Shown: positions 1 to 64,000 of the stretch, piece by piece
Layout of the letters: each line of letters begins with the position of its first letter
Numbering within the stretch: the stretch's first letter is position 1
Virus record (IMG/VR): IMGVR_UViG_3300042889_001503
Coordinates: 124,001 to 188,000 of that record
Strand: one strand, 5' to 3'
DNA: 64,000 nucleotides
Notes under the pieces: model-generated
Databases searched by the model: none
What the model was told of the DNA's origin: nothing
Seen by the model: only the letters and a program-made list of their open reading frames with translations
Translations under genes and position numbers: made by a program

Positions 1-1
1 A

Positions 2-319
2 ATCATTACGATTGTTTCGGAATATTTTAATCCGGAAAATAGACAAATGGGTGAAAATGTTAATATTTCTGAATTAAGAAGATTAATACAAAGTGAAAAC
101 GGGGTAATTTCATTATCCGATATTCAAGTCTTTAATAAAGTTGGTGGACAGTATTCATCATCTCAAACATCTCAACGATATATTGACAGTACAACTTATC
201 AGATAGGGTTAATTGATGATACAATCTTTGCGGAACCAAACCAAACTTACCAAATAAAATATGCAAACAAAGATATAAACATTAGAGTTAAAAATTTAAA
301 AACGGTTAATTTCTCTTGA
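2..319 (+). CDS. C-terminal part of a probable baseplate wedge protein (5' truncated by window)
   Basis: Frame is open from position 2. Sequence 'GENVNISELRRLIQSENGVISL...DINIRV' resembles the C-terminus of baseplate J/gp6-like proteins, and it precedes the structural module. Confidence 0.5.
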   Translation: MITIVSEYFNPENRQMGENVNISELRRLIQSENGVISLSDIQVFNKVGGQYSSSQTSQRYIDSTTYQIGLIDDTIFAEPNQTYQIKYANKDINIRVKNLKTVNFS

Positions 320-350
320 TAATTTAATCGGTATTCTCTATTTTTAATAA

Positions 351-1277
351 ATGGATTATATTACAGATATTTTAACTTTTATTAAAGGGTATAATGGGAC
401 TTGGTCTCAATGTTTTGTTGCGGGATTATATCTTAACTTCAGATTGATTTGTTCTTTTATTATTTTTTTGATTTTTTTTAATCAAATTAGGGTAACTAAA
501 AAAGTAACAAAATTTCAAATTTTTTTATTAATAATTGTTAGTTCTTTTATTACTTCAGATATTACCGATTTTAATGAAAGAAGAAAATTAGAAACAATCC
601 AACACCCCCAAGATTATTTTAATAAAAATACCAAAAATTTAGTTATAGTTGTTGAAGGTTCGTTAGGACCATTCAAGGATGTGTCAGGGGCTAATGAGGT
701 TCAAATTGACATTTCTAAGTCGAGGGACTTAGATGGTTTGGGTTTGGTTGAAAGTAAGGTCGAAACTAAAGAGACAAGTGTAATTACATATATTGGAACA
801 AACAACTATAATTTAACGTCCGAAGAGGTTTTTAAAACAGTAAAGTATTTTAGGCTATTTAACCCAACAGGTAAGGTTGTTCTTATTGGACATAGTATTG
901 GTGGGTATAATGTTGCTCAGGTGTTGGATAATTTAAATAAAGAAAAAATTGGTGTTGATTTAGTTGTTTTCTTAGATAGTGCTAACCAATTGTATAATAA
1001 CTATGATTATCAAATTAAAGATAATGTTGGTTATGTGATAAACTTTATGTCTGTTAAATGGTCGGACAATATGATTTTCTTCACCAATTCAGGGGGACGA
1101 GTGTCCTTATTTAAGGATAATCGAATAACTAAAGTCCTTAATGTTGATATTCCTAATACAACTCACACATCTATTGATAACACTGTTCACAAATATGTTA
1201 TTAGTATTGTTAATAATTTTTTAGAAAAAAAATCAAACCCTATTGATTTTGTTAAACAATATAAGTTTAAACCATAA
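351..1277 (+). CDS. Membrane-anchored alpha/beta hydrolase (lipase/esterase-like)
   Basis: GHSIGG nucleophile elbow, VVFLDSA, C-terminal THTSID His, two N-terminal hydrophobic segments. Confidence 0.75.
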   Translation: MDYITDILTFIKGYNGTWSQCFVAGLYLNFRLICSFIIFLIFFNQIRVTKKVTKFQIFLLIIVSSFITSDITDFNERRKLETIQHPQDYFNKNTKNLVIVVEGSLGPFKDVSGANEVQIDISKSRDLDGLGLVESKVETKETSVITYIGTNNYNLTSEEVFKTVKYFRLFNPTGKVVLIGHSIGGYNVAQVLDNLNKEKIGVDLVVFLDSANQLYNNYDYQIKDNVGYVINFMSVKWSDNMIFFTNSGGRVSLFKDNRITKVLNVDIPNTTHTSIDNTVHKYVISIVNNFLEKKSNPIDFVKQYKFKP

Positions 1278-1324
1278 TTTATTTTCAAAAAAAATGTTTT
1301 ATCTTTTAAAAATGGTATATAAAC

Positions 1325-1332
1325 TATTTATT
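1325..1332 (+). promoter_or_regulatory. TATTTAT upstream motif (putative phage late promoter)
   Basis: TATTTATT 13 nt before the ATG at 1346; same motif recurs before many structural or leader-bearing genes. Confidence 0.55.
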
Positions 1333-1345
1333 AAAAAAGATAAAA

Positions 1346-4300
1346 ATGTCAAAATCTTATAGAATAAGAACAAAGGTCGGTGTTGACACTTCAGTTAAAG
1401 TATTAATTGACCAAGAGTTCGAACATTTAGAAATATTATCCTTAAAAATATTACAAACAGACATCTATACTAGACAATGTGCTGATTATGGTGTTATTGT
1501 TGGACGTGTTAGTGTTAATAATGGATTTGGTGTTCCAAATGCCAAAGTATCTATCTTCATACCTTTAGATAGTAAAGACCAAGCTGACCCAATTATTTCT
1601 GAGTTATATCCGTATAAATCATTGTTAGATAATAATGATGATGGTTATAGATATAATTTACTACCCTATAAACCATCATATAGTGCTCACGTTCCTACCG
1701 GGACATTTTTCACTAGAACGGATGTTTTAACTAACCCAACTTTAATTGAAGTTTACGACAAGTATTATAAATATAATGCGGTTACAAACGATAGTGGTGA
1801 TTATATGATTTTTGGGGTTCCTGTTGGTGCTCATCTAATTGTTTTAGATGTTGATTTGTCTGACATTGGAGAATTTTCATTATCACCTCAAGATTTGATT
1901 AGAATGGGTCTTGCAACAGAAGCTCAAGTATCCGGAACAAATTTTAAATCATCAAATAATTTAAGAGAATTACCACAAATTGTATCGGTAAATAGAAGTA
2001 TTGAGGTTGAACCATTATGGGGACAACCTGAAATTTGTAATTTAGGTATAACAAGAACAGATTTTGATTTAAGTAGTGAGGCGAATGTTGATATTCGACC
2101 AACATCTATTTTTATGGGTTCTATAATTTCTGACTCAGATACTAACGCATTAAAGTCTAATTGTAAACCAACTAACAGGTCGGGGTATCAATGTAGTTTA
2201 ACTACGGGTCCCGGTGAAATATTGGCGATTAGACAAACAATACAACAAGATTCTAACGGGTTACCTATTCTTGAAAATTTTAGTTTAGAGGGGGGTGGTA
2301 AAGTTATTGATGAAAACGGAACTTGGTTGGTAGATGTCCCAATGAATATGGATTACTATGTAACCAATGAGTTTGGAGAACAAGTTCTTTCAAATGACCC
2401 TGAGGTTGGTATCCCAACTAAAGCAAAATATAGATTTAAAGTAAAATGGTCTCAATCACCATCATTATCAGACCTTACTAAAAGAGCTTATTTTTTAGTA
2501 CCAAATATTAGAGAATATAGTTCCAATCAATTTGAATCGTATGCTTTTAGCGTTGATTGGAATGATTATGGAAATACTCAAATGATTCAAGACGCTATAA
2601 ATTGTGATGATAAGTTTTACATAATGCAGTATAATAAAGTTTATACTGTATCAGAATTTATATATAATCATAGAGGGGGTAGCGGAAGTGAAAGGTATGT
2701 CGGTATTAAAAATATCTTAGAGGAATCTTGTGAAACTGAAAATAATAAATTTCCAACAAATGATGGTAATTTTAGGTTTGACATACTATACATAATTTTT
2801 ATGTTTTTCAGTATAATACTTACACCGGTATTCTTTGCGTTAATATTGGTGATGCACATTTTATATTTTGTTGTGTGGTTATTAAGGCTTATAGTTATAC
2901 CTGGATTAATTGTTTGGTGTGCTATTAGTATTATTAACTACGGGATATTGATTCTTGGTTGTGTTCCATATGCTTTAGGGATGATTGCGGGGTATTTGGC
3001 TATGATAGTTATATATATAATATTAGGACTTCTTTTGGCGTATATTTTAAGGCTGTTATGGAAACTTGACTTAAAAGGGATAAAAGTTCCTATATTAACA
3101 TATCCGGATTGTGACCTTTGTTCTTGTGAACAAGGACAAAGTGTTAATGAAAACCCTGACCCGGATGGTAATGATGAGGATGAAGAAAATGAATTAGTAC
3201 CGTGTCCAACAATATCGTCAGACCCTAAACCAATATCACCATTAAATGCTGGTTTAATAAGTGTTCCATTATCTACCTTTGCAACGTTTAAATTACCATC
3301 CTTTAATGCTGAGACAAATCCAAATGGGTTTCCGGGTCAAAGAAAAGTTATTTTTGCTAATGATTTTGCGGGGTATCAATTTGATAATCAATATGGGTCA
3401 TCCACTATTGGAGCACCTTACTTACAAAGTGAGGTTATTGCTGTGGGTGAAGGGGGTGATAGTACATCTTTTGCGTATGATTGGTTTACTAACGCATTAC
3501 CAATGGCGGATAGAATTAACTTATTTAATGTTAAAGCGAAATATTTTAATAGTGGTACAACTAATCCGGGAGGTGGTGTTAATAGAATTAATGTTACTTT
3601 TGACGAAGCACGTAATCCGGGTAAATTTCATAAAGATAATACTATTGTAATATTATGTGATAAATCAACTGCTAGAAGATTAGTTGCGGGAGAAATGTTG
3701 GCTTTTCAAAATCCGACTTTTAGTAAAGACCCAAATTTAACGGGAGGTATTAAAAATATATTTAATAACAACGCAATTACAGGAACAACATATACAGGTG
3801 ATACAACGGTGACAGTTAATTACGCACATCCTAACGGTATTAGTAGTATGTTATCAACTACTTATGATGTTAGAGTATTTGATGATGCTGGTCCATATAG
3901 TGCAAAAACAACTACAAATACCCATAAATTCCCTATTGATATAGAATATTTCCAAGTTATTACTGCTATGACATACAGTAATTTTAGTGGTCAATGTGTA
4001 AATACTTTACCTAATTCATTAAATAAAAAATACTTCAGAAATGAGTCGACTTTGTTTCAATTGTTCTCAACTATTAATGGAGGAAGACGGGATTGGACGG
4101 GTACTATTTTTAACCCAAATTGTTATTATCGACCTAATGGTAACACACATCCAGACCCAATACCTTTTGGAGTTCAAAAGTATGATTCGATGAATTATGT
4201 TAGAAACCGTAATGAAAACGTTGTTGTGATATTAAATAGAGGTGTTGACCCATATACCAGTAAAATACCAATTAAATATGGTATTGGTAAACTTTTTGGA

Positions 4301-7000
4301 CATCAAAATGAAAGTGATGTTGAGATTAGTGGTTACTATAGAATGAATATTCCGATTCAGGGTAAATTTTTAAATATTAGTCACGATGGTAATGAAAGGG
4401 CGGTTACAACACCATTACCTGCTTGGACACCATTACCAACTGGTAGCACACCAAATTATGTGACAGGGGCTACTTGGGTAGGTGGAATCCAACCAACGGT
4501 AGGTGGAAATATTAATACTGAAACAGGGTACGCTATTGGACAAAATTTATATTTTAACTCATTTTCTTATTGTCCTAATCAAAAAGAAACTTGGCAATTT
4601 GTTACAGGTTATACTCAGGGAGTGACAGCGTCTACTTGGACGCAAATGACATCTAGATTCTCAGGGTTTAATTCAAACTTAATTAGTTATTATTCTAACT
4701 TAGATAATCGTTCACTATTTTACGCACCAAGTTGTAAAAACGCACAACCTTTACGTGGGACAACTCAAACAAGTGATGATTCACTATCAAATGGAGCTTA
4801 TCCGAATACACCTACCGTAAGTAATGGTGCAAGTTCTTCACCATTTGGTTTACGAATAAGTTTAAATAATGATTTTACTAAAGCGTATACATACACTCCT
4901 TATGGGATGATAAGGGATTTTAATGGTTACTGTTATATGCAGGTACCTACTCCAGATAATCCAAGTGTCTATAATGTGACAGGTAGGACTGAAGGATATA
5001 TTCCTAATGAGATTGTTGAGGGAGCATCAATGATGCTCATGGACATTCAATATTTAAGAATTTCCCTTAATTTCGACCCATCCGATACTCCATATTGGTA
5101 TCAGTACGGTGATTATCGATTTCCTCCAACTCGAGTTTTAACGTATTATTATTCACCAATCTATAGTACGGGAAATACTATGAATTTTACATTAGGTAGG
5201 GTTGGTTCTTATTCTGGTGCTAGTAATAATCAAATTGTTATGAGAGGCGATAGATTACCGACAGGGACTGTTGTTGAGGAATACTGTTGTAATGGACGTG
5301 TTTTACAAAAAAACAGTAAATTAACGTTGTATTTAATACCTTCGACAGGTGTAATCGGGATAAATTCAATAGCGGGGTCAACAGGGTCTTTTGGTAACGG
5401 GTCTTTAGATGATGTTAGGGAAGATTTAGTTGGTTCTCCAAAAATAAATCGAGTTATAAACACTTTTACCTGTGCTGGTTCCGTTAATTTGGACTGTTAT
5501 GGTTGTACTCCAAGTCCTGTAAATAGTACTATATTCGTAAGACCGAGAGGTGGTGATTGTCTCCAATATGAGGGTGAAACGATTTTTGTGGGTGGATGTT
5601 ATGTCTTTATTACAACAATATTTATTTCTTTATTTAGAGATTGGGAATTAATGTTTGAATGGATTGCTCGAAATATGGTGATGCTTGGTGCGTGTAGAAA
5701 TGTGTTTTCTCACAGATTTAATAATAATTGGGTGAATGGAGTATTATATGCTTTTCCATTTAAAAATGAGATTAGTGGGTTTAGTTCTCCAACATCAAAT
5801 CCACCAAACTTTCCGCAAGGAAAGAAATGTAATAGTGTTATTATGTATCATAATCCATCTAGAAGTTTTTATTATAGATGTTCACCTTATGACTCCAATT
5901 CAGGTGAATTTAGTGCTGACCTAAAGTATCCAACAACAATTATGGATTTGGGTCCTAGAGCGGACTTTTTACAAGAATTGGTGATGTCTGACGAGTATGA
6001 CGGATACTTGGTTAATAAGTTAACAAGTTCAACGTATTCTCACGTTGATGAAATCCTTAATTTATTTATTATAAGTAGATTTATGGATAATAACTTTTTA
6101 AATAATTTGTTAGGGGCGTTTAACATATTTGCGTATTTTCAAAATAGTAGAAAAGGGAAATATTTAATTGATGCTGATTACTCTCAATTAATTTCAATTA
6201 ATTCTGAATTAGGTGTTGCAGCATTCCAATCGTCGAATTATCCTGATGCACCAACAACGGTAGGTGCGGGTGGTTTTGTAACAGGTATTCGATATAAAAT
6301 TTTGTCGGGTGGAACGGCTTCTAACCCAACAGATTTTACGTCGATTGGAGCACCTCCGGGATACGTTGCGGGAACAACAACATTTATCGCAACAGGTCCC
6401 GGAACAGGTACAGGAACAGCATTGGTTGACCCTGGTATTCAAAACCCTATTTTCTTTGATTGTAAGAATTCTTTGGGAATATTCTTTTCATCGGATACTC
6501 AAATTAGAGATTATGTTTCACCAAAAAGAACAATAATAAATCCAACAGGGACAACATCAAGTATTTGTACATTTAATAATTTTACAGTTTATTCTCAAGA
6601 AGTTCCATTATCACAATGGAGAATTGATGGTGGTGGTGAGCATGCGGGAAGTATTTTTGGTGGTGAATCAAATGATTGGGATTTTCAAACAATTTTTTCT
6701 TCAAAATATCAATCTTTGGATAGGTTATTACCGGTATCTAGATATTTTAGAACTACTAATCAGTCACAAAATGACTTTTTTAAAGGTTACATATACGCAG
6801 TCACTAATGGGAATAGTTTACCAACTTACCAAAATAACTCAATAACTGCAAAACCACAATATTGGAGTCAAAATACTCCTGAAACAGATTTGATTACTGT
6901 CGGAGCGCCATTTCACTTTTATTTTGGACTTAGAAGAGGAGCGTCGGCATTTGATAGATTTAGAACAAAATGGATAAACACTAGTAACGTTATAAATTAA
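1346..7000 (+). CDS. Large (1884 aa) putative virion/baseplate protein with internal multi-pass hydrophobic segment
   Basis: Long ORF heading the structural operon. N-terminal carboxypeptidase-regulatory-like beta segment (GVIVGRV...GVPNAKVSIF...TNDSGDYMIFGVPVG). About 95 aa hydrophobic stretch; Cys-rich. Confidence 0.6.
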   Translation: MSKSYRIRTKVGVDTSVKVLIDQEFEHLEILSLKILQTDIYTRQCADYGVIVGRVSVNNGFGVPNAKVSIFIPLDSKDQADPIISELYPYKSLLDNNDDGYRYNLLPYKPSYSAHVPTGTFFTRTDVLTNPTLIEVYDKYYKYNAVTNDSGDYMIFGVPVGAHLIVLDVDLSDIGEFSLSPQDLIRMGLATEAQVSGTNFKSSNNLRELPQIVSVNRSIEVEPLWGQPEICNLGITRTDFDLSSEANVDIRPTSIFMGSIISDSDTNALKSNCKPTNRSGYQCSLTTGPGEILAIRQTIQQDSNGLPILENFSLEGGGKVIDENGTWLVDVPMNMDYYVTNEFGEQVLSNDPEVGIPTKAKYRFKVKWSQSPSLSDLTKRAYFLVPNIREYSSNQFESYAFSVDWNDYGNTQMIQDAINCDDKFYIMQYNKVYTVSEFIYNHRGGSGSERYVGIKNILEESCETENNKFPTNDGNFRFDILYIIFMFFSIILTPVFFALILVMHILYFVVWLLRLIVIPGLIVWCAISIINYGILILGCVPYALGMIAGYLAMIVIYIILGLLLAYILRLLWKLDLKGIKVPILTYPDCDLCSCEQGQSVNENPDPDGNDEDEENELVPCPTISSDPKPISPLNAGLISVPLSTFATFKLPSFNAETNPNGFPGQRKVIFANDFAGYQFDNQYGSSTIGAPYLQSEVIAVGEGGDSTSFAYDWFTNALPMADRINLFNVKAKYFNSGTTNPGGGVNRINVTFDEARNPGKFHKDNTIVILCDKSTARRLVAGEMLAFQNPTFSKDPNLTGGIKNIFNNNAITGTTYTGDTTVTVNYAHPNGISSMLSTTYDVRVFDDAGPYSAKTTTNTHKFPIDIEYFQVITAMTYSNFSGQCVNTLPNSLNKKYFRNESTLFQLFSTINGGRRDWTGTIFNPNCYYRPNGNTHPDPIPFGVQKYDSMNYVRNRNENVVVILNRGVDPYTSKIPIKYGIGKLFGHQNESDVEISGYYRMNIPIQGKFLNISHDGNERAVTTPLPAWTPLPTGSTPNYVTGATWVGGIQPTVGGNINTETGYAIGQNLYFNSFSYCPNQKETWQFVTGYTQGVTASTWTQMTSRFSGFNSNLISYYSNLDNRSLFYAPSCKNAQPLRGTTQTSDDSLSNGAYPNTPTVSNGASSSPFGLRISLNNDFTKAYTYTPYGMIRDFNGYCYMQVPTPDNPSVYNVTGRTEGYIPNEIVEGASMMLMDIQYLRISLNFDPSDTPYWYQYGDYRFPPTRVLTYYYSPIYSTGNTMNFTLGRVGSYSGASNNQIVMRGDRLPTGTVVEEYCCNGRVLQKNSKLTLYLIPSTGVIGINSIAGSTGSFGNGSLDDVREDLVGSPKINRVINTFTCAGSVNLDCYGCTPSPVNSTIFVRPRGGDCLQYEGETIFVGGCYVFITTIFISLFRDWELMFEWIARNMVMLGACRNVFSHRFNNNWVNGVLYAFPFKNEISGFSSPTSNPPNFPQGKKCNSVIMYHNPSRSFYYRCSPYDSNSGEFSADLKYPTTIMDLGPRADFLQELVMSDEYDGYLVNKLTSSTYSHVDEILNLFIISRFMDNNFLNNLLGAFNIFAYFQNSRKGKYLIDADYSQLISINSELGVAAFQSSNYPDAPTTVGAGGFVTGIRYKILSGGTASNPTDFTSIGAPPGYVAGTTTFIATGPGTGTGTALVDPGIQNPIFFDCKNSLGIFFSSDTQIRDYVSPKRTIINPTGTTSSICTFNNFTVYSQEVPLSQWRIDGGGEHAGSIFGGESNDWDFQTIFSSKYQSLDRLLPVSRYFRTTNQSQNDFFKGYIYAVTNGNSLPTYQNNSITAKPQYWSQNTPETDLITVGAPFHFYFGLRRGASAFDRFRTKWINTSNVIN

Positions 7001-7001
7001 G

Positions 7002-8879
7002 ATGGATGATATAAGAATAGTATTAGGGTCGTTAAGGTATAAAACGTCGACGGACACTAATTTATCGATACCAACACCATTGGTTCAAAACACAAAAAAT
7101 CTTGAAGAATTTGATAGGAGTATTGATGTTAATTTAGTTCAAATATTTAACGATGAAAGGCAAAAATCGACAACATTTAGACCGGTTTGTAAGTTTCAAG
7201 TGTTATTTAATAACTCATATACGGGTTCAACAAATTATGAACCATTAGAAAATAATTTATATTACATTAATGAAACTGCGTTAACTTTAAGACAATGTGG
7301 GGCGTTGTCTACCTCAGTAAGTTGGGAAGGATTTCCCCAATATGATGAGTTTGATTTTATTAGAAGTGATTACAATGTTTCGGGATACACGGTTCCAATA
7401 CCATCAACAATTCCAAATGGACAACCACAGGTTCACGTTGATTTTGTCGCTAGAAGTGCTTCAACCTATAATTGGAATCATTTTGTTAGTTATCCATATA
7501 AGAACATAGATAAGGTTATGAATTTTTATGATGGTACCGGGTCTAATGTTCCTACTTTTGTTTGGAATGCTGTTGATGGGATTCCTTTTATAATTAATAG
7601 TAAGGATAATGACGGTAATGATATTATGGAGGGAGGGAACCCTATAATTCAATTTAGATGTCCCGTTAAACACGGATTATCGGAATCTGAATTTGTAAAA
7701 ATAAAATTAAATAATGGGTATGTTAATACATATCAAGTATTTTCTTTTGGAGACGGTTTGCCGGGAACTAATGAGTATATCTTTAACATATTTAATATCG
7801 GATACGGGTCTTCAATTTTTGTGGATGACCAAACTACAGGAACATTTAAAAGAGTTATAAATTATGAAAACCCTAATGATACTACATCCAAATATTATGT
7901 GATTCAACATAAAATAATTACAGATGTTAATGACGCTGTTTTAGTTAATGCCGGGTTTGAAAAAAATATATTTGGGACTAAAAAGAAATTTGAAAGTCCT
8001 GTTTATACACCAAATAATGTAAAGAGAGTTTCAATTAAAGAAAATGCTCAATCATATACTTTATCGTTTAATAAAGATATTGATGTTAGTGAGTTGCGTG
8101 ACAATCAAAAACGACCAATTAGTGAGTTATATATTACAACAATTTGGAAAGGGTATTTTGGATTAACTTTTGGGGGTGTTGATAGTAATGGTAATGATGT
8201 GGGATTAAAACAGGGGTTTGATTTTAATTTACCACCGGATACTCAGTTTAATAACCCACAAACTTGGTGGGATGTGGATACGGTAGAATCAAATTTTGTG
8301 GATTCAAATAATAACGCATATCCAACGGGGTATTATAACACACCTTATGGTGGTAATGTGAATGGAATAAATATTGATTTCACATATCTTAAATCACTTA
8401 AAAGTGGTGACACAATAAATGGTAATTACTGTGAGTGGAATGATTATGAACAAAAAGAAAGAGTTATTTCTGAAATGTATCATAAGTTTACATTTAATAC
8501 TGATGTGTTTGATATGAGTTTGGTAGATATGAATAATAATCAATTTGGTTATTACTACAAACCAAATAGACGAATGAAAATAAGAGGGTTTTCTGATTAT
8601 ATAGAAACAGGTAGCATTAACAATATGGTGGGTGTTCCGGATTACTCATATTTTTCAACAACATACAATTCATTTATTTGGAGAGATTTATATACCTATG
8701 GTTTTAATGATGGTCTCGGTAATGGTGTTGATTATCCATTTTTAAATGGAAAACATTATCCATATGAAAATTTTATTTTTAGAATAATACCGGAAGGAAC
8801 TAATTATATAGAAAGTACTTTAAATAATTACGCAACTCTTTATGGAGCTGCTCAACCAACAAAAGACGATTGTGAATAA
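7002..8879 (+). CDS. Putative virion structural protein (625 aa)
   Basis: Tightly packed in the structural operon; beta-rich N/Y/F composition. Confidence 0.55.
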   Translation: MDDIRIVLGSLRYKTSTDTNLSIPTPLVQNTKNLEEFDRSIDVNLVQIFNDERQKSTTFRPVCKFQVLFNNSYTGSTNYEPLENNLYYINETALTLRQCGALSTSVSWEGFPQYDEFDFIRSDYNVSGYTVPIPSTIPNGQPQVHVDFVARSASTYNWNHFVSYPYKNIDKVMNFYDGTGSNVPTFVWNAVDGIPFIINSKDNDGNDIMEGGNPIIQFRCPVKHGLSESEFVKIKLNNGYVNTYQVFSFGDGLPGTNEYIFNIFNIGYGSSIFVDDQTTGTFKRVINYENPNDTTSKYYVIQHKIITDVNDAVLVNAGFEKNIFGTKKKFESPVYTPNNVKRVSIKENAQSYTLSFNKDIDVSELRDNQKRPISELYITTIWKGYFGLTFGGVDSNGNDVGLKQGFDFNLPPDTQFNNPQTWWDVDTVESNFVDSNNNAYPTGYYNTPYGGNVNGINIDFTYLKSLKSGDTINGNYCEWNDYEQKERVISEMYHKFTFNTDVFDMSLVDMNNNQFGYYYKPNRRMKIRGFSDYIETGSINNMVGVPDYSYFSTTYNSFIWRDLYTYGFNDGLGNGVDYPFLNGKHYPYENFIFRIIPEGTNYIESTLNNYATLYGAAQPTKDDCE

Positions 8880-9720
8880 TAACAGTTATAAATTTACCTT
8901 ACCAAAAGGTGACGACAAATATATCAATATACCGATTGAAATTAAATGGGATTTTCTTGGGCAAGGTGATGCCGTTGAAGAATATCAACAAAATGTTGTT
9001 GAGGATATTGTTGGATTTCCGGGGGATTTTGAAGTATTAAGATTTGCTCACGCACCGTATAGTAGTGATACAAAAACGGATATTAAATACGATTTTCATT
9101 TTTTTAGTGACTTACAGTTGGATTCAAATGGTAATTTAGTTCCAACGGTTCCTGTTAATCCATCTTCGTTAGTAACAACTGCTCCGTCAAGTTATTGGGT
9201 GACTAGTTATGTTCCGGAAGGATTTACCATAAGTGAAATATATTATTATGTAAAACCATTTACTAAATCTTTCTTTAAATTGGATTTTTATGATAGTAAA
9301 GATACTATCACTCAAACTAATTATTTTACAGTGATATTACCTGTGCAACAAGGGTTTACGGTAACAGAAGTTGTGAGTTCGTATAAACCTTCAGTTCAAA
9401 TTAAAATACCATCATTTAAGTTAGATTATGTGGGTGACAAAGAAGGGTTCTTTCTATATTGGTTAAGAAATAAAAAATTCTTAGACATTAGTAAATTTTA
9501 TATGACAGCAAAATTTTTTGATGCTAGATTGGGTGTTTTTGTTAAAATGACAAATACACCACAAAGTAATATTACATCAAAATTTATGTTTGACCCTGAG
9601 ATTTATTTTTATTATGAGGTAAGGTTAAATTATAATGAAAAAACATATGAAGTTTGGGATAATAGTGTAAGAAGAGGAACATCAGTTCCAATAAAATGGT
9701 ATGAATATATAAATCCATAA
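8842..9720 (+). CDS. Putative virion structural protein (true start may be GTG 8872)
   Basis: Operon packing; ORF track. Confidence 0.55.
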   Translation: MELLNQQKTIVNNNSYKFTLPKGDDKYINIPIEIKWDFLGQGDAVEEYQQNVVEDIVGFPGDFEVLRFAHAPYSSDTKTDIKYDFHFFSDLQLDSNGNLVPTVPVNPSSLVTTAPSSYWVTSYVPEGFTISEIYYYVKPFTKSFFKLDFYDSKDTITQTNYFTVILPVQQGFTVTEVVSSYKPSVQIKIPSFKLDYVGDKEGFFLYWLRNKKFLDISKFYMTAKFFDARLGVFVKMTNTPQSNITSKFMFDPEIYFYYEVRLNYNEKTYEVWDNSVRRGTSVPIKWYEYINP

Positions 9721-9721
9721 T

Positions 9722-10918
9722 ATGACAGAAAGAGATTATCATATTAAAATATCACCGGAATTTATTAGTGGAGACATTTTTAAAGTTAATTATAATGCTG
9801 GAACTATAACGGGGTCAGGTATTGTTAATAAGTGTTGTATTATTCCTGCAGAAACCTTTAAAATTGATTTAGTGGGGGCATCTTACATTTATTCGTCAAT
9901 GACAGAAGTCTTGTCAGGAGGTACAAACACTACTAATATTTCGTCGGCGACAACCAAATCAGGTACTTCTTTATTAACCGGATTAACTATCCCAATTTTA
10001 TTAACAGAAACTGTGACAGACATAGGATATTATTCTGTATTTGATGGTATGGTGTTACAACAAGAAACTATGACGAATTTTATCTTTTCGGGCAATAGTT
10101 CAAACTCAAAAAGGTGTTATGTTTATAATACATCGGATATTGAGTTTAAAAAGTATTTGGAGTTTTCTACATACAAGATTGATTGGGGTGATGGGCAAGT
10201 TAGTGCGGTAACATCAACATCAATGTACCATGATTATGCTAATAATACGGCATATACAATCACTATGTCAGGTATGAGCCCTTGGGGGACAAATGTAATA
10301 ACAAAAACGGTTAACACACCATTCACGGGTGTAACAATAACAAATCCTAAAGGGGTTGCTTATTTTAAACCTGCGGGTGGTAATTGGTCAAATACGTTAT
10401 TATCGTATGATTATATATTCAGTGGAGATTCAAGTTGTGGTGCAACATTAAATGATATTAATTTATTTAACCCAATAACATCAATTCCATTTTTAATAAC
10501 GGGATATACAATGTCATCGTTAAGTGATTTAAAACAATATGGAACGACTCAATATATACCTAATCAATGGGTGACGGGTAATACTGGTACGATTGGTAAA
10601 TATTCAGGAGTAAGTTCAAATGGTTTATATACCGCCTATACAATTAATGATATTGATTACTATGATTATTCAAATGGGACAACAATTTTTGTTGTAAAAT
10701 CTTCGGGTTTAACTTCTGATATGTTAGTTTGTGAAAAAATAGTAAAAAATGATTTATTAATGAATATAATTGATGAAGCAGAAGTACAATCCAACATATT
10801 TATAGAACGAGGGAAGAACTCAGCACTTGAGAGAGTTGAAAGATTGGGTGAGGTTGACAACGTAGGTGATTTAGTCAAATACGGATATAAATTTTTTAAT
10901 GTAAATAATAGTATATAA
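9722..10918 (+). CDS. Putative structural protein with PKD-like domain
   Basis: YKIDWGDG...HDY...YTITMSG matches the PKD/Ig-like pattern; T/S/G-rich. Confidence 0.55.
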   Translation: MTERDYHIKISPEFISGDIFKVNYNAGTITGSGIVNKCCIIPAETFKIDLVGASYIYSSMTEVLSGGTNTTNISSATTKSGTSLLTGLTIPILLTETVTDIGYYSVFDGMVLQQETMTNFIFSGNSSNSKRCYVYNTSDIEFKKYLEFSTYKIDWGDGQVSAVTSTSMYHDYANNTAYTITMSGMSPWGTNVITKTVNTPFTGVTITNPKGVAYFKPAGGNWSNTLLSYDYIFSGDSSCGATLNDINLFNPITSIPFLITGYTMSSLSDLKQYGTTQYIPNQWVTGNTGTIGKYSGVSSNGLYTAYTINDIDYYDYSNGTTIFVVKSSGLTSDMLVCEKIVKNDLLMNIIDEAEVQSNIFIERGKNSALERVERLGEVDNVGDLVKYGYKFFNVNNSI

Positions 10919-10919
10919 T

Positions 10920-11828
10920 ATGGCTACAGGAACATATGGGACAATAAGACCGGCTGACGTAAGTCCGGAAGATGTTGAGATAATTTTAAATTATACTCCA
11001 TCAAGAGATGAAACAGATAATTTTGTTTTAACAAAATTGGATGCGAAGTCTATTTTAAGACCTTATTATAATAATGATACTACAGGTGTGAATAATGGTA
11101 TTGAGATATTAGGTGGTTTATATAATTTAAAATTACCTGCTGAACAATTTAATCAAATTGGGATTTATACGATTTTTATTAGACCTGCTCAAATAAGAAC
11201 AACAATATTAGATTGTGGTGTTTTATCGGCACTTCCTAATGTTAAAGGATTAATTTTTGATTTAAATTCTGTTCCATCTACTTATAGAAACAAATTTGTT
11301 AGTCAAGGGTTAGTTGGTTTTAGAATTGAATATCTAAATGCTGATGGGACAAAGATACCTAATTTCTTTAGAATTATTACCTCATCATTCTTTTGTGAAC
11401 CGGTTGTTCAAAACTTAACAAATTCATCTCAAAAGGCTATTAGATATCGATATACAGATAATAACACTAATTTATTGTTTTGTACATTAACACCATCTTC
11501 GGCACCAACAAATAAGCCAAACGCCACACCATATATTGGTCAACCAAATCAAAATGTTATTATAACAAATACTTTCTTTAATCCAATAACTTTGGATATT
11601 GAAATTGGAGAACACGATTTCTCAACATTGGCTATTGCTTTATATGGTAATCAAACTAAATCTATTGATGATGGTGTGTATACACTATACGATAATGCTA
11701 ATAACATATACAAACAATACAACTTATATGAGATTAGAGACCAATTTAACGAGTTATTATATGAAGTTAGACAAGACAGAGGGAATAACATAGATTTTAG
11801 TAAAAACTTTACAAATATAACCCAATAA
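10920..11828 (+). CDS. Putative structural protein (302 aa)
   Basis: Operon packing, TAATG overlap with the next gene. Confidence 0.55.
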   Translation: MATGTYGTIRPADVSPEDVEIILNYTPSRDETDNFVLTKLDAKSILRPYYNNDTTGVNNGIEILGGLYNLKLPAEQFNQIGIYTIFIRPAQIRTTILDCGVLSALPNVKGLIFDLNSVPSTYRNKFVSQGLVGFRIEYLNADGTKIPNFFRIITSSFFCEPVVQNLTNSSQKAIRYRYTDNNTNLLFCTLTPSSAPTNKPNATPYIGQPNQNVIITNTFFNPITLDIEIGEHDFSTLAIALYGNQTKSIDDGVYTLYDNANNIYKQYNLYEIRDQFNELLYEVRQDRGNNIDFSKNFTNITQ

Positions 11829-14800
11829 TGGCAATAGAAAAATTTACGTGTCCACCACAGACAGCATCCGGTGCAGGTACATTCTCCGATAATTTAGTTG
11901 GATTCCAACTTGTTGCGGGGGGTGGATTGACGCAAGGAAATTTTGAGTTCACTAGAGGAGTTAAGGAAAAATCAAATAGAACTTTTACAACAGGAGCATT
12001 CTCAAACCCTATTAACTTAGATAGTATGGGGGTTAATAGTGTTGTTCAATCAAAGGTGATATTTGAAAACAATTTTAAAGTTTATCCTAATTTTGATTTA
12101 ACTGAAGTAACTAATTTTACATCATACGGTTCAATGGTTAAAAGAATTTCAACATCGGTTGAAATGATTATTAGTAAATTTCCGGCAGCGTTGGAGGTTA
12201 CTTTTATGGATGAAAACTATTTAACCGGAGCTACTGCGACAAACATTTCATATAATCCAATAGTTAATGAAACAAGTATTGATTTAGATATTTCAAGAAT
12301 TAGAAACCCTTTTGATATTGATTTTACTGTTAACGCAACTAGAAATTTAGAACTAAGAGAGATTCAAGTTTCTCCTTTAAGAAATATGACAAATCAATTT
12401 GCCAAATACTCCTTATATTATGGTGGTGTTGGATTTGATGTTACTCATATTGAGCCAACAACGTCATCAACTACAGGAACCCTTAGAATATACCTTAAAG
12501 GTGATGTTTTTCCGGGTCAAACTCAGACACAAGATGATTTAGTTATTAGACCAAATGATTATCAGGTTAATAGAGTTCTTAATGAGGATTTGGATGAAGT
12601 TCAACGATTTTTATTAAATAGAAATGTTGTTCCTATTTATACAGCAACTTTCCAAGTTCCAAATGAAAACGATGATGGAACTTTTTATATTCAAAATAAG
12701 TTAGTGACTTGGCCGTTATATGGTAATTGGAATTTGGATATATTAACCAATTCCTTTACAATATATTTAACAACATTAAATGAGATTAGTTTGTCTTTTG
12801 ATGGATATCAAACAAATCTTGTTTCAAGATTTTTAACAACTGATTCACTTAAAGAATTTGACACCTCTGACCAAAAAATTGAAAAAATATTACAAATTTA
12901 CGGTAGAAGTTTTGATGAAACTAAGAAATTCATTAATGGTTTAGCTTATATGAATTCGGTGAATTATAACACCGGAAACGATATTCCGTCTCAATTACTA
13001 AAAAATTTATCACAAACATTAGGTTGGGCGACAAATATGTCCCCAATTACTAACGAGGACTTTTTAGGTTCGGTATTTGGTCAAAAGAATGTTGATAAAT
13101 CCGCTTTTAGTGGTGTAGGACAGTCTCAAACGCCTGACGAGTTAAACTACCAATATTATAAGAATTTAGTTCTTAATTCCGCCTATTTGTTTAAATCAAA
13201 AGGGACTAGAAAATCCATAGAAACTTTAATGAGGTTAATTGGTGCTCCGGACGCTTTAATTGATTTTAATGAGTATGTTTGTTTAGCTGACCAAAGAATT
13301 AATATGTCAGAGTTCGACTCTCAATATGCTAAAATATCGGGTGGAACATATTCTAAAACATTACCGACATTAGAGAGTGGATATACATTCAATATACAAG
13401 GGGTTCAATATTCTGGTTTTACAACAACATCAGTTCTTCAAGAAGTTGATTTAAGTAAAGGAGATTATCCAATTAGTGATAGTGGATATCCTATGTCACC
13501 GGGTAATTCTGAAACATATTTTTATCAGATGGGTGCTGGTTGGTTTGAATCAACACCAAAACATAGGTCATTAGAACAACCGGATTTAACTAATAGTGTG
13601 TTCACAGGTTCAAATCCTAATTATCAAACAAAATTAGCTCCATTTACTTATGGGCAAGAATATTTGAATGTATATAAATCATTCCCATTTACTGATTTAG
13701 GTTATAACATAAGAACAGCCGTAGATAACAATAAAACGTGGGTTGATAGTGAAATTGGGGATAGAAATAATTTAGATGGTGGGTATAACGCATTATATAA
13801 TGTTGGGGCAGAAGGTTTAGTTATTAATGTTAAAAATATTGATTTATACTTAAACCCCTCTCAAGGATTATCTTACGATGTTTGGTATATGTCAAGACAA
13901 TACAACTTCCCAATTAATAATCAAGGTTTGGGTTATGTTGCACCAACAAGATGTAACCCTAATCCGGTATCGTCTTATCCACATAACGGTGGTGTTGACT
14001 CAACCCTTATTAATCCCCAACCAAGGAAAGAAACCTTTTTTGAGTTTGCTCAAACATTTTGGAAAAACACAATTAATGTTAGAAATAGACAATTTGCAAC
14101 AGATGGTGGAACAAGTGGATATCCAACGTTATCATCAATATATTGGAATTATTTACAATCAGAATCTTTAGCTGGAATTCCAAATGATAACTTCACATAC
14201 AAAACAATGATTGAGTATGTTGAAGGTATGGGTGATTATTGGATTAGATTAGTTGAACAAATGATTCCGGCAACTACAATTTGGAATACGGGTGTTAAAT
14301 TAGAGAATTCTATTTTTCATAGACAAAAATTTGTTTGGAGAAGACAAAGAGGGTGTGCGTTGGTACCAATTATTTGTAAACCTTGTAAATTCACGGGTAG
14401 TGTTTATCAACTTAATTGTGATGTTTGGTATACCTTATGTAATCGATATCCGGAAAATGTAATGGAATTTGATAGTTTTAGTGGTGTTTTTAGTGATGTT
14501 ATTAATCAGTGGGAAACCGATAATGGAATAGATGTTGGGTCGTGTTATAGAGACGGAACAATTGTTAGTGAATGGTTTGTTGACATAAGTATAAATGGAA
14601 CTAATATTATTCAAGATGTGTTCTTTGATGGGGTAGGATACTCAAACCCGGTTGGTTACCTTTGTAGTGATGCGATGCCTTGTGTATCTGCATGGGAAAC
14701 AGCGTTAAATAATAGTCTTTCTACTTTAATATTAATGGGGTATGATTATCGTTATGAACGTTCAGTTAATGATGAAATAGGTTCACCACCAACAAAAGTT

Positions 14801-14893
14801 AAGATATGGAACATAAATTGTTCTGTTTCTCCACTAAATACAACTATAAGTATAAATGTAGGAATAAACTTTAATATAACTTGTCCACAATAA
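11828..14893 (+). CDS. Putative baseplate wedge / tail protein I-like (1021 aa)
   Basis: 'LLKNLSQTLGW' and 'YLFKSKGTRKSIETLMRLIG' resemble the KGT motif region of P2 gpI / baseplate wedge proteins. Confidence 0.55.
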   Translation: MAIEKFTCPPQTASGAGTFSDNLVGFQLVAGGGLTQGNFEFTRGVKEKSNRTFTTGAFSNPINLDSMGVNSVVQSKVIFENNFKVYPNFDLTEVTNFTSYGSMVKRISTSVEMIISKFPAALEVTFMDENYLTGATATNISYNPIVNETSIDLDISRIRNPFDIDFTVNATRNLELREIQVSPLRNMTNQFAKYSLYYGGVGFDVTHIEPTTSSTTGTLRIYLKGDVFPGQTQTQDDLVIRPNDYQVNRVLNEDLDEVQRFLLNRNVVPIYTATFQVPNENDDGTFYIQNKLVTWPLYGNWNLDILTNSFTIYLTTLNEISLSFDGYQTNLVSRFLTTDSLKEFDTSDQKIEKILQIYGRSFDETKKFINGLAYMNSVNYNTGNDIPSQLLKNLSQTLGWATNMSPITNEDFLGSVFGQKNVDKSAFSGVGQSQTPDELNYQYYKNLVLNSAYLFKSKGTRKSIETLMRLIGAPDALIDFNEYVCLADQRINMSEFDSQYAKISGGTYSKTLPTLESGYTFNIQGVQYSGFTTTSVLQEVDLSKGDYPISDSGYPMSPGNSETYFYQMGAGWFESTPKHRSLEQPDLTNSVFTGSNPNYQTKLAPFTYGQEYLNVYKSFPFTDLGYNIRTAVDNNKTWVDSEIGDRNNLDGGYNALYNVGAEGLVINVKNIDLYLNPSQGLSYDVWYMSRQYNFPINNQGLGYVAPTRCNPNPVSSYPHNGGVDSTLINPQPRKETFFEFAQTFWKNTINVRNRQFATDGGTSGYPTLSSIYWNYLQSESLAGIPNDNFTYKTMIEYVEGMGDYWIRLVEQMIPATTIWNTGVKLENSIFHRQKFVWRRQRGCALVPIICKPCKFTGSVYQLNCDVWYTLCNRYPENVMEFDSFSGVFSDVINQWETDNGIDVGSCYRDGTIVSEWFVDISINGTNIIQDVFFDGVGYSNPVGYLCSDAMPCVSAWETALNNSLSTLILMGYDYRYERSVNDEIGSPPTKVKIWNINCSVSPLNTTISINVGINFNITCPQ

Positions 14894-14896
14894 AAA

Positions 14897-17800
14897 ATGC
14901 CTTGTAATTTAACATATAACGCTAGTATAACAGGAGATTGTGCTAATACTAATTCAGGTTCGTTCACCATTGATATTATTGGTGAAGCTCCTGATTATAC
15001 CATCCAATGGTTATCACCATCGGCAACAACTATTTCATTAGGTCCAAGCGCGACAACATATAACGCAACAAGTTTATCCGCAGGAACGTATTCATTCAAC
15101 ATTATTGATAGTTGTGCTCCAACCAATACAATATTACCGGTAAATATTATTATATCTAGTGGAACCTGTGTTACAATAACATCAGCAACCAACACATTAT
15201 GTGGGTTCAATAATGGTTCTCTAATTGCGTCAACAATTAATGCGTATGATATATCAACTTTTAGTTTATATAATAATACAACAGGGTTTGTATCCTCAGG
15301 GGCATCATATTCAAACACATTTGAATTCACAACAATACCTTATGGAACTTATTATGTGATTGCTGATGACGGAGGTGGTTGTACCGGGAAGTCTGAGACT
15401 TGTATTATTAAAAATTCAACAACAATTGATTATGGTTTCTACATTGTAAACGATGCGGGATGTGCAGTTAATTCCGGAAAAATGTTTATTTCAGGATTAA
15501 CAGGTAACCCACCATATACGTATTTATGGTCTGACGGTAGTGTTGGGGATTCTATTTCTAATTTATCGACAGGGACATACTCTGTGACAGTTACAGATAA
15601 TACAGGATGTAGTATAAGTAAAAGTGGGTTTGTTGGTAAAATAGAACCCGTTGGTTTTGGTGTTGCTTATTTAACACAACCGACTTGTTTTAGTAGTGAT
15701 GGTGAAGTTAGTATAACTATAACCGGCGGTACACCACCATTTTATTACTTAGGGTCAAATGGTGTAACAAATATTACTTTTGACAGAACTGTTGTCTTTA
15801 GTGGATTGGGTGCTGGAGGATTTACAATTCAAGTTACTGATGCCGGGTTATGTACGTTTACAGCAACAGTTACTCTACAAGTTCCTATGGGGATATCTAC
15901 AGTTTCTGTTAATACAAGAAACTCAAAGTGTAATGATTCATCAGGAGCAATAGGTCCTATTCAAGTTTTTGGTGGGGTTGCTCCTTATACATTTACTTTA
16001 ACAGATTCTGACGGTAATTCAGACAGTCAAACACCATCAGATAGTGGTACTTGGATTTTTGATTTTTTATCGTCAGGAACATATTCATTAACAGTATCTG
16101 ATTCAGGTTCTGCTTTATGTGTATTTATGGGGACTTACGTCATTAATAATGATGTTGTGTATGATTTAACAGTTACCACAACCGGAACAACTTGTAACGG
16201 AAAAGATGGGTCGGTTAAATTGGAAATAACTTCAGGTGGAACTCCACCTTATTTGTATACAATTAATGGTAAATCTATATCAACTTCATTTACGTCATAC
16301 ACTTTTACTAATTTATTTTCAGGTAATTATATTGCAAATGTGACAGACGCATTGTTATGTAATCAATCATCTCCGTTTACCATTGATGGTTCAAATACTA
16401 TTGATTTTCATTTATTAAGTACTGACTCTATTAATAGTAATGGTTCGTTAACATCTTATATAACAAACGGGACACCACCGTTTACATTATATTTTGATGG
16501 AGATACTGTTGGAACTACTGTTATGGAAATAACTGATTTACCTCCGGGTGATTATGAGGTTAGAATTGTAGATAGTTCAGGGTGTTCAAAAGCGAAAAGA
16601 ATGGGTATTAGGGGAGATAAAGTCTACGAAAACCAAGTAGGTTATTCTAATGTTTGTTTAGGTGAATTAAACAAACCTATGAAAATTTACTCAGGTCCTA
16701 GACAATATTTAAATGAGGGATATGCCGAATTAATTATAGGGAATGAAAATTGTCTTTTAACTCAAACAATATTCTCAGCGTCAACAGTCATTGGTGACTG
16801 TGTTAATTCCGCAACATTCTATACAGGGTCTACATTGCAGGATTACCCTTCAGATAATTTATGGTACTCAACAATCGCATCATTGATTGAATCGTGCCCT
16901 CAAATTGGTCCGGGAAATGTTGATATTAATCCATTAACAAATGAAATAACAATCTCAACAAATTGTGAACCGGAATCGTTACATAATTCTAATGTTTTAA
17001 TTAAAATGAGAATTGATTACGATATTGAATGTGAATTTGGTTGTCTTACACCAACACCTACTCCTACAAATACTACGACAGTTACGCCTACCCAAACTCA
17101 AACACCAACTAAAACTCCGACAAATACGCCAACTCAAACACAAACACCAACTCATACTCCAAGTCAAACACCAACAATTGGGTCTATACCTCCAACTCCA
17201 ACACCAACACCAACAAATACGGCTACAGTTACGCCTACAAATACTCAAACCCCTACTCAAACTAAAACTCCTACTCAGACTCCAACTAAAACTCCGACAA
17301 ATACTCCAACTCAAACTCAAACCCCAACTCAAACAATGACAATGACTCCAACACCGTCTTCTAAGAAAACGTATTACGCTTATTTAATATGCGGAGAAAG
17401 ACCGAATAAAACTACTGTAGTTATTCAACCGGTTCCTGCGGTTCCGGGTAACGTTGTTGGTGGTGTTATTTTGGACTTTACAAATAAACTTTGTTGGGAA
17501 TTGAAAGAGATTTCTAGTGATTTAGCTCAATTAGAGAACAATTGGGGTGGAACAACTTATGATTATAATTGGTTTGACGATGTGTCGCCAACAATATATA
17601 CAGGTAGTGATGGGGTTAAACCTTGTGAAGAATGTGTTAAACTGTTAGATACTGTTATTGTTCCTGTTAAATCAAACTGTCCTACTAAATTAAGAAATTG
17701 GAGTGATTGTGCTAGGTCTAACGCAAGTGGTAATATATATATTAATGATATTTTAATCTATTCATTTGATTCAACCTTTGACGCTAATGTATTTATTAGT

Positions 17801-18469
17801 ACTTTAGGTACAAATGAGGGTGACGTTGTAAAAATTGTATTAACACCAAATGTAACTAATAGTGTGGTTACTTTAAATGTTACGTATAATGGAGCATCAG
17901 TATTTTCTCAAACAAGTAGTAATAGTGAAATTGGTTTTGTGTATACGGTTAGGTGTGATAAAAAATCAACCACTCAATACAACATTGATATCTTTTCAAC
18001 TTGTAAAAAGGGAGAACCATCAATAACATTATACAGTAACACATATACTGAAGGAAATGTTATTCCAACAGCGTATTATTCATCGTTTTGTTACCAATTT
18101 AATGACTCTCCTGAGATGAATTGGATTTTAAATTCGTTCGATGTTTCAAATGTTGTGAGTTATGAAATACTTTGTGAAGATATAGATGCTTCAGGTAGTA
18201 GTCCTGATGGATATTTCATCCATTGGTGGGTGACGGATATTGACCCGACCCAATTAAACATACCTATAAATGGTAATTGGAATAGTGGTAATGTTCAACC
18301 AACAGATTATGGTTCAGGTGATAATTTTAATGGATGGAATGGACCTTGTCCACCTTCAAATCCGGTTCATAATTATAGAATAAGAATATCGGCAACATTA
18401 TTAAATGGTAATGTTATTGATAGTAACTACTCAACATTTACTGCAGGTTGTATATACCCATTCTGTTAA
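14897..18469 (+). CDS. Putative fibre/adhesin: SprB-like repeats, Pro-Thr linker, C-terminal YbhB/YbcL (PEBP) domain
   Basis: Repeated C..dG.i...GGtpPY.Y....L..G.Y.V.VTD..GC units. (PT/QT)n at about 17048-17357. C-terminus '[45 protein letters not shown]' matches the PEBP pattern. Confidence 0.7.
17048..17357 (+). repeat. Pro/Thr-rich low-complexity coding repeat
   Basis: TPTPTPTNT...[23 protein letters not shown], degenerate at DNA level. Confidence 0.9.
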
Positions 18470-18471
18470 TA

Positions 18472-18507
18472 AATAAAAAAACCCCCTTAATTGGGGGTTT
18501 TTTTATT
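18472..18507. terminator. Bidirectional intrinsic terminator
   Basis: AATAAAAAAACCCCC-ttaatt-GGGGGTTTTTTTATT between converging genes. Confidence 0.9.
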
Positions 18508-19105
18508 ACCATAAATTTTCTTGATTCATATGACCTAAGACACAACAATAAGCGTCTGTTTGGTCGAAGTTCTCTTTTTTAAGAGTGTTGTTTCTTGTGT
18601 ATTGCCAAGTGATTTGGGGTTCTTTTTTGGCTATTAATTCCCATATGATTTGTTTTTTATCAATGTCTTTTGGTAGACCACCAAATAAAACAAACTTACC
18701 TTTATCATTTTCTTTAACTAATTCGGGGAAGGCGAACTTACGAGAGTTATATGTTGATATGAAGTCAGGAACTACCCCTAAAACGTCGTAAATTTCTTTT
18801 GTGACTAATGTGTTAAACCTTAATAAAGTTTGGACTGTATAGACGTTATTTGAGTTTAATAGAGGTTCCTCAATAATAACTTTAGTGATACCCATATCTT
18901 TGTACTCTAAAAGTTTGGTTCTAAAGATTTCACCTTTAAGAAGTAGTTCTTTTATTTTATTATCTTCCTTTGGTTTTGGTGTTGGTGATACGTGGGTTAG
19001 TTCTAATAATTCTCTACTTTGTATGTCAAATAATGCCCAACCAATAGTTTTGGTTGATACATCAAGCCCTAAAACTTTAGGGCTTTCTTTTAATGTTTTT
19101 TTCAT
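18506..19105 (-). CDS. RuvC-like Holliday junction resolvase
   Basis: VLGLDVSTKTIGWA (Asp), VIIEEP (Glu) and FDQTDAY (Asp pair) are RNase H-fold RuvC motifs. Confidence 0.75.
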   Translation of the reverse strand: MKKTLKESPKVLGLDVSTKTIGWALFDIQSRELLELTHVSPTPKPKEDNKIKELLLKGEIFRTKLLEYKDMGITKVIIEEPLLNSNNVYTVQTLLRFNTLVTKEIYDVLGVVPDFISTYNSRKFAFPELVKENDKGKFVLFGGLPKDIDKKQIIWELIAKKEPQITWQYTRNNTLKKENFDQTDAYCCVLGHMNQENLW

Positions 19106-19108
19106 ATG

Positions 19109-21532
19109 TTAAAAATCAAATTTTACTAAAAACTGTTGAATCCCCTGTCTAAGAATAGGTGATTGTAGCTTTGATACAATCATAAGATTCATTTTGTCAT
19201 CGTAAAGCCCAATTTCTGAAATATATGGTGAGACACCTTGTGACCAAGTTGGGTTTGATGAACGTTGAAATTCTGCTTGACCAAGGTTTATCTTATATCT
19301 CATTTCATAGATAGTTGCTTGGATGTCGGTTTCTAATGAACCATAGAAATAATATTCGTCACCAAAATTAAGAGTAGGTGTTGTAAGATTTATTGGTGTT
19401 TTAGGTGGTAATGAAATGTAATTATTTAAGTTGTATTTTGTTGCGACAGTAGAGTTAAGCATATCGCTAGTTATAACAAATGTGTTCCCTGTTAATCCGC
19501 TTTGAGTTATATAACCATTTACTGTTGACGCACTTAATTGGTTTGTAAAGTTAATTATTGTCCAAGCGTTTGACAAAGGTCTACTACCGTCCTCAACTAT
19601 TTGACAAATAATTTGAAATTTATTTGCAATATAACCACCAAAAAGTGAATTATTTGTTATTTGATTTAAACAATTAAATTCTCCACCAAATCTAACAGCA
19701 ACGTTTTGACTACCCGGAGTTCCACAGTCAACGTTTGGTCCGGATATGGTTGAGTAGTAATTACAATGTAATGAATTAGTTGCTCCTGAGGTTGTATTTG
19801 TTAATAAATAACTAACATACATAGTTTGATTAGCACTTGTTAATACACCATTAAATGACCCTTCTTTTGAACTACAACTATTTGGAACGATTAGTGATGT
19901 TGTTGCTGCCGGTAAAGTCCAGTTACGGTTTGATTTATATGATAACGCCGCAATCAATTCTTCATCATCTATAATTATTATTTTTTGGTCAGGGAATACT
20001 TTACCAACTCTATTTGGTAATCCACTACTACTATTTTGGTGAGTGTCCCATAAAAAATAATATCGAATACCCGGATTATTCATATCACTACTTTTTGTTG
20101 ATTTAATATAGTGAGGTTCAAAAACGTTAATTAATACCTTGTCTTCAGGTGGACTAACATAAAATGTTTCACCAAAACAACATTCAGGGTTTTTATGCCA
20201 CATTAACCAAGGTAAATGTAGTTTAAAGTTTCTAGCGTCTCCTGTAATATCTTCAGGGATTGTTCCACTAATAGGTTGTTCTAATGCAAATTTTTCACCA
20301 TAAAAGAAATCAATAGATTGGTTTGTGTAATGAATAATTGCGATAGCTTTTTGTTCTTTAGGTGCGACTGTTATTTTATTGTAAAATGAGTCGTAGTAAT
20401 AAACTGAATCTTCAACATCGCCCGCCATATTAACAAAAGTTTGTCCACTATCGGACATATATCCTAAATATTCTTTAGTTCCAATGTATGATTTAGAGTT
20501 AAATGTTTTATAATCTTGAGAAATAGTGTCAATTAATCCCGCAGGATTCTCCGACCAAGGAATATTCATATTCCAAACTTTAACGTCAAATTCGTCTGTA
20601 TTACAAACAGATTCATAATTAATTACATCAGTGTTCCAATGTGGTGACGGTGTAATACTGTCATATAAATCAGTCATATTTGGCGGATACACTAATGTTC
20701 TAACATAAGAACATCCGGAGGCAATATATGAATAGTTTGGTGTTACTCTATCTAATGTTACAACATTTAAACAAATATCGACAATTCTGTATGTTAATAT
20801 ATTGTAACAACTATTAACATTTACAAAACTATTAATAATTGGTGTTGGAGTACAACCTGTTGGTGTTGTAACGCAACAAGATGATGACGGTGTTGGTGTT
20901 GGATATATGATACAAGCGTCGTATGATGGTGTTGGTGTCGGTGTTGGTGTCGGTGTTGGGGTAACAGAAATTGGTTCAGTGGTACAAGAACTTGAATTAC
21001 CGTCAAAATAAATTGTTATTAAATCACCTTTAGCTGGTAATCTAACAATGGTTGAATCACCGCAAGCTGAGTATATTATTTTAATGTTTGTTCCTCCGGT
21101 AAATGTTGAAATATCAACAACGTAGTTAGAATCAATCACATAGTTAGTATCGGTTAATGCACTCCAATTAGATGTGGATGAATCTCCACTAAAAAAACCT
21201 CTCATTGTTGCTCTATTATATATTGGAGAAACCGCTGGGTCTGAAAATGGAATACCAAACGTATTACTGTCATCAGGGTCAACGTAAATTGGATATTTTA
21301 CATTTTGTTTATTACTTTGTCCCGGAGCGGAATTTTGTGAATTAAAATTAGGTTCTAATATATTGTTACTAGATTGATTGTAAGATGTTCCGGTTAGTGT
21401 ATTATAAGACACTTCACTATCTCCAACTTGGAAATACGAAATGTTAAAATTACCTTCAGATAGTTTTTGTCTAGCTGTGTCGGTTAATCTTGTACTAATT
21501 AACGCTGATGTGTTTTTAATTATATATGCCAT
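19109..21532 (-). CDS. Putative baseplate/tail-fibre attachment protein (807 aa)
   Basis: N-terminal 'LTDTARQKL...ISYFQVGDSE' and C-terminal 'ISEIGLYDDKMNLMIVSKL' resemble the two halves of tail-fibre/collar N-terminal (DUF3751-like) domains; internal PT/Cys segment. Confidence 0.55.
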   Translation of the reverse strand: MAYIIKNTSALISTRLTDTARQKLSEGNFNISYFQVGDSEVSYNTLTGTSYNQSSNNILEPNFNSQNSAPGQSNKQNVKYPIYVDPDDSNTFGIPFSDPAVSPIYNRATMRGFFSGDSSTSNWSALTDTNYVIDSNYVVDISTFTGGTNIKIIYSACGDSTIVRLPAKGDLITIYFDGNSSSCTTEPISVTPTPTPTPTPTPSYDACIIYPTPTPSSSCCVTTPTGCTPTPIINSFVNVNSCYNILTYRIVDICLNVVTLDRVTPNYSYIASGCSYVRTLVYPPNMTDLYDSITPSPHWNTDVINYESVCNTDEFDVKVWNMNIPWSENPAGLIDTISQDYKTFNSKSYIGTKEYLGYMSDSGQTFVNMAGDVEDSVYYYDSFYNKITVAPKEQKAIAIIHYTNQSIDFFYGEKFALEQPISGTIPEDITGDARNFKLHLPWLMWHKNPECCFGETFYVSPPEDKVLINVFEPHYIKSTKSSDMNNPGIRYYFLWDTHQNSSSGLPNRVGKVFPDQKIIIIDDEELIAALSYKSNRNWTLPAATTSLIVPNSCSSKEGSFNGVLTSANQTMYVSYLLTNTTSGATNSLHCNYYSTISGPNVDCGTPGSQNVAVRFGGEFNCLNQITNNSLFGGYIANKFQIICQIVEDGSRPLSNAWTIINFTNQLSASTVNGYITQSGLTGNTFVITSDMLNSTVATKYNLNNYISLPPKTPINLTTPTLNFGDEYYFYGSLETDIQATIYEMRYKINLGQAEFQRSSNPTWSQGVSPYISEIGLYDDKMNLMIVSKLQSPILRQGIQQFLVKFDF

Positions 21533-21536
21533 ACTG

Positions 21537-21544
21537 TATAAATA
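21537..21544 (-). promoter_or_regulatory. TATTTATA motif
   Basis: 4 nt upstream of the ATG at 21532 (minus strand). Confidence 0.55.
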
Positions 21545-21559
21545 TTCTGTGTTTTATTA

Positions 21560-22855
21560 TTAGTTAATAATTATTGAACAACAATCGCATCCACTAATAA
21601 CCGGATTACTAATTGAGTAGTTATCGTTACTATATCCAACAACACATTTTCCTGTTGTTGTTTTGTCAACTCTTGATGATGTAGAGATTGTTATTGTATC
21701 ACTATTAGAGATTGTTAATGAACTCCAAACATCACTAATATTTGATTGGTAAACATAATCCGTTTGACATCCTGCGGCGGTATTAACAGATTGATTAACA
21801 CTATTTGAAGTGCTTGTTAATAATACTTCATCACCATTTTTATATAATAATGTTGAAGTGGTTAGTATTGATGTTCCACTATTAGGTGATGAATAGAAAT
21901 TATTGTTATGTATTAAATCAAAAGTTATTGTTGCTCCGTTAGGTAACGGTGGGTTCACTACTACTGTTGTTTGATATGAATTTGCTAACGACACATTATT
22001 GTTAACCGGTTTTGTATTAGTTGTGTAAAGAGATATTGTATACGTTGTTGATGGGATTTCAGTTTTTACTATTTCCGTACTTAAATGAACATTCCCAATT
22101 GAATCAAGAACTGCTAAAATATAAGTTCCACTACAAAGGTTTGTAAATATTGGAGATGATGAATAGGTTACACCATTATCAATTGAATAACTGAAAGGTG
22201 GGTTATCTAAATCAACATTAAAAATAATACTACCGTCACATATACACGTAGGTTGGTTTACACTTCTTCTAAAATTACCTTGTTGTATTACGGGACAATT
22301 ACCTAAAGTTTGGGTAAAGTATACTGAAACCCCCCCAACACTCTGCCAATTACTTGGTGGGTTTGATGTTGAGTTAGTTGGATATTTTGATGAGATAACA
22401 TTACCTGTTCCCCCCGGTTGATAATTATTTATTACAAATCTAGCGGGGTTCAGAGTTGCGTCCCAAGTGATTGTAATTGTTGAATTCAATTCATTATCCT
22501 TCCAAGAAGGGTATCCACCAACTAAACCATTTGGTATGAAAGTTTTATGTACAACAGTTCCTAAATAACTAGATTCAAATGATAAACAGAATGGATTATA
22601 AGTAATATTCACCGGTGGTAATAATGATAAATTGTTACCACAATACGTATTGTAAAGGAAAATTGAGTTTGGTGTGGTGTTAGTTTTTATTGTTACGCCC
22701 GCTTGTAATAAAGGTAATGATAAACCTGTTGCTGGGGCGGCAACAGGATAAAGTGTTGCAACGGTTCCAAAGACACTATCAAGATAAATTGTGTATGGTC
22801 CCGGTGATGACGTTGTCCCCGTTATTTTTATTGTGTAATATTTTTCTGTGCTCAT
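21560..22855 (-). CDS. Putative virion fibre/decoration protein with one SprB-like repeat
   Basis: 'QPTCICDGSI...PPFSYSIDNG..FTNLCSGTY.L.VLDS'; T/S/N-rich; ends in CDCC. Confidence 0.55.
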   Translation of the reverse strand: MSTEKYYTIKITGTTSSPGPYTIYLDSVFGTVATLYPVAAPATGLSLPLLQAGVTIKTNTTPNSIFLYNTYCGNNLSLLPPVNITYNPFCLSFESSYLGTVVHKTFIPNGLVGGYPSWKDNELNSTITITWDATLNPARFVINNYQPGGTGNVISSKYPTNSTSNPPSNWQSVGGVSVYFTQTLGNCPVIQQGNFRRSVNQPTCICDGSIIFNVDLDNPPFSYSIDNGVTYSSSPIFTNLCSGTYILAVLDSIGNVHLSTEIVKTEIPSTTYTISLYTTNTKPVNNNVSLANSYQTTVVVNPPLPNGATITFDLIHNNNFYSSPNSGTSILTTSTLLYKNGDEVLLTSTSNSVNQSVNTAAGCQTDYVYQSNISDVWSSLTISNSDTITISTSSRVDKTTTGKCVVGYSNDNYSISNPVISGCDCCSIIIN

Positions 22856-22858
22856 AAA

Positions 22859-25114
22859 TTATCCGATTATATATGTTGATGATGAATATGTAACATTTCC
22901 ACCTGAATATCTGTATGCTAATACATCTGGCGGTGTTGGAACATAATTAATAATTGGGGTTGCCCATATTTCAAAACTACTAGTATCGGCAGAATTAGGG
23001 TATAATGTTGTATATTGACATAATAATGTGTTGTTGTAGAAACCCCCTTGAAAAGACCCTTCAGAACCAAGATTATTAAAGTTACATACAGAACCGGATA
23101 ATGATGGTATTATTGAAGGTGATGTTCCTGAATATGGGTATGTACTTGTTGACCAATCATTGGTAAATATTTTTTCTCCTATTGTTTGTGCTGAAAATGT
23201 GGTTGTGAGTGCTGTGATATAATATAAAAATTCAAATACGGGGGCATAATAGATACCATACCAACCAAAACTTGTATTGGCAGAAAAGTATTGATTAAAT
23301 TGTGTATTCCCGGTTGAAGAATCGTTAACAACCGATAATACCCCACTAATACGTGATACACAATCGATATCACAAGTAGAAATGGTATATCCGCTTGTGA
23401 TTGTATTTGCGGTTATATTAAAAAAGTAATTTCCGCCTGATGTTGTCCCGGTTAATACCGTTGATGATGGGTGAATTAGTGCCGCGTTTGTACCACTTTG
23501 GTCACCACAAGCATGTGGGTGATTCGTTTTTGGAAAATACCAACCAAAATATCTATAATACCCCAAATTTGTGTTATTAGGGTTATATCCTAATGAGTTT
23601 GAAAGGTTGATGGCGGCTATCCAAGAATCGTAAAATGTTGATATTACGGTTGATGAACCGGTAATGCTAAACACTCCTCTATTGCTACCATCAGTTAAAA
23701 ATGTTTTTTTGTAAGTTATATCATTTGGGTCTGTTTTACAACTAGTTAGGGCACCTTGAGGATATTGAAAATCATAAGTACAAACTTTATTATTATAATA
23801 AAAATCGGCACTATCATATGGTAAATTACCATTTGTGTCTGCGTATCTAATATTGTTAAATGTACCTCCAAATTGTTGTTGTGATAAAATACGTTGAGCG
23901 TCTTGAAATAATGTACTAACACCATTCAGTTCGGTGGTATCGTAATACTTAAAATAATCCTCACTAAATAAAGTATTTGAAGAACATCCGGACACTGTAA
24001 ACTTTACGTTTATTTTACAATTATTTGTAATTCCTGTTATTGTTGAACCAATAATTTTGTATGGGTTAGTATATGCACAACTATTACAATTAAAGTTATC
24101 TAAACACGTTATAAGTAAGTCCCAATCAGTATTTGCTTCTGCGGGGATTACATCAATAATTATTTCATCACCGGGATTTCTTGTTAATCCTGTTAAACAA
24201 GTTATTTTTGTAAAATAACTTGCGGTTGCGGCTGATTTAGAGATTAAAGATGGAGTATATGCGTTGGAACTATTTGTACCAATTACCCAATTTTCCAATC
24301 CAATATCATTAAGATAACTACTACCTCTAAATGATAATTTAATTGTATCCGGATTCGCTTTACCTTGAAATTTCCAAGCAATAAAATTTGTGGTTGGAGA
24401 CAACACATATGTTGATGAAACTGGTTGAGGTATTCCTTGACTTTGTGAACTAAATGTAATGTTATGATTATAACCGCTAGCCCAATATTCAGTTTTTGTG
24501 TTAGTTTGATTAAAACAAGTTAATGGTTGTATTGTTGTTGTTGGAAGACAATTACCATCAAACAATATACTATTGGTCCCACCTGTGTTTGAAAAAGTTA
24601 ACCCACTTACAATTACTTTTTGAATAATAGGGGTGTAAATACCTTCGGGTAAAGGTATAGAAGATATGCCCAAAAATGGGTGGGGAATATCGTATTGTCC
24701 TGAAAAAACTGAACCAAATCCGGTTCTTTTTTGTAATGTTGTTGTATCGTTTGGACCATACCAATGAATAACATAGTCCGTAATATTTTGACAAGACCCT
24801 GTTAAAAAACCACAAGACAATCTTGTTATTGTTGTTGCAGAATAGTTAGATAATCCTAAATTACAAGTTTGACATATGTTGTTATCTCTAACAGGTATTG
24901 TAAAACAATAAAGTAAGTTAACATCTTTTAAGTAAAGGGTGGTTGTTCCGGTAGGAATATTACTAAAAATAAATGGACATCCAATTGTAAGTTGATTTTT
25001 TGTTACAGAACTAAAGGGTGTTGAACTATAATCATCGGTTAAATAGATGTTAAATGGTCCCGGTGAAACGAAACTTGATGTTAGACAGGTTGCTGCTGAA
25101 AATGTTGTTGGCAT
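22859..25114 (-). CDS. Putative fibre/receptor-binding protein, paralogue of 27303-29489
   Basis: Colinear similarity with the 728 aa ORF (FSAxTCL, CP..xxxIPxGT, CxTCxL, LTGSCQ, FxAWKF, TxWDxxxTC). Confidence 0.6.
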   Translation of the reverse strand: MPTTFSAATCLTSSFVSPGPFNIYLTDDYSSTPFSSVTKNQLTIGCPFIFSNIPTGTTTLYLKDVNLLYCFTIPVRDNNICQTCNLGLSNYSATTITRLSCGFLTGSCQNITDYVIHWYGPNDTTTLQKRTGFGSVFSGQYDIPHPFLGISSIPLPEGIYTPIIQKVIVSGLTFSNTGGTNSILFDGNCLPTTTIQPLTCFNQTNTKTEYWASGYNHNITFSSQSQGIPQPVSSTYVLSPTTNFIAWKFQGKANPDTIKLSFRGSSYLNDIGLENWVIGTNSSNAYTPSLISKSAATASYFTKITCLTGLTRNPGDEIIIDVIPAEANTDWDLLITCLDNFNCNSCAYTNPYKIIGSTITGITNNCKINVKFTVSGCSSNTLFSEDYFKYYDTTELNGVSTLFQDAQRILSQQQFGGTFNNIRYADTNGNLPYDSADFYYNNKVCTYDFQYPQGALTSCKTDPNDITYKKTFLTDGSNRGVFSITGSSTVISTFYDSWIAAINLSNSLGYNPNNTNLGYYRYFGWYFPKTNHPHACGDQSGTNAALIHPSSTVLTGTTSGGNYFFNITANTITSGYTISTCDIDCVSRISGVLSVVNDSSTGNTQFNQYFSANTSFGWYGIYYAPVFEFLYYITALTTTFSAQTIGEKIFTNDWSTSTYPYSGTSPSIIPSLSGSVCNFNNLGSEGSFQGGFYNNTLLCQYTTLYPNSADTSSFEIWATPIINYVPTPPDVLAYRYSGGNVTYSSSTYIIG

Positions 25115-25121
25115 ATATGTT

Positions 25122-25784
25122 TTAAGTTATATCAAATGTGTATCCGGACATTACCGTAGGAAGACATTCTTCCACAAAAGTTTCTTCTATACTAGCACCA
25201 AACGTGCAAATTTTTGGTGTGAATATTTCACAAACTGTTGTTGCCGTGTAATCACCATAAAAATCAACCGTAGTTGCGGTGTATGAACCATTTCCAACCA
25301 TTTCAAGTGCTGGTGAGACATTTCCGTTATTCAACCAAGTGACGGTATATGGGGCGGTTCCTCCCGATATTGATACCGAGACTTCGCCATCTTCGAGACC
25401 CCAAACTGATGGTGGAGAACTTTCACATACTACACTCATTGGTAAAATTGTTACAATTCCACATTCGTTTTGATATCCTATGATTGTAGGGGGTACAACA
25501 ACGGGTGGTGTATAACAAGGAAATAAAATAATACATTGATTACAACTATATGAAATAAATATTGGAGGAGTTGAGGATACGTTTTTTAATGGTATAGGCG
25601 GGTTTGTGATAACGGTGTTTGAACTACCACTATATGTTACGCATCCTGAGTATGAACCAATAACAAGTCCGTATGTTGTTCCAACAGTATCTGTGAAACC
25701 ATTCCAAGGCACAAACGGGTTAGAGTTATTTGGAACCCCAAAAACCTTTGTTCTATCACAGCAAGAAGTAAAGTAATATATCAT
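25122..25784 (-). CDS. Cys-rich structural protein with SprB-like repeat
   Basis: 'DGEVSVSISGGTAPYTVTW...GSYTATTVD'. Confidence 0.55.
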   Translation of the reverse strand: MIYYFTSCCDRTKVFGVPNNSNPFVPWNGFTDTVGTTYGLVIGSYSGCVTYSGSSNTVITNPPIPLKNVSSTPPIFISYSCNQCIILFPCYTPPVVVPPTIIGYQNECGIVTILPMSVVCESSPPSVWGLEDGEVSVSISGGTAPYTVTWLNNGNVSPALEMVGNGSYTATTVDFYGDYTATTVCEIFTPKICTFGASIEETFVEECLPTVMSGYTFDIT

Positions 25785-25803
25785 TATACAAGTTTTATTT
25801 TAC

Positions 25804-25811
25804 TATAAATA
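25804..25811 (-). promoter_or_regulatory. TATTTATA motif
   Basis: 19 nt upstream of the ATG at 25784. Confidence 0.55.
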
Positions 25812-25876
25812 ATCTAAAGTTTGATTTTATTAAAATATAATTGACATTTGTTGTTAATAAATGGTGAGGTAGTTGA

Positions 25877-25884
25877 TATTTATA
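25877..25884 (+). promoter_or_regulatory. TATTTATA motif
   Basis: 3 nt upstream of the ATG at 25888. Confidence 0.55.
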
Positions 25885-25887
25885 GAT

Positions 25888-26070
25888 ATGAAACTTATAG
25901 ACACAATATCAAATGTTGTTACTGAGGCTAAAAATGTCTACGAAACGGCTTGTGACAAAGGTGTTCCTGAGAAGGAACTTGATAGATTAGAAAAAAATTA
26001 CTACGAATCCTTAAAACTTCTAAGGATATATGAAAATTTAGGTAAGAGAGAAAATAAACCTATTGATTAA
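25888..26070 (+). CDS. Small protein with [LIV]-x-E leader (MKLIDTISNVVTEAK)
   Basis: ATG at 25888 in the 25873 ORF. It is the lone + strand gene inside the minus-strand block and has its own motif. Confidence 0.6.
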   Translation: MKLIDTISNVVTEAKNVYETACDKGVPEKELDRLEKNYYESLKLLRIYENLGKRENKPID

Positions 26071-26705
26071 TAAATTTTAGTAAGTGTAAAATTTCTTGAA
26101 AATATTTGATTTCCCGCATTAGTGGTATTCCATTGGACATTCACCGATAATGTGTTGATTATTGTGGTGTCAAATGTCGTATTATTAATCTCACTTAATG
26201 GATATCCTTCATAGGTAAGTCCAGAATCTTTAAGGTAGGAGAATAGTCCACCGGATGATATTGAAGCAACGGTGGTTCCCCCGATTTGTCTTATCGTGAA
26301 ATATAGTGTTAATAACCAAGGCTTTGAGGTTGAGGTATCCAAATCTATTACTCCTGTATCAATGAGTAATGTCCCACCAGTTGTTCTAACGTGAACGTGG
26401 ATTGTTGCGGTGTTAATGCAAGACAAAACGCCATCGAATGATGCTTGAAACGAATCACCAACTCTGAAACTATTTGCAGGAACAGACAAAGTCCCAACAC
26501 CCGGTCCTATTACACTAGTCTCGACAGTGGTTGCGGATACCGTAGCGCTATCACCTGTTTGGGCAAATAAACCATATGCCAACGGAAACGGTGTTAATGT
26601 TGATTGTTTTATTTTATATGTTGTTCCCGAAAGTTCAACAGCATATTCTGCATTTGAGGTTGTAGCGGTTAATTCGGGTAATCCTGATATTGGTAAATCT
26701 GGCAT
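26067..26705 (-). CDS. Putative tail fibre/spike-like protein
   Basis: N-terminal 'PISGLP...SGTTYKI' motif typical of fibre N-termini; beta-rich C-terminal domain. Confidence 0.5.
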   Translation of the reverse strand: MPDLPISGLPELTATTSNAEYAVELSGTTYKIKQSTLTPFPLAYGLFAQTGDSATVSATTVETSVIGPGVGTLSVPANSFRVGDSFQASFDGVLSCINTATIHVHVRTTGGTLLIDTGVIDLDTSTSKPWLLTLYFTIRQIGGTTVASISSGGLFSYLKDSGLTYEGYPLSEINNTTFDTTIINTLSVNVQWNTTNAGNQIFSRNFTLTKIY

Positions 26706-26716
26706 ATCTTTTTATT

Positions 26717-26724
26717 TATAAATA
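26717..26724 (-). promoter_or_regulatory. TATTTATA motif (within palindrome TATTTATAAATA)
   Basis: 11 nt upstream of the ATG at 26705. Confidence 0.5.
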
Positions 26725-26726
26725 GT

Positions 26727-27299
26727 TTATGTTATAATAATTTTTGACCCATTGGCTTGTAAAATGTAAAACCCGTTGGCTTGTTCTAAATAATATATTG
26801 GAGTCGGTGTAGGTGTTTGTGTGTGGGTTGGAGTTATAGTTGGTGTCGGTGTTGGAGTAAGAGTGTTTGTTGGGGTTTGTGTGTGGGTTGGAGTTATAGT
26901 TGGTGTCGGTGTTGGAGTAAGAGTGTTTGTTGGGGTTTGTGTGTGGGTTGGAGTTATAGTTGGTGTCGGTGTTGGAGTAAGAGTGTTTGTTGGAGTTATA
27001 GTTGGTGTCGGTGTTGGAGTAAGAGTGTTTGTTGGGGTTTGAGTCATTGTTGGGGTTGGCGTTGGGTATAAAGAGTTACAATTAATAATATTAAATCGTT
27101 CACACCCATCCGAGGTTATAATTTTAATACCGACAGCGGGTGCCATATCAAATGGAATTGGTAATACAATTTCTACAGATGCTGGTACAGGTGTGTTAAT
27201 TTGAACAATATATCCACAATTATTCCCATAGACATCACATACGTAAACATCGTATGGGTAAGTTAACCCTGTGATACTATTTAGGATTATTGATGTCAT
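26727..27299 (-). CDS. Small Cys domain + PT tandem repeat structural protein
   Basis: N-domain is paralogous to 30583-30804; PT repeat; C-terminal [16 protein letters not shown]. Confidence 0.6.
26815..27040. repeat. Perfect 60-bp tandem repeat (about 3 copies plus a 36-bp sub-unit copy) encoding [20 protein letters not shown]
   Basis: 26821-26880 is identical to 26881-26940, and 26941-26993 continues identically. Confidence 0.95.
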
Positions 27300-27302
27300 A
27301 AA

Positions 27303-29489
27303 TTAATATGTGTATAATGGGTTTGTAGGTAATTGGAGAACACCATTAATTACCGTTGCAACTGTATCGTATGTCAAACTATACACTCCATTAATAATTG
27401 GTCTTGCCAAAATTTGATATGATTCGACATTAAGAGGGTCTGTTAATTTTATGTCATAATAATACATGAACATTTGTCTGGCACCCCAACTAACATTTGT
27501 CCCTGCTGATGTATAATTATTACACGTTGATGCTGATAATGTGGGGATTGGTGTATAAGGTAATGTATTACCTGAAAACGGCATTGTTGTGTTTAACCAA
27601 TCACTATACATAAAATATCCATAAGCGGTTGATGCTGAAGCAACTACGGGTGCGTTTTGGTAATAGACGAATACACGCCCAAAAGGGTCTAAGTATCTAG
27701 AACCGGTATTTGAAGTAAATGCTGTAACATTTGTTGTTCCGGTCGAACTATTATTAATATCATTGATTGCACCATTGTGATATGATTGACAATTATCATC
27801 ACAAATATTATATGGTGGCATACCATTTGTTATTGTTGGCATTGTTATCGTTATAGTATAGTTTCCTGAGGTAAAACCGGTTGTTAATACACTAGAATAA
27901 TGAAATTGATATCTTAATATATTAGTTCCATCCCCACATACTTGACTACCACTTCTTTCCGGTATTGATAATTCATACCATCTATAATAAGTTGTAAGGG
28001 AAGGTGTTGATGGTGTTCCTGAATATGGTAAAATACTTAGAAATGATGAATAGTATGCGGAAAAATCACTTAAATTATTAAAACTCATTTGAACAAACCC
28101 TTGACCAAATGGACCAGTGTTAGATTTTTGAAATGATATTGTATTTGTATTTGCGGGTGATAAACAAGTAGGTGGCTCTATGTATTTTTGATACCCTCCC
28201 CCACAACTATTTGAGACCCACTTCAATGGACTCGTAGTATTTTGTAGTAGTTGTGTGGTATTGTCTGTTGATATATTATAATATTGTGTATTATTAACAC
28301 TATATAAACCTGATGCTTGATATCGTGTAATATCATTAGTTTCTATTGAATTTGTTGTACATCCAGATACGTTAAAAGAAATACTGATTGATGAACAAGA
28401 ACCTGTGGTTCCTGTGATAGATGATGCTTTTATTTTATATGGGGTGTTTAAATAATCGTATGCACATATGTTACAGTTAAAAGTATTTTTACACGTAAAA
28501 TAAAAATCCCAATTTGTTTGATTGTTATTTGGATTTGGGGTTACTTCTAATTTTATATAATCACCTGTATTTCGAGTTAATGAGGTTAATGACGTTACTT
28601 TTGAAAAATAAGTAGGTGTTTTACCTGATTTTGGGAGAGTTAATAAGTCAATATTGGTTTCTGTATTAATACCTACAACCCACTTTTCTAAAATAATTGG
28701 GTTATAACTATAGTGTGACCCATAATATGTTAATGTAAGAGTGTCAGGAACTGTAAAACCTGCAAATTTCCATGCAAAATAATTTGTGGTTGCGGCAGAA
28801 ATTTCAAAAGTTGATGACATTATTAATGGTTGTACTCCCGCAGATGCTCCTGAAAACTGAACTCTATGTGTATAATCCCCGGATTCGGTACCATTATCAC
28901 ATCTATACGCTTGAACCACAACGGTTGTGGAGTTAAAACATTCTAAGTTTGCTTGAATAAATCCTGTTCCACCTGTTTGTGAGTAATTTAACCCGTTTAA
29001 TTTTATTTTATCGATAATTGGTGTATAAGTCCCCGCGATTGTCATTGGTGAGGTTGCACCGGTTAATGGATGTGTATAATTGTATGGGATAAATTCTGTT
29101 CCATATCCTGATGTAAATACAGGTGTTGTAAAATCAGGACTTTTAAACCAATTTATTCTATATTGAGCAATACTTGGTTGACAAGACCCTGTTAAATTTC
29201 CTGCAACTATTCTACTAATTAAACTTGTTGAATACGAATCAAAAGATAAATCACACGTCGTACATAAGTCATTACAAGTAAGAGGAACATCACAACAATA
29301 AAAGTTTGCTGATTTTAACTTTATTGTTGATGTCCCATCAGGTATTCCTGTTAAAACTAACGGACAATTTGTTATTTGGTTTAATGTAACTGCGGTAATA
29401 AACACATCACTAAAAGTGTAAATTGATATTGGTTCCGTTAAAGTTGTTGTTCCTGTATATGATAAACAAGTCGATGCTGAAAATGACAT
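27303..29489 (-). CDS. Putative fibre/receptor-binding protein, paralogue of 22859-25114
   Basis: Colinear paralogy; T/S/N/Y/C-rich. Confidence 0.6.
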   Translation of the reverse strand: MSFSASTCLSYTGTTTLTEPISIYTFSDVFITAVTLNQITNCPLVLTGIPDGTSTIKLKSANFYCCDVPLTCNDLCTTCDLSFDSYSTSLISRIVAGNLTGSCQPSIAQYRINWFKSPDFTTPVFTSGYGTEFIPYNYTHPLTGATSPMTIAGTYTPIIDKIKLNGLNYSQTGGTGFIQANLECFNSTTVVVQAYRCDNGTESGDYTHRVQFSGASAGVQPLIMSSTFEISAATTNYFAWKFAGFTVPDTLTLTYYGSHYSYNPIILEKWVVGINTETNIDLLTLPKSGKTPTYFSKVTSLTSLTRNTGDYIKLEVTPNPNNNQTNWDFYFTCKNTFNCNICAYDYLNTPYKIKASSITGTTGSCSSISISFNVSGCTTNSIETNDITRYQASGLYSVNNTQYYNISTDNTTQLLQNTTSPLKWVSNSCGGGYQKYIEPPTCLSPANTNTISFQKSNTGPFGQGFVQMSFNNLSDFSAYYSSFLSILPYSGTPSTPSLTTYYRWYELSIPERSGSQVCGDGTNILRYQFHYSSVLTTGFTSGNYTITITMPTITNGMPPYNICDDNCQSYHNGAINDINNSSTGTTNVTAFTSNTGSRYLDPFGRVFVYYQNAPVVASASTAYGYFMYSDWLNTTMPFSGNTLPYTPIPTLSASTCNNYTSAGTNVSWGARQMFMYYYDIKLTDPLNVESYQILARPIINGVYSLTYDTVATVINGVLQLPTNPLYTY

Positions 29490-29519
29490 ATTATTTTATT
29501 TTATTTTATTTTATTACTA

Positions 29520-30581
29520 TTAACTAAGACACACAGTATTTGAAAATGAATACCCTGACATACCACTATCTAAACAAACAATTGGTAATGTTGATGTTGG
29601 AGTATTAGTTGGTGTTGGTGTGTGTGTTTGTGTTGGCGTTTGTGTTGGTGTCATTGTCATTGTTTGGGTAGGTGTCATTGTTGGAGTTCGTGTTGGTGTA
29701 GGTGTTGGCACAGTATCTGGTTGACAGTATATACAATCACCTTCTGTTGAAAGACCATACGAAACCGGGTTTGTAATTTGAATTATGGAATCGTTTCCGT
29801 GATTATAATCATAACCATAATATGAGACACATTTTAATTCATTCACACCATTGTAATATACAAGTGCTAAATAAACCGAATATAACTCAAATTGAGTTCC
29901 CGTTGGAACACCAGTTATTTCGTTAGCGTAATAATATTGTTTATTATCAAAACAATCTTGGAATTTTTGAGTGCCGGGACATATAATTTGTCCTTCTATT
30001 GTTGTAAAGATAGCCAATCCGGACGCGTCACAATTTCTAGCAATTAAGGATGAATAGAAAGGTAATCGAGCTTTTCTATTATTTACGTAATACATTGTGG
30101 GTGTTACGGTAGGTGTTGGTGTTGGAGTTGGTGTGTAGGTATATCCACTAGCGTCAATACCAATAATTGAACAGAAATTAGTTGGTGATGGTGTTATTGT
30201 CGGAGTTGGAGTAACACTAGCGGTAGGTGTGGGTGTTTGTGTCTGAATAAAATCACAATTAAACATTGCGGAAAAATCTAACACATCACAATTCTGTGTA
30301 GGTGTTGGGGTAGGTGTTAAACATATACCACTAAAAACATAAATACTTGATAAATCAGGACATAGACTACTACAAGGTGATTTACCTGTCAAGTAACAAG
30401 GTCCTCCTAAAGTATCTGATAAACACCATTGACTAGTTGTTCCGGTTGAGTAATAAATGGTCCAACCACTTGTTTGTCCTGACCAATAGGTGTCACCATT
30501 ATAGGTTCCTCCTGTAATGTAATTATCGTCGGCACCTACTAATCCGGTATTGCTTATACAGTATGTTGAATTACAAGGCAT
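29520..30581 (-). CDS. Cys-rich structural protein with several PT linkers
   Basis: MPCN start (shared with the 14897 ORF); multiple TPTPT tracts. Confidence 0.6.
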   Translation of the reverse strand: MPCNSTYCISNTGLVGADDNYITGGTYNGDTYWSGQTSGWTIYYSTGTTSQWCLSDTLGGPCYLTGKSPCSSLCPDLSSIYVFSGICLTPTPTPTQNCDVLDFSAMFNCDFIQTQTPTPTASVTPTPTITPSPTNFCSIIGIDASGYTYTPTPTPTPTVTPTMYYVNNRKARLPFYSSLIARNCDASGLAIFTTIEGQIICPGTQKFQDCFDNKQYYYANEITGVPTGTQFELYSVYLALVYYNGVNELKCVSYYGYDYNHGNDSIIQITNPVSYGLSTEGDCIYCQPDTVPTPTPTRTPTMTPTQTMTMTPTQTPTQTHTPTPTNTPTSTLPIVCLDSGMSGYSFSNTVCLS

Positions 30582-30582
30582 A

Positions 30583-30804
30583 TTAAATTAAGATATTTGA
30601 GATTGATACGCAACCATTATTATCGACAACTTTTAAATTATATGATGGTTGATTTTCCATTATTGATGGGACCTGAAAATCGTATGGTAACGACAATGCG
30701 GGGATTGTATCAATATAAACGCAAGTGACGTTTGTTTGGTCACATAGATAGACATTGAACGGTGTTGCTCCTGATATGTCGTTAATTAAAATATTCGTTG
30801 GCAT
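30583..30804 (-). CDS. Small Cys-containing structural protein (MPTNILIN...)
   Basis: Paralogous to the N-domain of 26727-27299; start at 30804 chosen by alignment. Confidence 0.6.
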   Translation of the reverse strand: MPTNILINDISGATPFNVYLCDQTNVTCVYIDTIPALSLPYDFQVPSIMENQPSYNLKVVDNNGCVSISNILI

Positions 30805-30822
30805 TTGCTTAAAAGTTATTAT

Positions 30823-30830
30823 CATAAATA
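30823..30830 (-). promoter_or_regulatory. TATTTATG motif heading the minus-strand structural arm
   Basis: 18 nt upstream of the ATG at 30804. Confidence 0.5.
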
Positions 30831-30856
30831 TAGGGGGATTAAAAAACTAATAAAGT

Positions 30857-30887
30857 TTTGATAATAATAATTTTATTCGTATCTTTG
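30857..30887 (+). promoter_or_regulatory. Bacteroidota-type sigma70 promoter (-33 TTTG / -7 TAnnTTTG)
   Basis: TTTG-19 nt-TATCTTTG, 4 nt before the primase ATG. Confidence 0.8.
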
Positions 30888-30891
30888 CTGT

Positions 30892-31791
30892 ATGTCAGAT
30901 GATGCGGAAATTTTATTGGAGATATTACACGATATCTTAGGGGATGAGAAACTTCACTATGAGTCAAAGGGTCAGATATCTTTTGACTGTCCAATATGCG
31001 ATGAAGACCAACATAAGGGAAATATGGAGGTGAACTACTTTGAACACGTCTACAAGTGTTGGAGTTGTGGGGATGAAAACAATACCAAAGGACCTCTTGG
31101 AAAACTTATAGATACTTTTGGTAATAAGAAACAGAAAAAAATCTACAACCTACTTCAACCGGAAAATCACAAACCAAAAGAGAAACGTGTTGACAAACTA
31201 AAACTACCTGATGGATTTACCAAATTCAAAGATAGTAGTTTAGTTTATCCGGTTCGTCGTCAGGCATATAATTACTTAACCCAACGTGGTATTACAGATA
31301 AGATTGTTGAGAAATATGGAATTGGATTCTGTGATAGGGGTGCGTTCTCGGGTAGGATAATAATTCCTTCTTATGATAGTAAGGACGAATTAAACTATTT
31401 TATCGCCCGAAGTTGGGACCCAAATAGTCGTGCTAAGTATAAGAACCCGGAGGCGGCAAAAGATGAGATAATCTTCTTTGAAAGTACAATTAATTGGAAT
31501 GCCGATATCTATCTTTGTGAAGGAGCGTTTGATGCTATCTTCCTACCAAATAGTATTGCTATGTTGGGAAAACATATGTCGGAGTTGTTACTTAATACAT
31601 TATATGAGAAGGCAAATGGGAATATAATTATATGTCTTGATGCTGATGCGTGGCAAGATGCCGTAAAACTATACCACAACTTAAATGGGGGTAGACTATA
31701 TGGTAAGGTTAAAATAATAAAACTAACGGGTGATGCCGATGTTGCTGATTTAAGAGGTGATATAGATAATCATTTTTATACAATGAAATAG
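30892..31791 (+). CDS. DNA primase (Zn finger + TOPRIM)
   Basis: CPIC...CWSC, YLTQRGI, GRIIIP, KYKNP, LCEGAFDA, CLDADA. Confidence 0.9.
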   Translation: MSDDAEILLEILHDILGDEKLHYESKGQISFDCPICDEDQHKGNMEVNYFEHVYKCWSCGDENNTKGPLGKLIDTFGNKKQKKIYNLLQPENHKPKEKRVDKLKLPDGFTKFKDSSLVYPVRRQAYNYLTQRGITDKIVEKYGIGFCDRGAFSGRIIIPSYDSKDELNYFIARSWDPNSRAKYKNPEAAKDEIIFFESTINWNADIYLCEGAFDAIFLPNSIAMLGKHMSELLLNTLYEKANGNIIICLDADAWQDAVKLYHNLNGGRLYGKVKIIKLTGDADVADLRGDIDNHFYTMK

Positions 31792-32655
31792 ATGATAGAT
31801 TTAAATGAGGTTGCAAAAGAAATAAGGGGGTTGTTAGATAAACGAAGAGAGGACCTTGGGTTAACATTCGTTGAGGATACCCACACTTATTATATGAAGG
31901 ATGAAACCGGTGTAATCCGAAGTGATTATCCGTCTGTTAGTAAGGTAATGAAATATTTCTACGAGGAGTTTGATACGGAAGGTATCTCACTAAAGAAAGC
32001 CAAAGGAGACCCTGAGGTTCAACAACAACTATTAGATGAGTGGAAAGCGGCGGGTGACTATTCAACCAATATGGGGAGTAGAGTTCACTATATGTTGGAG
32101 AAGAAAACCATTGAGATGTTTGGGGATTACAAAGAAGTAAGACAACCCATATTTGAATGTGACTTCACCCAAATATTAAAGGGGGATAGTATGATATCTG
32201 CGGGAACGGCTTACTTGGACCTTATGGTTGAGAGGGGTGCTGTGTTATTGGACACGGAGATTGTATTGGGTGACCCCGAGTTGAAATATACAGGACAACC
32301 GGATAAGGTGTGGTTGATTATGAATAAGGAACAAACTGAGTTTGGTTTGGTGATAACAGACTGGAAAAGTAATAAGCCGAAGAACTTTGAAGAATCGTTC
32401 TTTACCAAAAAGATGTATTACCCGTTTGATAAGTTACCAAACAATGCGTTGGGTCACTATTTTACCCAATTACCATTTTACGGGAAACTTCTTATTAAAA
32501 TGTTACAAGGAACCAAATACGAAAACATTAAATTGTATGGATGTGTAATTGTTCTTGTAAAAGAAATTGGTCAGTATGAAGAGTTCCGTGTTCCTAAAGA
32601 AGTTCAAGAAACAATCTTGAAGATGGATGTGACAAAATATTTGACAAAGAAGTAA
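31792..32655 (+). CDS. PD-(D/E)XK family nuclease (phage exonuclease-like)
   Basis: HTYY..YPSVS, GSRVHY, E..., GQPD, ITDWKS, QLPFY. Confidence 0.8.
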   Translation: MIDLNEVAKEIRGLLDKRREDLGLTFVEDTHTYYMKDETGVIRSDYPSVSKVMKYFYEEFDTEGISLKKAKGDPEVQQQLLDEWKAAGDYSTNMGSRVHYMLEKKTIEMFGDYKEVRQPIFECDFTQILKGDSMISAGTAYLDLMVERGAVLLDTEIVLGDPELKYTGQPDKVWLIMNKEQTEFGLVITDWKSNKPKNFEESFFTKKMYYPFDKLPNNALGHYFTQLPFYGKLLIKMLQGTKYENIKLYGCVIVLVKEIGQYEEFRVPKEVQETILKMDVTKYLTKK

Positions 32656-32683
32656 AAAATAACTAAATTTAAAAGAAAAACAT

Positions 32684-32899
32684 ATGGACGATTTATTACA
32701 ACCAAAGATTGATTTAAAAAAACAACCTACATTAGTATGTGAGGAGTGTGACAGTATCTACTTCAAAGAAGTTGTTATGATAAAAAAAGTTAACAAATTG
32801 TTAACAGGAAGTTCGGAAGACACTATAGTTCCGTTCCCAACATACAGATGTGATGATTGTGGTCACGTAAATGTGGAATTTAAATTATTTGATAAGTAA
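32684..32899 (+). CDS. Small Zn-ribbon protein
   Basis: CEEC...CDDCGH. Confidence 0.7.
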   Translation: MDDLLQPKIDLKKQPTLVCEECDSIYFKEVVMIKKVNKLLTGSSEDTIVPFPTYRCDDCGHVNVEFKLFDK

Positions 32900-33120
32900 T
32901 GATTACTGAAAGAACTTTTGATACAAATGATTTAAATTGGATTGCCAACTCATTAAAAGAAAATGTTGGGAGAATGAACTATACCGGTGACTTGAGTGAC
33001 TGTGGTAATGAGATTGGAATTATAGTTGGATATAAATATAAGAATATGACTGAAGATGAAACTCAAGATTTTATTTCAGGTATTAAACACGGAATTTCAT
33101 TAACAAATGGGACTCACTAA
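32899..33120 (+). CDS. Hypothetical protein
   Basis: TAATG coupling with the upstream gene. Confidence 0.6.
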   Translation: MITERTFDTNDLNWIANSLKENVGRMNYTGDLSDCGNEIGIIVGYKYKNMTEDETQDFISGIKHGISLTNGTH

Positions 33121-33130
33121 TAAAAAAAAT

Positions 33131-33919
33131 ATGATTAAAAAAATAGTCCACTTCAGTGACTTACATATAAGATTATTCAAAGACCACGACCTTTATAGGT
33201 TAATTTTGAATGATATGTTGGAACAATTTAGAGATATTAAACCTTGTAGAATCGTGTTTTCGGGAGACCTAGTTCATTCCAAGAACCAAATGACACCTGA
33301 ACTTATTGAGTTCGTTGCTTGGATTCTTACGGAGTGTTCTCAGATTGCCAAAACTATTGTTATAATTGGAAACCATGATTTTTTGGAGAGTAATTCATCA
33401 AGATTGGACGCTCTTACACCGGTAATTGATTCGTTAAAGGACGACAACATCGTTTATTTGAAGAATAGAGGTGAATACGAGGATGATAATGTTGATTGGG
33501 TGGTGTATTCATTACTTGACCATAACATTCCGCCTGAGATTGAAAAAACGGGTAGATTAAAGATTGGATTGTTCCACGGACCAGTTCAGGGATTAACAAC
33601 CGATATCGGATATAAGTTTGAAACCGGATTTGAAACTGATAAGTTTGATGGTTGTGACTTGGTATTATGTGGTGATATTCACAAAAGACAAATCTTTAAC
33701 ATTCCGGGAGGAAAGAAAGCATATATGGTGGGTTCAACAATCCAACAGAACTATGGGGAGACAATAACCAAACACGGATTTGGAATTTACAATTTAGAAT
33801 CTGATGAATATTCATTTGTTGATTTAGATAATCCAAAACCTTTCTTATCATTTAAGATGAAATCATTTGATGATATAATTAATGGAACTGAAAAATTAAT
33901 TAATTATGGGAAATCTTAG
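33131..33919 (+). CDS. Mre11/SbcD/gp47-like metallophosphoesterase nuclease subunit (short form)
   Basis: SDLH, SGDLVH, IGNHD, LFHG, GDIHKRQ, GSTIQQNYGE. Start 33131 is preferred to 33107. Confidence 0.85.
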   Translation: MIKKIVHFSDLHIRLFKDHDLYRLILNDMLEQFRDIKPCRIVFSGDLVHSKNQMTPELIEFVAWILTECSQIAKTIVIIGNHDFLESNSSRLDALTPVIDSLKDDNIVYLKNRGEYEDDNVDWVVYSLLDHNIPPEIEKTGRLKIGLFHGPVQGLTTDIGYKFETGFETDKFDGCDLVLCGDIHKRQIFNIPGGKKAYMVGSTIQQNYGETITKHGFGIYNLESDEYSFVDLDNPKPFLSFKMKSFDDIINGTEKLINYGKS

Positions 33920-34163
33920 TGACAAATACACCAACGAAGAGTGGGATGAAATGGAGAATCAGATTAAAAGAGATAGATTATTGGGAAAACCGCAACACGG
34001 ACATATTACGGTTTGGGTGGATAAATTGACTATTAAACAATTAAAAAAACTTAAAAAGAAGTTAAAGAAATGTGGTATTGATAGTCACGATTGTTCCAAA
34101 GTTGACCAATGGATAACGTATAATGAAAACAAAGAACGTGTCACAAATAAAACTAACGGCTAG
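33906..34163 (+). CDS. Hypothetical protein
   Basis: ORF in operon. Confidence 0.55.
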   Translation: MGNLSDKYTNEEWDEMENQIKRDRLLGKPQHGHITVWVDKLTIKQLKKLKKKLKKCGIDSHDCSKVDQWITYNENKERVTNKTNG

Positions 34164-34731
34164 TCAATTAAGTAGCGTCAACGAGTATTGTAAATTAAAT
34201 AATATTGAGGATGTGGACAAGTTCATAACCAAATGTTATACCGAAGGGTTTAACATTACGAAATATGGGTTACTTGGTGATGATTTGGGAAAAACGGGTA
34301 TTGTTGGTGAAAAACAGGTAGAAATTGAAGTAATCCGTGAAATACGGGTTGAAGTTCCGGTTGAAGTTATCAAAGAGATTGAGGTAATTAAAGAAATAAT
34401 CCGAGAAGTTGAGGTTATTAAATATGTTGATAAAGAAGTTATCAAAGAAGTGAGGGTGGAAATCCCTGTCACAAATTTAGACAACATTTGTGACAAACCT
34501 GAACCAATAATTATTGAGAGAATAATTGAAGTCGAGAAGATTGTTGAGATAGAAAAATCAAATGATAAGACATTACTTCTTCAAGAAACTTTACAGAAAC
34601 TTAGAAAAGAACTATCTTTAAAGAACACAAGGATTGAAGACCTTGAAAAAATAAATAAACAATTGGAATCTGTTAAAGTTAGTCAAGGGGCTATTTTTAT
34701 GAAAGGTTCTAACTTAAACGAAATGATGTAA
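34123..34731 (+). CDS. Hypothetical protein with V/E/I/K repeats and coiled coil
   Basis: EVIREIRVEVPVEVIKEIEVIKE repeats. Confidence 0.65.
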   Translation: MKTKNVSQIKLTASQLSSVNEYCKLNNIEDVDKFITKCYTEGFNITKYGLLGDDLGKTGIVGEKQVEIEVIREIRVEVPVEVIKEIEVIKEIIREVEVIKYVDKEVIKEVRVEIPVTNLDNICDKPEPIIIERIIEVEKIVEIEKSNDKTLLLQETLQKLRKELSLKNTRIEDLEKINKQLESVKVSQGAIFMKGSNLNEMM

Positions 34732-34732
34732 T

Positions 34733-35083
34733 ATGATTAACATTTTAACTTGGTTCATCTTAAGCTACGGGCTTATGAATATTATGGTTTACGGGTCAAT
34801 CTTTCAGGGATTCAGAGATTTCTTCCAAAAATGGGGAAATAATAAATTATTACCATTTAATGGTATTGCTAACTTTATCTCGGGTATAATAACTTGTCCG
34901 ATGTGTTTTAGTTTTCACGGAGGTTGGTTTTTATCATTAACCGTATTTTCACCAACATTTGTATTGTTTGGTACACCAATATGGATTAGTTGGTTCTTTG
35001 ATGGAATTCTATCATCTGGAGCGGTATGGGCAATCAATGCAATAATTGAATGGTTTGAAGAAAATAAACCATCAAAAAATTAA
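34733..35083 (+). CDS. Small membrane protein, DUF1360-like
   Basis: Three hydrophobic segments with 'IITCPMCFSFH.GW'. Confidence 0.55.
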   Translation: MINILTWFILSYGLMNIMVYGSIFQGFRDFFQKWGNNKLLPFNGIANFISGIITCPMCFSFHGGWFLSLTVFSPTFVLFGTPIWISWFFDGILSSGAVWAINAIIEWFEENKPSKN

Positions 35084-35086
35084 AAT

Positions 35087-35719
35087 ATGGAAACTAAATT
35101 AGGTGATTTTGTTATTAAGTTTTTACAAAATAAAACAGAGACAAGAAAGATTATTAAGTGTGATGACTTTTTTCAGTTAATAAATGATATGGGTATTACT
35201 GATGATAGTGATGAAATTATAAGTATTATAAATTATTTGGAAGATAATGATACAGATATAAATTTTCATAAAGCTAACACTCAAGATTATTATAATAGGT
35301 TTAGAAATATTGAACGAAAAGTTCAGATGTCTAAAATGTTAATAGGTTCTAAAACTGAAGTTCAAAAAATGATTGAGAAGGTTGAAAGTATTAAAATTGA
35401 AGAGAGACCGGATTGGTTGGATTATTATAAAAATGAGGATGATGAAGATGAAACAAATGTTAATGGTAAGCCAACATCGGATAGAGATAAAAATTTGGGT
35501 CAAGACATTATTGACAGATTGACTAATGAGATTAAAGAAAAAATTGAGAATGAACCGGGAATGACTTTAGATGAAATCCGAATAGAAATTAATGATGAAA
35601 TGAATGTTATGAATACTATTCGTCAGGGTTTTGGTATGACTAATGAAATGTTAGAACAATTAAGAAATGCTCCGGATATTACTGAAGAACAAATAAATGA
35701 AATTAGAAATAACAATTAA
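35087..35719 (+). CDS. Hypothetical acidic protein
   Basis: ORF in operon. Confidence 0.6.
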   Translation: METKLGDFVIKFLQNKTETRKIIKCDDFFQLINDMGITDDSDEIISIINYLEDNDTDINFHKANTQDYYNRFRNIERKVQMSKMLIGSKTEVQKMIEKVESIKIEERPDWLDYYKNEDDEDETNVNGKPTSDRDKNLGQDIIDRLTNEIKEKIENEPGMTLDEIRIEINDEMNVMNTIRQGFGMTNEMLEQLRNAPDITEEQINEIRNNN

Positions 35720-35731
35720 ATAAAAACAATT

Positions 35732-35989
35732 ATGCCAAAGTCAAAATTACGTGGTGGAGCAAAAGCTCACAAAAAAAGAGTTACATTAAGAAATCAAAAC
35801 CTTAATGGATTAAGAAAGAAAGCTCAAGCAGAGTATACTGAAATGTTTGAGAAACAAATGGAAGAGTTGAAAGCTCAATACCAAAATGAAAATGGTGAAA
35901 CAACTGAATTAAATACTGAGGTTCTTGGTGACGTTAATGAGGTTAATGTAACAGATGCTGAAGTAATAACTCCTGATGTTGAGAACTAA
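35732..35989 (+). CDS. Hypothetical protein, basic N-terminus and acidic C-terminus
   Basis: MPKSKLRGGAKAHKKR...; A-rich upstream region. Confidence 0.65.
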   Translation: MPKSKLRGGAKAHKKRVTLRNQNLNGLRKKAQAEYTEMFEKQMEELKAQYQNENGETTELNTEVLGDVNEVNVTDAEVITPDVEN

Positions 35990-36488
35990 GATAGTATCTG
36001 CGTTTCCTGGTGTTGGAAAAACAACGTATCATAAAAACAACACAGGGACTACATTGGATTCGGATTCAAGTAATTTCAGTTGGGTTGTTAATGAGAATGG
36101 AGAAAAGGTAAGAAATCCTGAGTTTCCACAGAACTACATTACCCATATTAAAAATTGTATAGGTAAATATAAATACATTTTTGTGTCATCACATAAAGAA
36201 GTTAGAGACGCATTATTAGATAATTGTCTTTTCTTTTATTTAGTTTATCCGGATGACAATAGAAAAGAGGAATTTATCCAACGATACCGAGATAGAGGTA
36301 ATGACGAGAACTTTATTAAGTTGGTTGATTCCAAATGGGAAGAGTGGATGTCTGAGTTCTATTGGATGGGTAGAGGTTGTGAGAAACTTACTGCGTATGA
36401 TGGTTGGAATTTAGATACTGTATTGGAGGCTCAAGAAAGAAGAGACGGTGGTGAAGTCATTCAAGAAGACGTAGAAGAACTGAACTAA
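35976..36488 (+). CDS. P-loop nucleotide-kinase-like protein
   Basis: SAFPGVGKT Walker A, LDSDSS, R..RG lid-like segment. Confidence 0.7.
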   Translation: MLRTKIVSAFPGVGKTTYHKNNTGTTLDSDSSNFSWVVNENGEKVRNPEFPQNYITHIKNCIGKYKYIFVSSHKEVRDALLDNCLFFYLVYPDDNRKEEFIQRYRDRGNDENFIKLVDSKWEEWMSEFYWMGRGCEKLTAYDGWNLDTVLEAQERRDGGEVIQEDVEELN

Positions 36489-36493
36489 AACAA

Positions 36494-36670
36494 ATGGAGA
36501 AGTTAAATGAAGAATATATTGAGGTGATTAATCAAATGAGGGTCTTAAACAAGAAACGAAAAGAAATCTTTGATAAATATAAAGACATTGAGCCCAATGC
36601 TGAACCGGTAATTATGAGAACACCAACATTTTATCACGATTTATTCGGGAATGATTTAGACAAAAAATAA
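36494..36670 (+). CDS. Small hypothetical protein (58 aa, not in ORF track)
   Basis: MEKLNEEYIEVINQMRVLNKKRKEIFDKYKDIEPNAEPVIMRTPTFYHDLFGNDLDKK fills the gap exactly. Confidence 0.6.
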   Translation: MEKLNEEYIEVINQMRVLNKKRKEIFDKYKDIEPNAEPVIMRTPTFYHDLFGNDLDKK

Positions 36671-36671
36671 A

Positions 36672-39038
36672 ATGGATTTATTTAATCCCCCACCACAATT
36701 TAATTACACAATAATGGAAGATTTAGATATTGTAAACTTGGATAATCCTTACCTACAGGTTGTATGGGAGGATTATGCTGAGAATTTTACACAAGAAAAA
36801 ATAAAGAGTGTTCGTCATTACTTTCAAAAGAAGTATAACACAACCAACGTCAACGTAATCACGAAGACAAAGGTTGCTGACGACACCACACATACCGTAG
36901 ACATATCATTTAACATTTTGGATGAGAACTATCAATTAGAGTTAGTTCGTTCATTCTTGGAGTCAAAAGGGAATATGGAACACTACGATGATATCTACCA
37001 ACTTAATAGTATTGTGGATAACAAATTGTTACAGGACCAAACCGATGCCACTCCGTTTAAGAGATGGTATATCAAAAACATTGAGTTCTCAAACTTTTTA
37101 TCCTATGGTGAGAATCAGAAGATAGATTTTGAGAAGTGTGATGGGATTACGGTTGTGGAGTCAAACCCACCTAACTTTGGGGGTAAGACAGTTCTTACTG
37201 TTGATTTACTTATGTTCTTATTCTTTAATGAGACAACCAAGACATCAAAGGCGGAGGAAATATTCAACAGGTTTACAGAGAGAAACAAAGTCGCCGTAAA
37301 AGGTGAGATTACAATCGATGGTGAGGAGTATATCATATTGAGAAATATTGAGAGAAAGTTATCAAAGAAAAATGAATGGACGGTTAAGACCGAGTTGGAC
37401 TTCTATAAAAGATTGTCTGATGGTAGTTTGCAGAACTTCACCGGAGAACAACGAAGAGAGACCGAGGCGTTTATCAAAACATCTATCGGGACCAAAGAGG
37501 ACTTCTTAATGACCATCCTAACAACTGCCACCAACTTGGAAGAACTAATAGATGCCAAACCTACGGCGAGGGGTCAAGTTCTTTCAAGGTTTATGGGGTT
37601 GGATTTTCTTAAACGAAAGGAAGAAGCTGCCAAAGAAATTTATAGTGACTTCTCCAAAGGAATGTTATCAAACATCTATAACTCTGAAGAACTTAAAACA
37701 GATAACCAAACTAGTCAAGAAACGATTGATACTCTAACGGAGAGTAATCTTACGTTAGATACTCAATTGGAAGATGCTAAAGCAAGAATCCTTAAGGGTC
37801 AGGAGTATCGTGATGGATTGTTAAAATCCAAACACAATATTGATAGAGATTTAACATTGGTATCACCGGATAAAGTCCAAGAGGAAATTAATGGGTTGGA
37901 CCTACAGAAATCCAAAGCCATTTCTGACAGAGATGGGGTTAAGGTTGTTGAACCATCCAAATTTTATCACGAGGATAAACACGATGAGGTAAAACAAGAG
38001 ATTAAGGACTTGATTACCAAACAAGCGGAGAACAACGCCAAGATTAAAAATATTGAAGAACTTAAGAGTTCGGTTGATGGTGGAATCAAATGTGAACATT
38101 GTGGTATTGAACTAATGAATGCGGCAATTACCAACGCAAAAATTGGTGGACTTGCCGGTTTTATCACGCACAAAGTCGAATTAGAGGGGTTAATGCAGGA
38201 TTTAACCATCAAAGAGTTAAGTTTTGTTAATCTTAAAAAAGAGTTTGATGAGTATGAGAAAAACAAACTTATCAAAGAGAAATATGAATTAAGTGTAGAA
38301 CGTTTCCAATTGATGATTGATGCGTTAAAAACCAAATTGGAAAGATACTCTGAAGTTCAGGATAAGATTATTGAAAACAACAAGACAGATGGATTGTTAA
38401 TTAAAGCGGGGATTAGAATTGATGAACTTGAGGGTGAGAAGAAAACTATTGAAACTAGTATCTCAAACAATAAGTTTACAATGACTAACCTGACTACCAA
38501 GATAACTTCTAACTTGGAAACAATTAGAAAGATTGCGGAAGAGGCGGAGAGAGAAAGAGTCTACAAAATCTATTTGGAAATCTTTGGTAAGAATGGTGTG
38601 ACCAAACTTATAATGAAGACGATGATGCCACTTATTAATAGCGAACTTCAAAGACTATTGGAAGATAGTTGTCACTTTAGATTAGAGGTTAAGATTAATG
38701 ATAAGAATGAGGTTGACTTCCTTATGATAGACAACAACACTCAGGTTGAGAAACCGATGGCATCCGGTTCCGGGTATGAGAGAAGTATCGCTTCACTAGC
38801 GTTGAGAGCCGTGTTGAGTAAGATATGTTCATTACCAAGAGCAAATGTTGTTGTATTTGATGAGGTGTTCGGAAAGATGTCCAACGACAACTTGGAGATG
38901 GTGTCAGAATTCTTTAATAAGATTAAAGAATATTTTGAGAAAATATTTGTAATCACACACAACCCATTAGTAACAAATTGGGCGGATAATGTAGTGAGAA
39001 TTAGAAAAGAAGAAAATATTAGTTATGTTTCCCAATAA
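36672..39038 (+). CDS. Rad50/SbcC/gp46-like SMC ATPase with about 125 aa N-terminal extension
   Basis: IKNIEFSNFLSYG, atypical Walker A PPNFGGKT, coiled coil, Zn hook CEHC, SGSGYE signature, VVVFDE, ITHN. Confidence 0.9.
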   Translation: MDLFNPPPQFNYTIMEDLDIVNLDNPYLQVVWEDYAENFTQEKIKSVRHYFQKKYNTTNVNVITKTKVADDTTHTVDISFNILDENYQLELVRSFLESKGNMEHYDDIYQLNSIVDNKLLQDQTDATPFKRWYIKNIEFSNFLSYGENQKIDFEKCDGITVVESNPPNFGGKTVLTVDLLMFLFFNETTKTSKAEEIFNRFTERNKVAVKGEITIDGEEYIILRNIERKLSKKNEWTVKTELDFYKRLSDGSLQNFTGEQRRETEAFIKTSIGTKEDFLMTILTTATNLEELIDAKPTARGQVLSRFMGLDFLKRKEEAAKEIYSDFSKGMLSNIYNSEELKTDNQTSQETIDTLTESNLTLDTQLEDAKARILKGQEYRDGLLKSKHNIDRDLTLVSPDKVQEEINGLDLQKSKAISDRDGVKVVEPSKFYHEDKHDEVKQEIKDLITKQAENNAKIKNIEELKSSVDGGIKCEHCGIELMNAAITNAKIGGLAGFITHKVELEGLMQDLTIKELSFVNLKKEFDEYEKNKLIKEKYELSVERFQLMIDALKTKLERYSEVQDKIIENNKTDGLLIKAGIRIDELEGEKKTIETSISNNKFTMTNLTTKITSNLETIRKIAEEAERERVYKIYLEIFGKNGVTKLIMKTMMPLINSELQRLLEDSCHFRLEVKINDKNEVDFLMIDNNTQVEKPMASGSGYERSIASLALRAVLSKICSLPRANVVVFDEVFGKMSNDNLEMVSEFFNKIKEYFEKIFVITHNPLVTNWADNVVRIRKEENISYVSQ

Positions 39039-39041
39039 AAG

Positions 39042-39072
39042 TTTGGGAAACATAATTTTATTATTATCTTTG
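39042..39072 (+). promoter_or_regulatory. Bacteroidota-type sigma70 promoter
   Basis: TTTG-19 nt-TATCTTTG upstream of 39104 and the sigma gene. Confidence 0.8.
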
Positions 39073-39103
39073 TAACATAATACATAACTTAAACGTATAA
39101 AGT

Positions 39104-39673
39104 ATGAATGGTTTAACCAAATACATTTTATTTGTCTTTGCAAAAAACGACAACCCAAAAGAATTTACAGAACAAATCGCGGAAGAATTGTGTGTTATTT
39201 CTGACACACCAAATCTTAATTTTTATTTTGGACCGGAATCGTCTGTGTTCACAATCTCAACATTGGATTCTCATCAGGATGTGAAAGACTACATTGATAT
39301 GATTTTAGGTGTAGGGGACATTATGTATGTCTTACTACCTTATACGTCTGACAATTTGTCATATGGTTTACCTAAAAAAATATCCGAACACCTTTTTAAC
39401 GATGGGATTAGTGACTTTATGTCAGAAAAATCTAAACTTTCTGATAAAACTGAATTTGAGGTGCGAAAAATGATACAAGATGAGATTAAAGAAAGTTTTA
39501 TGTTAAACATTGACGACTTTGACTTTGATTACGATGAGGAAGATGATATTGAAAAAATTAAAAATAAAACACGTAATCCATCTTTAGACCAATTGTTAGA
39601 TAAAATTAAAGAAAAAGGTTTAAATTCGCTAACAGAAAAAGAATTAACACAATTAAACAAATACTCAAATTAA
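39104..39673 (+). CDS. Hypothetical protein with C-terminal DUF6576-like domain
   Basis: 'LDQLLDKIKEKGLNSLTEKELTQLNKYS' pattern. Confidence 0.6.
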   Translation: MNGLTKYILFVFAKNDNPKEFTEQIAEELCVISDTPNLNFYFGPESSVFTISTLDSHQDVKDYIDMILGVGDIMYVLLPYTSDNLSYGLPKKISEHLFNDGISDFMSEKSKLSDKTEFEVRKMIQDEIKESFMLNIDDFDFDYDEEDDIEKIKNKTRNPSLDQLLDKIKEKGLNSLTEKELTQLNKYSN

Positions 39674-39674
39674 T

Positions 39675-40475
39675 ATGAAAGAAAAGAGCTCAGGTATTCC
39701 AATTAATCAAGAAGAAATAAACCTGTATTTAAAGGACATCCGTAAAATTAAGGTAATGACACCGGAAAGAGAGAAAGAATTATCTAAGATGATTACATCC
39801 GGTACTTTATCCCCAAGGGAGATTGATGAGGTAAACCAAGAACTATTGGAAGGTAACTTACGTTTTGTTATTACCGTGGCAAAACAATATCAAAATCAAG
39901 GATTAGACTTTCCTGACTTAATTGCTGAGGGTAATTTAGGATTAATGAAAGCCATCCAAAATTTTGATTGGTCTAAGAACCTTAGATTTATATCTTACGC
40001 GGTATGGTGGGTTAAACAATCAATCCTTCAGTCATTAAATGATAATGCGAGAACCATCCGACTACCTGTTAATGTGGTTCAGGATTTACATAGAGCCAAG
40101 AAAGCGATTGAATCCAACGGTGGTAAGTTGGAGGACAAGTTTCAAAATCTACCATCAATGGTTTGGTTAGATATGAGTATTAATGAAGATGGGGACACTC
40201 TTGTTGATATTGTTAGAAACGACCAAGCAGATATGCCTGACGAAGTTTTTGATACCAAGGATGAATTAAAAAGACAATTACATTCACTGTTGAATGTTTT
40301 GGATGATAGAGAAAAAGTTATTGTGGGAGACTATTATGGGCTTACCGGGACACCAAGAACTCTTGAAGACATTGGTGGTGACTTTAACCTAACAAAAGAA
40401 CGTGTTAGACAAATTAAAGAGAAAGCCTTACGGAAATTAAGGAATGATAGTTCAATATTATACGATTATATGTAA
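39675..40475 (+). CDS. RNA polymerase sigma70 factor, RpoD-like, Bacteroidota short type lacking region 1.1
   Basis: YLKDI (1.2), NLRFVITVAKQY, DLIAEGNLGL, RFISYAVWWVKQSI, RTIRLPVN, TLEDIG...LTKERVRQIKEKALRKLR. Confidence 0.92.
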   Translation: MKEKSSGIPINQEEINLYLKDIRKIKVMTPEREKELSKMITSGTLSPREIDEVNQELLEGNLRFVITVAKQYQNQGLDFPDLIAEGNLGLMKAIQNFDWSKNLRFISYAVWWVKQSILQSLNDNARTIRLPVNVVQDLHRAKKAIESNGGKLEDKFQNLPSMVWLDMSINEDGDTLVDIVRNDQADMPDEVFDTKDELKRQLHSLLNVLDDREKVIVGDYYGLTGTPRTLEDIGGDFNLTKERVRQIKEKALRKLRNDSSILYDYM

Positions 40476-40484
40476 AAACTTTAC

Positions 40485-40516
40485 AACCTTCTATTTATTA
40501 TGATAGAAGGTTTTTT
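40485..40516 (+). terminator. Intrinsic terminator after the sigma gene, overlapping a TATTTATT motif
   Basis: AACCTTCTAT-ttattatg-ATAGAAGGTT-TTTT. Confidence 0.75.
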
Positions 40517-40546
40517 ACTTTTATGATAAAACTAATACAAAAAATT

Positions 40547-40816
40547 ATGAAAGCAATATTAAATTTTATTGATGCTTGGGGTGTTAGAATAATGTTTTTA
40601 CTTGTGGTAATCATTTTCTTCAAAACCTGTACAACTAACACAAAAATTCAAAATGTTAACGATAGTGTTGATTCATTATCGGTTAAACTTATTAAAGAAA
40701 TAAAGATTGAAGGTCTTAAATCAGAGAAAAGAGCTATTCAAGCGTCAGATAGAAAAATATTAGATGTTAATAGACAAACTGAGATTGACCAAGAAATATC
40801 TAAATTAGAAAAATAA
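40547..40816 (+). CDS. Small single-TM membrane protein with coiled coil
   Basis: IMFLLVVIIFF TM segment; alternative start at 40523. Confidence 0.6.
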   Translation: MKAILNFIDAWGVRIMFLLVVIIFFKTCTTNTKIQNVNDSVDSLSVKLIKEIKIEGLKSEKRAIQASDRKILDVNRQTEIDQEISKLEK

Positions 40817-41577
40817 TGAAGAAAATATGGAATTGGGTTATTGAACACCCAAATAGAGCAATGTTCTTAGTCCCAATTTTATTGGTTGCGGGAATATCAA
40901 TATCACACGTTGTTTCTTGGTATAATTTAGCCAACCCAATAAGTTGGGCAATTTACTTATCGATAGCTATTGAGATTGGTGCTATGACAGCATTGGTTGC
41001 CGCTACCAACAAAATTAAAGGTGGTGTGTGGTTTATGTTTGGATTAATAACATTCATCCAAATGATTGGTAATATCTTTTTCTGTTATAAAGAAATTGAT
41101 GAAACAGGTGAATTATTTAAATCTTGGATGGAATTAACCGGACCGGTATGGGAAATGTTAGGTTCAAAAGCTAATGATGTTATTACGATGAAAAGATGGT
41201 TAGCGTTTTTAGAAGGTGGGTTACTTCCAATTATTTCATTGACTTCTTTACATTTCTTCACCAAATACGATGATGGTAAAACTGATAAGGAAGAGGTAAA
41301 AGAGATAATTAAAGAAGTTATTGTAGAAAAAGAGGTAATTAAAGAAGTTCCGGTAGAAGTTGAAAAAATTGTTGAGGTTGAAAAAATTGTTGAGGTTGAA
41401 AAAATTGTTGAGGTTGAAAAAATAGTTGAGGTTGAGAAAATAGTTGAGGTTGAGAAAATAGTTGAAATTCCAGTTTATCAATCAGAATCTATTGATATAA
41501 AAGATGAATATGTTAGTCCGGGAATGGACACACACGAACCACCACGTCCAAATAGGTTAAGTTACGTTAAACCATAA
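40816..41577 (+). CDS. Multi-pass membrane protein with C-terminal (VEKIVE)n repeat
   Basis: Four hydrophobic segments; repeat tail. Confidence 0.7.
   Translation: MKKIWNWVIEHPNRAMFLVPILLVAGISISHVVSWYNLANPISWAIYLSIAIEIGAMTALVAATNKIKGGVWFMFGLITFIQMIGNIFFCYKEIDETGELFKSWMELTGPVWEMLGSKANDVITMKRWLAFLEGGLLPIISLTSLHFFTKYDDGKTDKEEVKEIIKEVIVEKEVIKEVPVEVEKIVEVEKIVEVEKIVEVEKIVEVEKIVEVEKIVEIPVYQSESIDIKDEYVSPGMDTHEPPRPNRLSYVKP
41359..41466 (+). repeat. 18-bp tandem repeat x6 (VEKIVE)
   Basis: gttgaRaaaatWgttgag units. Confidence 0.95.
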
Positions 41578-41595
41578 AACATTAATCTATATGGA

Positions 41596-42192
41596 ATGAT
41601 AGACATAATTAAATATGGTGAATTCAAACCTGTTGGAAAACAAAAAAAGAAACACCAAATAATACTTACACACACATCAAGAAACATCAACGACTATCTT
41701 CAGTCGTTGAAGTTTCGTTTTAACGGGGGTTTTAAAAGAATTCCTAACTACATTATTACCCGGGAGGGTAAAATTATACAATTATTGGGAAACACCGAAC
41801 ACTCGGAATACTTCAAAGACCCCAATATAAATCGTAATTCAATTATCATATCATTAGAAAATTTAGGGTGGTTACAAAAAGAACCACTAACTGACCATTA
41901 CATTAACTGGATTGGGGATATTTATAAGGGTAGCGTGTTTGAAAAAAAGTGGAGAGATTACTTTTTTTGGCAACCATATACTGAAACTCAAGTTGATAAT
42001 CTTGGGTTATTATGTAAGGAATTGTTTGAAAGTGTAAAGATTAAATCACAAATTGTTGAACATAACACAAAAATAAGCGGGATTGAAAAATATTGTGGGA
42101 TTGTAACTAAAAGTAATTTTGGTGTTGATTATACCGATGTTAGTCCGGCATTTAAATTTAATGAACTTTTAAAAAAAATAGAAAATGAATAA
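41596..42192 (+). CDS. N-acetylmuramoyl-L-alanine amidase (Amidase_2)-like protein, possibly degenerate
   Basis: IILTHT, NYIITREGKIIQL, NRNSIIISLEN, YTETQ..L, DVSPAF. Confidence 0.7.
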   Translation: MIDIIKYGEFKPVGKQKKKHQIILTHTSRNINDYLQSLKFRFNGGFKRIPNYIITREGKIIQLLGNTEHSEYFKDPNINRNSIIISLENLGWLQKEPLTDHYINWIGDIYKGSVFEKKWRDYFFWQPYTETQVDNLGLLCKELFESVKIKSQIVEHNTKISGIEKYCGIVTKSNFGVDYTDVSPAFKFNELLKKIENE

Positions 42193-42802
42193 TTCACACG
42201 ACGAAATTAAACAATTATTAAATGTTTCTCGAAGATTATTGGGGGATAATAATGTAAATGAAGATATCCGTAGACAATATGGGTTATTGACAGAACAGGG
42301 TGTTGATTTGACAGATAATAATGTTACATCAAAAGTTAATGTGACTAAATCTGTTGAGGACAAAATTGATTATGATACCGCTGATACTGAAGAAGAACTT
42401 GAATCTGAGGATGATAAAAAGCAAGCGTATAGAATTTCCGGTGGATTATTGGTTTTACACGGAAAAGAACAAACAGATTTAGAGTTAACGACAGATGAGA
42501 AGATAGCGTTTCAAGAAACAATGGATGAGTTTGTTTCTAACGTTTCTGATATGGTTGATTTTAATAAATTAAACGTATATTCCAATAATGTTGAATGGTC
42601 CGGGAAACTTATTGAATTTGATATTGAATTTTTCTTTTCGATAGGTGAAGAAAATGGTGTTTACATCAATGGAGAAATGTTAAACGCTGATAATGAATTC
42701 ATCGCGTTAATTACTAAATTAAAAACTTATTACGAGAAATTCAAATCAAAATGGGCGGCTGTATTATCATCAAGAAAGAAAACAATTAAAACTGAAGAAT
42801 AA
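42185..42802 (+). CDS. Hypothetical acidic protein (possible internal head protein)
   Basis: N-terminal 'IRRQYGLLTEQ' leader-like motif. Confidence 0.6.
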   Translation: MNNSHDEIKQLLNVSRRLLGDNNVNEDIRRQYGLLTEQGVDLTDNNVTSKVNVTKSVEDKIDYDTADTEEELESEDDKKQAYRISGGLLVLHGKEQTDLELTTDEKIAFQETMDEFVSNVSDMVDFNKLNVYSNNVEWSGKLIEFDIEFFFSIGEENGVYINGEMLNADNEFIALITKLKTYYEKFKSKWAAVLSSRKKTIKTEE

Positions 42803-43173
42803 TGGAAGATATTAGTAAAAATAAAGATGGTATTATTTTATTGGTAATTATTGCCTGTTTGGTAGGGTGGAATATTTTCACAACCAATACAATAAAAACG
42901 GATGTTAAAGGTTATGGGAAAAAAATTGAAAATATCCAAACAAAAATTGATTCCTCACAAGTTGTTAATAAACAAATTAACACTAAAATTGGTGAGGTAA
43001 AAGAAAATGTAACAACTATCAGTAATGAAATCCATCACATTGATAAAAACATAACAGTAATTAAAAAACAAACAAATGAGAAAGTTAATAACGTTGATAA
43101 TATTCCTGACAGTGAGCTTGAGTTGTTTTTCACAAACAAATACGAACAACCAACCCCAAAATCAGGTAATTAG
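42802..43173 (+). CDS. Putative inner-membrane spanin-like protein
   Basis: N-terminal TM plus long coiled coil; overlapped by the next exported protein. Confidence 0.5.
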   Translation: MEDISKNKDGIILLVIIACLVGWNIFTTNTIKTDVKGYGKKIENIQTKIDSSQVVNKQINTKIGEVKENVTTISNEIHHIDKNITVIKKQTNEKVNNVDNIPDSELELFFTNKYEQPTPKSGN

Positions 43174-43516
43174 TGATACAACAAGAGTTAAGTTAAAACC
43201 ATCGACAGCTAGACTAGCGATAAAAGATATTGTTAGAGGTGAAGGTTGTGAATTAGAGTTAAAATTAACTCAAGAAAAAGTTATAAAGTTAGAATCTAGA
43301 GAATCTCAAAAGGATACTATCATTTCTTTATTAGAATCCAAAGATAAGAATAATCAATTTATTATTAGTCAACAAGGATTACAGGTTGATGAATTTAGAA
43401 ATATGACTAATGATTTGAAAAAAGAAATAAAACAAATGAGGGTTAAAACTTTTTTATACAAAGTGGGAACATTTGTTGGTATATTAACAACTTCGTATTT
43501 ATTAATTGTAAGATAA
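43076..43516 (+). CDS. Putative exported spanin-like protein (signal peptide, coiled coil, C-terminal TM)
   Basis: MRKLITLIIFLTVSLSCFSQ; C-terminal VGTFVGILTTSYLLIVR; 98-nt overlap with the upstream gene. Confidence 0.5.
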   Translation: MRKLITLIIFLTVSLSCFSQTNTNNQPQNQVISDTTRVKLKPSTARLAIKDIVRGEGCELELKLTQEKVIKLESRESQKDTIISLLESKDKNNQFIISQQGLQVDEFRNMTNDLKKEIKQMRVKTFLYKVGTFVGILTTSYLLIVR

Positions 43517-43517
43517 T

Positions 43518-43763
43518 ATGTCACTAACTACAACAGATAAAAAGGAGATTGAAACGTTAGTTCGTAAAGAAATTAAAGATTTCTTTGGGAGTAATACTAT
43601 GCAACAATATGAAAATAAACTAATAGATGTTATTTCCAAAGAACTTAAACGAGGTAAACTTGAGGGGGATGTTAAAGATATTACATTAAGAATGTTCCGT
43701 GAGTTCTACCAATTTATGTGGATGAATAGAAGTTATTGGGAACCAAGACTTAAAAACGCATAA
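43518..43763 (+). CDS. Hypothetical protein
   Basis: ORF in operon. Confidence 0.6.
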   Translation: MSLTTTDKKEIETLVRKEIKDFFGSNTMQQYENKLIDVISKELKRGKLEGDVKDITLRMFREFYQFMWMNRSYWEPRLKNA

Positions 43764-43766
43764 CAT

Positions 43767-44525
43767 ATGAGACTAAAAGAAAGTATTGGGACTGATTTGA
43801 AAAGCGCTATGTCAACTGAAATGGGAAAATTGTCTACAATTACTAGTGGTGGTATTGATGCGGCGGTTGCAGCTAACGAATTTAAAAATGAAATCCCGGA
43901 AAATAATAATAAAATAATTAAAAAACCAATGAAAAAGGTTGATATCGGCAAATTAGTGGGTAAGAGTAAACTTAAAACACCAACAGGTAAATTAACAATG
44001 GGACTACCAATAATGGGTGAAGATAGTGAAACATCTGAATCTACCGGTTCAGGTTCCGCAGGAGGGTTTGAGGCTCCATTATTCTCTGAAACTAAACAAG
44101 AGATGCAAGAAAAATGTTGGACAGGTTTTGAACAAAAGGGTATGAAAAAGAAAGGTACACGAATGGTCCCTAATTGTGTAAGAGAAGGTGACGAGGGTGA
44201 TATTAAAAAAGTTGAGGCTACTGAATCAACAGGTTCAGGTTCTTCCGGTTCTTATGAAACTACCGCCGCTTGGGCTAAATCTCAAAGTAAAAAAGATTGG
44301 AGAGGAAAGTCTAAGACACAAATACCCGGAGGAAAGTTTGTTCAAGTTAAAAAGAAATGTCAAAAATTTCCATATTGTAATCAAGGAGATATTAAAGCTC
44401 TAAAAATATTTGAAAATGAAAAGGTTAAGAAAGCTATTCAAAATATTAGTGAGAGACATAATATAAGTGAGAATGTTATTAAAACAATTATCGCTTATGA
44501 GTATGAAAATACCTTTTCAAAGTAA
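43767..44525 (+). CDS. Probable internal head/core-like protein
   Basis: MRLKES start; duplicated ESTGSGS(A/S)G; 'EKCWTGF..KKKGTRMVPNCV' module recalled from T4-like phage low-complexity proteins. Confidence 0.5.
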   Translation: MRLKESIGTDLKSAMSTEMGKLSTITSGGIDAAVAANEFKNEIPENNNKIIKKPMKKVDIGKLVGKSKLKTPTGKLTMGLPIMGEDSETSESTGSGSAGGFEAPLFSETKQEMQEKCWTGFEQKGMKKKGTRMVPNCVREGDEGDIKKVEATESTGSGSSGSYETTAAWAKSQSKKDWRGKSKTQIPGGKFVQVKKKCQKFPYCNQGDIKALKIFENEKVKKAIQNISERHNISENVIKTIIAYEYENTFSK

Positions 44526-44543
44526 TAAAGTTAAAAACTAATA

Positions 44544-44551
44544 TATTTATA
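44544..44551 (+). promoter_or_regulatory. TATTTATA motif
   Basis: 13 nt upstream of the ATG at 44565. Confidence 0.6.
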
Positions 44552-44564
44552 ATAAAAACTAAAA

Positions 44565-45881
44565 ATGAAAAAATTAAATACAACTTATTTAGATAATTTA
44601 GTGTCTAAAATTTTAAAAGAAACTTTAGAAGAAAAGGCGGACACTCTTGTTTCAAAGATTAAAGGTGACGTTTGCGAATGTGGGGGTCAAATGTATGAAG
44701 GTGAATGTAATGAATGTGGTGGTATGTATGAGGATATGAGTGAAGGAATTTACGATGTTGATAACACATTAGATGATGAGTTTGATTATGTTGGAGAAAG
44801 TGAAGACTTTGTTGGTGATGAAGAAAACACTGACGAAGATAGAGAAAAAACTTGTAGATACCATATTGAAAATTTTGGTAAAGAAGACCCTGTTACTAAA
44901 GAAATGTGTCAAGGTATTAATATTACCGAGGCATTAAAAGGTCGTCAAAGAAAATTGGATAAAAACAAAAACAATAAGATTGATGCTGAAGACTTTGAAA
45001 TGTTAAGAAATAAATCAAAAAATAGTAAAGCCATTAAAAGAATTAACAAAATTTCTACAACACACGGAATGGAAGAACAAGAAACGGAAGAAGGTAATGC
45101 TTTCTCAGGAGCGTTATCTAACGCTAAAAAAAGTGGTAAAGATTCTTTTGAAGTAGATGGTAAAAAATATCCGGTTAAAGAATCGTATAGATTGACTGAA
45201 AATGAAATGGTTGGGTTAATTGAGAAAATTGTGTTAGAACAAAAAAATAAAGAAGTTAAAGACCCTGCGGAAAAAAATAACATTAAAGGTTTTGGAGGTT
45301 CTCCAAGAGGATTAGAGGTTTATAAAAAAGCTCACAATGGTTCCGGAAAGGAAAATGATGATAACATTAAAGCGGTTACCAAAAAAATGAAAGATTATCT
45401 TAAAGATGGTTCTAAAGGTGATTATGAAATGAACCCTAAAATGTTTCCTAAAGGAAATGGTGAAATAGAAAAGATGAAGAAAAAGGCTTATACTATGTCA
45501 GATGCGGGTCAAGAATTTATTGATGATTTTATGAGTCCTGGTATGGAAAATTTAGACTATGACCAAATAGAACCGAATGAAGAACAAATAACTAATAACA
45601 TTGAAGGTTCTTCTAAAACAGGTAATAACTCTGAATGGGGTAATGCTGTTGAAACAGATGTTAACAAAAAGATTAATGCCAAACGTAAAGCTAATAAATT
45701 TGCTAAAGTAAGAAATATGGCTTATCAAAAATCTGCTCAACCTATTAAAGATGCGACAGGTGAGGATAGTGGTAAAGGTATTAACCTTAAATTGGAATCT
45801 ACTGAAAAGAAAACAAAACAAATCAACGAAGAGTTTGACAGAATGAAATCGTTAATTAGTTACGACCGAAAAACACAATAA
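44565..45881 (+). CDS. Probable scaffold/internal head protein (E/K-rich)
   Basis: Many [LIV]-x-E sites (ILKE, ITEA, VKES, LTEN, VLEQ, INEE); CECGG..ECNECG; EF-hand-like DKNKNNKIDAED. Confidence 0.55.
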   Translation: MKKLNTTYLDNLVSKILKETLEEKADTLVSKIKGDVCECGGQMYEGECNECGGMYEDMSEGIYDVDNTLDDEFDYVGESEDFVGDEENTDEDREKTCRYHIENFGKEDPVTKEMCQGINITEALKGRQRKLDKNKNNKIDAEDFEMLRNKSKNSKAIKRINKISTTHGMEEQETEEGNAFSGALSNAKKSGKDSFEVDGKKYPVKESYRLTENEMVGLIEKIVLEQKNKEVKDPAEKNNIKGFGGSPRGLEVYKKAHNGSGKENDDNIKAVTKKMKDYLKDGSKGDYEMNPKMFPKGNGEIEKMKKKAYTMSDAGQEFIDDFMSPGMENLDYDQIEPNEEQITNNIEGSSKTGNNSEWGNAVETDVNKKINAKRKANKFAKVRNMAYQKSAQPIKDATGEDSGKGINLKLESTEKKTKQINEEFDRMKSLISYDRKTQ

Positions 45882-45928
45882 TTTACAAACAAATATTTTA
45901 ACTTATAATTTCTCCATAGACGAACTCT

Positions 45929-46393
45929 ATGGAGAATTTTTTTAACTACATATCAAAACCTTTATTACCGGAAGACGTTGACGTTTGGTTCCGAGGTAAT
46001 AATATAATTTCTGAAAAATTGGAATTATATTCTGATTTCACGCATTCACTCAATAGTCTGATTTTAAATACTTATTTAGGTGAGAATGATGTTAACGAAA
46101 CTAAAATTGTTTTAAGTGAATCTGATGATAAAAATCACTTCGAGTGGTGTTGGAATAAAACCATAGATAATTTTGATAAAGAAAACATTAAATTTAATAA
46201 AAAAGGTGAACACTTTGATTATTTTGAATCTTTTTTTGGGGAGACATTTTACAATCAAAAAGACACTAAAGTAAAATCCTCAATAGGGTTCTTTTTTACG
46301 GACCTATTTAACAATGAAAAACTATTTACTAAATCAGATTTAGATATGATAACAACCATTTATAAATTGTTGGATAAGTATTTAAAACATTAA
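45929..46393 (+). CDS. Hypothetical protein
   Basis: ORF track. Confidence 0.65.
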   Translation: MENFFNYISKPLLPEDVDVWFRGNNIISEKLELYSDFTHSLNSLILNTYLGENDVNETKIVLSESDDKNHFEWCWNKTIDNFDKENIKFNKKGEHFDYFESFFGETFYNQKDTKVKSSIGFFFTDLFNNEKLFTKSDLDMITTIYKLLDKYLKH

Positions 46394-46472
46394 AAAGGGT
46401 GATAGTATTTACTATAGGGTAAAAAAAATTACTTTTACTATTATAAAAAATAAATAAATTAAAATTATTCAG

Positions 46473-46649
46473 ATGGAAACGTTAGAACAAATTAAGTCAT
46501 TGGTAGAAGAACTATCAGTAGACACAACAAAATTTTTCGGTGGTAATAATAGCGCCGGAACAAGAGCTAGAAAATCAGCACAAGATTTAAAAAAATTATT
46601 AGATGGTCTAAGAAAAGAGATTTTATCTGAAAGAAAAGGGGGAGAATAA
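46473..46649 (+). CDS. Histone H1-like (Hc1-family) small protein, 58 aa (not in ORF track)
   Basis: METLEQIKSLVEELSVDTTKFFGGNNSAGTRARKSAQDLKKLLDGLRKEILSERKGGE; GN.sAGTRARK is the family signature. Confidence 0.8.
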   Translation: METLEQIKSLVEELSVDTTKFFGGNNSAGTRARKSAQDLKKLLDGLRKEILSERKGGE

Positions 46650-46837
46650 TGACGGATATTAATACAATTTATTTATTTGTATTTATCTTTTCAACGTTAA
46701 CTGTTGTTAAGACAGTTGGTAGAATAATGAGTTCCCTATTTTCAAACCCACCAAAACCAATTGTATGGGGGAAATGGGAACTTATCTTTCTTGGATTGGC
46801 AATTACATATTGCTTAACATATATTATAAAAAATTAA
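46649..46837 (+). CDS. Small two-TM membrane protein
   Basis: Two hydrophobic segments; TAATG coupling. Confidence 0.6.
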   Translation: MTDINTIYLFVFIFSTLTVVKTVGRIMSSLFSNPPKPIVWGKWELIFLGLAITYCLTYIIKN

Positions 46838-46839
46838 TT

Positions 46840-47274
46840 ATGAGTTTATATAAAGAATTTTCATCTCTATTACCTTATTTACAGTCTGTTAGAAAATTAG
46901 AAAACTATTTAAGTTTTGACGTTAGTTTCCCAACATCTTGGAAGTTACCTAAAAAATATGTAGATGAAGAAAAGGTAATGGAACAAACTAGTAAAATTGA
47001 AGAACATCGATTTTTTTCATTTGTTTCGGAAATATCTGAAGAAAATGTGGGGATTATTTCTAGTAATTTAAAAAGTATTATACAATACAATCTTGAGTTA
47101 GAAGAAAAAGATAGGTTATTCCAAAATAAAGTTAACGAATTAAAGTCAATATTTGAGAGACAAAATTTAACAAATTTAAAAGATTTAAGTTTTGAGATGA
47201 GACCAAAGACAAAAAAAATAAAATTAGACGATGGGGAAGAAAGCGTTAAAGGAATTGGAGTTACTGAATCGTGA
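46840..47274 (+). CDS. Hypothetical protein
   Basis: ATG 46840 within the 46765 ORF. Confidence 0.6.
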   Translation: MSLYKEFSSLLPYLQSVRKLENYLSFDVSFPTSWKLPKKYVDEEKVMEQTSKIEEHRFFSFVSEISEENVGIISSNLKSIIQYNLELEEKDRLFQNKVNELKSIFERQNLTNLKDLSFEMRPKTKKIKLDDGEESVKGIGVTES

Positions 47275-47425
47275 TATAATTAAAAATGACCTTATCTTAA
47301 AACGAGATAAGGAAATTTTAATTGATAAAATTAAACAAATTCGTAAAGAAGATGTTGTACCAAAACAACCTGAACCACCTAAAAAATTAACATTATGGCA
47401 GAGAATAAAAGTATTGATGGGATAA
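47231..47425 (+). CDS. Small hypothetical protein
   Basis: C-terminal amphipathic LTLWQRIKVLMG. Confidence 0.55.
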   Translation: MGKKALKELELLNRDIIKNDLILKRDKEILIDKIKQIRKEDVVPKQPEPPKKLTLWQRIKVLMG

Positions 47426-47646
47426 TTGAAAAGTTGGCGCTTGTTGCAGATGGATTACAAACATTATTTCCGGATGGGACTATGGCGATTGCGATGGAAC
47501 TTAACTACGATGATTATAAGAAAGTTCAAAAAAACTTTAGAGATGTTGATAGAGATTTCAAACAATTTAAGATTGATATGTCCGGTGTTGAATTTATGTT
47601 TTTATTGAAGGATGGGTCGTTGTCTGACGCTGTAAGTAATTCTTAG
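47395..47646 (+). CDS. Small hypothetical protein
   Basis: Overlapping operon packing. Confidence 0.55.
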   Translation: MAENKSIDGIIEKLALVADGLQTLFPDGTMAIAMELNYDDYKKVQKNFRDVDRDFKQFKIDMSGVEFMFLLKDGSLSDAVSNS

Positions 47647-48238
47647 AAAACCCATTCTCAATTAATAAATTGTATAAGTATTTTCTTTGAGCGTTAGAAT
47701 AATCTTTAACAAACATAGTGTCATATCTTTTTTGTTCTATAAAGAATTCAGATATCACATCAATAAATCTACTTGAGTCGTAATCATTCTTCAATGTAAA
47801 TAAATTAAATTTATCGTCATTTTGAACAATAATTTTATTATTTAATTTTGATACTAATTTAAGTCCCGGTGGGTCCAAATATAATTTAATAAACTCTTTT
47901 GAGTTTATTTTTTTATTTAAAGTAGTGTCTAAAATATTTTCTTCAGTATGGTATGTGGTGATTTTTTTAATTGAAAAATCTTCATCATCTAAATTCACTT
48001 TTACATTTCTTCCTAACTCATCTTTTAAAAATACAGGTAGAAAAGTTCCCGATACCTTTTCGAGGATGGCAATTTCATAATTAAAAGAAAATCCATTTTC
48101 ATATTGTTTGTTAAACAATACGTTGTTACTATTATCCAATAAAGATTCGTAGAAGTTATTTGCTCTATTTGAGGTCTTAAACTTCTTGATTATTTTCTTT
48201 TTTACTTTATTTTTAAATAGAACAATTAAATAATTCAT
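47594..48238 (-). CDS. Hypothetical basic protein
   Basis: 214 aa ORF divergent from dnaJ. Confidence 0.6.
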   Translation of the reverse strand: MNYLIVLFKNKVKKKIIKKFKTSNRANNFYESLLDNSNNVLFNKQYENGFSFNYEIAILEKVSGTFLPVFLKDELGRNVKVNLDDEDFSIKKITTYHTEENILDTTLNKKINSKEFIKLYLDPPGLKLVSKLNNKIIVQNDDKFNLFTLKNDYDSSRFIDVISEFFIEQKRYDTMFVKDYSNAQRKYLYNLLIENGFSKNYLQRQTTTHPSIKT

Positions 48239-48276
48239 AATAAATAATTTAACTTTAAATATAGTAGAAGTAAAGA

Positions 48277-49197
48277 ATGGAAGATTTTTATCAAATATTA
48301 GGTGTTAACCAAAATGCCACACAGGACGAAATAAAGAAGGCTTATAGGAAGTTAGCTGTAGAACATCACCCGGATAAAGGTGGTGATGAAAATAAGTTTA
48401 AAAAGATTTCAGAGGCGTATGATACGATAGGCGACGAAAATAAACGAAGTCAATACGATAACCAAAAAAGAAACCCCTTTGCTAATATGGGTGGTGGTGG
48501 TGGAGGAGGATTTAATCCGTTTGAGGAGATGTTTAACCAAATGCACACTCAAAGAAAACGTGCTGTCCCGGATAAGATAATTGAGGTGGTTGTTAATGCT
48601 GTTGAATCTTTCTTGGGAGGTGAAAAAAACATTACATATGAGCGAAACCATAATTGTGGTGGGTGTAATGGAACAGGTGGTGAAAAAATAACTTGTTCTA
48701 CTTGTAATGGACAAGGAATGATTACTCAACAAATTGGAACCGGATTATTTACACAAATAATTAGAACACATTGTGGTAGTTGTAGTGGTAGAGGTTTTAC
48801 ATATAGAACAACTTGTGGTACTTGTCACGGAACCACAACAACATCCTCAAAGGAAACCATATCAATTAAATTACCACACGGAATTGATGAGGGTCAATTT
48901 TTAAGAGTTCAAGGTAAAGGAGATTTTAGAGATGGGATGTACGGTAATTTAGTAATTAAAGTTAACATTATCCCGGAAAATAATTTTGAAAAATCAATGG
49001 AGGATTTAATCTATAATGCTTATTTTGATTTAAATACTATTAAATTAGGTAGTGTTAAAGTTCCCCATCCTTTAGGGGACATTTCAATTAAACTACCACA
49101 GGAGTTTGACACGTCAAAACCATTACGAGTTAAAGGTAAAGGATATCACGGTAGAGGTGATTTATATATAAAACTATTTGTTAAGTTTAAAAGATAA
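48277..49197 (+). CDS. dnaJ: DnaJ chaperone (class A)
   Basis: J-domain HPD, G/F region, four CxxCxGxG-type motifs, C-terminal domain. Confidence 0.92.
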   Translation: MEDFYQILGVNQNATQDEIKKAYRKLAVEHHPDKGGDENKFKKISEAYDTIGDENKRSQYDNQKRNPFANMGGGGGGGFNPFEEMFNQMHTQRKRAVPDKIIEVVVNAVESFLGGEKNITYERNHNCGGCNGTGGEKITCSTCNGQGMITQQIGTGLFTQIIRTHCGSCSGRGFTYRTTCGTCHGTTTTSSKETISIKLPHGIDEGQFLRVQGKGDFRDGMYGNLVIKVNIIPENNFEKSMEDLIYNAYFDLNTIKLGSVKVPHPLGDISIKLPQEFDTSKPLRVKGKGYHGRGDLYIKLFVKFKR

Positions 49198-49218
49198 CCC
49201 CTATAAAGGGGTTTTTTT
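49196..49218. terminator. Intrinsic terminator between converging genes
   Basis: AACCCCT-ataa-AGGGGTT-TTTTT. Confidence 0.8.
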
Positions 49219-49432
49219 ATGGGATATATTGAAGTAATTCTTGGATTATTTTTATTGTTCCGTATATCGCGGAGAACAATATGTAAAATGATGCTGATAA
49301 CATAATCCACTGCCCTTTAGTTAAACCTCTTTGTTTACAGGTTTTACATTCCTCTTCAGGTTGTTCAGGTTGTTCAGGTGTAACATCTATGATGTCTCTT
49401 TCTTCAATAATTTGTCCTTCAACTGTTTCCAT
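49217..49432 (-). CDS. Small membrane protein with CxxC
   Basis: ECKTCK followed by a TM helix. Confidence 0.6.
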   Translation of the reverse strand: METVEGQIIEERDIIDVTPEQPEQPEEECKTCKQRGLTKGQWIMLSASFYILFSAIYGTIKIIQELLQYIP

Positions 49433-49531
49433 AGTAATAATATTAATTTAAAACAAATATAGTAAAAATTTTTTAAAAGAGAAACTTGCTTTTTCACTTT
49501 TTATTTCTTATACTTTAAAAAAAGAAAAATT

Positions 49532-50380
49532 ATGGCATTATCATACATCGGGGGTAAATCAAAGATAGGTAAATGGATTGTTCCGTTTATACCTCAAGAC
49601 ATTGAAACATACGTGGAACCATTTTCAGGTATGTTTTGGGTATTCTTTAATATGGACTTATCCAAATACCCAAATCTAAAAGAAGTTGTCTACAATGACT
49701 TCAATCCACTTAACTACAATTTATTTCAGTGTCTTCAGAATCCTGAGAGATTATTGGAAGTTGTTAACTCAATTCCTTGTCAACAAAGAAATGAGTTTCC
49801 GACACCGGACATCTATAAAGAACAATTTATCAGGTTTCAGGCTGAAATATTTGAAACCAATTTCAGCGTACAGGCTTACGATTATGTAGTTGCGGCTAAA
49901 TACGCTTATGTGTTGGCTCAGGTATTCTCGGGCTCTAAACCTGAAACAAGTTCGTTTATTGACTTGAAAGGGAAATACAAATCAAAGTATCTAACATTCA
50001 GAGATAAGTTATCTAAACCTGATTGGGTGGAACATTTCTTAAAAATTACTAAGGTTGAGAATATGGACTTTGAAGAGGTTATTCAAAAGTATGATAACCC
50101 ATCTACATATGTTTATGCTGACCCACCATATTGGAAAACAGAGAACTATTATAACAACCACGACTTTGATAGTGCTGACCACGAGAGACTTGCAGATTGT
50201 TTAAAAGGTATTCAAGGGAAGTTCTCTTTATCTTACTATGATTTTCCTCAGTTACATACTTGGTTCCCTCAGACTCAATATGTGTGGGAAAAGAAAGAAT
50301 TTGCTAAGGCGGCTGCGGCTAAGAAAGGTAAGACTCAAAATATGGGGGAAGAACTTCTTATTATGAATTACCGAAAATAG
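49532..50380 (+). CDS. DNA adenine methyltransferase, Dam/D12 class
   Basis: YIGGK, EPFSG, YND, YADPPY. Confidence 0.9.
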   Translation: MALSYIGGKSKIGKWIVPFIPQDIETYVEPFSGMFWVFFNMDLSKYPNLKEVVYNDFNPLNYNLFQCLQNPERLLEVVNSIPCQQRNEFPTPDIYKEQFIRFQAEIFETNFSVQAYDYVVAAKYAYVLAQVFSGSKPETSSFIDLKGKYKSKYLTFRDKLSKPDWVEHFLKITKVENMDFEEVIQKYDNPSTYVYADPPYWKTENYYNNHDFDSADHERLADCLKGIQGKFSLSYYDFPQLHTWFPQTQYVWEKKEFAKAAAAKKGKTQNMGEELLIMNYRK

Positions 50381-50411
50381 TTTGGATAATTAAAAATATG
50401 TCTTATCTTTG
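50381..50411 (+). promoter_or_regulatory. Bacteroidota-type sigma70 promoter
   Basis: TTTG-19 nt-TATCTTTG. Confidence 0.75.
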
Positions 50412-50462
50412 TCCCGTTGAATAAAGAAAATAACGTTTGTTAGATTATTTACAAAAAACAAA

Positions 50463-50470
50463 TATTTATA
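50463..50470 (+). promoter_or_regulatory. TATTTATA motif
   Basis: 14 nt upstream of the ATG at 50485. Confidence 0.6.
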
Positions 50471-50484
50471 ATAAAAACAATTAA

Positions 50485-51882
50485 ATGAAGATTATCCAAG
50501 TACTTTCAAATTTAATAACTGAAGACGCTCGTTTTCAGGTATTTTATAATAAATATATACTACCTAGTGGTGATAGAAAAAAAGGATTACTTCCTTTTGA
50601 AATTGTTAAGCAAATAGTTTTTGCTGACCCAACAACAAGAGTTCCGGTTAACTATGACAAAAATGGTGCGTCCGTTGAAGATATGTTAAGTAATCAAATT
50701 AAGGTTGGGAAATATAGTCAATGGATGTTAAATATGTTTATTAAACCACATTTAACTAATGACAATAATGATGTTATAGAAGTTAATACTGACGAATATA
50801 AATCAAAGGCAAATCAATATAGAAAACTTTTTTTAGAAGATTTACATTACTTTACTGAATTACTAACAAAATTTGAAAGATTCAAAGGTAGTTTAGTAGA
50901 TGCGTCTAAGAAAGATATTAATAATGTTAAATCTATTAACGAATTATCTCAATTACAAGTTGAGTATGGTGATACAACAGTTGATTTGGCTGTGTATCGT
51001 GGTAAAAAAGTTAAAAACGAAAAAGGTGCTGACGTTAAAACAAACTTTAATTTTCCCGGTGCGGAAATATTAAAGGTTGGTTCAGAATATACCTTGATTA
51101 GAATTTCTGATAAAGGTGACTTAGGTTCTAAGGCGGCTTCTTATTTTGGAGGTTACGAAGGAGGATTAGCAAGAGGTGAGTCTAATTGGTGTACGGCAGC
51201 AACAGGTTCTGACCACTCACATAGATATAGACAAAAAGGTCCATTATATATTATTATGGCTAATGACGATAAAGGTAAAGTAGGTGAGGTAACAGGATTA
51301 CCTACAGAAAGATATCAACTTCACTTTCCAGCACCGAGTCAATTTAAATCTCGTGACCAATATTCTGCTGAGGGTAATGTCCCAATTGTTGAATTTTTAA
51401 ATGGTAAATGGAGTGAATTTAAAGAAATATTGAAACCTGAATTTGCTAAAGGGTTTGTTACACCAAATAGTGAAAACGTTAACATTAGATATCCATCTGA
51501 TGAAACAGGTAGATTTGTTGCGTTATATGGGTTTGAAGAATTATTTGAGGCGTTACCGGACACGATTAAAAAATTAAATATTGTTAACACTTCAAATGAA
51601 AACATTAGTGTAGCACTTCCTAAGTCAATTGTTAGGTTTAAATCGTTAGTGGCGGTGATGTTTCAGAATATGATTAGTTCAATTCCTGATAACATCTGTG
51701 AGTTGAAGAACTTGACGTTATTGGCTTTCCCTGATAATAAAGAATTAAAATCAGTTCCGGATTGTATACTGTCATTAAAAAACTTTACATTTTTAAATGT
51801 AAACGGATGTCCTAATGTTCAAGTACCAAAAGAATTGGAAAAATATAATGAAGGTAATGGTTATTACCATATGGAAGAATAG
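50485..51882 (+). CDS. LRR-containing protein, paralogue 1
   Basis: LITED leader; WCTA motif; C-terminal LP..I..L..L LRRs. Confidence 0.75.
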   Translation: MKIIQVLSNLITEDARFQVFYNKYILPSGDRKKGLLPFEIVKQIVFADPTTRVPVNYDKNGASVEDMLSNQIKVGKYSQWMLNMFIKPHLTNDNNDVIEVNTDEYKSKANQYRKLFLEDLHYFTELLTKFERFKGSLVDASKKDINNVKSINELSQLQVEYGDTTVDLAVYRGKKVKNEKGADVKTNFNFPGAEILKVGSEYTLIRISDKGDLGSKAASYFGGYEGGLARGESNWCTAATGSDHSHRYRQKGPLYIIMANDDKGKVGEVTGLPTERYQLHFPAPSQFKSRDQYSAEGNVPIVEFLNGKWSEFKEILKPEFAKGFVTPNSENVNIRYPSDETGRFVALYGFEELFEALPDTIKKLNIVNTSNENISVALPKSIVRFKSLVAVMFQNMISSIPDNICELKNLTLLAFPDNKELKSVPDCILSLKNFTFLNVNGCPNVQVPKELEKYNEGNGYYHMEE

Positions 51883-51892
51883 ATAAAGAAAA

Positions 51893-51900
51893 TATTTATA
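51893..51900 (+). promoter_or_regulatory. TATTTATA motif
   Basis: 17 nt upstream of the ATG at 51918; leader region duplicated with the gene. Confidence 0.6.
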
Positions 51901-51917
51901 ACAAAAAAACAATTAAA

Positions 51918-53309
51918 ATGAAGATTACAAAAGTATTATCGAACTTAGTTACTGAAGACGCTCGTTTTCAAATTTTATACAAAAAATATGTGTTACCTAG
52001 TGGTGATAGAAAAAAAGGTTTACTACCATTTGAGGTTGTTAAACAAATTGTTTTCGCTGACCCAACAACGAGAGTTCCTGAGAACTACGATAAGGAAGGT
52101 GCGTCTATTGAGGATATGACAAGTGACAAAATTAAAGTTGGTAAATATACCCAATGGTTGTTGAATCTATTTGTTAAACCATACATAACTAGAGAAGGTT
52201 CTAATGAACCAATTGAGGTTGGGACTGATGAGTATAAATCAAAGGCGACTGAATACAGACGACTTTTCTTAGAAGATTTATCTCAATTCACTGAATTATT
52301 AGTGAAATATGATAGATTTAAAGGTAGTTTAGAGGATGCCGCTAAAAAAGACATTAACAATGTTAAATCACTTAATGATTTATCTCACTTGAAAGTTAAA
52401 GTGGGTGATGAAACGGTTGATTTAAATATGTATCGTGGTAAAAAAATTAAGAAAGAAGAAGGTGTTGCTGCTAACACAAACTTTAATATTCCCGGAGCTG
52501 AAATTTTAAAAGTTGGTTCTGAATACACACTAATTAAAATTGCTGACAAAGGTGCTTTAGGTTCTAAAGCGGCATCTTATTTCGGTGGTTATAGTGGAGG
52601 ACTTGATAGAGGTGAAACTAACTGGTGTACGGCAGCAGAAAATTCAAGTTATTCAAACACTTACAGACAACAAGGTCCATTATATATCTTTATTGCTAAT
52701 GATGATAAAGGTAAGGTTGGTCAAGTTACGGGGTTACCATCAGAAAGATATCAATTCCACTTCCCATCTAACCAATTTAAATTTGCTAACCAACACGGTG
52801 GTAACATTCCGGTTGTTGAGTATTTGAATGGTAAATGGTCTGAGTTTAAAGAAATATTCAAACCTGAGTTTGCGGCTGGATTTGTTAAACCAAATTCTGA
52901 TAATGTTGAAATTAAATACCCGGACTCTGCTACAGGTAAGTTCGTGGCTTTATACGGATTTGATGAATTATTTACATCATTACCTATAACAATTAAAAGA
53001 TTGAACATTATTAACACTTCAACAGAAAGTGTTACAATTGATGTTCCTGAGTCAATCAGTAGATTCCAATCATTAACAGCAATATTGTTTGAGAATATGA
53101 TTAGTAAACTTCCAAACTCAATCTGTGAATTAAAGAACTTGGTGTTTATCGCTGTTCCGGGTAACAAAGAATTGAAAACAATTCCGGAATGTATTATGAA
53201 TTTACCAAACCTTACATTTGTGAATGTAAGTAGATGTCCTAATGTTCAAGTGCCAAAAGCGTTAGAACAATACAATACGGGTGAAGGTTTCTACCATATG
53301 GAAGAATAA
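51918..53309 (+). CDS. LRR-containing protein, paralogue 2
   Basis: End-to-end similar to 50485-51882. Confidence 0.75.
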   Translation: MKITKVLSNLVTEDARFQILYKKYVLPSGDRKKGLLPFEVVKQIVFADPTTRVPENYDKEGASIEDMTSDKIKVGKYTQWLLNLFVKPYITREGSNEPIEVGTDEYKSKATEYRRLFLEDLSQFTELLVKYDRFKGSLEDAAKKDINNVKSLNDLSHLKVKVGDETVDLNMYRGKKIKKEEGVAANTNFNIPGAEILKVGSEYTLIKIADKGALGSKAASYFGGYSGGLDRGETNWCTAAENSSYSNTYRQQGPLYIFIANDDKGKVGQVTGLPSERYQFHFPSNQFKFANQHGGNIPVVEYLNGKWSEFKEIFKPEFAAGFVKPNSDNVEIKYPDSATGKFVALYGFDELFTSLPITIKRLNIINTSTESVTIDVPESISRFQSLTAILFENMISKLPNSICELKNLVFIAVPGNKELKTIPECIMNLPNLTFVNVSRCPNVQVPKALEQYNTGEGFYHMEE

Positions 53310-53327
53310 TTTAAAAAAAATACTACT

Positions 53328-53618
53328 ATGAAAAATGTTGACGTTGAAATCTACATTAATCAATTTATAACTTTCTTTAATAACAACCCCAATGACTTAC
53401 TTGAGTTAATTGGGGATGTTTTGAAGGACGACTTCTACGACAGAGTTAAACAACAATCTTTGGATAATGTTAATAACGGTGAGGATGTTTCCTTAACCCA
53501 AAAACAAATTATATCTATTGTTGTGGCTCTTAAACAATCTCAAAATGATGAGGTTGATATGGATAAGATTAAGTCCATAATTTATCACACACAATTCGGA
53601 CATTTTTCCCTTAATTAA
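53328..53618 (+). CDS. Hypothetical protein
   Basis: ORF track. Confidence 0.6.
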   Translation: MKNVDVEIYINQFITFFNNNPNDLLELIGDVLKDDFYDRVKQQSLDNVNNGEDVSLTQKQIISIVVALKQSQNDEVDMDKIKSIIYHTQFGHFSLN

Positions 53619-53650
53619 TTTGTATATTCAAATTTAATATCTTACTTTTG
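53619..53650 (+). promoter_or_regulatory. Bacteroidota-type sigma70 promoter
   Basis: TTTG-20 nt-TACTTTTG upstream of ATG 53669. Confidence 0.75.
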
Positions 53651-53668
53651 TGGTTCAAAATAAACCTG

Positions 53669-55429
53669 ATGAAAGAAGAATTATTTAATTATACCGTAAA
53701 GAAATATCAAGTATCGGAATACTTGGATACCAATCCTATTCGACCTCTTAAAAAAGAGGTTCAGGATGATTTTTGGGGGGTAATTGAAACTACTATGAGT
53801 TCAACTAAAAACTCAAGTTATACGCCTTGGGGTGACTTTACTTTTAAGGAGGATTATGATACAGAAGAAAAATTTGTAGAACATTACGGGAACCCACTTA
53901 CTTCATTATATTTGAATAGGGTGATTATCTGTGTGACTAAAGAGAATGATAAAGTTTCCTTTAAGATATTCAATTACAGTAAAACAAGACGTGTTGCGGG
54001 TAAATGGTTTAAATTAAGAACTAATTGTAGGTTCATTACTTTTAACTATAAAACAAATGCGTTATATACCGGTTCATTAGATAATTACCATTTGAAGAGA
54101 AAATGTCGTAAAAATATTAGAAGAGTCCTTTTTAATAATGACCCTATCAATAATATGAGACGATATTTGAGAGAGTCATTCAACTCAATAGTTGATAAAG
54201 ATAAAGTTGATATCCCAACAATAGTTAATCAGGTTATCTCAACCTTTGTTAACGCCATTCCCGGAACTGAACTATACTCTGATTTACTTCCTGAACAAAG
54301 AATCTATAAAAGATATTTGGACGTTCAAGGAATTAAAGTCCCAAACAATTGGTTTGAGCTTATGAATGTTTATCCCCAACCAAAGAAGAAAGATTTGGTG
54401 AAGTGTGAGTATAAGTATATTGATGCTCTAATGAGGGTTCATAATTTAAAGGGGGATAAAGTTAAAAGGGTATTACATAACGTTAAATCATTTGAGGGTG
54501 TAAATAATTTAACCAATGCTTGTTCAATATTTGGAGATAAGTTTATTTTAAATCAACCGGACGAGTTTGTTCAATTGTTACTGGAGAAGTCTCAACCCGG
54601 ATTTCATAATAATATTGGAAAAGGATTGTTAACCAAAAAAGAATTCTCTAATTTCTTTGAAATATATAAATTATTTCAAAAAGGATTAGTTAATAATAAT
54701 GTGATTGAAGACCACTTTAGATTTTATCGTTTATTGGACGAAATGGAACCGGTTAAATGGACTTCAAGGACTCACGATGAGTTTGTTCAAGAACATTATG
54801 ATTGGTCGGAAAAATATAACCATTACACAAACGGAGATTTCAATAGAATTTACAACCGAGGGTTTGTAGATAAAATAAATGAGGTTATCTTAACCAAAGA
54901 TGGTCCATATTTCCCGGAGGTGTTAACAACATCCAAACGATATAACAACGAGTCGTTCTTCCAAAACAATTGTGTTAAGACATATGTTAAACGTGTGGGT
55001 TCTGTGTTGATATCACTAAGACGTGGTGAGGGAGAAACTGAAGAAAGAGCGTCAATTGAAATTGAAGTAACTCCGCTTGTGTGGCTGGATGAAATGTATT
55101 TTAATTTAAGACGAGTTCAAACCTTGGGAAAACGTAACAGTAGGTTAGATAATAGTTGGGATGATGTTTTGGGTAAATTAGATGATAGAATTGAATATAT
55201 TGTTCGTGAGAAATTGTTTGATACATTACAGATTGATGGTGAATTTGGGGGGAGAAAAGTGTTTTCTGATTATAAAATTGGGGAATATAGTAGAGACAAT
55301 TATGGTACTTTTCCAAATATAACAAAAGGGGTTCAATTAGAATGGGAAAACGATTCAATTATGAAATTAAATTCGTATAATTATAACATTGTTCCCGTCT
55401 TTAATGACCCGGACGCATTAGATTTTTAA
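53669..55429 (+). CDS. PcfJ-like domain protein
   Basis: C-terminal 'HYDW...ESFFQNNCVKTY...RASIEI...QTLGKRN' pattern. Confidence 0.65.
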   Translation: MKEELFNYTVKKYQVSEYLDTNPIRPLKKEVQDDFWGVIETTMSSTKNSSYTPWGDFTFKEDYDTEEKFVEHYGNPLTSLYLNRVIICVTKENDKVSFKIFNYSKTRRVAGKWFKLRTNCRFITFNYKTNALYTGSLDNYHLKRKCRKNIRRVLFNNDPINNMRRYLRESFNSIVDKDKVDIPTIVNQVISTFVNAIPGTELYSDLLPEQRIYKRYLDVQGIKVPNNWFELMNVYPQPKKKDLVKCEYKYIDALMRVHNLKGDKVKRVLHNVKSFEGVNNLTNACSIFGDKFILNQPDEFVQLLLEKSQPGFHNNIGKGLLTKKEFSNFFEIYKLFQKGLVNNNVIEDHFRFYRLLDEMEPVKWTSRTHDEFVQEHYDWSEKYNHYTNGDFNRIYNRGFVDKINEVILTKDGPYFPEVLTTSKRYNNESFFQNNCVKTYVKRVGSVLISLRRGEGETEERASIEIEVTPLVWLDEMYFNLRRVQTLGKRNSRLDNSWDDVLGKLDDRIEYIVREKLFDTLQIDGEFGGRKVFSDYKIGEYSRDNYGTFPNITKGVQLEWENDSIMKLNSYNYNIVPVFNDPDALDF

Positions 55430-55430
55430 A

Positions 55431-55754
55431 ATGAAAGAAATACCTCAAAATTGTATAGATACGTTTAAATCTAGGTTCTTAACACAACCAAGTATTATTG
55501 AAGTGTATCCAAACCTGTCTAATGAAGACACGGACAAATTATTAAATAAATCACTTTTATTATGGTTTGATTATTTTGTAAATAACGAACACGACATAGT
55601 TTATAAAGATAGATTATACGAATATGATGCTACGGGAATTTTAATTTTACGGAAGTCACAAACTAAGATATTTATTTTAACAAGAGTGGATAAACAAAAC
55701 GTAGTAGAGTATTTGTTACTACAACTAAAACGATTAACAACAAAAAAAGATTAA
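55431..55754 (+). CDS. Hypothetical protein
   Basis: ORF in operon. Confidence 0.6.
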   Translation: MKEIPQNCIDTFKSRFLTQPSIIEVYPNLSNEDTDKLLNKSLLLWFDYFVNNEHDIVYKDRLYEYDATGILILRKSQTKIFILTRVDKQNVVEYLLLQLKRLTTKKD

Positions 55755-55756
55755 GA

Positions 55757-56080
55757 ATGGAAATTACACAAGAATTATTACAGGAAAAAATTAACAATGG
55801 TGAAAAATTAGTGGTTGACTTTTGGGCTCCGTGGTGTGGACCTTGTAAAGTTATGAAACCCGCATTTGAAAAAGTTTCCGAACATTACAGAAATGAAAAT
55901 TCGGAAGTTCAGTTATTCACATTGAATGTTGAGGAAAACAAAGAATTTGCGGCTAAATTAGGTATTAGAGCAATCCCAACAGTTAAAACATTTTCTGAAG
56001 GTAAAGAAGTTTATTCTCAACCGGGAATGCAAATGGAAGGACAAATTAAACAATTGGTGACTAACCTAATCAATGGATAA
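55757..56080 (+). CDS. trxA: Thioredoxin
   Basis: VDFWAPWCGPCK, GIRAIPT. Confidence 0.92.
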   Translation: MEITQELLQEKINNGEKLVVDFWAPWCGPCKVMKPAFEKVSEHYRNENSEVQLFTLNVEENKEFAAKLGIRAIPTVKTFSEGKEVYSQPGMQMEGQIKQLVTNLING

Positions 56081-56360
56081 GTTACTAATTCTTTTCACAA
56101 TGGAAGGTTGTCCTTATTGTGATATGATGAAGGAACAACTAACGAAATCAAATATCCCATTTGAGGTTAGAGATATCGATGAACACAATGATGAATATGA
56201 GATGTTTGTTGAGATTACGGAAAATGAATTTGTTCCCGCATTTATGATTGTTGAATCACCTCTAACAGATAACCACAAGAGTTATCTGTTTGCTCCGGAA
56301 AGAGATTACAACGAGATTGAAGAAGGTGTTGCAATCATTAAAGAACATTTTGGAAAATAA
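56073..56360 (+). CDS. Glutaredoxin-like protein
   Basis: GCPYC, FVPAF cis-Pro loop. Confidence 0.85.
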   Translation: MDKLLILFTMEGCPYCDMMKEQLTKSNIPFEVRDIDEHNDEYEMFVEITENEFVPAFMIVESPLTDNHKSYLFAPERDYNEIEEGVAIIKEHFGK

Positions 56361-56389
56361 AGAATCCCCTTGATTGGGGGTTTTTTATT
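56358..56389 (+). terminator. Intrinsic terminator
   Basis: AATCCCC-ttgatt-GGGGGTT-TTTT. Confidence 0.8.
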
Positions 56390-56396
56390 TATGGGA

Positions 56397-56404
56397 TATT
56401 TATT
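56397..56404 (+). promoter_or_regulatory. TATTTATT motif
   Basis: 3 nt upstream of the ATG at 56408. Confidence 0.55.
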
Positions 56405-56407
56405 ATT

Positions 56408-56839
56408 ATGAAAATAGTAATTAAAGAATCTCAGTATAACTTTTTGGTTGAACAAACTACACCATCAACAACACCGGTTCCATTAAGTAGAGAAGAACAA
56501 ATTAAGTTAAATAAAGAAAAACTTGAACTTAAAAAGAAAGCTGCTGAGGAATTAAAACTTAAAACCATTCAAAAAAAGGATTCAATTGCAAAGGCTTGGG
56601 ATGAAAAAAGAGCTCCTGAATTAAAGAAAGCTGAAGAATTACATAAAAAATATCTTGATGCTTGGTTAGCTGCTAATCCGGGTAAAACGGAAAAAGATTA
56701 TAGTAAGTATTTGGAGAAACAAAAAAAATTACCTGATTCACCATCCTATGAAACTCAAGACCCATCATTCAAATCAACAAAATGTGGTGTTTCAAAAGCG
56801 GCGGCAAAACAATCTAAAAGTGATTGGTCTAAAAAATAA
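56408..56839 (+). CDS. Lys-rich protein with IKESQ..LVEQ leader
   Basis: MKIVIKESQYNFLVEQ; self-contained between terminators. Confidence 0.65.
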   Translation: MKIVIKESQYNFLVEQTTPSTTPVPLSREEQIKLNKEKLELKKKAAEELKLKTIQKKDSIAKAWDEKRAPELKKAEELHKKYLDAWLAANPGKTEKDYSKYLEKQKKLPDSPSYETQDPSFKSTKCGVSKAAAKQSKSDWSKK

Positions 56840-56866
56840 AAAATCCCCAAGTTAGGGGATTTTATT
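56838..56866. terminator. Bidirectional intrinsic terminator
   Basis: AAAATCCCC-aagtta-GGGGATTTT between converging genes. Confidence 0.85.
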
Positions 56867-56867
56867 T

Positions 56868-57686
56868 TTAAAATAATATTAGGTCTTTAATTTTATCTCT
56901 AATTAACCAAGGTTTATTATCAAATGGTTTTGTTATGTCTTCCATAATATCATAATCTTTTATCATATCATTGAATACCAACATATCAAAATCAAACACG
57001 TCCAATGTCATTGAGATAATATCTTTTTTAGGAAACACCGTGTTAGCATTAATGTCTATTTGATTATCGTCGTCCACTTTAATGGACGAATATTTGAAAG
57101 TTAACTTATCTGTTAACAGAACATCTAATAACTGATTAGAGATGTATTCTGAGTAGTATAACTCTTGTCTTCCCATACCTAAACTATATCCGTGTGGAAA
57201 CTCTGATGAGATATTCAACGGAGCATAAGTATAATATTCCAAATTGGTAGTGTCGTCTTCAGAATAATCTAATTCATATTCCAATCTTCTATTATAAAAA
57301 ACTGAATTAAATTTAGGTTGAGGATTTTCAACAATATCTAAAATAAGATTACGGTGATATAACGGTCTTGATGAATGATAAAAATCAAACGTGTATTCTG
57401 TTTTTTTAGTTAAGTCTCGATTATACATAATTAAATCAATAATGTTAACCGTCTCATAACCAAATTTAGTCATTAAAGATTTATAGGTTTCAACAAATGA
57501 CTCTCTTACTTTAATTATATCTAAAATTTTATCTGATGTTGTCATACCGTTAACAACAAAGAATTTACCACAATCAGTAACTTCAATTACGGAGTCATAA
57601 TTAATTGTTTTATTTATCTCTTTTATTAAAAAGTCTGCGAATAGGTTTACTATACCCCGGTTTGAATTTTCATTAATATATTTCAT
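56868..57686 (-). CDS. Degenerate S-adenosylmethionine synthetase (MetK)-like protein
   Basis: By-eye colinearity with the MetK N-terminal and C-terminal domains; catalytic motifs lost (see findings). Confidence 0.6.
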   Translation of the reverse strand: MKYINENSNRGIVNLFADFLIKEINKTINYDSVIEVTDCGKFFVVNGMTTSDKILDIIKVRESFVETYKSLMTKFGYETVNIIDLIMYNRDLTKKTEYTFDFYHSSRPLYHRNLILDIVENPQPKFNSVFYNRRLEYELDYSEDDTTNLEYYTYAPLNISSEFPHGYSLGMGRQELYYSEYISNQLLDVLLTDKLTFKYSSIKVDDDNQIDINANTVFPKKDIISMTLDVFDFDMLVFNDMIKDYDIMEDITKPFDNKPWLIRDKIKDLILF

Positions 57687-57734
57687 ATTTTTAAGTTATA
57701 CGAAATGATATAGAAATTAATTCTAATTATAAAT

Positions 57735-57760
57735 AAAAAAAGGGAACTAAATTGTCCCCT
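57735..57760 (-). terminator. Intrinsic terminator for the 57940 gene
   Basis: Minus strand AGGGGAC-aatttag-TTCCCT-TTTTTT (imperfect stem). Confidence 0.6.
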
Positions 57761-57790
57761 GTAATTTTTTTCACCCCTAACGTTTAGTTA

Positions 57791-57940
57791 CTACCTCTTG
57801 TAATATTTCTCAACAACTTTACGAATTGATTCTTGGATAGGTTGAGTCTGTGGTTGACTTTGACCCGCAGGAGTATTCGTTTGTTGAGCTGGTGGTGGTG
57901 GAGGAGTTTGATTTCCTTGGTTTTTACATCCGCATCCCAT
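57791..57940 (-). CDS. Small MGCGCK protein (49 aa)
   Basis: ATG 57940 in the 57991 ORF; P/Q-rich linker; TATTTATG at 57970-57977 upstream. Confidence 0.6.
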   Translation of the reverse strand: MGCGCKNQGNQTPPPPPAQQTNTPAGQSQPQTQPIQESIRKVVEKYYKR

Positions 57941-58022
57941 GATAATATATGTATTAAAGTTTATATATCCATAAATATCAATAATAATCATAATAAGTAA
58001 ATAAATTTTGTATCTTCGTGGA

Positions 58023-58030
58023 TATTTATT
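58023..58030 (+). promoter_or_regulatory. TATTTATT motif
   Basis: 3 nt upstream of the ATG at 58034. Confidence 0.55.
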
Positions 58031-58033
58031 ACT

Positions 58034-59401
58034 ATGGGTAGAAAATTAAGACTTACAGAATCCGAATTATATAAAGTAATCAAAAAAATAGTTGAGCAAA
58101 CTGAGGACGAATATTATAGAATATCTCCTGAGGATTACTTGGATATGATGCAATATGCCAGTTATAATGGTAATGTGTTTAGAAAAATGAAAAAATATGG
58201 TGGAAAACCATTATATATTACAGGTGATTTAGATTTAAGCGGTTTACCGGTTAAAGACATTGGACCAATAGGTTATGTTGACGGTAGATTTGATATTAGC
58301 AGAACTAAAGTATCCGATATTGGTAATTTAAGAAGTAAGTCACATATTTGGGATTCGGGGTCTCCTCGAGAAAGAATTAGAGAAAAACAAGAACTTTTGG
58401 GTAAACAAGCTGAGATGGACTCCAAACGAGAAGATGATGAATGGAATTTTCAAAATCACGATGAAGAGGGATTAAAGGCTATGGCTTTATTAGAATATCT
58501 TGAGGGTCAAGGTAAAGTTAAAGTATTGGATAATGATGAGAAAGAAGAGTTAAAAGAATTGACTCAACAATTGGAAGAACTTAATGCCGATTATGATGAT
58601 GAAGATAGAGACGGTGACCCGGATGAGAATGTGGAAATATTAAATAAAATTGAAGAAGTTCAAGAAAGAATTGATGATTTAACTGGTGACGTTGGTGACA
58701 TCTATGATATGTATCCAACAAATTATACTCATTATGGTTTGACTCAATTTGAAGTTTTGGTGGATGGTTTTAAAGGTGAAGAATATACTGTTGGAACTGA
58801 GGAAGAAATGGATAGAGCGGCTTTAGAGTATTCTAAAAATTATATTGATGATGTTGGAGCTGATGGGTTTAGTAAAAGTTTTATTGAGGATTATTTGGAT
58901 GAAGATGCAATTGTTGACTTTGCAAGAGAAGATTATGAATATCAAGTAAGAGATAGTCCGGAAAGTTATTTTAATGATGATGATTTTGAATTGACTTCAG
59001 AACAAGAAGAAAGAATAGAACAGATTGAATCTCAAATTGAGGATTTGGAACAACAAAAACTTGAATTAGATTCAGATGATGAAAATTATTATGACTACGA
59101 AGAGGATTTAGATAATCAGATTGAATCTCTTCAAGAAGAGTTAGACAATATTGAGGTTGATACTGACCCAACTGAGGATATGATTGATAATAAAGTTGAA
59201 GAATTAGTTAGGTGGGTTAAACGAGACCCTATGCAATATCTTAATGATTACGGTATGGACGTTAAAGAATATATTGATGGAGATGCTTTAGCTCAAGGGT
59301 TAGTTGATTCTGATGGGTGGGGTATTATGAACAGTTATGACGGTACTTATGACAGTATTGATATAGGTGGTGAGTCTTATTACGTAATGAGAGTTAACTA
59401 A
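58034..59401 (+). CDS. Highly acidic protein with LTESEL leader, short LRR-like segment and acidic coiled coils
   Basis: MGRKLRLTESELYKVIKKIVEQ; GDLDLSG..VDGRFDISRT; D/E-rich C-terminal two-thirds. Confidence 0.7.
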   Translation: MGRKLRLTESELYKVIKKIVEQTEDEYYRISPEDYLDMMQYASYNGNVFRKMKKYGGKPLYITGDLDLSGLPVKDIGPIGYVDGRFDISRTKVSDIGNLRSKSHIWDSGSPRERIREKQELLGKQAEMDSKREDDEWNFQNHDEEGLKAMALLEYLEGQGKVKVLDNDEKEELKELTQQLEELNADYDDEDRDGDPDENVEILNKIEEVQERIDDLTGDVGDIYDMYPTNYTHYGLTQFEVLVDGFKGEEYTVGTEEEMDRAALEYSKNYIDDVGADGFSKSFIEDYLDEDAIVDFAREDYEYQVRDSPESYFNDDDFELTSEQEERIEQIESQIEDLEQQKLELDSDDENYYDYEEDLDNQIESLQEELDNIEVDTDPTEDMIDNKVEELVRWVKRDPMQYLNDYGMDVKEYIDGDALAQGLVDSDGWGIMNSYDGTYDSIDIGGESYYVMRVN

Positions 59402-59429
59402 AACTATTCCTTTTTCCAATCTTTTCCTG

Positions 59430-59437
59430 TATATTTG
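59430..59437 (+). promoter_or_regulatory. Possible -7 element TATATTTG (no clear -33)
   Basis: 12 nt upstream of ATG 59450. Confidence 0.45.
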
Positions 59438-59449
59438 AAATAATAGAAT

Positions 59450-60217
59450 ATGGAAATGAGACAGAAAAATAAGAATAAATTTATAATGGACACGGATTGG
59501 TTGTTTGACGGTATTTTAGATGCTGAACAAAAACAATACGTGTTATTAGATTACTTTCAAAAGATGAACAAACATCTTGAGAGAATGGAGGTCTACCCAA
59601 TGTTTATTGAGCTTTCATTACATTTAGGTAATATACAAACTTTACTAACCCAAAACAAAATCTTATATGTTGATAAAAAATTAACATCTACTGATGATGA
59701 ATTGGTATTAAACGATTTAAAGGTTAGGGACATCCCGGTACTTGACGATGAAGAAGTAATTGAATATCAAAAAATATTAAAAAATAGTCAACCACAATTA
59801 CACGACTATTTCAACTTTGCAAAATCAATATGGAGTATTGTTTATGATTCCATAGATATTGTTGTAAAGAAAAATAAAAACAATCTACAAAGTAAATCAG
59901 GTTTTTTTTCATATAAGACACCGGAAATTTTATATGTTTGGCAATATACTACAAGAAAAGTCTATAAAACTAAAAACCAAACAAAAACATCTTTAAAATT
60001 AATTTTTAAAGGTCAACAAGATGATTTGACTATCCCGGAAATTATCTCTACTTTTTCAAAAACATACGAGAAAAACAATGAAGTTGGTTATCCAATCTTT
60101 GAGGTGTTTTGTAGTGATATATTTCCATTAGAGCAGACTTTAGTTCCAATCTTTAAAAGAAAAATATTATCGTATGTCAATCAAAACGTTATTATAACAA
60201 GAAAATTAATATCATAA
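59450..60217 (+). CDS. Hypothetical protein
   Basis: 255 aa ORF. Confidence 0.65.
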   Translation: MEMRQKNKNKFIMDTDWLFDGILDAEQKQYVLLDYFQKMNKHLERMEVYPMFIELSLHLGNIQTLLTQNKILYVDKKLTSTDDELVLNDLKVRDIPVLDDEEVIEYQKILKNSQPQLHDYFNFAKSIWSIVYDSIDIVVKKNKNNLQSKSGFFSYKTPEILYVWQYTTRKVYKTKNQTKTSLKLIFKGQQDDLTIPEIISTFSKTYEKNNEVGYPIFEVFCSDIFPLEQTLVPIFKRKILSYVNQNVIITRKLIS

Positions 60218-60399
60218 TGGACAAGAAACAAATTAAAAATTTGATGGATAAGTTAAGACAACCAATCCATATTAGTTACATCTCAAAATACATTCTTAAA
60301 CAGAGTATTGATGAGTCACAAAAACAATTAGATGTATTAATCTCAGAAGGATATATTCAGAAAAGTTCACTAAGTGATGGTTACTATGTGGCTATCTAA
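60217..60399 (+). CDS. Small protein, possible winged helix
   Basis: PIHISYIS..L......LDVLISEGYI...GYYV pattern. Confidence 0.5.
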   Translation: MDKKQIKNLMDKLRQPIHISYISKYILKQSIDESQKQLDVLISEGYIQKSSLSDGYYVAI

Positions 60400-60607
60400 A
60401 AAAACTTATCACATTGGTATTGGGTGTAGTCAAACGGTAATTAGAATATTTAAACAATCAATATTGTTTAGTAAATCACCATCAGGTTGGTCACTTAGGA
60501 TTAATGATGGGGTTGGTATTAATGTTACCACAAAACCACTCTTTTCGGTTAGAAATGGGTATAAAAAATCCATTAAATTGGGTAGATATTATTTAGTAAA
60601 ATTATGA
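60374..60607 (+). CDS. Small hypothetical protein
   Basis: Operon packing; start may be 60386. Confidence 0.5.
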   Translation: MMVTMWLSKKTYHIGIGCSQTVIRIFKQSILFSKSPSGWSLRINDGVGINVTTKPLFSVRNGYKKSIKLGRYYLVKL

Positions 60608-60990
60608 ACGAATTATTTAAATCAATTGAACCTCTGTTTAAAAATAGGTTCACTATAAATGTTAATGAGGATGTTAACATTCCGGAATATCTGTTCCGTA
60701 AATTCCATATTGAAAATATTGGTGAGGATTTTATTTTTACAACAGAAATTTATCAAACCGTGGAATACACATTTAACCCATCTGATTTGACAAAAATTAC
60801 GGATATCATTCTTAAATTTTTAGGTCCGGTTGGTGATTTAGTTGGAGGGTTACATATGTTAGTTAAAGGTTCCAATATGGAAATCGAGGGTGATTATGGT
60901 GATGGTGAATTATTAATTGTTAAATTTAGATTTGTTGTTAAACCGGTAGATATTAACCTATTATGTCAAGATATTAAGAAAGATGAATAA
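60604..60990 (+). CDS. Hypothetical protein, possibly a shortened tail-tube (gp19-like) paralogue
   Basis: EP..NRF, IPEY, DIILKFLGPVG..V, DYG...L pattern. Confidence 0.45.
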   Translation: MNELFKSIEPLFKNRFTINVNEDVNIPEYLFRKFHIENIGEDFIFTTEIYQTVEYTFNPSDLTKITDIILKFLGPVGDLVGGLHMLVKGSNMEIEGDYGDGELLIVKFRFVVKPVDINLLCQDIKKDE

Positions 60991-61216
60991 AGAAATGGTG
61001 AACCACCCGGAACATTACGGAGGTCAGGACAATCCTTATGAGGTTGTAAAAGTTTGTGAAGCTTGGGGTCTTGATAAAGACGCTTACATCTTCAACGTTG
61101 TTAAATATGTTGCAAGAGCGGGTAAGAAAGATACCGATAAAGAACTTCAGGATATGAAGAAAGCGTTGTGGTATTTAAATCGTAAAATTGAAAGATTAGA
61201 AAGTGGAAATCAATAA
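60983..61216 (+). CDS. DUF3310 family protein
   Basis: VNHPEHY, NVVKYVARAGKK, DMKKALWYL. Confidence 0.88.
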   Translation: MNKEMVNHPEHYGGQDNPYEVVKVCEAWGLDKDAYIFNVVKYVARAGKKDTDKELQDMKKALWYLNRKIERLESGNQ

Positions 61217-61370
61217 AGAATATATTGAATCAATAATAGGACTTGAAATTGATGATTTCAAAGTAGAGGAATTAATAGACGACGAAGACATTATAAATGT
61301 TAAAGTTAAACCTAAGGTATTACCCAAATATATTAACATTTCAATAAAAATAGATAAAGTAGATGTATAA
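61203..61370 (+). CDS. Small hypothetical protein (55 aa, GTG start, not in ORF track)
   Basis: VEINKEYIESIIGLEIDDFKVEEL...IKIDKVDV fills the gap and overlaps both neighbours. Confidence 0.5.
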   Translation: MEINKEYIESIIGLEIDDFKVEELIDDEDIINVKVKPKVLPKYINISIKIDKVDV

Positions 61371-61668
61371 AGTAACAGTAGATATTGACCAATACGCGGA
61401 AGGTGCGATTTTATTGGATGGTTTAGAGAGTGCAATTATTGGTATTGTTGAGGACTTTGGTTCTCCGGGAAGAAAGATATTATATTCAAAACGAGAGATA
61501 TTAAACATCTTACAAGAAAGAGACTTAATGACTATGGGTGAAGCGGAAGAGTTTTACGATTATAATATATTAGGATTATATGCTGGTGAACAGAACGCAG
61601 TGTTTTTAGACCAAGGTTTAGAACCAATTAAAAATGAAGAAAACGAGTGGGAATACCACGTAAAATAA
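61363..61668 (+). CDS. Phage hypothetical protein
   Basis: 'LDGLESAIIG...YS...EAEEFYDYNILGLYAGE', a pattern recalled from many phages. Confidence 0.65.
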   Translation: MYKVTVDIDQYAEGAILLDGLESAIIGIVEDFGSPGRKILYSKREILNILQERDLMTMGEAEEFYDYNILGLYAGEQNAVFLDQGLEPIKNEENEWEYHVK

Positions 61669-61672
61669 TAAA

Positions 61673-62533
61673 ATGATAGAAACAGGAAAGATAATTAATG
61701 GAGATTGTATTGAGGTAATGAAAACATTTCCTGAAGGTTCAATTGATTTACTAGTAACATCACCACCATATAATGTAAACATTTCGTATGATGTTCATAA
61801 GGATGATTTACCAATGGAGGAATATTACGAGTGGTCAAAGGATTGGTTGAGAGAGGCGTTCCGAGTATTAAAAGATGATGGTCGAATTGCTGTGAATGTC
61901 CCAAATGAATTGAATGTCCAAGAAAGAGGTGGGAGAATATTATTCGTTGCCGAGTTTTGGATGTTAATGAAAGAAGTTGGGTTTAAATTTAGTGGGTTAG
62001 TCGACCTTACGGAAGATAGTCCACATAGAGTTCGACAAACGGCTTGGGGTTCTTGGATGAGTGCGTCAGCACCTTATATCTATAATCCTAAAGAGTGTAT
62101 CATATTGGCTTATAAGAAAAGTAGTAAAAAATTAACTAAAGGAGTTTCACAATGGATGGGAATATCAACTGAGGTTACTACTGAAGATGGTAAGGTTAAA
62201 AACAAAATGATTTATCAGGACGAAGATAAAAAAGAATTTATGAATTTGGTGTTTGGTAGATGGGAATATTTTGCGGATACTAGGTCATTAACTAAAGCCA
62301 CATTCTCAATGGACATTCCATCAAAGGCGATTAAGATATTGTCTTATAAAAATGATATTGTTCTTGACCCTTTTATGGGAAGTGGGACTTCAGCTTTTGC
62401 GGCTGAGTTATTAGATAGACGATGGATTGGAATTGAGTTATCTCCGGATTATACAGAAATTGCAAGGAAAAGAGTTCAATCATTAATTGATGAACGAAAA
62501 CAAACAAAATTAGAATTAAAAGAAGAGGTGTAA
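61673..62533 (+). CDS. Site-specific DNA methyltransferase, N4/N6 family beta class (SPPY suggests m4C)
   Basis: GDC, VTSPPYN, VLDPFMGSGT, IGIEL. Confidence 0.9.
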   Translation: MIETGKIINGDCIEVMKTFPEGSIDLLVTSPPYNVNISYDVHKDDLPMEEYYEWSKDWLREAFRVLKDDGRIAVNVPNELNVQERGGRILFVAEFWMLMKEVGFKFSGLVDLTEDSPHRVRQTAWGSWMSASAPYIYNPKECIILAYKKSSKKLTKGVSQWMGISTEVTTEDGKVKNKMIYQDEDKKEFMNLVFGRWEYFADTRSLTKATFSMDIPSKAIKILSYKNDIVLDPFMGSGTSAFAAELLDRRWIGIELSPDYTEIARKRVQSLIDERKQTKLELKEEV

Positions 62534-62549
62534 TAACCTCTTTTTTATT
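62523..62549 (+). terminator. Intrinsic terminator
   Basis: AAGAGGT-gtaata-ACCTCTT-TTTT. Confidence 0.75.
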
Positions 62550-62556
62550 TTCTGTA

Positions 62557-62564
62557 TATTTATA
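62557..62564 (+). promoter_or_regulatory. TATTTATA motif
   Basis: 15 nt upstream of the ATG at 62580. Confidence 0.6.
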
Positions 62565-62579
62565 ACTAAAACAATTACT

Positions 62580-62936
62580 ATGGCAAAAAGATTTATAATT
62601 TCGGAAGATGAAAAAAGAGATATCCGTTCAAGATATGGTTTAGTTAATGAACAAAATGATGGTTTTGAACTTAAAAAAGGGATACAATGTTTCCTTAACA
62701 AAAAAGGTTATAAAGATGATGCGAATCAACCATTAAAAGTTGACGGATTACTAGCGGGTAAAACAGCGGAAGCTTTAAGTAAATATCAATCTAAGATTGG
62801 TGTTACCGCAGATGGTGTTTGGGGTCCTGAAACACAAAATAAAATGTCTGATAAAGACGTTCAACTTTTTAAACAATGTGTATCCGATGAAGGTAGTTTC
62901 ATTGATAAAGGTTTACATATGTTTGGTTTAGATTAA
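62580..62936 (+). CDS. Peptidoglycan-binding domain protein with ISEDEK..LVNEQ leader
   Basis: IQCFLN..GY..L.VDG..G.KT..AL..YQ..IG..ADGVWGPET (PG_binding_1). Confidence 0.8.
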   Translation: MAKRFIISEDEKRDIRSRYGLVNEQNDGFELKKGIQCFLNKKGYKDDANQPLKVDGLLAGKTAEALSKYQSKIGVTADGVWGPETQNKMSDKDVQLFKQCVSDEGSFIDKGLHMFGLD

Positions 62937-64000
62937 TGAAAAAACTTATAAAAGAAAGTGGATTAAGAGACATTAACGCTCTTGCTAAAAGATACCCTAA
63001 AGCTGAAATATATTTTCACCAAGATTTAGATGGTGTAACTACGGCTATTGCGATGAAAGAATATCTTAAGAATAATGGTATTGATGTAATAGATTCTCAT
63101 ATCATCCAATATGGTGATAAAGAGTTCGCTGTAAAGAAGAATGACGCTAAAGGGGACGTGATGCCTGTTTTAGTTGATTTTGCTCACGGAAAACCAATGT
63201 TTGTGATTCACACAGACCACCACGATAGACAAGCCGGAGCTGAAGACACTAAATCAACATCATTTAGAAGTTCCCGTTCAAATGTTGAGACAATCTCTCA
63301 GGTAGTTTCTCCAAAAGAATTATTCCCATCCTCAGACATATTACTTATTTCTACTGTAGATTCTGCAAACTATGCGGTTAACGATATTTCAGTGGACCAA
63401 GTAATCTCTTACTTATTCAGATTAGATAAAGAGAAATCGTTAGAAAAGAATAAAATGTTAATGGGGTTAGTTGTTAACAAACTATTATTAGCGTTTAAAA
63501 ACAAACCAGGGTTCTTAGAGACATTGGTTATGGAATGTTCTCCATCGTTATTAAATATACTTCACACCATTAAACGAATAATGGTTGAGAAAGGATACGC
63601 GAAACCGGACCAACTTGAAAAGAATAAAGAAGACTATGTCACATCAATGCAAACTAACCCTAATGTTAAAGTATTAGGTAATGTTATTGTTCAATATGGT
63701 GGGGGTTCAATGTTTAAGCCAGGTTCTTACGATAGATACACACCATTCAAAAATAATCCTGAGGCTGACTTTATTGTTATTGCTTGGCCGTTAGGGTTAG
63801 TTCAAGCGTCTTGTAACCCATTCAAAGGAGAACGTCAATTAAAAGGTGTGAATTTAGGTGAGATTGCCCAAGAGGTATTATCAAAATGGGAGGACCAATT
63901 AAAACAAAGAGAGATAACCCTTTCAACAATTAAATGGATTTCAGAATCATCAAAAGATTTTAATTCGGAATCAACAGGATTTACCTTTAAAGATTTTGTT
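62936..64000 (+). CDS. DHH-family phosphoesterase (3' truncated; not in ORF track)
   Basis: MKKLIKES...FHQDLDG...LVDFAH...HTDHHD...SRSN...STVDSA; open to the window end. Confidence 0.8.
   Translation, partial: MKKLIKESGLRDINALAKRYPKAEIYFHQDLDGVTTAIAMKEYLKNNGIDVIDSHIIQYGDKEFAVKKNDAKGDVMPVLVDFAHGKPMFVIHTDHHDRQAGAEDTKSTSFRSSRSNVETISQVVSPKELFPSSDILLISTVDSANYAVNDISVDQVISYLFRLDKEKSLEKNKMLMGLVVNKLLLAFKNKPGFLETLVMECSPSLLNILHTIKRIMVEKGYAKPDQLEKNKEDYVTSMQTNPNVKVLGNVIVQYGGGSMFKPGSYDRYTPFKNNPEADFIVIAWPLGLVQASCNPFKGERQLKGVNLGEIAQEVLSKWEDQLKQREITLSTIKWISESSKDFNSESTGFTFKDFV

What the first reader, a model, noticed from the sequence alone, without database searches (positions are those of the whole stretch)
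50381..53309. Tandemly duplicated LRR proteins, each with its own late motif and leader
Seen: two colinear, diverged ~464 aa paralogues with duplicated upstream sequence (aatatttata..aaaaacaattaaa-ATG). Architecture is leader, helical domain, WCTA domain, then four or five LRRs. Differences cluster after WCTAA (TGSDHSHR vs ENSSYSNT), at 'APSQFKSRDQYSAEG' vs 'SNQFKFANQHGG', and on LRR beta-strand positions. Copy 1 also has a host-type promoter. Inference: diversified protein-binding effectors, for example anti-defence factors with distinct targets.
Basis: partly seen in the sequence, partly recalled or inferred. Interest (0 to 1): 0.6.

Follow-up and report, generated by a model that had tools for sequence, protein, structure and literature searches.

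The report
Two stacked alleles of phage LRR protein
A lake-water jumbo phage carries, side by side, two old and divergent versions of one gene from a large uncharacterised phage-only family. Each protein has a conserved leader, an enzyme-like module of unknown fold and a fast-changing leucine-rich-repeat binding domain, and it probably travels in the virion to act on a host protein.

Summary
Window 50485-51882 and 51918-53309 (+) encode colinear proteins of 465 and 463 aa. They are 70% identical, and each has an ATATTTAT motif about 20 nt upstream. The pair is not an assembly artefact: it recurs in six IMG/VR contigs, and one contig of an independent assembly spans both genes.

It is not a recent duplication. 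Nearly all of about 75 syntenic relatives have one copy. Copy 2 groups with single-copy genes at 90-93% identity, copy 1 groups with other alleles, and holding the copies together is rejected (AU p=2e-8). The locus swaps alleles between conserved flanks.

Both copies are under purifying selection (dN/dS 0.08-0.3). The LRR is the fastest-evolving part and the 13-residue leader the slowest.

The N-terminal 340 aa match no Pfam family and no known fold, yet they define a family of 2256 viral clusters with invariant W-C-T and Q-x-H. One member is a PA5oct protein found in virions by mass spectrometry.

The leader ends in I-x-E, like a T4 capsid-targeting propeptide, and the phage encodes a T4-type (S77) prohead protease.

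Best reading, at moderate confidence: a virion-delivered modular effector with two specificities. Anti-defence is possible but untested.

The parts
50381..50411 (+). Bacteroidota-type host promoter before copy 1: -33 TTTG (50381-50384), 19 nt spacer, -7 TATCTTTG (50404-50411).
   Evidence: Sequence. The same TTTG-N19-TAnnTTTG arrangement lies before many genes of the phage. TTATCTTTG is conserved at this place in close and mid-distance relatives. That this is the Bacteroidota consensus is from my own knowledge.
50462..50469 (+). Phage promoter-like motif ATATTTAT, starting 23 nt before the ATG of copy 1.
   Evidence: It is conserved before this gene in all relatives examined, down to 39% protein identity. 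The genome holds 95 copies. About 22 of them start 21-28 nt before an ORF start, against roughly 0.4 expected from the genome-wide density. One of those ORFs is the S77 prohead protease gene.
50485..51882 (+). Copy 1, 465 aa (P0001). This is the added allele. It has 87% orthologues only in the other tandem genomes.
50485..50523 (+). Leader of copy 1, MKIIQVLSNLITE (aa 1-13), ending in I-T-E. It is a candidate capsid-targeting propeptide and prohead-protease site.
   Evidence: It is the most conserved segment in the close clade (entropy 0.45). The pattern MK.T..L...I[LVT]E is kept in 70 diverged cluster representatives. pLDDT is 42 for residues 1-10. The T4 precedent is in PMC9026906.
50524..51489 (+). 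Conserved N-module of copy 1 (aa 14-335): helical part, alpha/beta core and long linker helix. W-C-T is encoded at 51187-51195 and Y-Q-x-H-F at 51313-51327.
   Evidence: Models. There is no Pfam, NCBIfam or PDB sequence match and no confident fold match. D48, W235, C236, T237 and Q278 are invariant, and H280 nearly so, in 84 diverse members.
51553..51879 (+). LRR domain of copy 1 (aa 357-465): four to five repeats plus a conserved aromatic C-terminal tail.
   Evidence: It has the highest entropy (1.37) and the highest dN.
51883..51917 (+). Junction between the copies. It is 35 nt long and repeats the promoter-like motif (ATATTTAT at 51892-51899) and the A-rich leader. It has no host-type promoter.
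51918..53309 (+). Copy 2, 463 aa (P0002). This is the resident allele: 90-93% identical to the single-copy gene of the nearest relatives and adjacent to the conserved downstream gene. Its leader is at 51918-51956, W-C-T at 52623-52631 and the LRR at 52980-53306.
   Evidence: Contigs in three freshwater RNA libraries lie on this copy only, at 95-99% likeness.

Best explanation
**What the two genes are.** They are two long-separated alleles of one gene that is normally single-copy and sits in a fixed syntenic slot (DnaJ, small ORF, Dam methylase, this gene, a 96-aa ORF, a 593-aa ORF, thioredoxin). The gene occurs across a large clade of freshwater jumbo phages whose promoters point to Bacteroidota hosts. 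In this phage lineage a second, foreign allele (copy 1) was placed in front of the resident one (copy 2) by recombination, and it brought its own short promoter-like element.

**How each protein is built.**
1. A 13-residue leader, MK(I/F)T..L..L(I/V).E.
2. A module of about 320 aa with no recognisable fold. It carries invariant D-P-T-T, E-D, W-C-T and Q-x-H residues, a pattern more typical of an active site than of a scaffold.
3. A short LRR that evolves fastest.

**Proposed mechanism (inferred).** The protein is made from the phage ATATTTAT promoter together with head genes; copy 1 is also made from a host-type promoter. The leader directs the protein into the prohead, and the phage's T4-type S77 protease trims it after the I-x-E site. 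The protein is then delivered into the cell with the DNA, as T4 internal proteins and Alt are. There the LRR selects a host protein and the N-module acts on it or blocks it. Two alleles give two specificities.

**Shown:** gene structure, family membership, synteny, non-sister copies, allele replacement, purifying selection, the conservation pattern, presence of the protease, and virion association of a distant homologue.

**Inferred:** packaging, cleavage, delivery, catalysis and the target.
For: **Copy number and synteny.** Relatives have a single copy in strict synteny.

**Origin of the pair.**
- Copy 2 groups with single-copy genes (support 100/99). Copy 1 groups with other alleles (88/88).
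- One clade of all tandem copies is rejected (AU p=2.4e-8). The independent pair in L052 is also non-sister (p=9e-12).

**Allele replacement.**
- In L034-36, L046, L048, L050 and L080 the flanking proteins are 83-97% identical to the window's, but this protein is only 41-50% identical.
- DNA alignments break at the gene borders.
- One lake sample holds both the tandem form and, at four times the depth, a contig that joins the same flanks across one unalignable gene.

**Selection.** dN/dS is 0.08-0.30 in all pairs. Entropy runs leader 0.45, core 0.76, LRR 1.37.

**Family.**
- The N-module profile finds 2256 representatives at E<=1e-3.
- The core motif is kept in 114 domain instances.
- Atlas and BFVD matches are almost all viral.
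- A pattern scan of 185,579 prokaryote genomes found no relative.

**Virion association.** PA5oct EST35_0205 is annotated 'structural protein, ESI-MS/MS' and is a member: 60 bits against the profile, Foldseek E 1e-7, with W-C-T aligned. The MS method is described in PMC7318152.

**Leader.**
- It is conserved in 70 representatives.
- The Peptidase_S77 gene scores 85 bits against a cut-off of 27 and carries the same upstream motif.
- In T4, ten N-terminal residues suffice for capsid targeting, and processing depends on positions 8 and 10 (PMC9026906).
- Two otherwise unrelated ORFs of the phage share the leader pattern, against 0.135 expected from shuffles.
- hhalign aligns only residues 1-24 between the two families.
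Against: - No data show that this protein is in a virion, is cleaved or is ejected.
- The PA5oct homologue is distant (about 20-27% identity), has a different C-terminus, and its place in the virion is unknown.
- The leader regex was derived from the family itself. The hhalign probability is only 37%. Many homologues of the 530-aa ORF are called from a downstream Met, without the leader.
- Conservation continues past E13 into helix 13-25, so the leader may simply be part of the fold.
- A host-type promoter before copy 1 is not needed by a purely packaged protein.
- The gene lies among DnaJ, Dam and thioredoxin genes, not in the structural block.
- The broad family's conserved QFMD..D acidic residues are not kept in this LRR subfamily. 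No Cys-His fold was recognised.
- The ATATTTAT motif also precedes many small genes, so 'late' is not established.
Confidence: 0.4

Rival explanations
1. The protein is a cytoplasmic effector that is never packaged, as in the first reader's anti-defence idea. It would be made in the infected cell, where the LRR binds a host defence or housekeeping protein and the N-module inhibits or modifies it. Two alleles would counter two host variants.
For: - There is a host-type promoter before copy 1 and before the single-copy orthologues.
- The gene lies among non-structural genes.
- Alleles are replaced between conserved flanks, as expected of arms-race genes.
- The LRR is of the intracellular SHOC2 / Leptospira / Xop type.
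Against: - A family member is found in virions.
- The most conserved part is a leader with a protease-site-like ending, which a cytoplasmic effector would not need.
- The promoter motif is shared with the prohead protease gene.
- No known anti-defence family matches, and no defence assay exists.
Confidence: 0.25
2. The protein is an accessory host-recognition or adhesion protein on the outside of the virion. The conserved N-module would dock on or oligomerise at the particle, and the variable LRR would bind a cell-surface structure. This resembles the DUF7941 'fibre cloud' proteins of phage Goslar. Two alleles would widen host range.
For: - A conserved N-terminus with a swappable C-terminus, cassette exchange and stacking of variants are the classic pattern of receptor-binding proteins.
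- The PA5oct homologue is a virion protein in a block of structural genes.
- Goslar offers a precedent of an N-module followed by LRR or carbohydrate-binding domains (bioRxiv 10.64898/2026.04.21.720040).
Against: - An invariant Cys, His, Gln and acidic residues are unusual for a docking module.
- Alternative C-termini in the family include ankyrin, LRV and DUF4116 repeats, which are typical of intracellular protein binding.
- There is no fibre, beta-helix or carbohydrate-binding domain.
- The gene is far from the window's large structural ORFs at 1346-30581.
- No Pfam hit to DUF7941 was found.
Confidence: 0.2
3. The pair arose by a recent in-place tandem duplication, followed by rapid divergence driven by positive selection. 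This is the literal reading of the finding's title.
For: The genes are adjacent and colinear, of the same length, and share an upstream element.
Against: - The copies are not sisters, and the AU test rejects a single clade (p=2.4e-8).
- Copy 2 is 93% identical to single-copy genes in other phages.
- dS between the copies is about 0.9 and dN/dS is 0.21.
- An old duplication with repeated reciprocal losses cannot be fully excluded.
Confidence: 0.05

Closest known systems
Pseudomonas jumbo phage PA5oct EST35_0205 (QCG76086.1, 'structural protein, ESI-MS/MS') and its unnamed family (PHROGs 17056 and 28193, unknown function)
   Same: The N-module is homologous. The window family's profile scores 60 bits and aligns T-x-W-C-T-A, Y..GPLY and the Q-x-H region. 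Foldseek gives E 1e-7. [quoted passage not shown]
   Different: Identity is only about 20-27%. The PA5oct C-terminus is helical, not LRR. The host is a Pseudomonas. Its function and its place in the virion are unknown.
T4 internal proteins IPI-III and Alt (capsid-targeting sequence, gp21 cleavage, delivery with the DNA)
   Same: Both have a short N-terminal leader ending in a hydrophobic-x-Glu site. The phage encodes a gp21-type (S77) protease. The T4 genes are poorly conserved and tied to an arms race with the host (PMC9026906). Alt pairs packaging with an enzyme activity; that point is from my own knowledge.
   Different: There is no sequence or fold relationship. These proteins are much larger than the T4 IPs. 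Packaging and cleavage are not shown here. This is an analogy of mechanism, not membership.
Bacterial injected LRR effectors (Xanthomonas XopL, XopAC/AvrAC, XopAE; the IpaH/SspH type)
   Same: The logic is the same: an LRR targeting domain joined to an effector domain. The LRR part gives weak matches (22-34 bits; Foldseek hit to the XopL LRR).
   Different: Scores are far below the family cut-offs of 450-600 bits. The domain order is reversed. The effector module is unrelated. There is no secretion system.
Goslar / Chimalliviridae DUF7941 virion proteins
   Same: This is a paralogous family in a jumbo phage with a conserved N-terminal module followed by variable C-terminal domains, including LRR. 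The proteins are virion-associated.
   Different: No sequence match was found. DUF7941 is reported only in chimalliviruses. Those proteins carry carbohydrate-binding and hydrolase domains and are proposed to form external fibres.

Membership tests
Leucine-rich repeat superfamily (C-terminal domain only) | Tandem LxxLxL-type repeats that form a beta-strand/helix solenoid | tested here: met
   The family profile matches many solved LRR proteins over positions 355-447 (E 2.7e-46). Foldseek hits are only to LRRs. The AF2 model shows four to five strand-helix units. Single-sequence Pfam LRR_14 and LRR_13 scores (16-24 bits) are below the cut-offs.
PA5oct gp205-like jumbo-phage family (unnamed) | Shared N-module with [ST]xWCT, Y..GPLY and YQxHF motifs | tested here: met
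   The profile search returned 2256 representatives. The motif is kept in 114 domain instances. PA5oct EST35_0205 scores 60 bits with W-C-T aligned. BFVD Foldseek gives E 1e-7.
PA5oct gp205-like jumbo-phage family (unnamed) | Presence in the virion | not testable with these tools
   This is known only for the PA5oct member, from the record's ESI-MS/MS note. There is no proteome for this uncultured phage.
T4-type packaged internal proteins (CTS-bearing) | N-terminal leader of about 10 residues ending in (L/I)-x-E | tested here: met
   The leaders are MKIIQVLSNLITE and MKITKVLSNLVTE. I11 and E13 are at least 90% conserved. The T4 determinants are at positions 8 and 10 (PMC9026906).
T4-type packaged internal proteins (CTS-bearing) | Phage encodes a gp21-type prohead protease | tested here: met
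   G000 28476-29201 matches Peptidase_S77 at 85.3 bits (cut-off 27) and PHROG 207 at E 6e-44.
T4-type packaged internal proteins (CTS-bearing) | Cleavage of the leader, packaging in the head and ejection | not testable with these tools
   This needs virion mass spectrometry and infection assays.
Xanthomonas LRR type III effectors (XopL, XopAC, XopAE; NCBIfam) | Whole-protein score above the curated cut-off | tested here: not met
   Scores are 22-34 bits against cut-offs of 450-600, and only the LRR part aligns.
Papain-like / NlpC-P60 / transglutaminase-like Cys-His enzymes | Recognisable fold with Cys at a helix N-terminus and His on a following strand | tested here: inconclusive
   The secondary-structure order (C236 before helix 243-251, H280 at the end of strand 276-280) is compatible. 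Foldseek (best E 0.8) and VIA-align (best Z 4.8, GNAT-like) found no such fold.
PcfJ-like (PF14284) | Pfam match | tested here: not met
   No hit at E<=1 in 79 members or at 1e-4 in 84 diverse members. Only weak structural and feature leads exist (Foldseek E 2.7e-3; Atlas score 0.88).
DUF7941 (Chimalliviridae virion module) | Pfam or HMM match to the N-terminal module | tested here: inconclusive
   No Pfam family of any kind matched the N-module. I could not confirm that the Pfam copy holds the DUF7941 model.

The most novel reading that the evidence does not exclude
The N-module would be a new enzyme fold with a W-C-T / Q-x-H active site. It would define a very large, phage-only class of virion-delivered effectors, addressed to the capsid by a T4-like leader. 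Exchangeable repeat domains (LRR, WG, ankyrin, LRV, DUF4116) would aim it at different host proteins. On this reading it is a phage counterpart of bacterial injected LRR effectors, and natural populations mix and stack its specificity alleles.
Probability: 0.2. Interest if true: 0.8.

Novelty: new variant of a known kind. Interest (0 to 1): 0.55.

Why it matters
**A large family without a name.** Jumbo phages carry many virion proteins of unknown role. This family has no Pfam name and no solved or recognisable fold. It has more than two thousand 50%-identity clusters, and one cultured member has been detected in virions.

**A tractable entry point.** The locus has a fixed genomic slot and a conserved module with candidate catalytic residues. 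It also has a candidate packaging signal and protease site, and a specificity domain whose alleles are replaced and stacked in natural lake populations. If the mechanism holds, it would extend the T4 'internal protein / Alt' principle to jumbo phages of other phyla. It would also give a natural system for studying how phages retarget delivered effectors.

**If it does not hold.** The result is still a clean example of allele stacking at a recombination hot spot that could be mistaken for a recent duplication.

Tried and rejected
**Searches that found nothing useful**
- blastn and tblastn of the locus against 50,697 phage records gave no match. Only a distant family representative reached cultured phages.
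- Pfam, PHROGs and NCBIfam gave nothing for the N-module beyond unknown-function PHROGs and LRR hits.
- PDB sequence profiles found only LRRs.
- Foldseek against PDB with the N-module model gave a best E of 0.8. VIA-align against 48,161 chains gave a best Z of 4.8 (HAT1/GNAT-like), below the level that means anything, so GNAT membership is rejected.
- The Atlas feature search returned only unnamed viral clusters.
- The genome contigs pattern scan found no prokaryotic relatives. The patterns were specific to the subfamily, so this is weak evidence of absence.

**Ideas tested and dropped**
- E. coli-type sigma-70 and terminator scans found no more sites than shuffled sequence.
- RNAalifold found no consensus structure in the leader region. 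A hairpin I named by hand is 86% paired but covaries only weakly.
- Hot-spot clustering of the paralogue differences is not significant by the maximum-window test.
- The 530-aa ORF that shares the leader is not a distant paralogue. Only the first 24 residues align.
- The PA5oct paper has no supplement held as text, so N-terminal peptides could not be checked.

**Not attempted**
- Site-wise codon models. No PAML or HyPhy was available, and only about 12 distinct nucleotide sequences are in the close clade.
- Complex prediction, because no binding claim is made.
Full report
**Setting**

The window is bases 124001-188000 of a 272,437-bp IMG/VR virus record, 32% G+C, estimated 91% complete. Lake-water metagenomes hold the locus. 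Many genes are preceded by TTTG-N19-TAnnTTTG. From my own knowledge this is the Bacteroidota housekeeping promoter consensus, so the host is probably a member of that phylum.

**The observation**

ORFs at 50485-51882 and 51918-53309 (+) encode proteins of 465 and 463 aa. They align end to end at 70% identity. Both are preceded by ATATTTAT and an A-rich stretch ending CAATTAA(A)-ATG. Only these two copies exist in the genome.

The AlphaFold2 model, built on 79 homologues, has pLDDT 89 and pTM 0.80. It shows:
- a disordered first ten residues;
- a mostly helical region to about residue 155;
- an alpha/beta core at 156-300 with N-W-C-T at 234-237;
- a long helix at 310-328;
- four to five LRR units.

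The LRR is confirmed by a profile search of PDB sequences (E 2.7e-46, positions 355-447) and by Foldseek.

The arrangement is not an artefact:
- The identical pair occurs in four other IMG/VR contigs and a diverged pair in two more.
- Fourteen runs hold 99-100% of the sampled words.
- A 2902-nt contig from an independent assembly covers 50456-53357 without a mismatch.

**Not a recent duplication**

Of 79 related viral loci, nearly all carry one copy in the same syntenic slot, between the Dam methylase gene and a 96-aa ORF. In a maximum-likelihood tree, copy 2 sits with the single-copy genes of L006/L017/L008/L013 (support 100/99; 90-93% identity). Copy 1, with its 87% orthologues in L004/L005, groups with the single-copy genes of L009/L014/L015/L016 (88/88). 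Forcing all tandem copies into one clade costs 67 log-likelihood units (AU p=2.4e-8). A second, independent tandem pair (L052/L054) is also non-sister (p=9e-12). These groups were named after the tree was seen.

The simplest history is that a foreign allele was placed in front of the resident one. An old duplication with several reciprocal losses is the alternative.

**A locus that swaps alleles**

In L034-36, L046, L048, L050 and L080 the flanking proteins are 83-97% identical to the window's (Dam, the 96-aa ORF, thioredoxin). This protein is only 41-50% identical, as far as in the most distant genomes. DNA alignments fade inside or at the borders of the gene. One lake sample holds the tandem form at depth 12.5. 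It also holds a 1442-nt contig at depth 52.9 that starts in the shared promoter region, ends in the next gene, and carries one unalignable allele between them.

**Selection**

Nei-Gojobori dN/dS is 0.21 between the copies, with dS about 0.9. It is 0.08-0.21 between orthologues. It is highest in the LRR but never near 1. Both copies are therefore maintained.

Within 36 close homologues, mean column entropy is 0.45 for the leader, 0.84 for the helical part, 0.76 for the core and 1.37 for the LRR. In the LRR, variable positions alternate with conserved hydrophobic ones.

The overall unevenness is mild (p=0.02).

**What the N-terminal 340 residues are**

There is no Pfam, NCBIfam or PDB sequence match. 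Foldseek against PDB finds nothing. An exhaustive structural alignment peaks at Z 4.8, which is not meaningful.

Even so, a profile of this part finds 2256 cluster representatives at E<=0.001 among 1.84 billion proteins. In 114 domain instances the motif [ST]xWCT ... Y..GPLY ... YQxHF ... QF[MK][DN] ... D is kept. In 84 diverse full-length members D48, W235, C236, T237 and Q278 are invariant, and H280, E118 and D119 nearly so. This is the pattern of an active site. The chemistry is unknown, and this LRR subfamily lacks the broad family's acidic residues after QF.

LRR is the commonest C-terminus, found in about 33-40 of the 84 members. Structural and Pfam evidence shows the same module joined to WG repeats, LRV, DUF4116 and ankyrin repeats. 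Some proteins contain two to four modules. Atlas and BFVD matches are almost all viral, and a pattern scan of prokaryote genomes found none.

**A functional lead**

Cultured carriers are PA5oct-like Pseudomonas jumbo phages, Caulobacter phage CcrBL9 and Salicola phage SCTP-2. PA5oct EST35_0205 (482 aa) matches the profile at 60 bits with T-R-W-C-T-A aligned, and the model at Foldseek E 1e-7. It is annotated 'structural protein, ESI-MS/MS' and lies within a run of virion proteins. The PA5oct paper reports 93 proteins found in particles (PMC7318152).

**The leader**

The first 13 residues are the best-conserved part. They keep the pattern MK.T..L...I[LVT]E in 70 diverged representatives, yet the model does not pack them. 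PA5oct gp205 begins MKLFEVFTLYED.

The phage encodes a T4 gp21-type prohead protease (Peptidase_S77, 85 bits), and that gene carries the same ATATTTAT motif. In T4, the first ten residues of IPIII suffice for capsid targeting. Processing depends on positions 8 and 10, and cleavage follows a Glu (PMC9026906).

Two otherwise unrelated ORFs of this phage begin with the same pattern, against 0.135 expected from shuffles. For the 530-aa one, profile-profile comparison aligns only residues 1-24 (probability 37%). This is suggestive, not proof. The pattern was derived from the family, and many homologues of that ORF are called without the leader.

**Expression signals**

ATATTTAT lies before this gene in every relative, down to 39% identity. 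In this genome it sits at two preferred distances from start codons: 12 nt for 17 genes and 21-28 nt for about 22 genes. It is therefore a general phage promoter-like element. 'Late' is plausible, because the protease gene has it, but it is not shown.

Copy 1 and the single-copy orthologues also have the host-type promoter about 80 nt upstream. Copy 2 does not. Contigs in three freshwater RNA libraries lie on copy-2-type sequence only, at 95-99% likeness. They come from relatives and cannot prove transcription.

**Verdict**

The 'duplication' is better described as two stacked alleles of a swappable gene. The interpretation as diversified binding effectors is reasonable but unproven. The most likely mechanism is a virion-delivered modular effector (confidence about 0.4). 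The rivals are a non-packaged cytoplasmic effector (0.25) and an external host-recognition accessory like Goslar's DUF7941 proteins (0.2).

Noticed in passing
whole record G000; in the window for example 56396-56403 and 58022-58029: ATATTTAT sits at two sharply preferred distances from start codons. It is exactly 12 nt for 17 genes, several of them right after hairpin terminators, which would give near-leaderless mRNAs if the motif acts as a -10 element. It is 21-28 nt for about 22 genes.
   Followed up: partly
G000:C1:209021-210613 (L095) and G000:C1:59176-59565 (L096), outside the window: A highly conserved 530-aa ORF (981 homologues, 72-98% identical) and a 129-aa ORF with a weak WYL-like match begin with the same MK....[IV]K.[IL]I[TL]E leader as the LRR proteins. 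They are otherwise unrelated. They may be fellow cargo that uses the same signal.
   Followed up: partly
G000:C1:28476-29201 (L087), outside the window: This is a T4 gp21-type prohead protease (Peptidase_S77, PHROG 207) with the ATATTTAT motif 24 nt upstream. The head morphogenesis of this otherwise poorly annotated phage is therefore T4-like.
   Followed up: yes
window 50412-50445 and the same place in L004-L074: An AT-rich hairpin (7 bp stem, about 15-nt loop) lies between the host-type promoter and the ATATTTAT motif. It is paired in 86% of cells, against 23-48% in shifted controls, but covariation is weak and the window's own version pairs poorly.
   Followed up: partly
window 50456-53357, run X1: The same lake sample holds a second contig, 1442 nt at about four times the depth. 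It shares the promoter region and the start of the next gene but carries a single unalignable allele between them. Alleles of this gene therefore coexist in one population.
   Followed up: partly
L004 and L005, 7390-7430: In the diverged tandem pair, the motif before copy 2 has decayed to ATAGTTAT. Copy 2 there may depend on read-through from copy 1.
   Followed up: no
window 53328-53618: The 96-aa ORF directly after the variable gene is unusually conserved: 91-97% identical in genomes whose LRR allele is only 41-50% identical. It has no family match. It always follows the gene, so a functional link is possible.
   Followed up: no
window 1346-30581: A block of very large ORFs (1884, 1021, 1190, 807, 751 and 728 aa) has no PHROG match at all. 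It is presumably the tail or baseplate module of a lineage far from cultured phages.
   Followed up: partly
proteins P0209, P0214, P0217, P0231 (search hits, not in the window): Some metagenomic proteins of 1400-1850 aa contain three or four copies of the N-module at a period of about 450-500 aa. These could be fused tandem arrays or read-through gene calls.
   Followed up: partly
window 51859-51879 and 53286-53306 (C-termini): The family keeps an aromatic C-terminal tail (G-[FY]-Y-x-x-x) after the last LRR, even in members at 40% identity. Its role is unknown.
   Followed up: no

Follow-up and report, generated by a model that had tools for sequence, protein, structure and literature searches.

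The window, a stretch of 64,000 nucleotides of viral DNA, carries on its minus strand at 56868..57686 an uninterrupted ORF for a 272-aa protein, with an ATG start, a stop codon at 56868-56870 and no internal stop. An earlier reading of this DNA from its letters (the sequence-only reading) had claimed an intact frame here and had likened the product to the SAM synthetase MetK (MAT); the frame is as it described. Directly 3′ of the stop codon lies a bidirectional terminator-like hairpin (56840..56863; 9 pairs, then T runs; found on both strands by the terminator scan), which the MetK-like gene has in common with a convergent plus-strand gene at 56408-56839. Another terminator-like hairpin, on the minus strand at 57741..57760, falls between the start codon and an upstream 66-aa ORF, an arrangement that points to monocistronic transcription of the MetK-like gene. 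The region holds 5 terminator-like sites, against 0.5 expected, and an Rfam search around the gene, the upstream hairpin included, gave neither a riboswitch nor a leader.

The upstream ORF (57791..57991, minus strand; 66 aa as listed) is small and conserved, with a homologue at L113:6594-6749 (37% identity, E = 5e-8) and, in L122, an equivalent gene for 53 aa; because the homologues measure only 51-53 aa, its real start may be internal. L122 is also syntenic with the window over a region of ~20 kb at 43% identity, which includes genes for DnaJ, a D12 methyltransferase, an LRR protein, a 570-aa product, thioredoxin (Trx), glutaredoxin (Grx) and an N6_N4 methyltransferase. The two phage DNA methyltransferases mentioned in the sequence-only reading are indeed present near the MetK-like gene, one of the D12 class (49532-50380) and one N6_N4 enzyme (61673-62533); both are SAM-dependent, and in the window as in L122 the MetK-like gene lies between them.

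In five divergent lineages a gene for 340-428 aa, upX, sits directly upstream on the same strand and is the only recurrent same-strand neighbour of the MetK-like gene; the window and its clade lack it. No Pfam or PDB match was found for upX, nor any Foldseek match for its AF2 model (pLDDT 75.6), and it was rejected as a partner, having no recognisable fold and being unrelated to MetK or the MetK-like family. The MetK-like gene has no co-transcribed partner that gives a functional clue. A 275-aa gene beside the MetK-like gene in L122 was rejected as a tandem paralogue: its product has an HExxH motif, and the gene is confined to its lineage. The host suggested earlier, Flavobacterium or Bacteroides, drew no support from searches for a promoter motif, tRNAs or cellular relatives: the Bacteroidota −7 promoter motif occurs no more often than expected (98 found, 106 expected), the window contains no tRNA, and no close relative of the protein was found in cellular genomes among 185,579 species.

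Fold and domain layout of the MetK-like protein

The AF2 model of the 272-aa protein (pLDDT 95.3, pTM 0.92) gave 152 Foldseek matches in the PDB at E ≤ 1e-3, with a best E of 4.2e-12, and the best 50 of these 152 matches are all MATs (TMq 0.64-0.67), in agreement with the MetK fold that had been proposed. At the sequence level the family is 10-12% identical to MATs. A profile of 82 family members, run with hmmsearch against all PDB sequences, returned 10 matches, every one a SAM synthetase, in collinear blocks that pair family residues 12-85 with about 46-121 of MetK and family residues 156-220 with about 270-336. Run in local mode against a 63-sequence MetK alignment, hhalign gave E values of 1.1e-4 for the C block (Q170-247 paired with MetK 270-350) and 0.14 for the N block. 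The Pfam domain S-AdoMet_synt_C (PF02773) was matched by 10 of the 82 members, best by the relative P0131 (E = 4.3e-5; 23.9 bits against a cutoff of 25), which also matches the NCBIfam metK model TIGR01034 (E = 8e-5; 21.7 bits against a cutoff of 309.4). These Pfam and NCBIfam matches of relatives are in the same register as the alignment of the C repeat. For the window protein itself no MAT match was found in Pfam or NCBIfam, where it lies below every curated cutoff, and none of the 82 members matched the central-domain model PF02772.

The resemblance to MetK at both protein ends, originally seen by eye, was thus reproduced by hmmsearch, by hhalign and by the Pfam and NCBIfam matches of relatives, but the register proposed for the triphosphate loop was not: the computed alignment sits one residue away and pairs R173 with MetK R273 and Y177 with MetK Y277. 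In helix 1 the register is ambiguous by one helical turn, as members give two registers. The Foldseek E of 4e-12 together with the collinear, MetK-specific sequence matches argues against a chance resemblance. By alignment and model, the ORF product is a divergent MetK/MAT homologue with a predicted reduced MAT fold, in which the N and C repeats remain intact.

The N-terminal repeat (residues 1-95; 57402..57686, minus strand), delimited by the secondary structure of the model and by the profile matches to the MetK N domain, is modelled in the order β-α-β-β-α-β and conserves N14, D18, F42, G47, T49, F64, D84, I86 and Y88, with D84, I86 and Y88 on one face of strand 81-87. Conservation and the model mark residues 96-157 (57216..57401, minus strand) as a reduced and variable central repeat. 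Its MetK counterpart is a central domain of ~120 aa carrying GAGDQG and K166, against 62 aa here; the mean top-residue frequency is 0.25, compared with 0.46 and 0.44 in the flanking repeats, occupancy is 0.78, and there are relatives of ~230 aa without most of the repeat. The model places strands at 97-103, 128-132, 134-139 and 152-154 in this repeat and only one helix. Bacterial MetK (EC 2.5.1.6; PF00438/PF02772/PF02773; TIGR01034; the E. coli enzyme and the Ureaplasma MAT, PDB 6rka) and the family here have the three-repeat fold in common, with N and C repeats collinear in sequence, but bacterial MetK has ~384 aa and a full central domain, whereas in the window protein the central domain is halved and variable. 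The earlier estimate that about 110 aa are missing relative to MetK is accurate (272 aa against 384 aa in E. coli MetK), as is the placement of the loss in the central domain, since the shortening falls in mid-protein, in the poorly conserved residues 96-157.

The C-terminal repeat (residues 158-272; 56871..57215, minus strand) is homologous to the MetK C domain (PF02773) and contains the best-conserved motif of the family, SEFPHGYSLGMGR (residues 161-173; 57168..57206, minus strand), which by column mapping stands where MetK has its triphosphate loop. Within the motif, conservation reaches 99% at S161, 91% at F163, 100% at P164, 99% at G166, 87% at S168 and 87% at R173. Other near-invariant polar residues are N14 (94%), D229 (98%) and D84 (88%), and also S225. 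The family conserves no His, Cys, Lys or Glu, and nothing in it resembles a metal-binding constellation; its invariant positions are mostly Gly, Pro and Phe, which are structural. The near-invariant N14, S161, S225 and D229 could themselves be purely structural, for example holding loops, rather than ligand-binding.

Loss of the catalytic motifs

The signature motifs GHPDK, GAGDQG, DxGxTGRK and GGGAFSGKD occur in 59-63 of 63 control MetKs (GHPDK in 59, the GGGAFSGKD triphosphate loop in 61, DxGxTGRK in 63) and in none of 269 family proteins, from which GDQG is likewise missing throughout. The absence of GHPDK, GAGDQG and GGGAFSGKD, first noted for the single protein, extends to all 269. In MetK, the His, Asp and Lys of GHPDK are ligands of ATP and Mg2+; the equivalent site in the window protein reads YINEN or SNRG, depending on the register. 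One relative, P0209, begins with EGHTDK, aligned to EGHPDK of MetK, a relic motif seen in this single member.

Seventy-two MetK columns are at least 95% conserved; 30 of them could be aligned to the family and 5 keep the same residue. The charged MetK positions E56, K266, D267, K270 and D272 are replaced, K266 by G166 (99% Gly), K270 by a variable position and D272 by G172; D119, K166, D239, R245 and K246 have no counterpart in the family, and the MetK-invariant columns 117-253 have no aligned counterpart. Structural anchors are retained, namely (MetK/family) G55/G47, F263/F163, R273/R173 and Y277/Y177, as well as an aligned C-terminal Pro-Trp. From established MetK enzymology, we infer that a MetK-fold protein of this composition would be unable to make SAM by the MAT mechanism. 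With the substrate- and metal-binding residues lost, it almost certainly does something other than SAM synthesis, to judge from the alignments, and a different catalytic chemistry may be compatible with the loss of the MetK ligand-binding residues.

Selection, distribution and synteny

When dN/dS was examined across related phages, as proposed with the sequence-only reading, the MetK-like family showed strong purifying selection, with a median of 0.10 (166 pairs) that lies below most neighbours (Trx 0.22, a 593-aa gene 0.22, an acidic 455-aa gene 0.30, Grx 0.12). This value and the intact frames found in 29 loci rule out a decaying remnant. Because the frame is intact and purifying selection is strong, with the MAT fold kept and the catalytic residues gone, the description "pseudo-enzyme or repurposed fold" proves right.

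A single-sequence search found 386 clusters of the family, and a profile search raised the number, counted at 90% identity, to at least 603; reduced to 50% identity, there are 191 representatives. A profile search of a large protein database gave, among the matches listed, close relatives only and no intermediate between MetK and the family. All contigs on which the family was seen are viral and uncultured, the largest of them ~500 kb. In all eight lineages examined (24-46% identity) the MetK-like gene occupies the same syntenic position, tail-to-tail with Grx-Trx, and within a large uncultured jumbo-phage clade it is a core gene with a fixed position. We are highly confident of the joint picture of a MAT homologue with a reduced fold, lost motifs, purifying selection and the status of a fixed-position core gene.

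The phage genome collection gave no match to DNA 50000-64000 of the window, nor to the window protein and three divergent relatives in a tblastn search, and single-sequence searches of Pfam, PHROGs, PDB sequences and the ESM Atlas returned nothing useful. Every source annotates the family as "hypothetical protein", it corresponds to no family in Pfam, PHROG or NCBIfam, and no paper describing it was found; nor did the literature searched describe any natural, widespread, non-catalytic, truncated member of the MAT fold, from phage or other sources. Full-length MetKs carried by viruses as auxiliary metabolic genes belong to the MAT superfamily and are virus-encoded, as the family here is. In IMG/VR our scan turned up 126 stretches that encode MetK, the largest of their contigs reaching 330 kb. 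These viral MetKs are full length, 46-84% identical to E. coli MetK and equipped with all motifs, whereas the family here is 10-12% identical and has none of them; no family member was present on the 80 MetK contigs listed. Few known enzymes are as conserved as MAT. The proteins described here define a new family within the MAT superfamily and show that the fold can survive the reduction or loss of the central MAT domain.

Possible roles of the MetK-like protein

MetK dimerizes through a flat sheet and forms two inter-subunit active sites, with SAM synthetase and tripolyphosphatase activity. Alignment and strand periodicity suggest that the best-conserved elements of the family, that is, the loop S161-R173, G47/T49 in strand 3, D84/I86/Y88 in strand 4 and N14/D18 in helix 1, coincide with this inter-subunit active-site face. 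That match makes a binding module using the remodelled former active-site face the most likely role, one to which we would give about an even chance. The protein would pair by its old flat-sheet face, in the manner of MetK dimers, and would present the remodelled cleft to a new ligand or partner; this fuller version, in which the protein dimerizes with itself and takes up that ligand or partner, is a tentative proposal that falls somewhat short of an even chance.

The same residues might instead belong to a MAT scaffold refitted with a new active site for a different nucleotide or metabolite reaction, for which S161, S168, R173, Y177/Y178, N14, D84, Y88, D229 and D232 are site candidates. Very strong constraint, the near-invariance of the polar residues N14, S161, D229, D84 and R173, and a conserved motif placed exactly in the former triphosphate loop would fit such an enzyme, but the lack of any conserved His, Cys, Lys or Glu and of a metal-binding-like constellation, the structural nature of the invariant Gly, Pro and Phe, and the failure of Pfam, NCBIfam, PDB and Foldseek searches to give any related enzyme family but MAT make it distinctly unlikely. 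A role as an accessory of the adjacent Trx-Grx redox module, for instance in nucleotide reduction, would explain why the tail-to-tail arrangement with Grx-Trx persists in all eight lineages down to ~24% identity. The genes are convergent, however, and not co-transcribed, the family has no conserved Cys, and the whole ~20 kb region is syntenic in L122 at 43% identity; because general synteny explains the adjacency, we downgraded this link and regard it as improbable. Hardly credible at all is a protein that has remained a SAM synthetase despite its unusual residues, that resembles one by chance or convergence, or that is a decaying remnant: nothing beyond the shared fold speaks for it, the four signature motifs are missing from 269 of 269 family proteins, and even the best relative, at 21.7 bits, lies far under the TIGR01034 cutoff of 309.4.

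The sequence-only reading had put forward a dominant-negative or anti-defence protein acting on host MetK. The protein would pair with host MetK via the flat-sheet face and lower or re-tune SAM synthesis. As a poison it would create mixed sites that each lack half their residues, so that SAM synthesis falls and SAM-dependent type I R-M and BREX, for which SAM is already known to matter, are disarmed; as a modulator it would re-tune host MetK to feed the phage's two DNA methyltransferases. The model has the fold of MetK, with sheet-forming strands present in each of the three repeats, residues conserved in the family fall at equivalents of the MetK inter-subunit sites, the gene has a SAM-dependent DNA methyltransferase on either side in both the window and L122, and the constraint seen in a dN/dS of 0.10 fits a very conserved target. 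A subunit mimic would nevertheless be expected to keep the interface, and invariant MetK columns include the loops lining the MetK dimer interface; because only 5 of the 30 alignable near-invariant MetK columns are kept, at 10-12% identity, the comparison leans mildly against residue-level mimicry of MetK. The central repeat, part of the MetK sheet, is dispensable in the ~230-aa relatives, and SAM depletion would starve the phage's own methyltransferases. Anti-defence genes tend, though not as a strict rule, to be patchy and fast-evolving accessory genes in variable islands, whereas this one is a core gene with a fixed position in eight of eight lineages and a dN/dS of 0.10; no anti-defence family match was found, and PADLOC-DB gave no match at E ≤ 1 for the window protein and four diverse relatives. 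A precedent exists in phage T3, whose SAMase (SAM lyase) attaches to host MetK and inhibits it (bioRxiv 10.1101/2023.02.27.530186); PDB 8bb1, one of the Foldseek matches, is connected with this enzyme. The likeness would be a functional analogy only, interference with SAM supply through contact with MetK: the T3 SAMase is an active enzyme whose fold and sequence are unrelated to the MetK-like protein, which has a MAT fold and matches no SAM lyase family in Pfam or PHROGs. We consider a dominant-negative MetK poison or anti-defence protein slightly disfavoured, and pairing with host MetK to lower or re-tune SAM synthesis unlikely.

The trypanosomatid AdoMetDC "prozyme" is a dead paralogue that has kept its fold and works by oligomerizing with its active relative. 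Paralogues of this type keep clear similarity and interface residues, whereas the similarity to MetK here is near the detection limit. That a core, constrained pseudo-MAT controls the SAM supply of the cell in mixed oligomers with host SAM synthetase is doubtful; if true, this would be the first example of a virus that employs an inactive copy of an enzyme from central metabolism as a poisoning or regulatory subunit. The gene is a concrete candidate for viral manipulation of SAM metabolism, and if unrelated to SAM it would still be a clean example of a viral pseudo-enzyme. An Ocr-like DNA mimic was also considered and rejected, the median pI of the family (4.9) being about that of MetK (5.2).

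Fold and family of the MetK-like protein

The MetK-like gene (56868-57686, minus strand) is, as the sequence-only reading had it, an intact frame of 272 aa with an ATG start and zero internal stops; translations of its sub-regions were verified. As a lone query the protein matched nothing in Pfam, in PHROGs or among PDB sequences, and every source naming a family member calls it a 'hypothetical protein'. A single-sequence search gave a family of 386 clusters at 90% identity, an exhaustive phmmer search gave 191 representatives at 50% identity, and a profile search raised the family to 603 clusters; all members are about 220-277 aa and none is as long as MetK. Contigs carrying a family gene reach up to 272-318 kb in IMG/VR and up to 505 kb elsewhere. 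The family was absent from all 50,697 deposited phage genomes searched and had no close relative in the cellular species genomes searched; the only similar deposited genomes (484-735 kb, 23-25% protein identity) were 'uncultured phage' records without annotation. A test of the host using the Bacteroidota promoter motif was negative.

An AlphaFold2 model built from an alignment of 82 family sequences (pLDDT 95.3, pTM 0.92) gave 152 Foldseek matches in the PDB at E <= 1e-3, the best 50 of which were all methionine adenosyltransferases (MATs) from bacteria, mycobacteria and human (top match E = 4.2e-12, probability 1.00; TMq 0.64-0.67), with alignments covering almost the entire target. In a viral structure library the sole match was one uncharacterised 208-aa phage protein. 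The family profile, searched against every PDB sequence, had 10 matches, every one a SAM synthetase. These form two blocks in collinear order, one pairing the N part with the N domain of MetK and the other pairing residues 156-220 with MetK about 270-336. When hhalign was used to compare the family with an alignment of 63 MetK sequences from viral MetK loci, the C block matched at E = 1.1e-4 and the N block at E = 0.14. Pfam S-AdoMet_synt_C was matched by 10 of the 82 members, one of which (P0131) scored 23.9 bits (gathering score 25) and, in the same register, 21.7 bits against the NCBIfam metK equivalog (cutoff 309.4). Another member, P0209, carries EGHTDK at its N terminus, aligned to MetK EGHPDK, the sole such relic among 269 proteins, and may represent a lineage retaining an ancestral MetK feature. 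P0209 is 232 aa long, begins MKIEGHTDK and is encoded on two contigs (L123:542-1240 and L124:1791-2489) that keep the glutaredoxin-thioredoxin synteny.

The resemblance to MetK is thus seen at two independent levels, fold and sequence, and places the protein in the MAT structural superfamily. The alignment to MetK made earlier by eye was essentially right, except that the tools shift its triphosphate-loop register by one residue, pairing R173 with MetK R273; helix 1 can be placed in either of two registers one helical turn apart. The family has a signature of its own, with N14 (94%), D18, F42, G47 (100%), T49, F64, D84, I86 and Y88 in the N part, followed by S161-x-F-P-x-G-x-S...G-R (S161 99%, P164 100%, G166 99%, R173 87%), Y177/Y178, S225, D229 (98%) and F231-D232-F233, and a moderately conserved K-P-W-L close to the C terminus. 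By column mapping, its strongest motif occupies exactly the place of MetK's triphosphate loop.

Loss of catalytic residues and a reduced central domain

The family is not CATALYTICALLY equipped: GHPDK, GAGDQG, DxGxTGRK and GGGAFSGKD were each found in 0 of 269 proteins, as were the cores TGRK, GDQG and FSGKD, against 59-63 of 63 control MetKs for each signature motif. This bears out the absence of GHPDK, GAGDQG and GGGAFSGKD reported from the sequence and, with the MAT fold kept, agrees with the suggestion of a pseudo-enzyme or repurposed fold. Seventy-two MetK columns are at least 95% conserved; 30 of these align to a family column and 5 share its majority residue. The clear retentions (MetK/family G55/G47, F263/F163, R273/R173 and Y277/Y177) are structural anchors. 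At the position of MetK K266 the family has Gly in 99% of members, and at D272 mostly Gly; K270 and E56 map to variable positions, and D119, K166, D239, R245 and K246 lie in regions without a family counterpart. In MetK, the residues that are replaced or missing here bind ATP or triphosphate, Mg2+/K+ and methionine. No canonical MetK is encoded in the window.

The middle of the protein, which had been read as a central domain deleted or replaced, is indeed shortened. Residues 96-157 are the least conserved (mean top-residue frequency 0.25; the repeats on either side have 0.46 and 0.44), most of this region is lacking in relatives of about 230 aa, and the model keeps its strands with a single helix. 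On these grounds the central MAT domain is reduced and has not been cleanly deleted. The protein shares the MAT fold with the MetK enzymes but fails every test of that enzyme family: it stays below the curated cutoffs, has none of the four signature motifs and lacks a full central domain.

Constraint, synteny and possible function

The frame is intact in 29 close relatives in IMG/VR. Pairwise dN/dS has a median of 0.10 (a first run spanned 0.045-0.16), below the values for the thioredoxin (0.22), 593-aa (0.22) and acidic 455-aa (0.30) genes and close to that of glutaredoxin (0.12). Neither relaxed selection nor frameshifting, signs of decay that the sequence-only reading had proposed looking for, was seen, and the gene is functional.

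The MetK-like gene lies tail-to-tail with glutaredoxin-thioredoxin in all eight lineages compared (P0121, P0150, P0224, P0249, P0208, P0200, P0430 and P0209; 24-46% identity). Because a 299-kb contig (L122, 43% identity) keeps the gene order of the window across the entire region of some 20 kb, this adjacency is best read as deep genome synteny; the fixed position identifies the MetK-like gene as a core gene, and as evidence of a functional link to the redox proteins it is weak. Five divergent lineages share a further gene of 340-428 aa, upX, immediately upstream of the MetK-like gene and in the same orientation (L113:6821-7951, L116:43-1077, L120:1-1287, L121:2-631 and L122:8098-9120); the window and its clade lack it. 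For upX there are 961 homologues but no match in Pfam, PDB or Foldseek (AF2 model pLDDT 75.6), and it fits no recognised fold or family. One lineage alone has, between upX and the MetK-like gene, a 275-aa gene with an HExxH motif (HEIMH; L122:9120-9947), not related to the family. Glutamine synthetase (Gln-synt_N and Gln-synt_C) is encoded within a few kb of the MetK-like gene in two relatives (L113:3218-4339 and L122:3764-4891), which also have NUDIX, DUF932 and a weak SET-domain match.

The MetK-like protein is constrained and has the MAT fold with the MAT catalytic equipment missing; we infer that it makes no SAM. Four conserved clusters fall on elements that make up the inter-subunit active site of MetK: where helix 1 begins, on strand 3, where strand 4 ends and in the triphosphate loop. 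We therefore propose that the protein would bind through this former active-site face, probably as a MetK-style dimer with its cleft reshaped to accept a new ligand or partner. A binding module of this self-dimerizing kind is a real possibility, which we favour tentatively.

The protein had earlier been proposed as a dominant-negative or anti-defence factor, a reading we mildly disfavour. A poison or modulator of host MetK would draw on the common fold and the location of the conserved face, the strong constraint is compatible with a conserved target, and T3 SAMase is a precedent for a phage protein that inhibits MetK by contact (bioRxiv 10.1101/2023.02.27.530186); however, very few MetK-invariant residues are kept, the central repeat is dispensable and the two phage DNA methyltransferases themselves need SAM, and we consider such a role unlikely. 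A neo-enzyme, built on the same fold with the MAT motifs gone, seems to us quite doubtful, and an accessory to the redox module, to which the synteny speaks weakly, improbable. That the protein has kept some MAT activity, resembles MetK by chance or is decaying is, set against the missing motifs, the agreement of fold and sequence and the low dN/dS, very improbable indeed.

We class the proteins as a new non-catalytic, reduced family inside the MAT fold, so far restricted to uncultured jumbo phages. Assignment to this fold is solid, and the family is both large and constrained; full-text searches, whose coverage leaves out many subscription-journal papers, found no description of it and no paper on a MAT pseudo-enzyme or MetK-like phage protein.

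Genomic neighbourhood

The MetK-like gene looks monocistronic, with a terminator-like bidirectional hairpin after its stop codon (56840-56863) and another hairpin (57760-57741) between it and a small conserved upstream ORF (57791-57991, minus strand). The small ORF encodes a basic protein (pI 9.1) rich in Pro and Gln; because its homologues in L113 and L122 are 51-53 aa, translation probably begins at an internal Met. Sigma-70-like promoter matches in the MetK-like region were not above chance frequency, and the scan may be uninformative because the phage has its own sigma-70 family factor (39675-40475, plus strand; regions 1.2, 2 and 4), which suggests that host RNA polymerase is redirected with phage promoter specificity.

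Thioredoxin (55757-56080) and a glutaredoxin-like gene (56073-56360) are followed by a Lys-rich 143-aa ORF (56408-56839, plus strand; pI 9.5), present in just 5 close-relative loci (dN/dS about 0.65) and missing from the junction in distant lineages, which looks like a variable insertion in an otherwise fixed junction. Divergent from the adjoining MetK-like cassette is an extremely acidic 455-aa protein (58034-59401, plus strand) of pI 4.06 and net charge about -78, with homologues at all 30 family loci that gave a match in IMG/VR and in L113 and L122; it had no family match above threshold and could be a DNA mimic or acidic scaffold. For the MetK-like protein a DNA-mimic reading has no support, since its median pI of 4.9 is not unusually acidic relative to MetK (5.2).

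The window also encodes a Metallophos phosphoesterase (33107-33919), SbcC (36672-39038), DnaJ (48277-49197), a D12-class Dam-like methyltransferase (49532-50380), an N6_N4 methyltransferase (61673-62533) and a DnaG-like primase; a tRNA search of it found none. Positions 1-31000 hold a series of very large ORFs, the longest of 1884 aa (1346-7000), which looks like a structural module; none of them matches a Pfam family, and a single one matches a PHROG family of unknown function. The 728-aa protein of this series (27303-29489) shares 25% identity with a protein from two uncultured phages of 735 kb, LR756501 and LR756503. Two LRR paralogues of about 465 aa each stand in tandem (50485-51882 and 51918-53309, plus strand), with weak C-terminal leucine-rich-repeat matches, and an LRR gene also occupies the equivalent position in L122 and L123.
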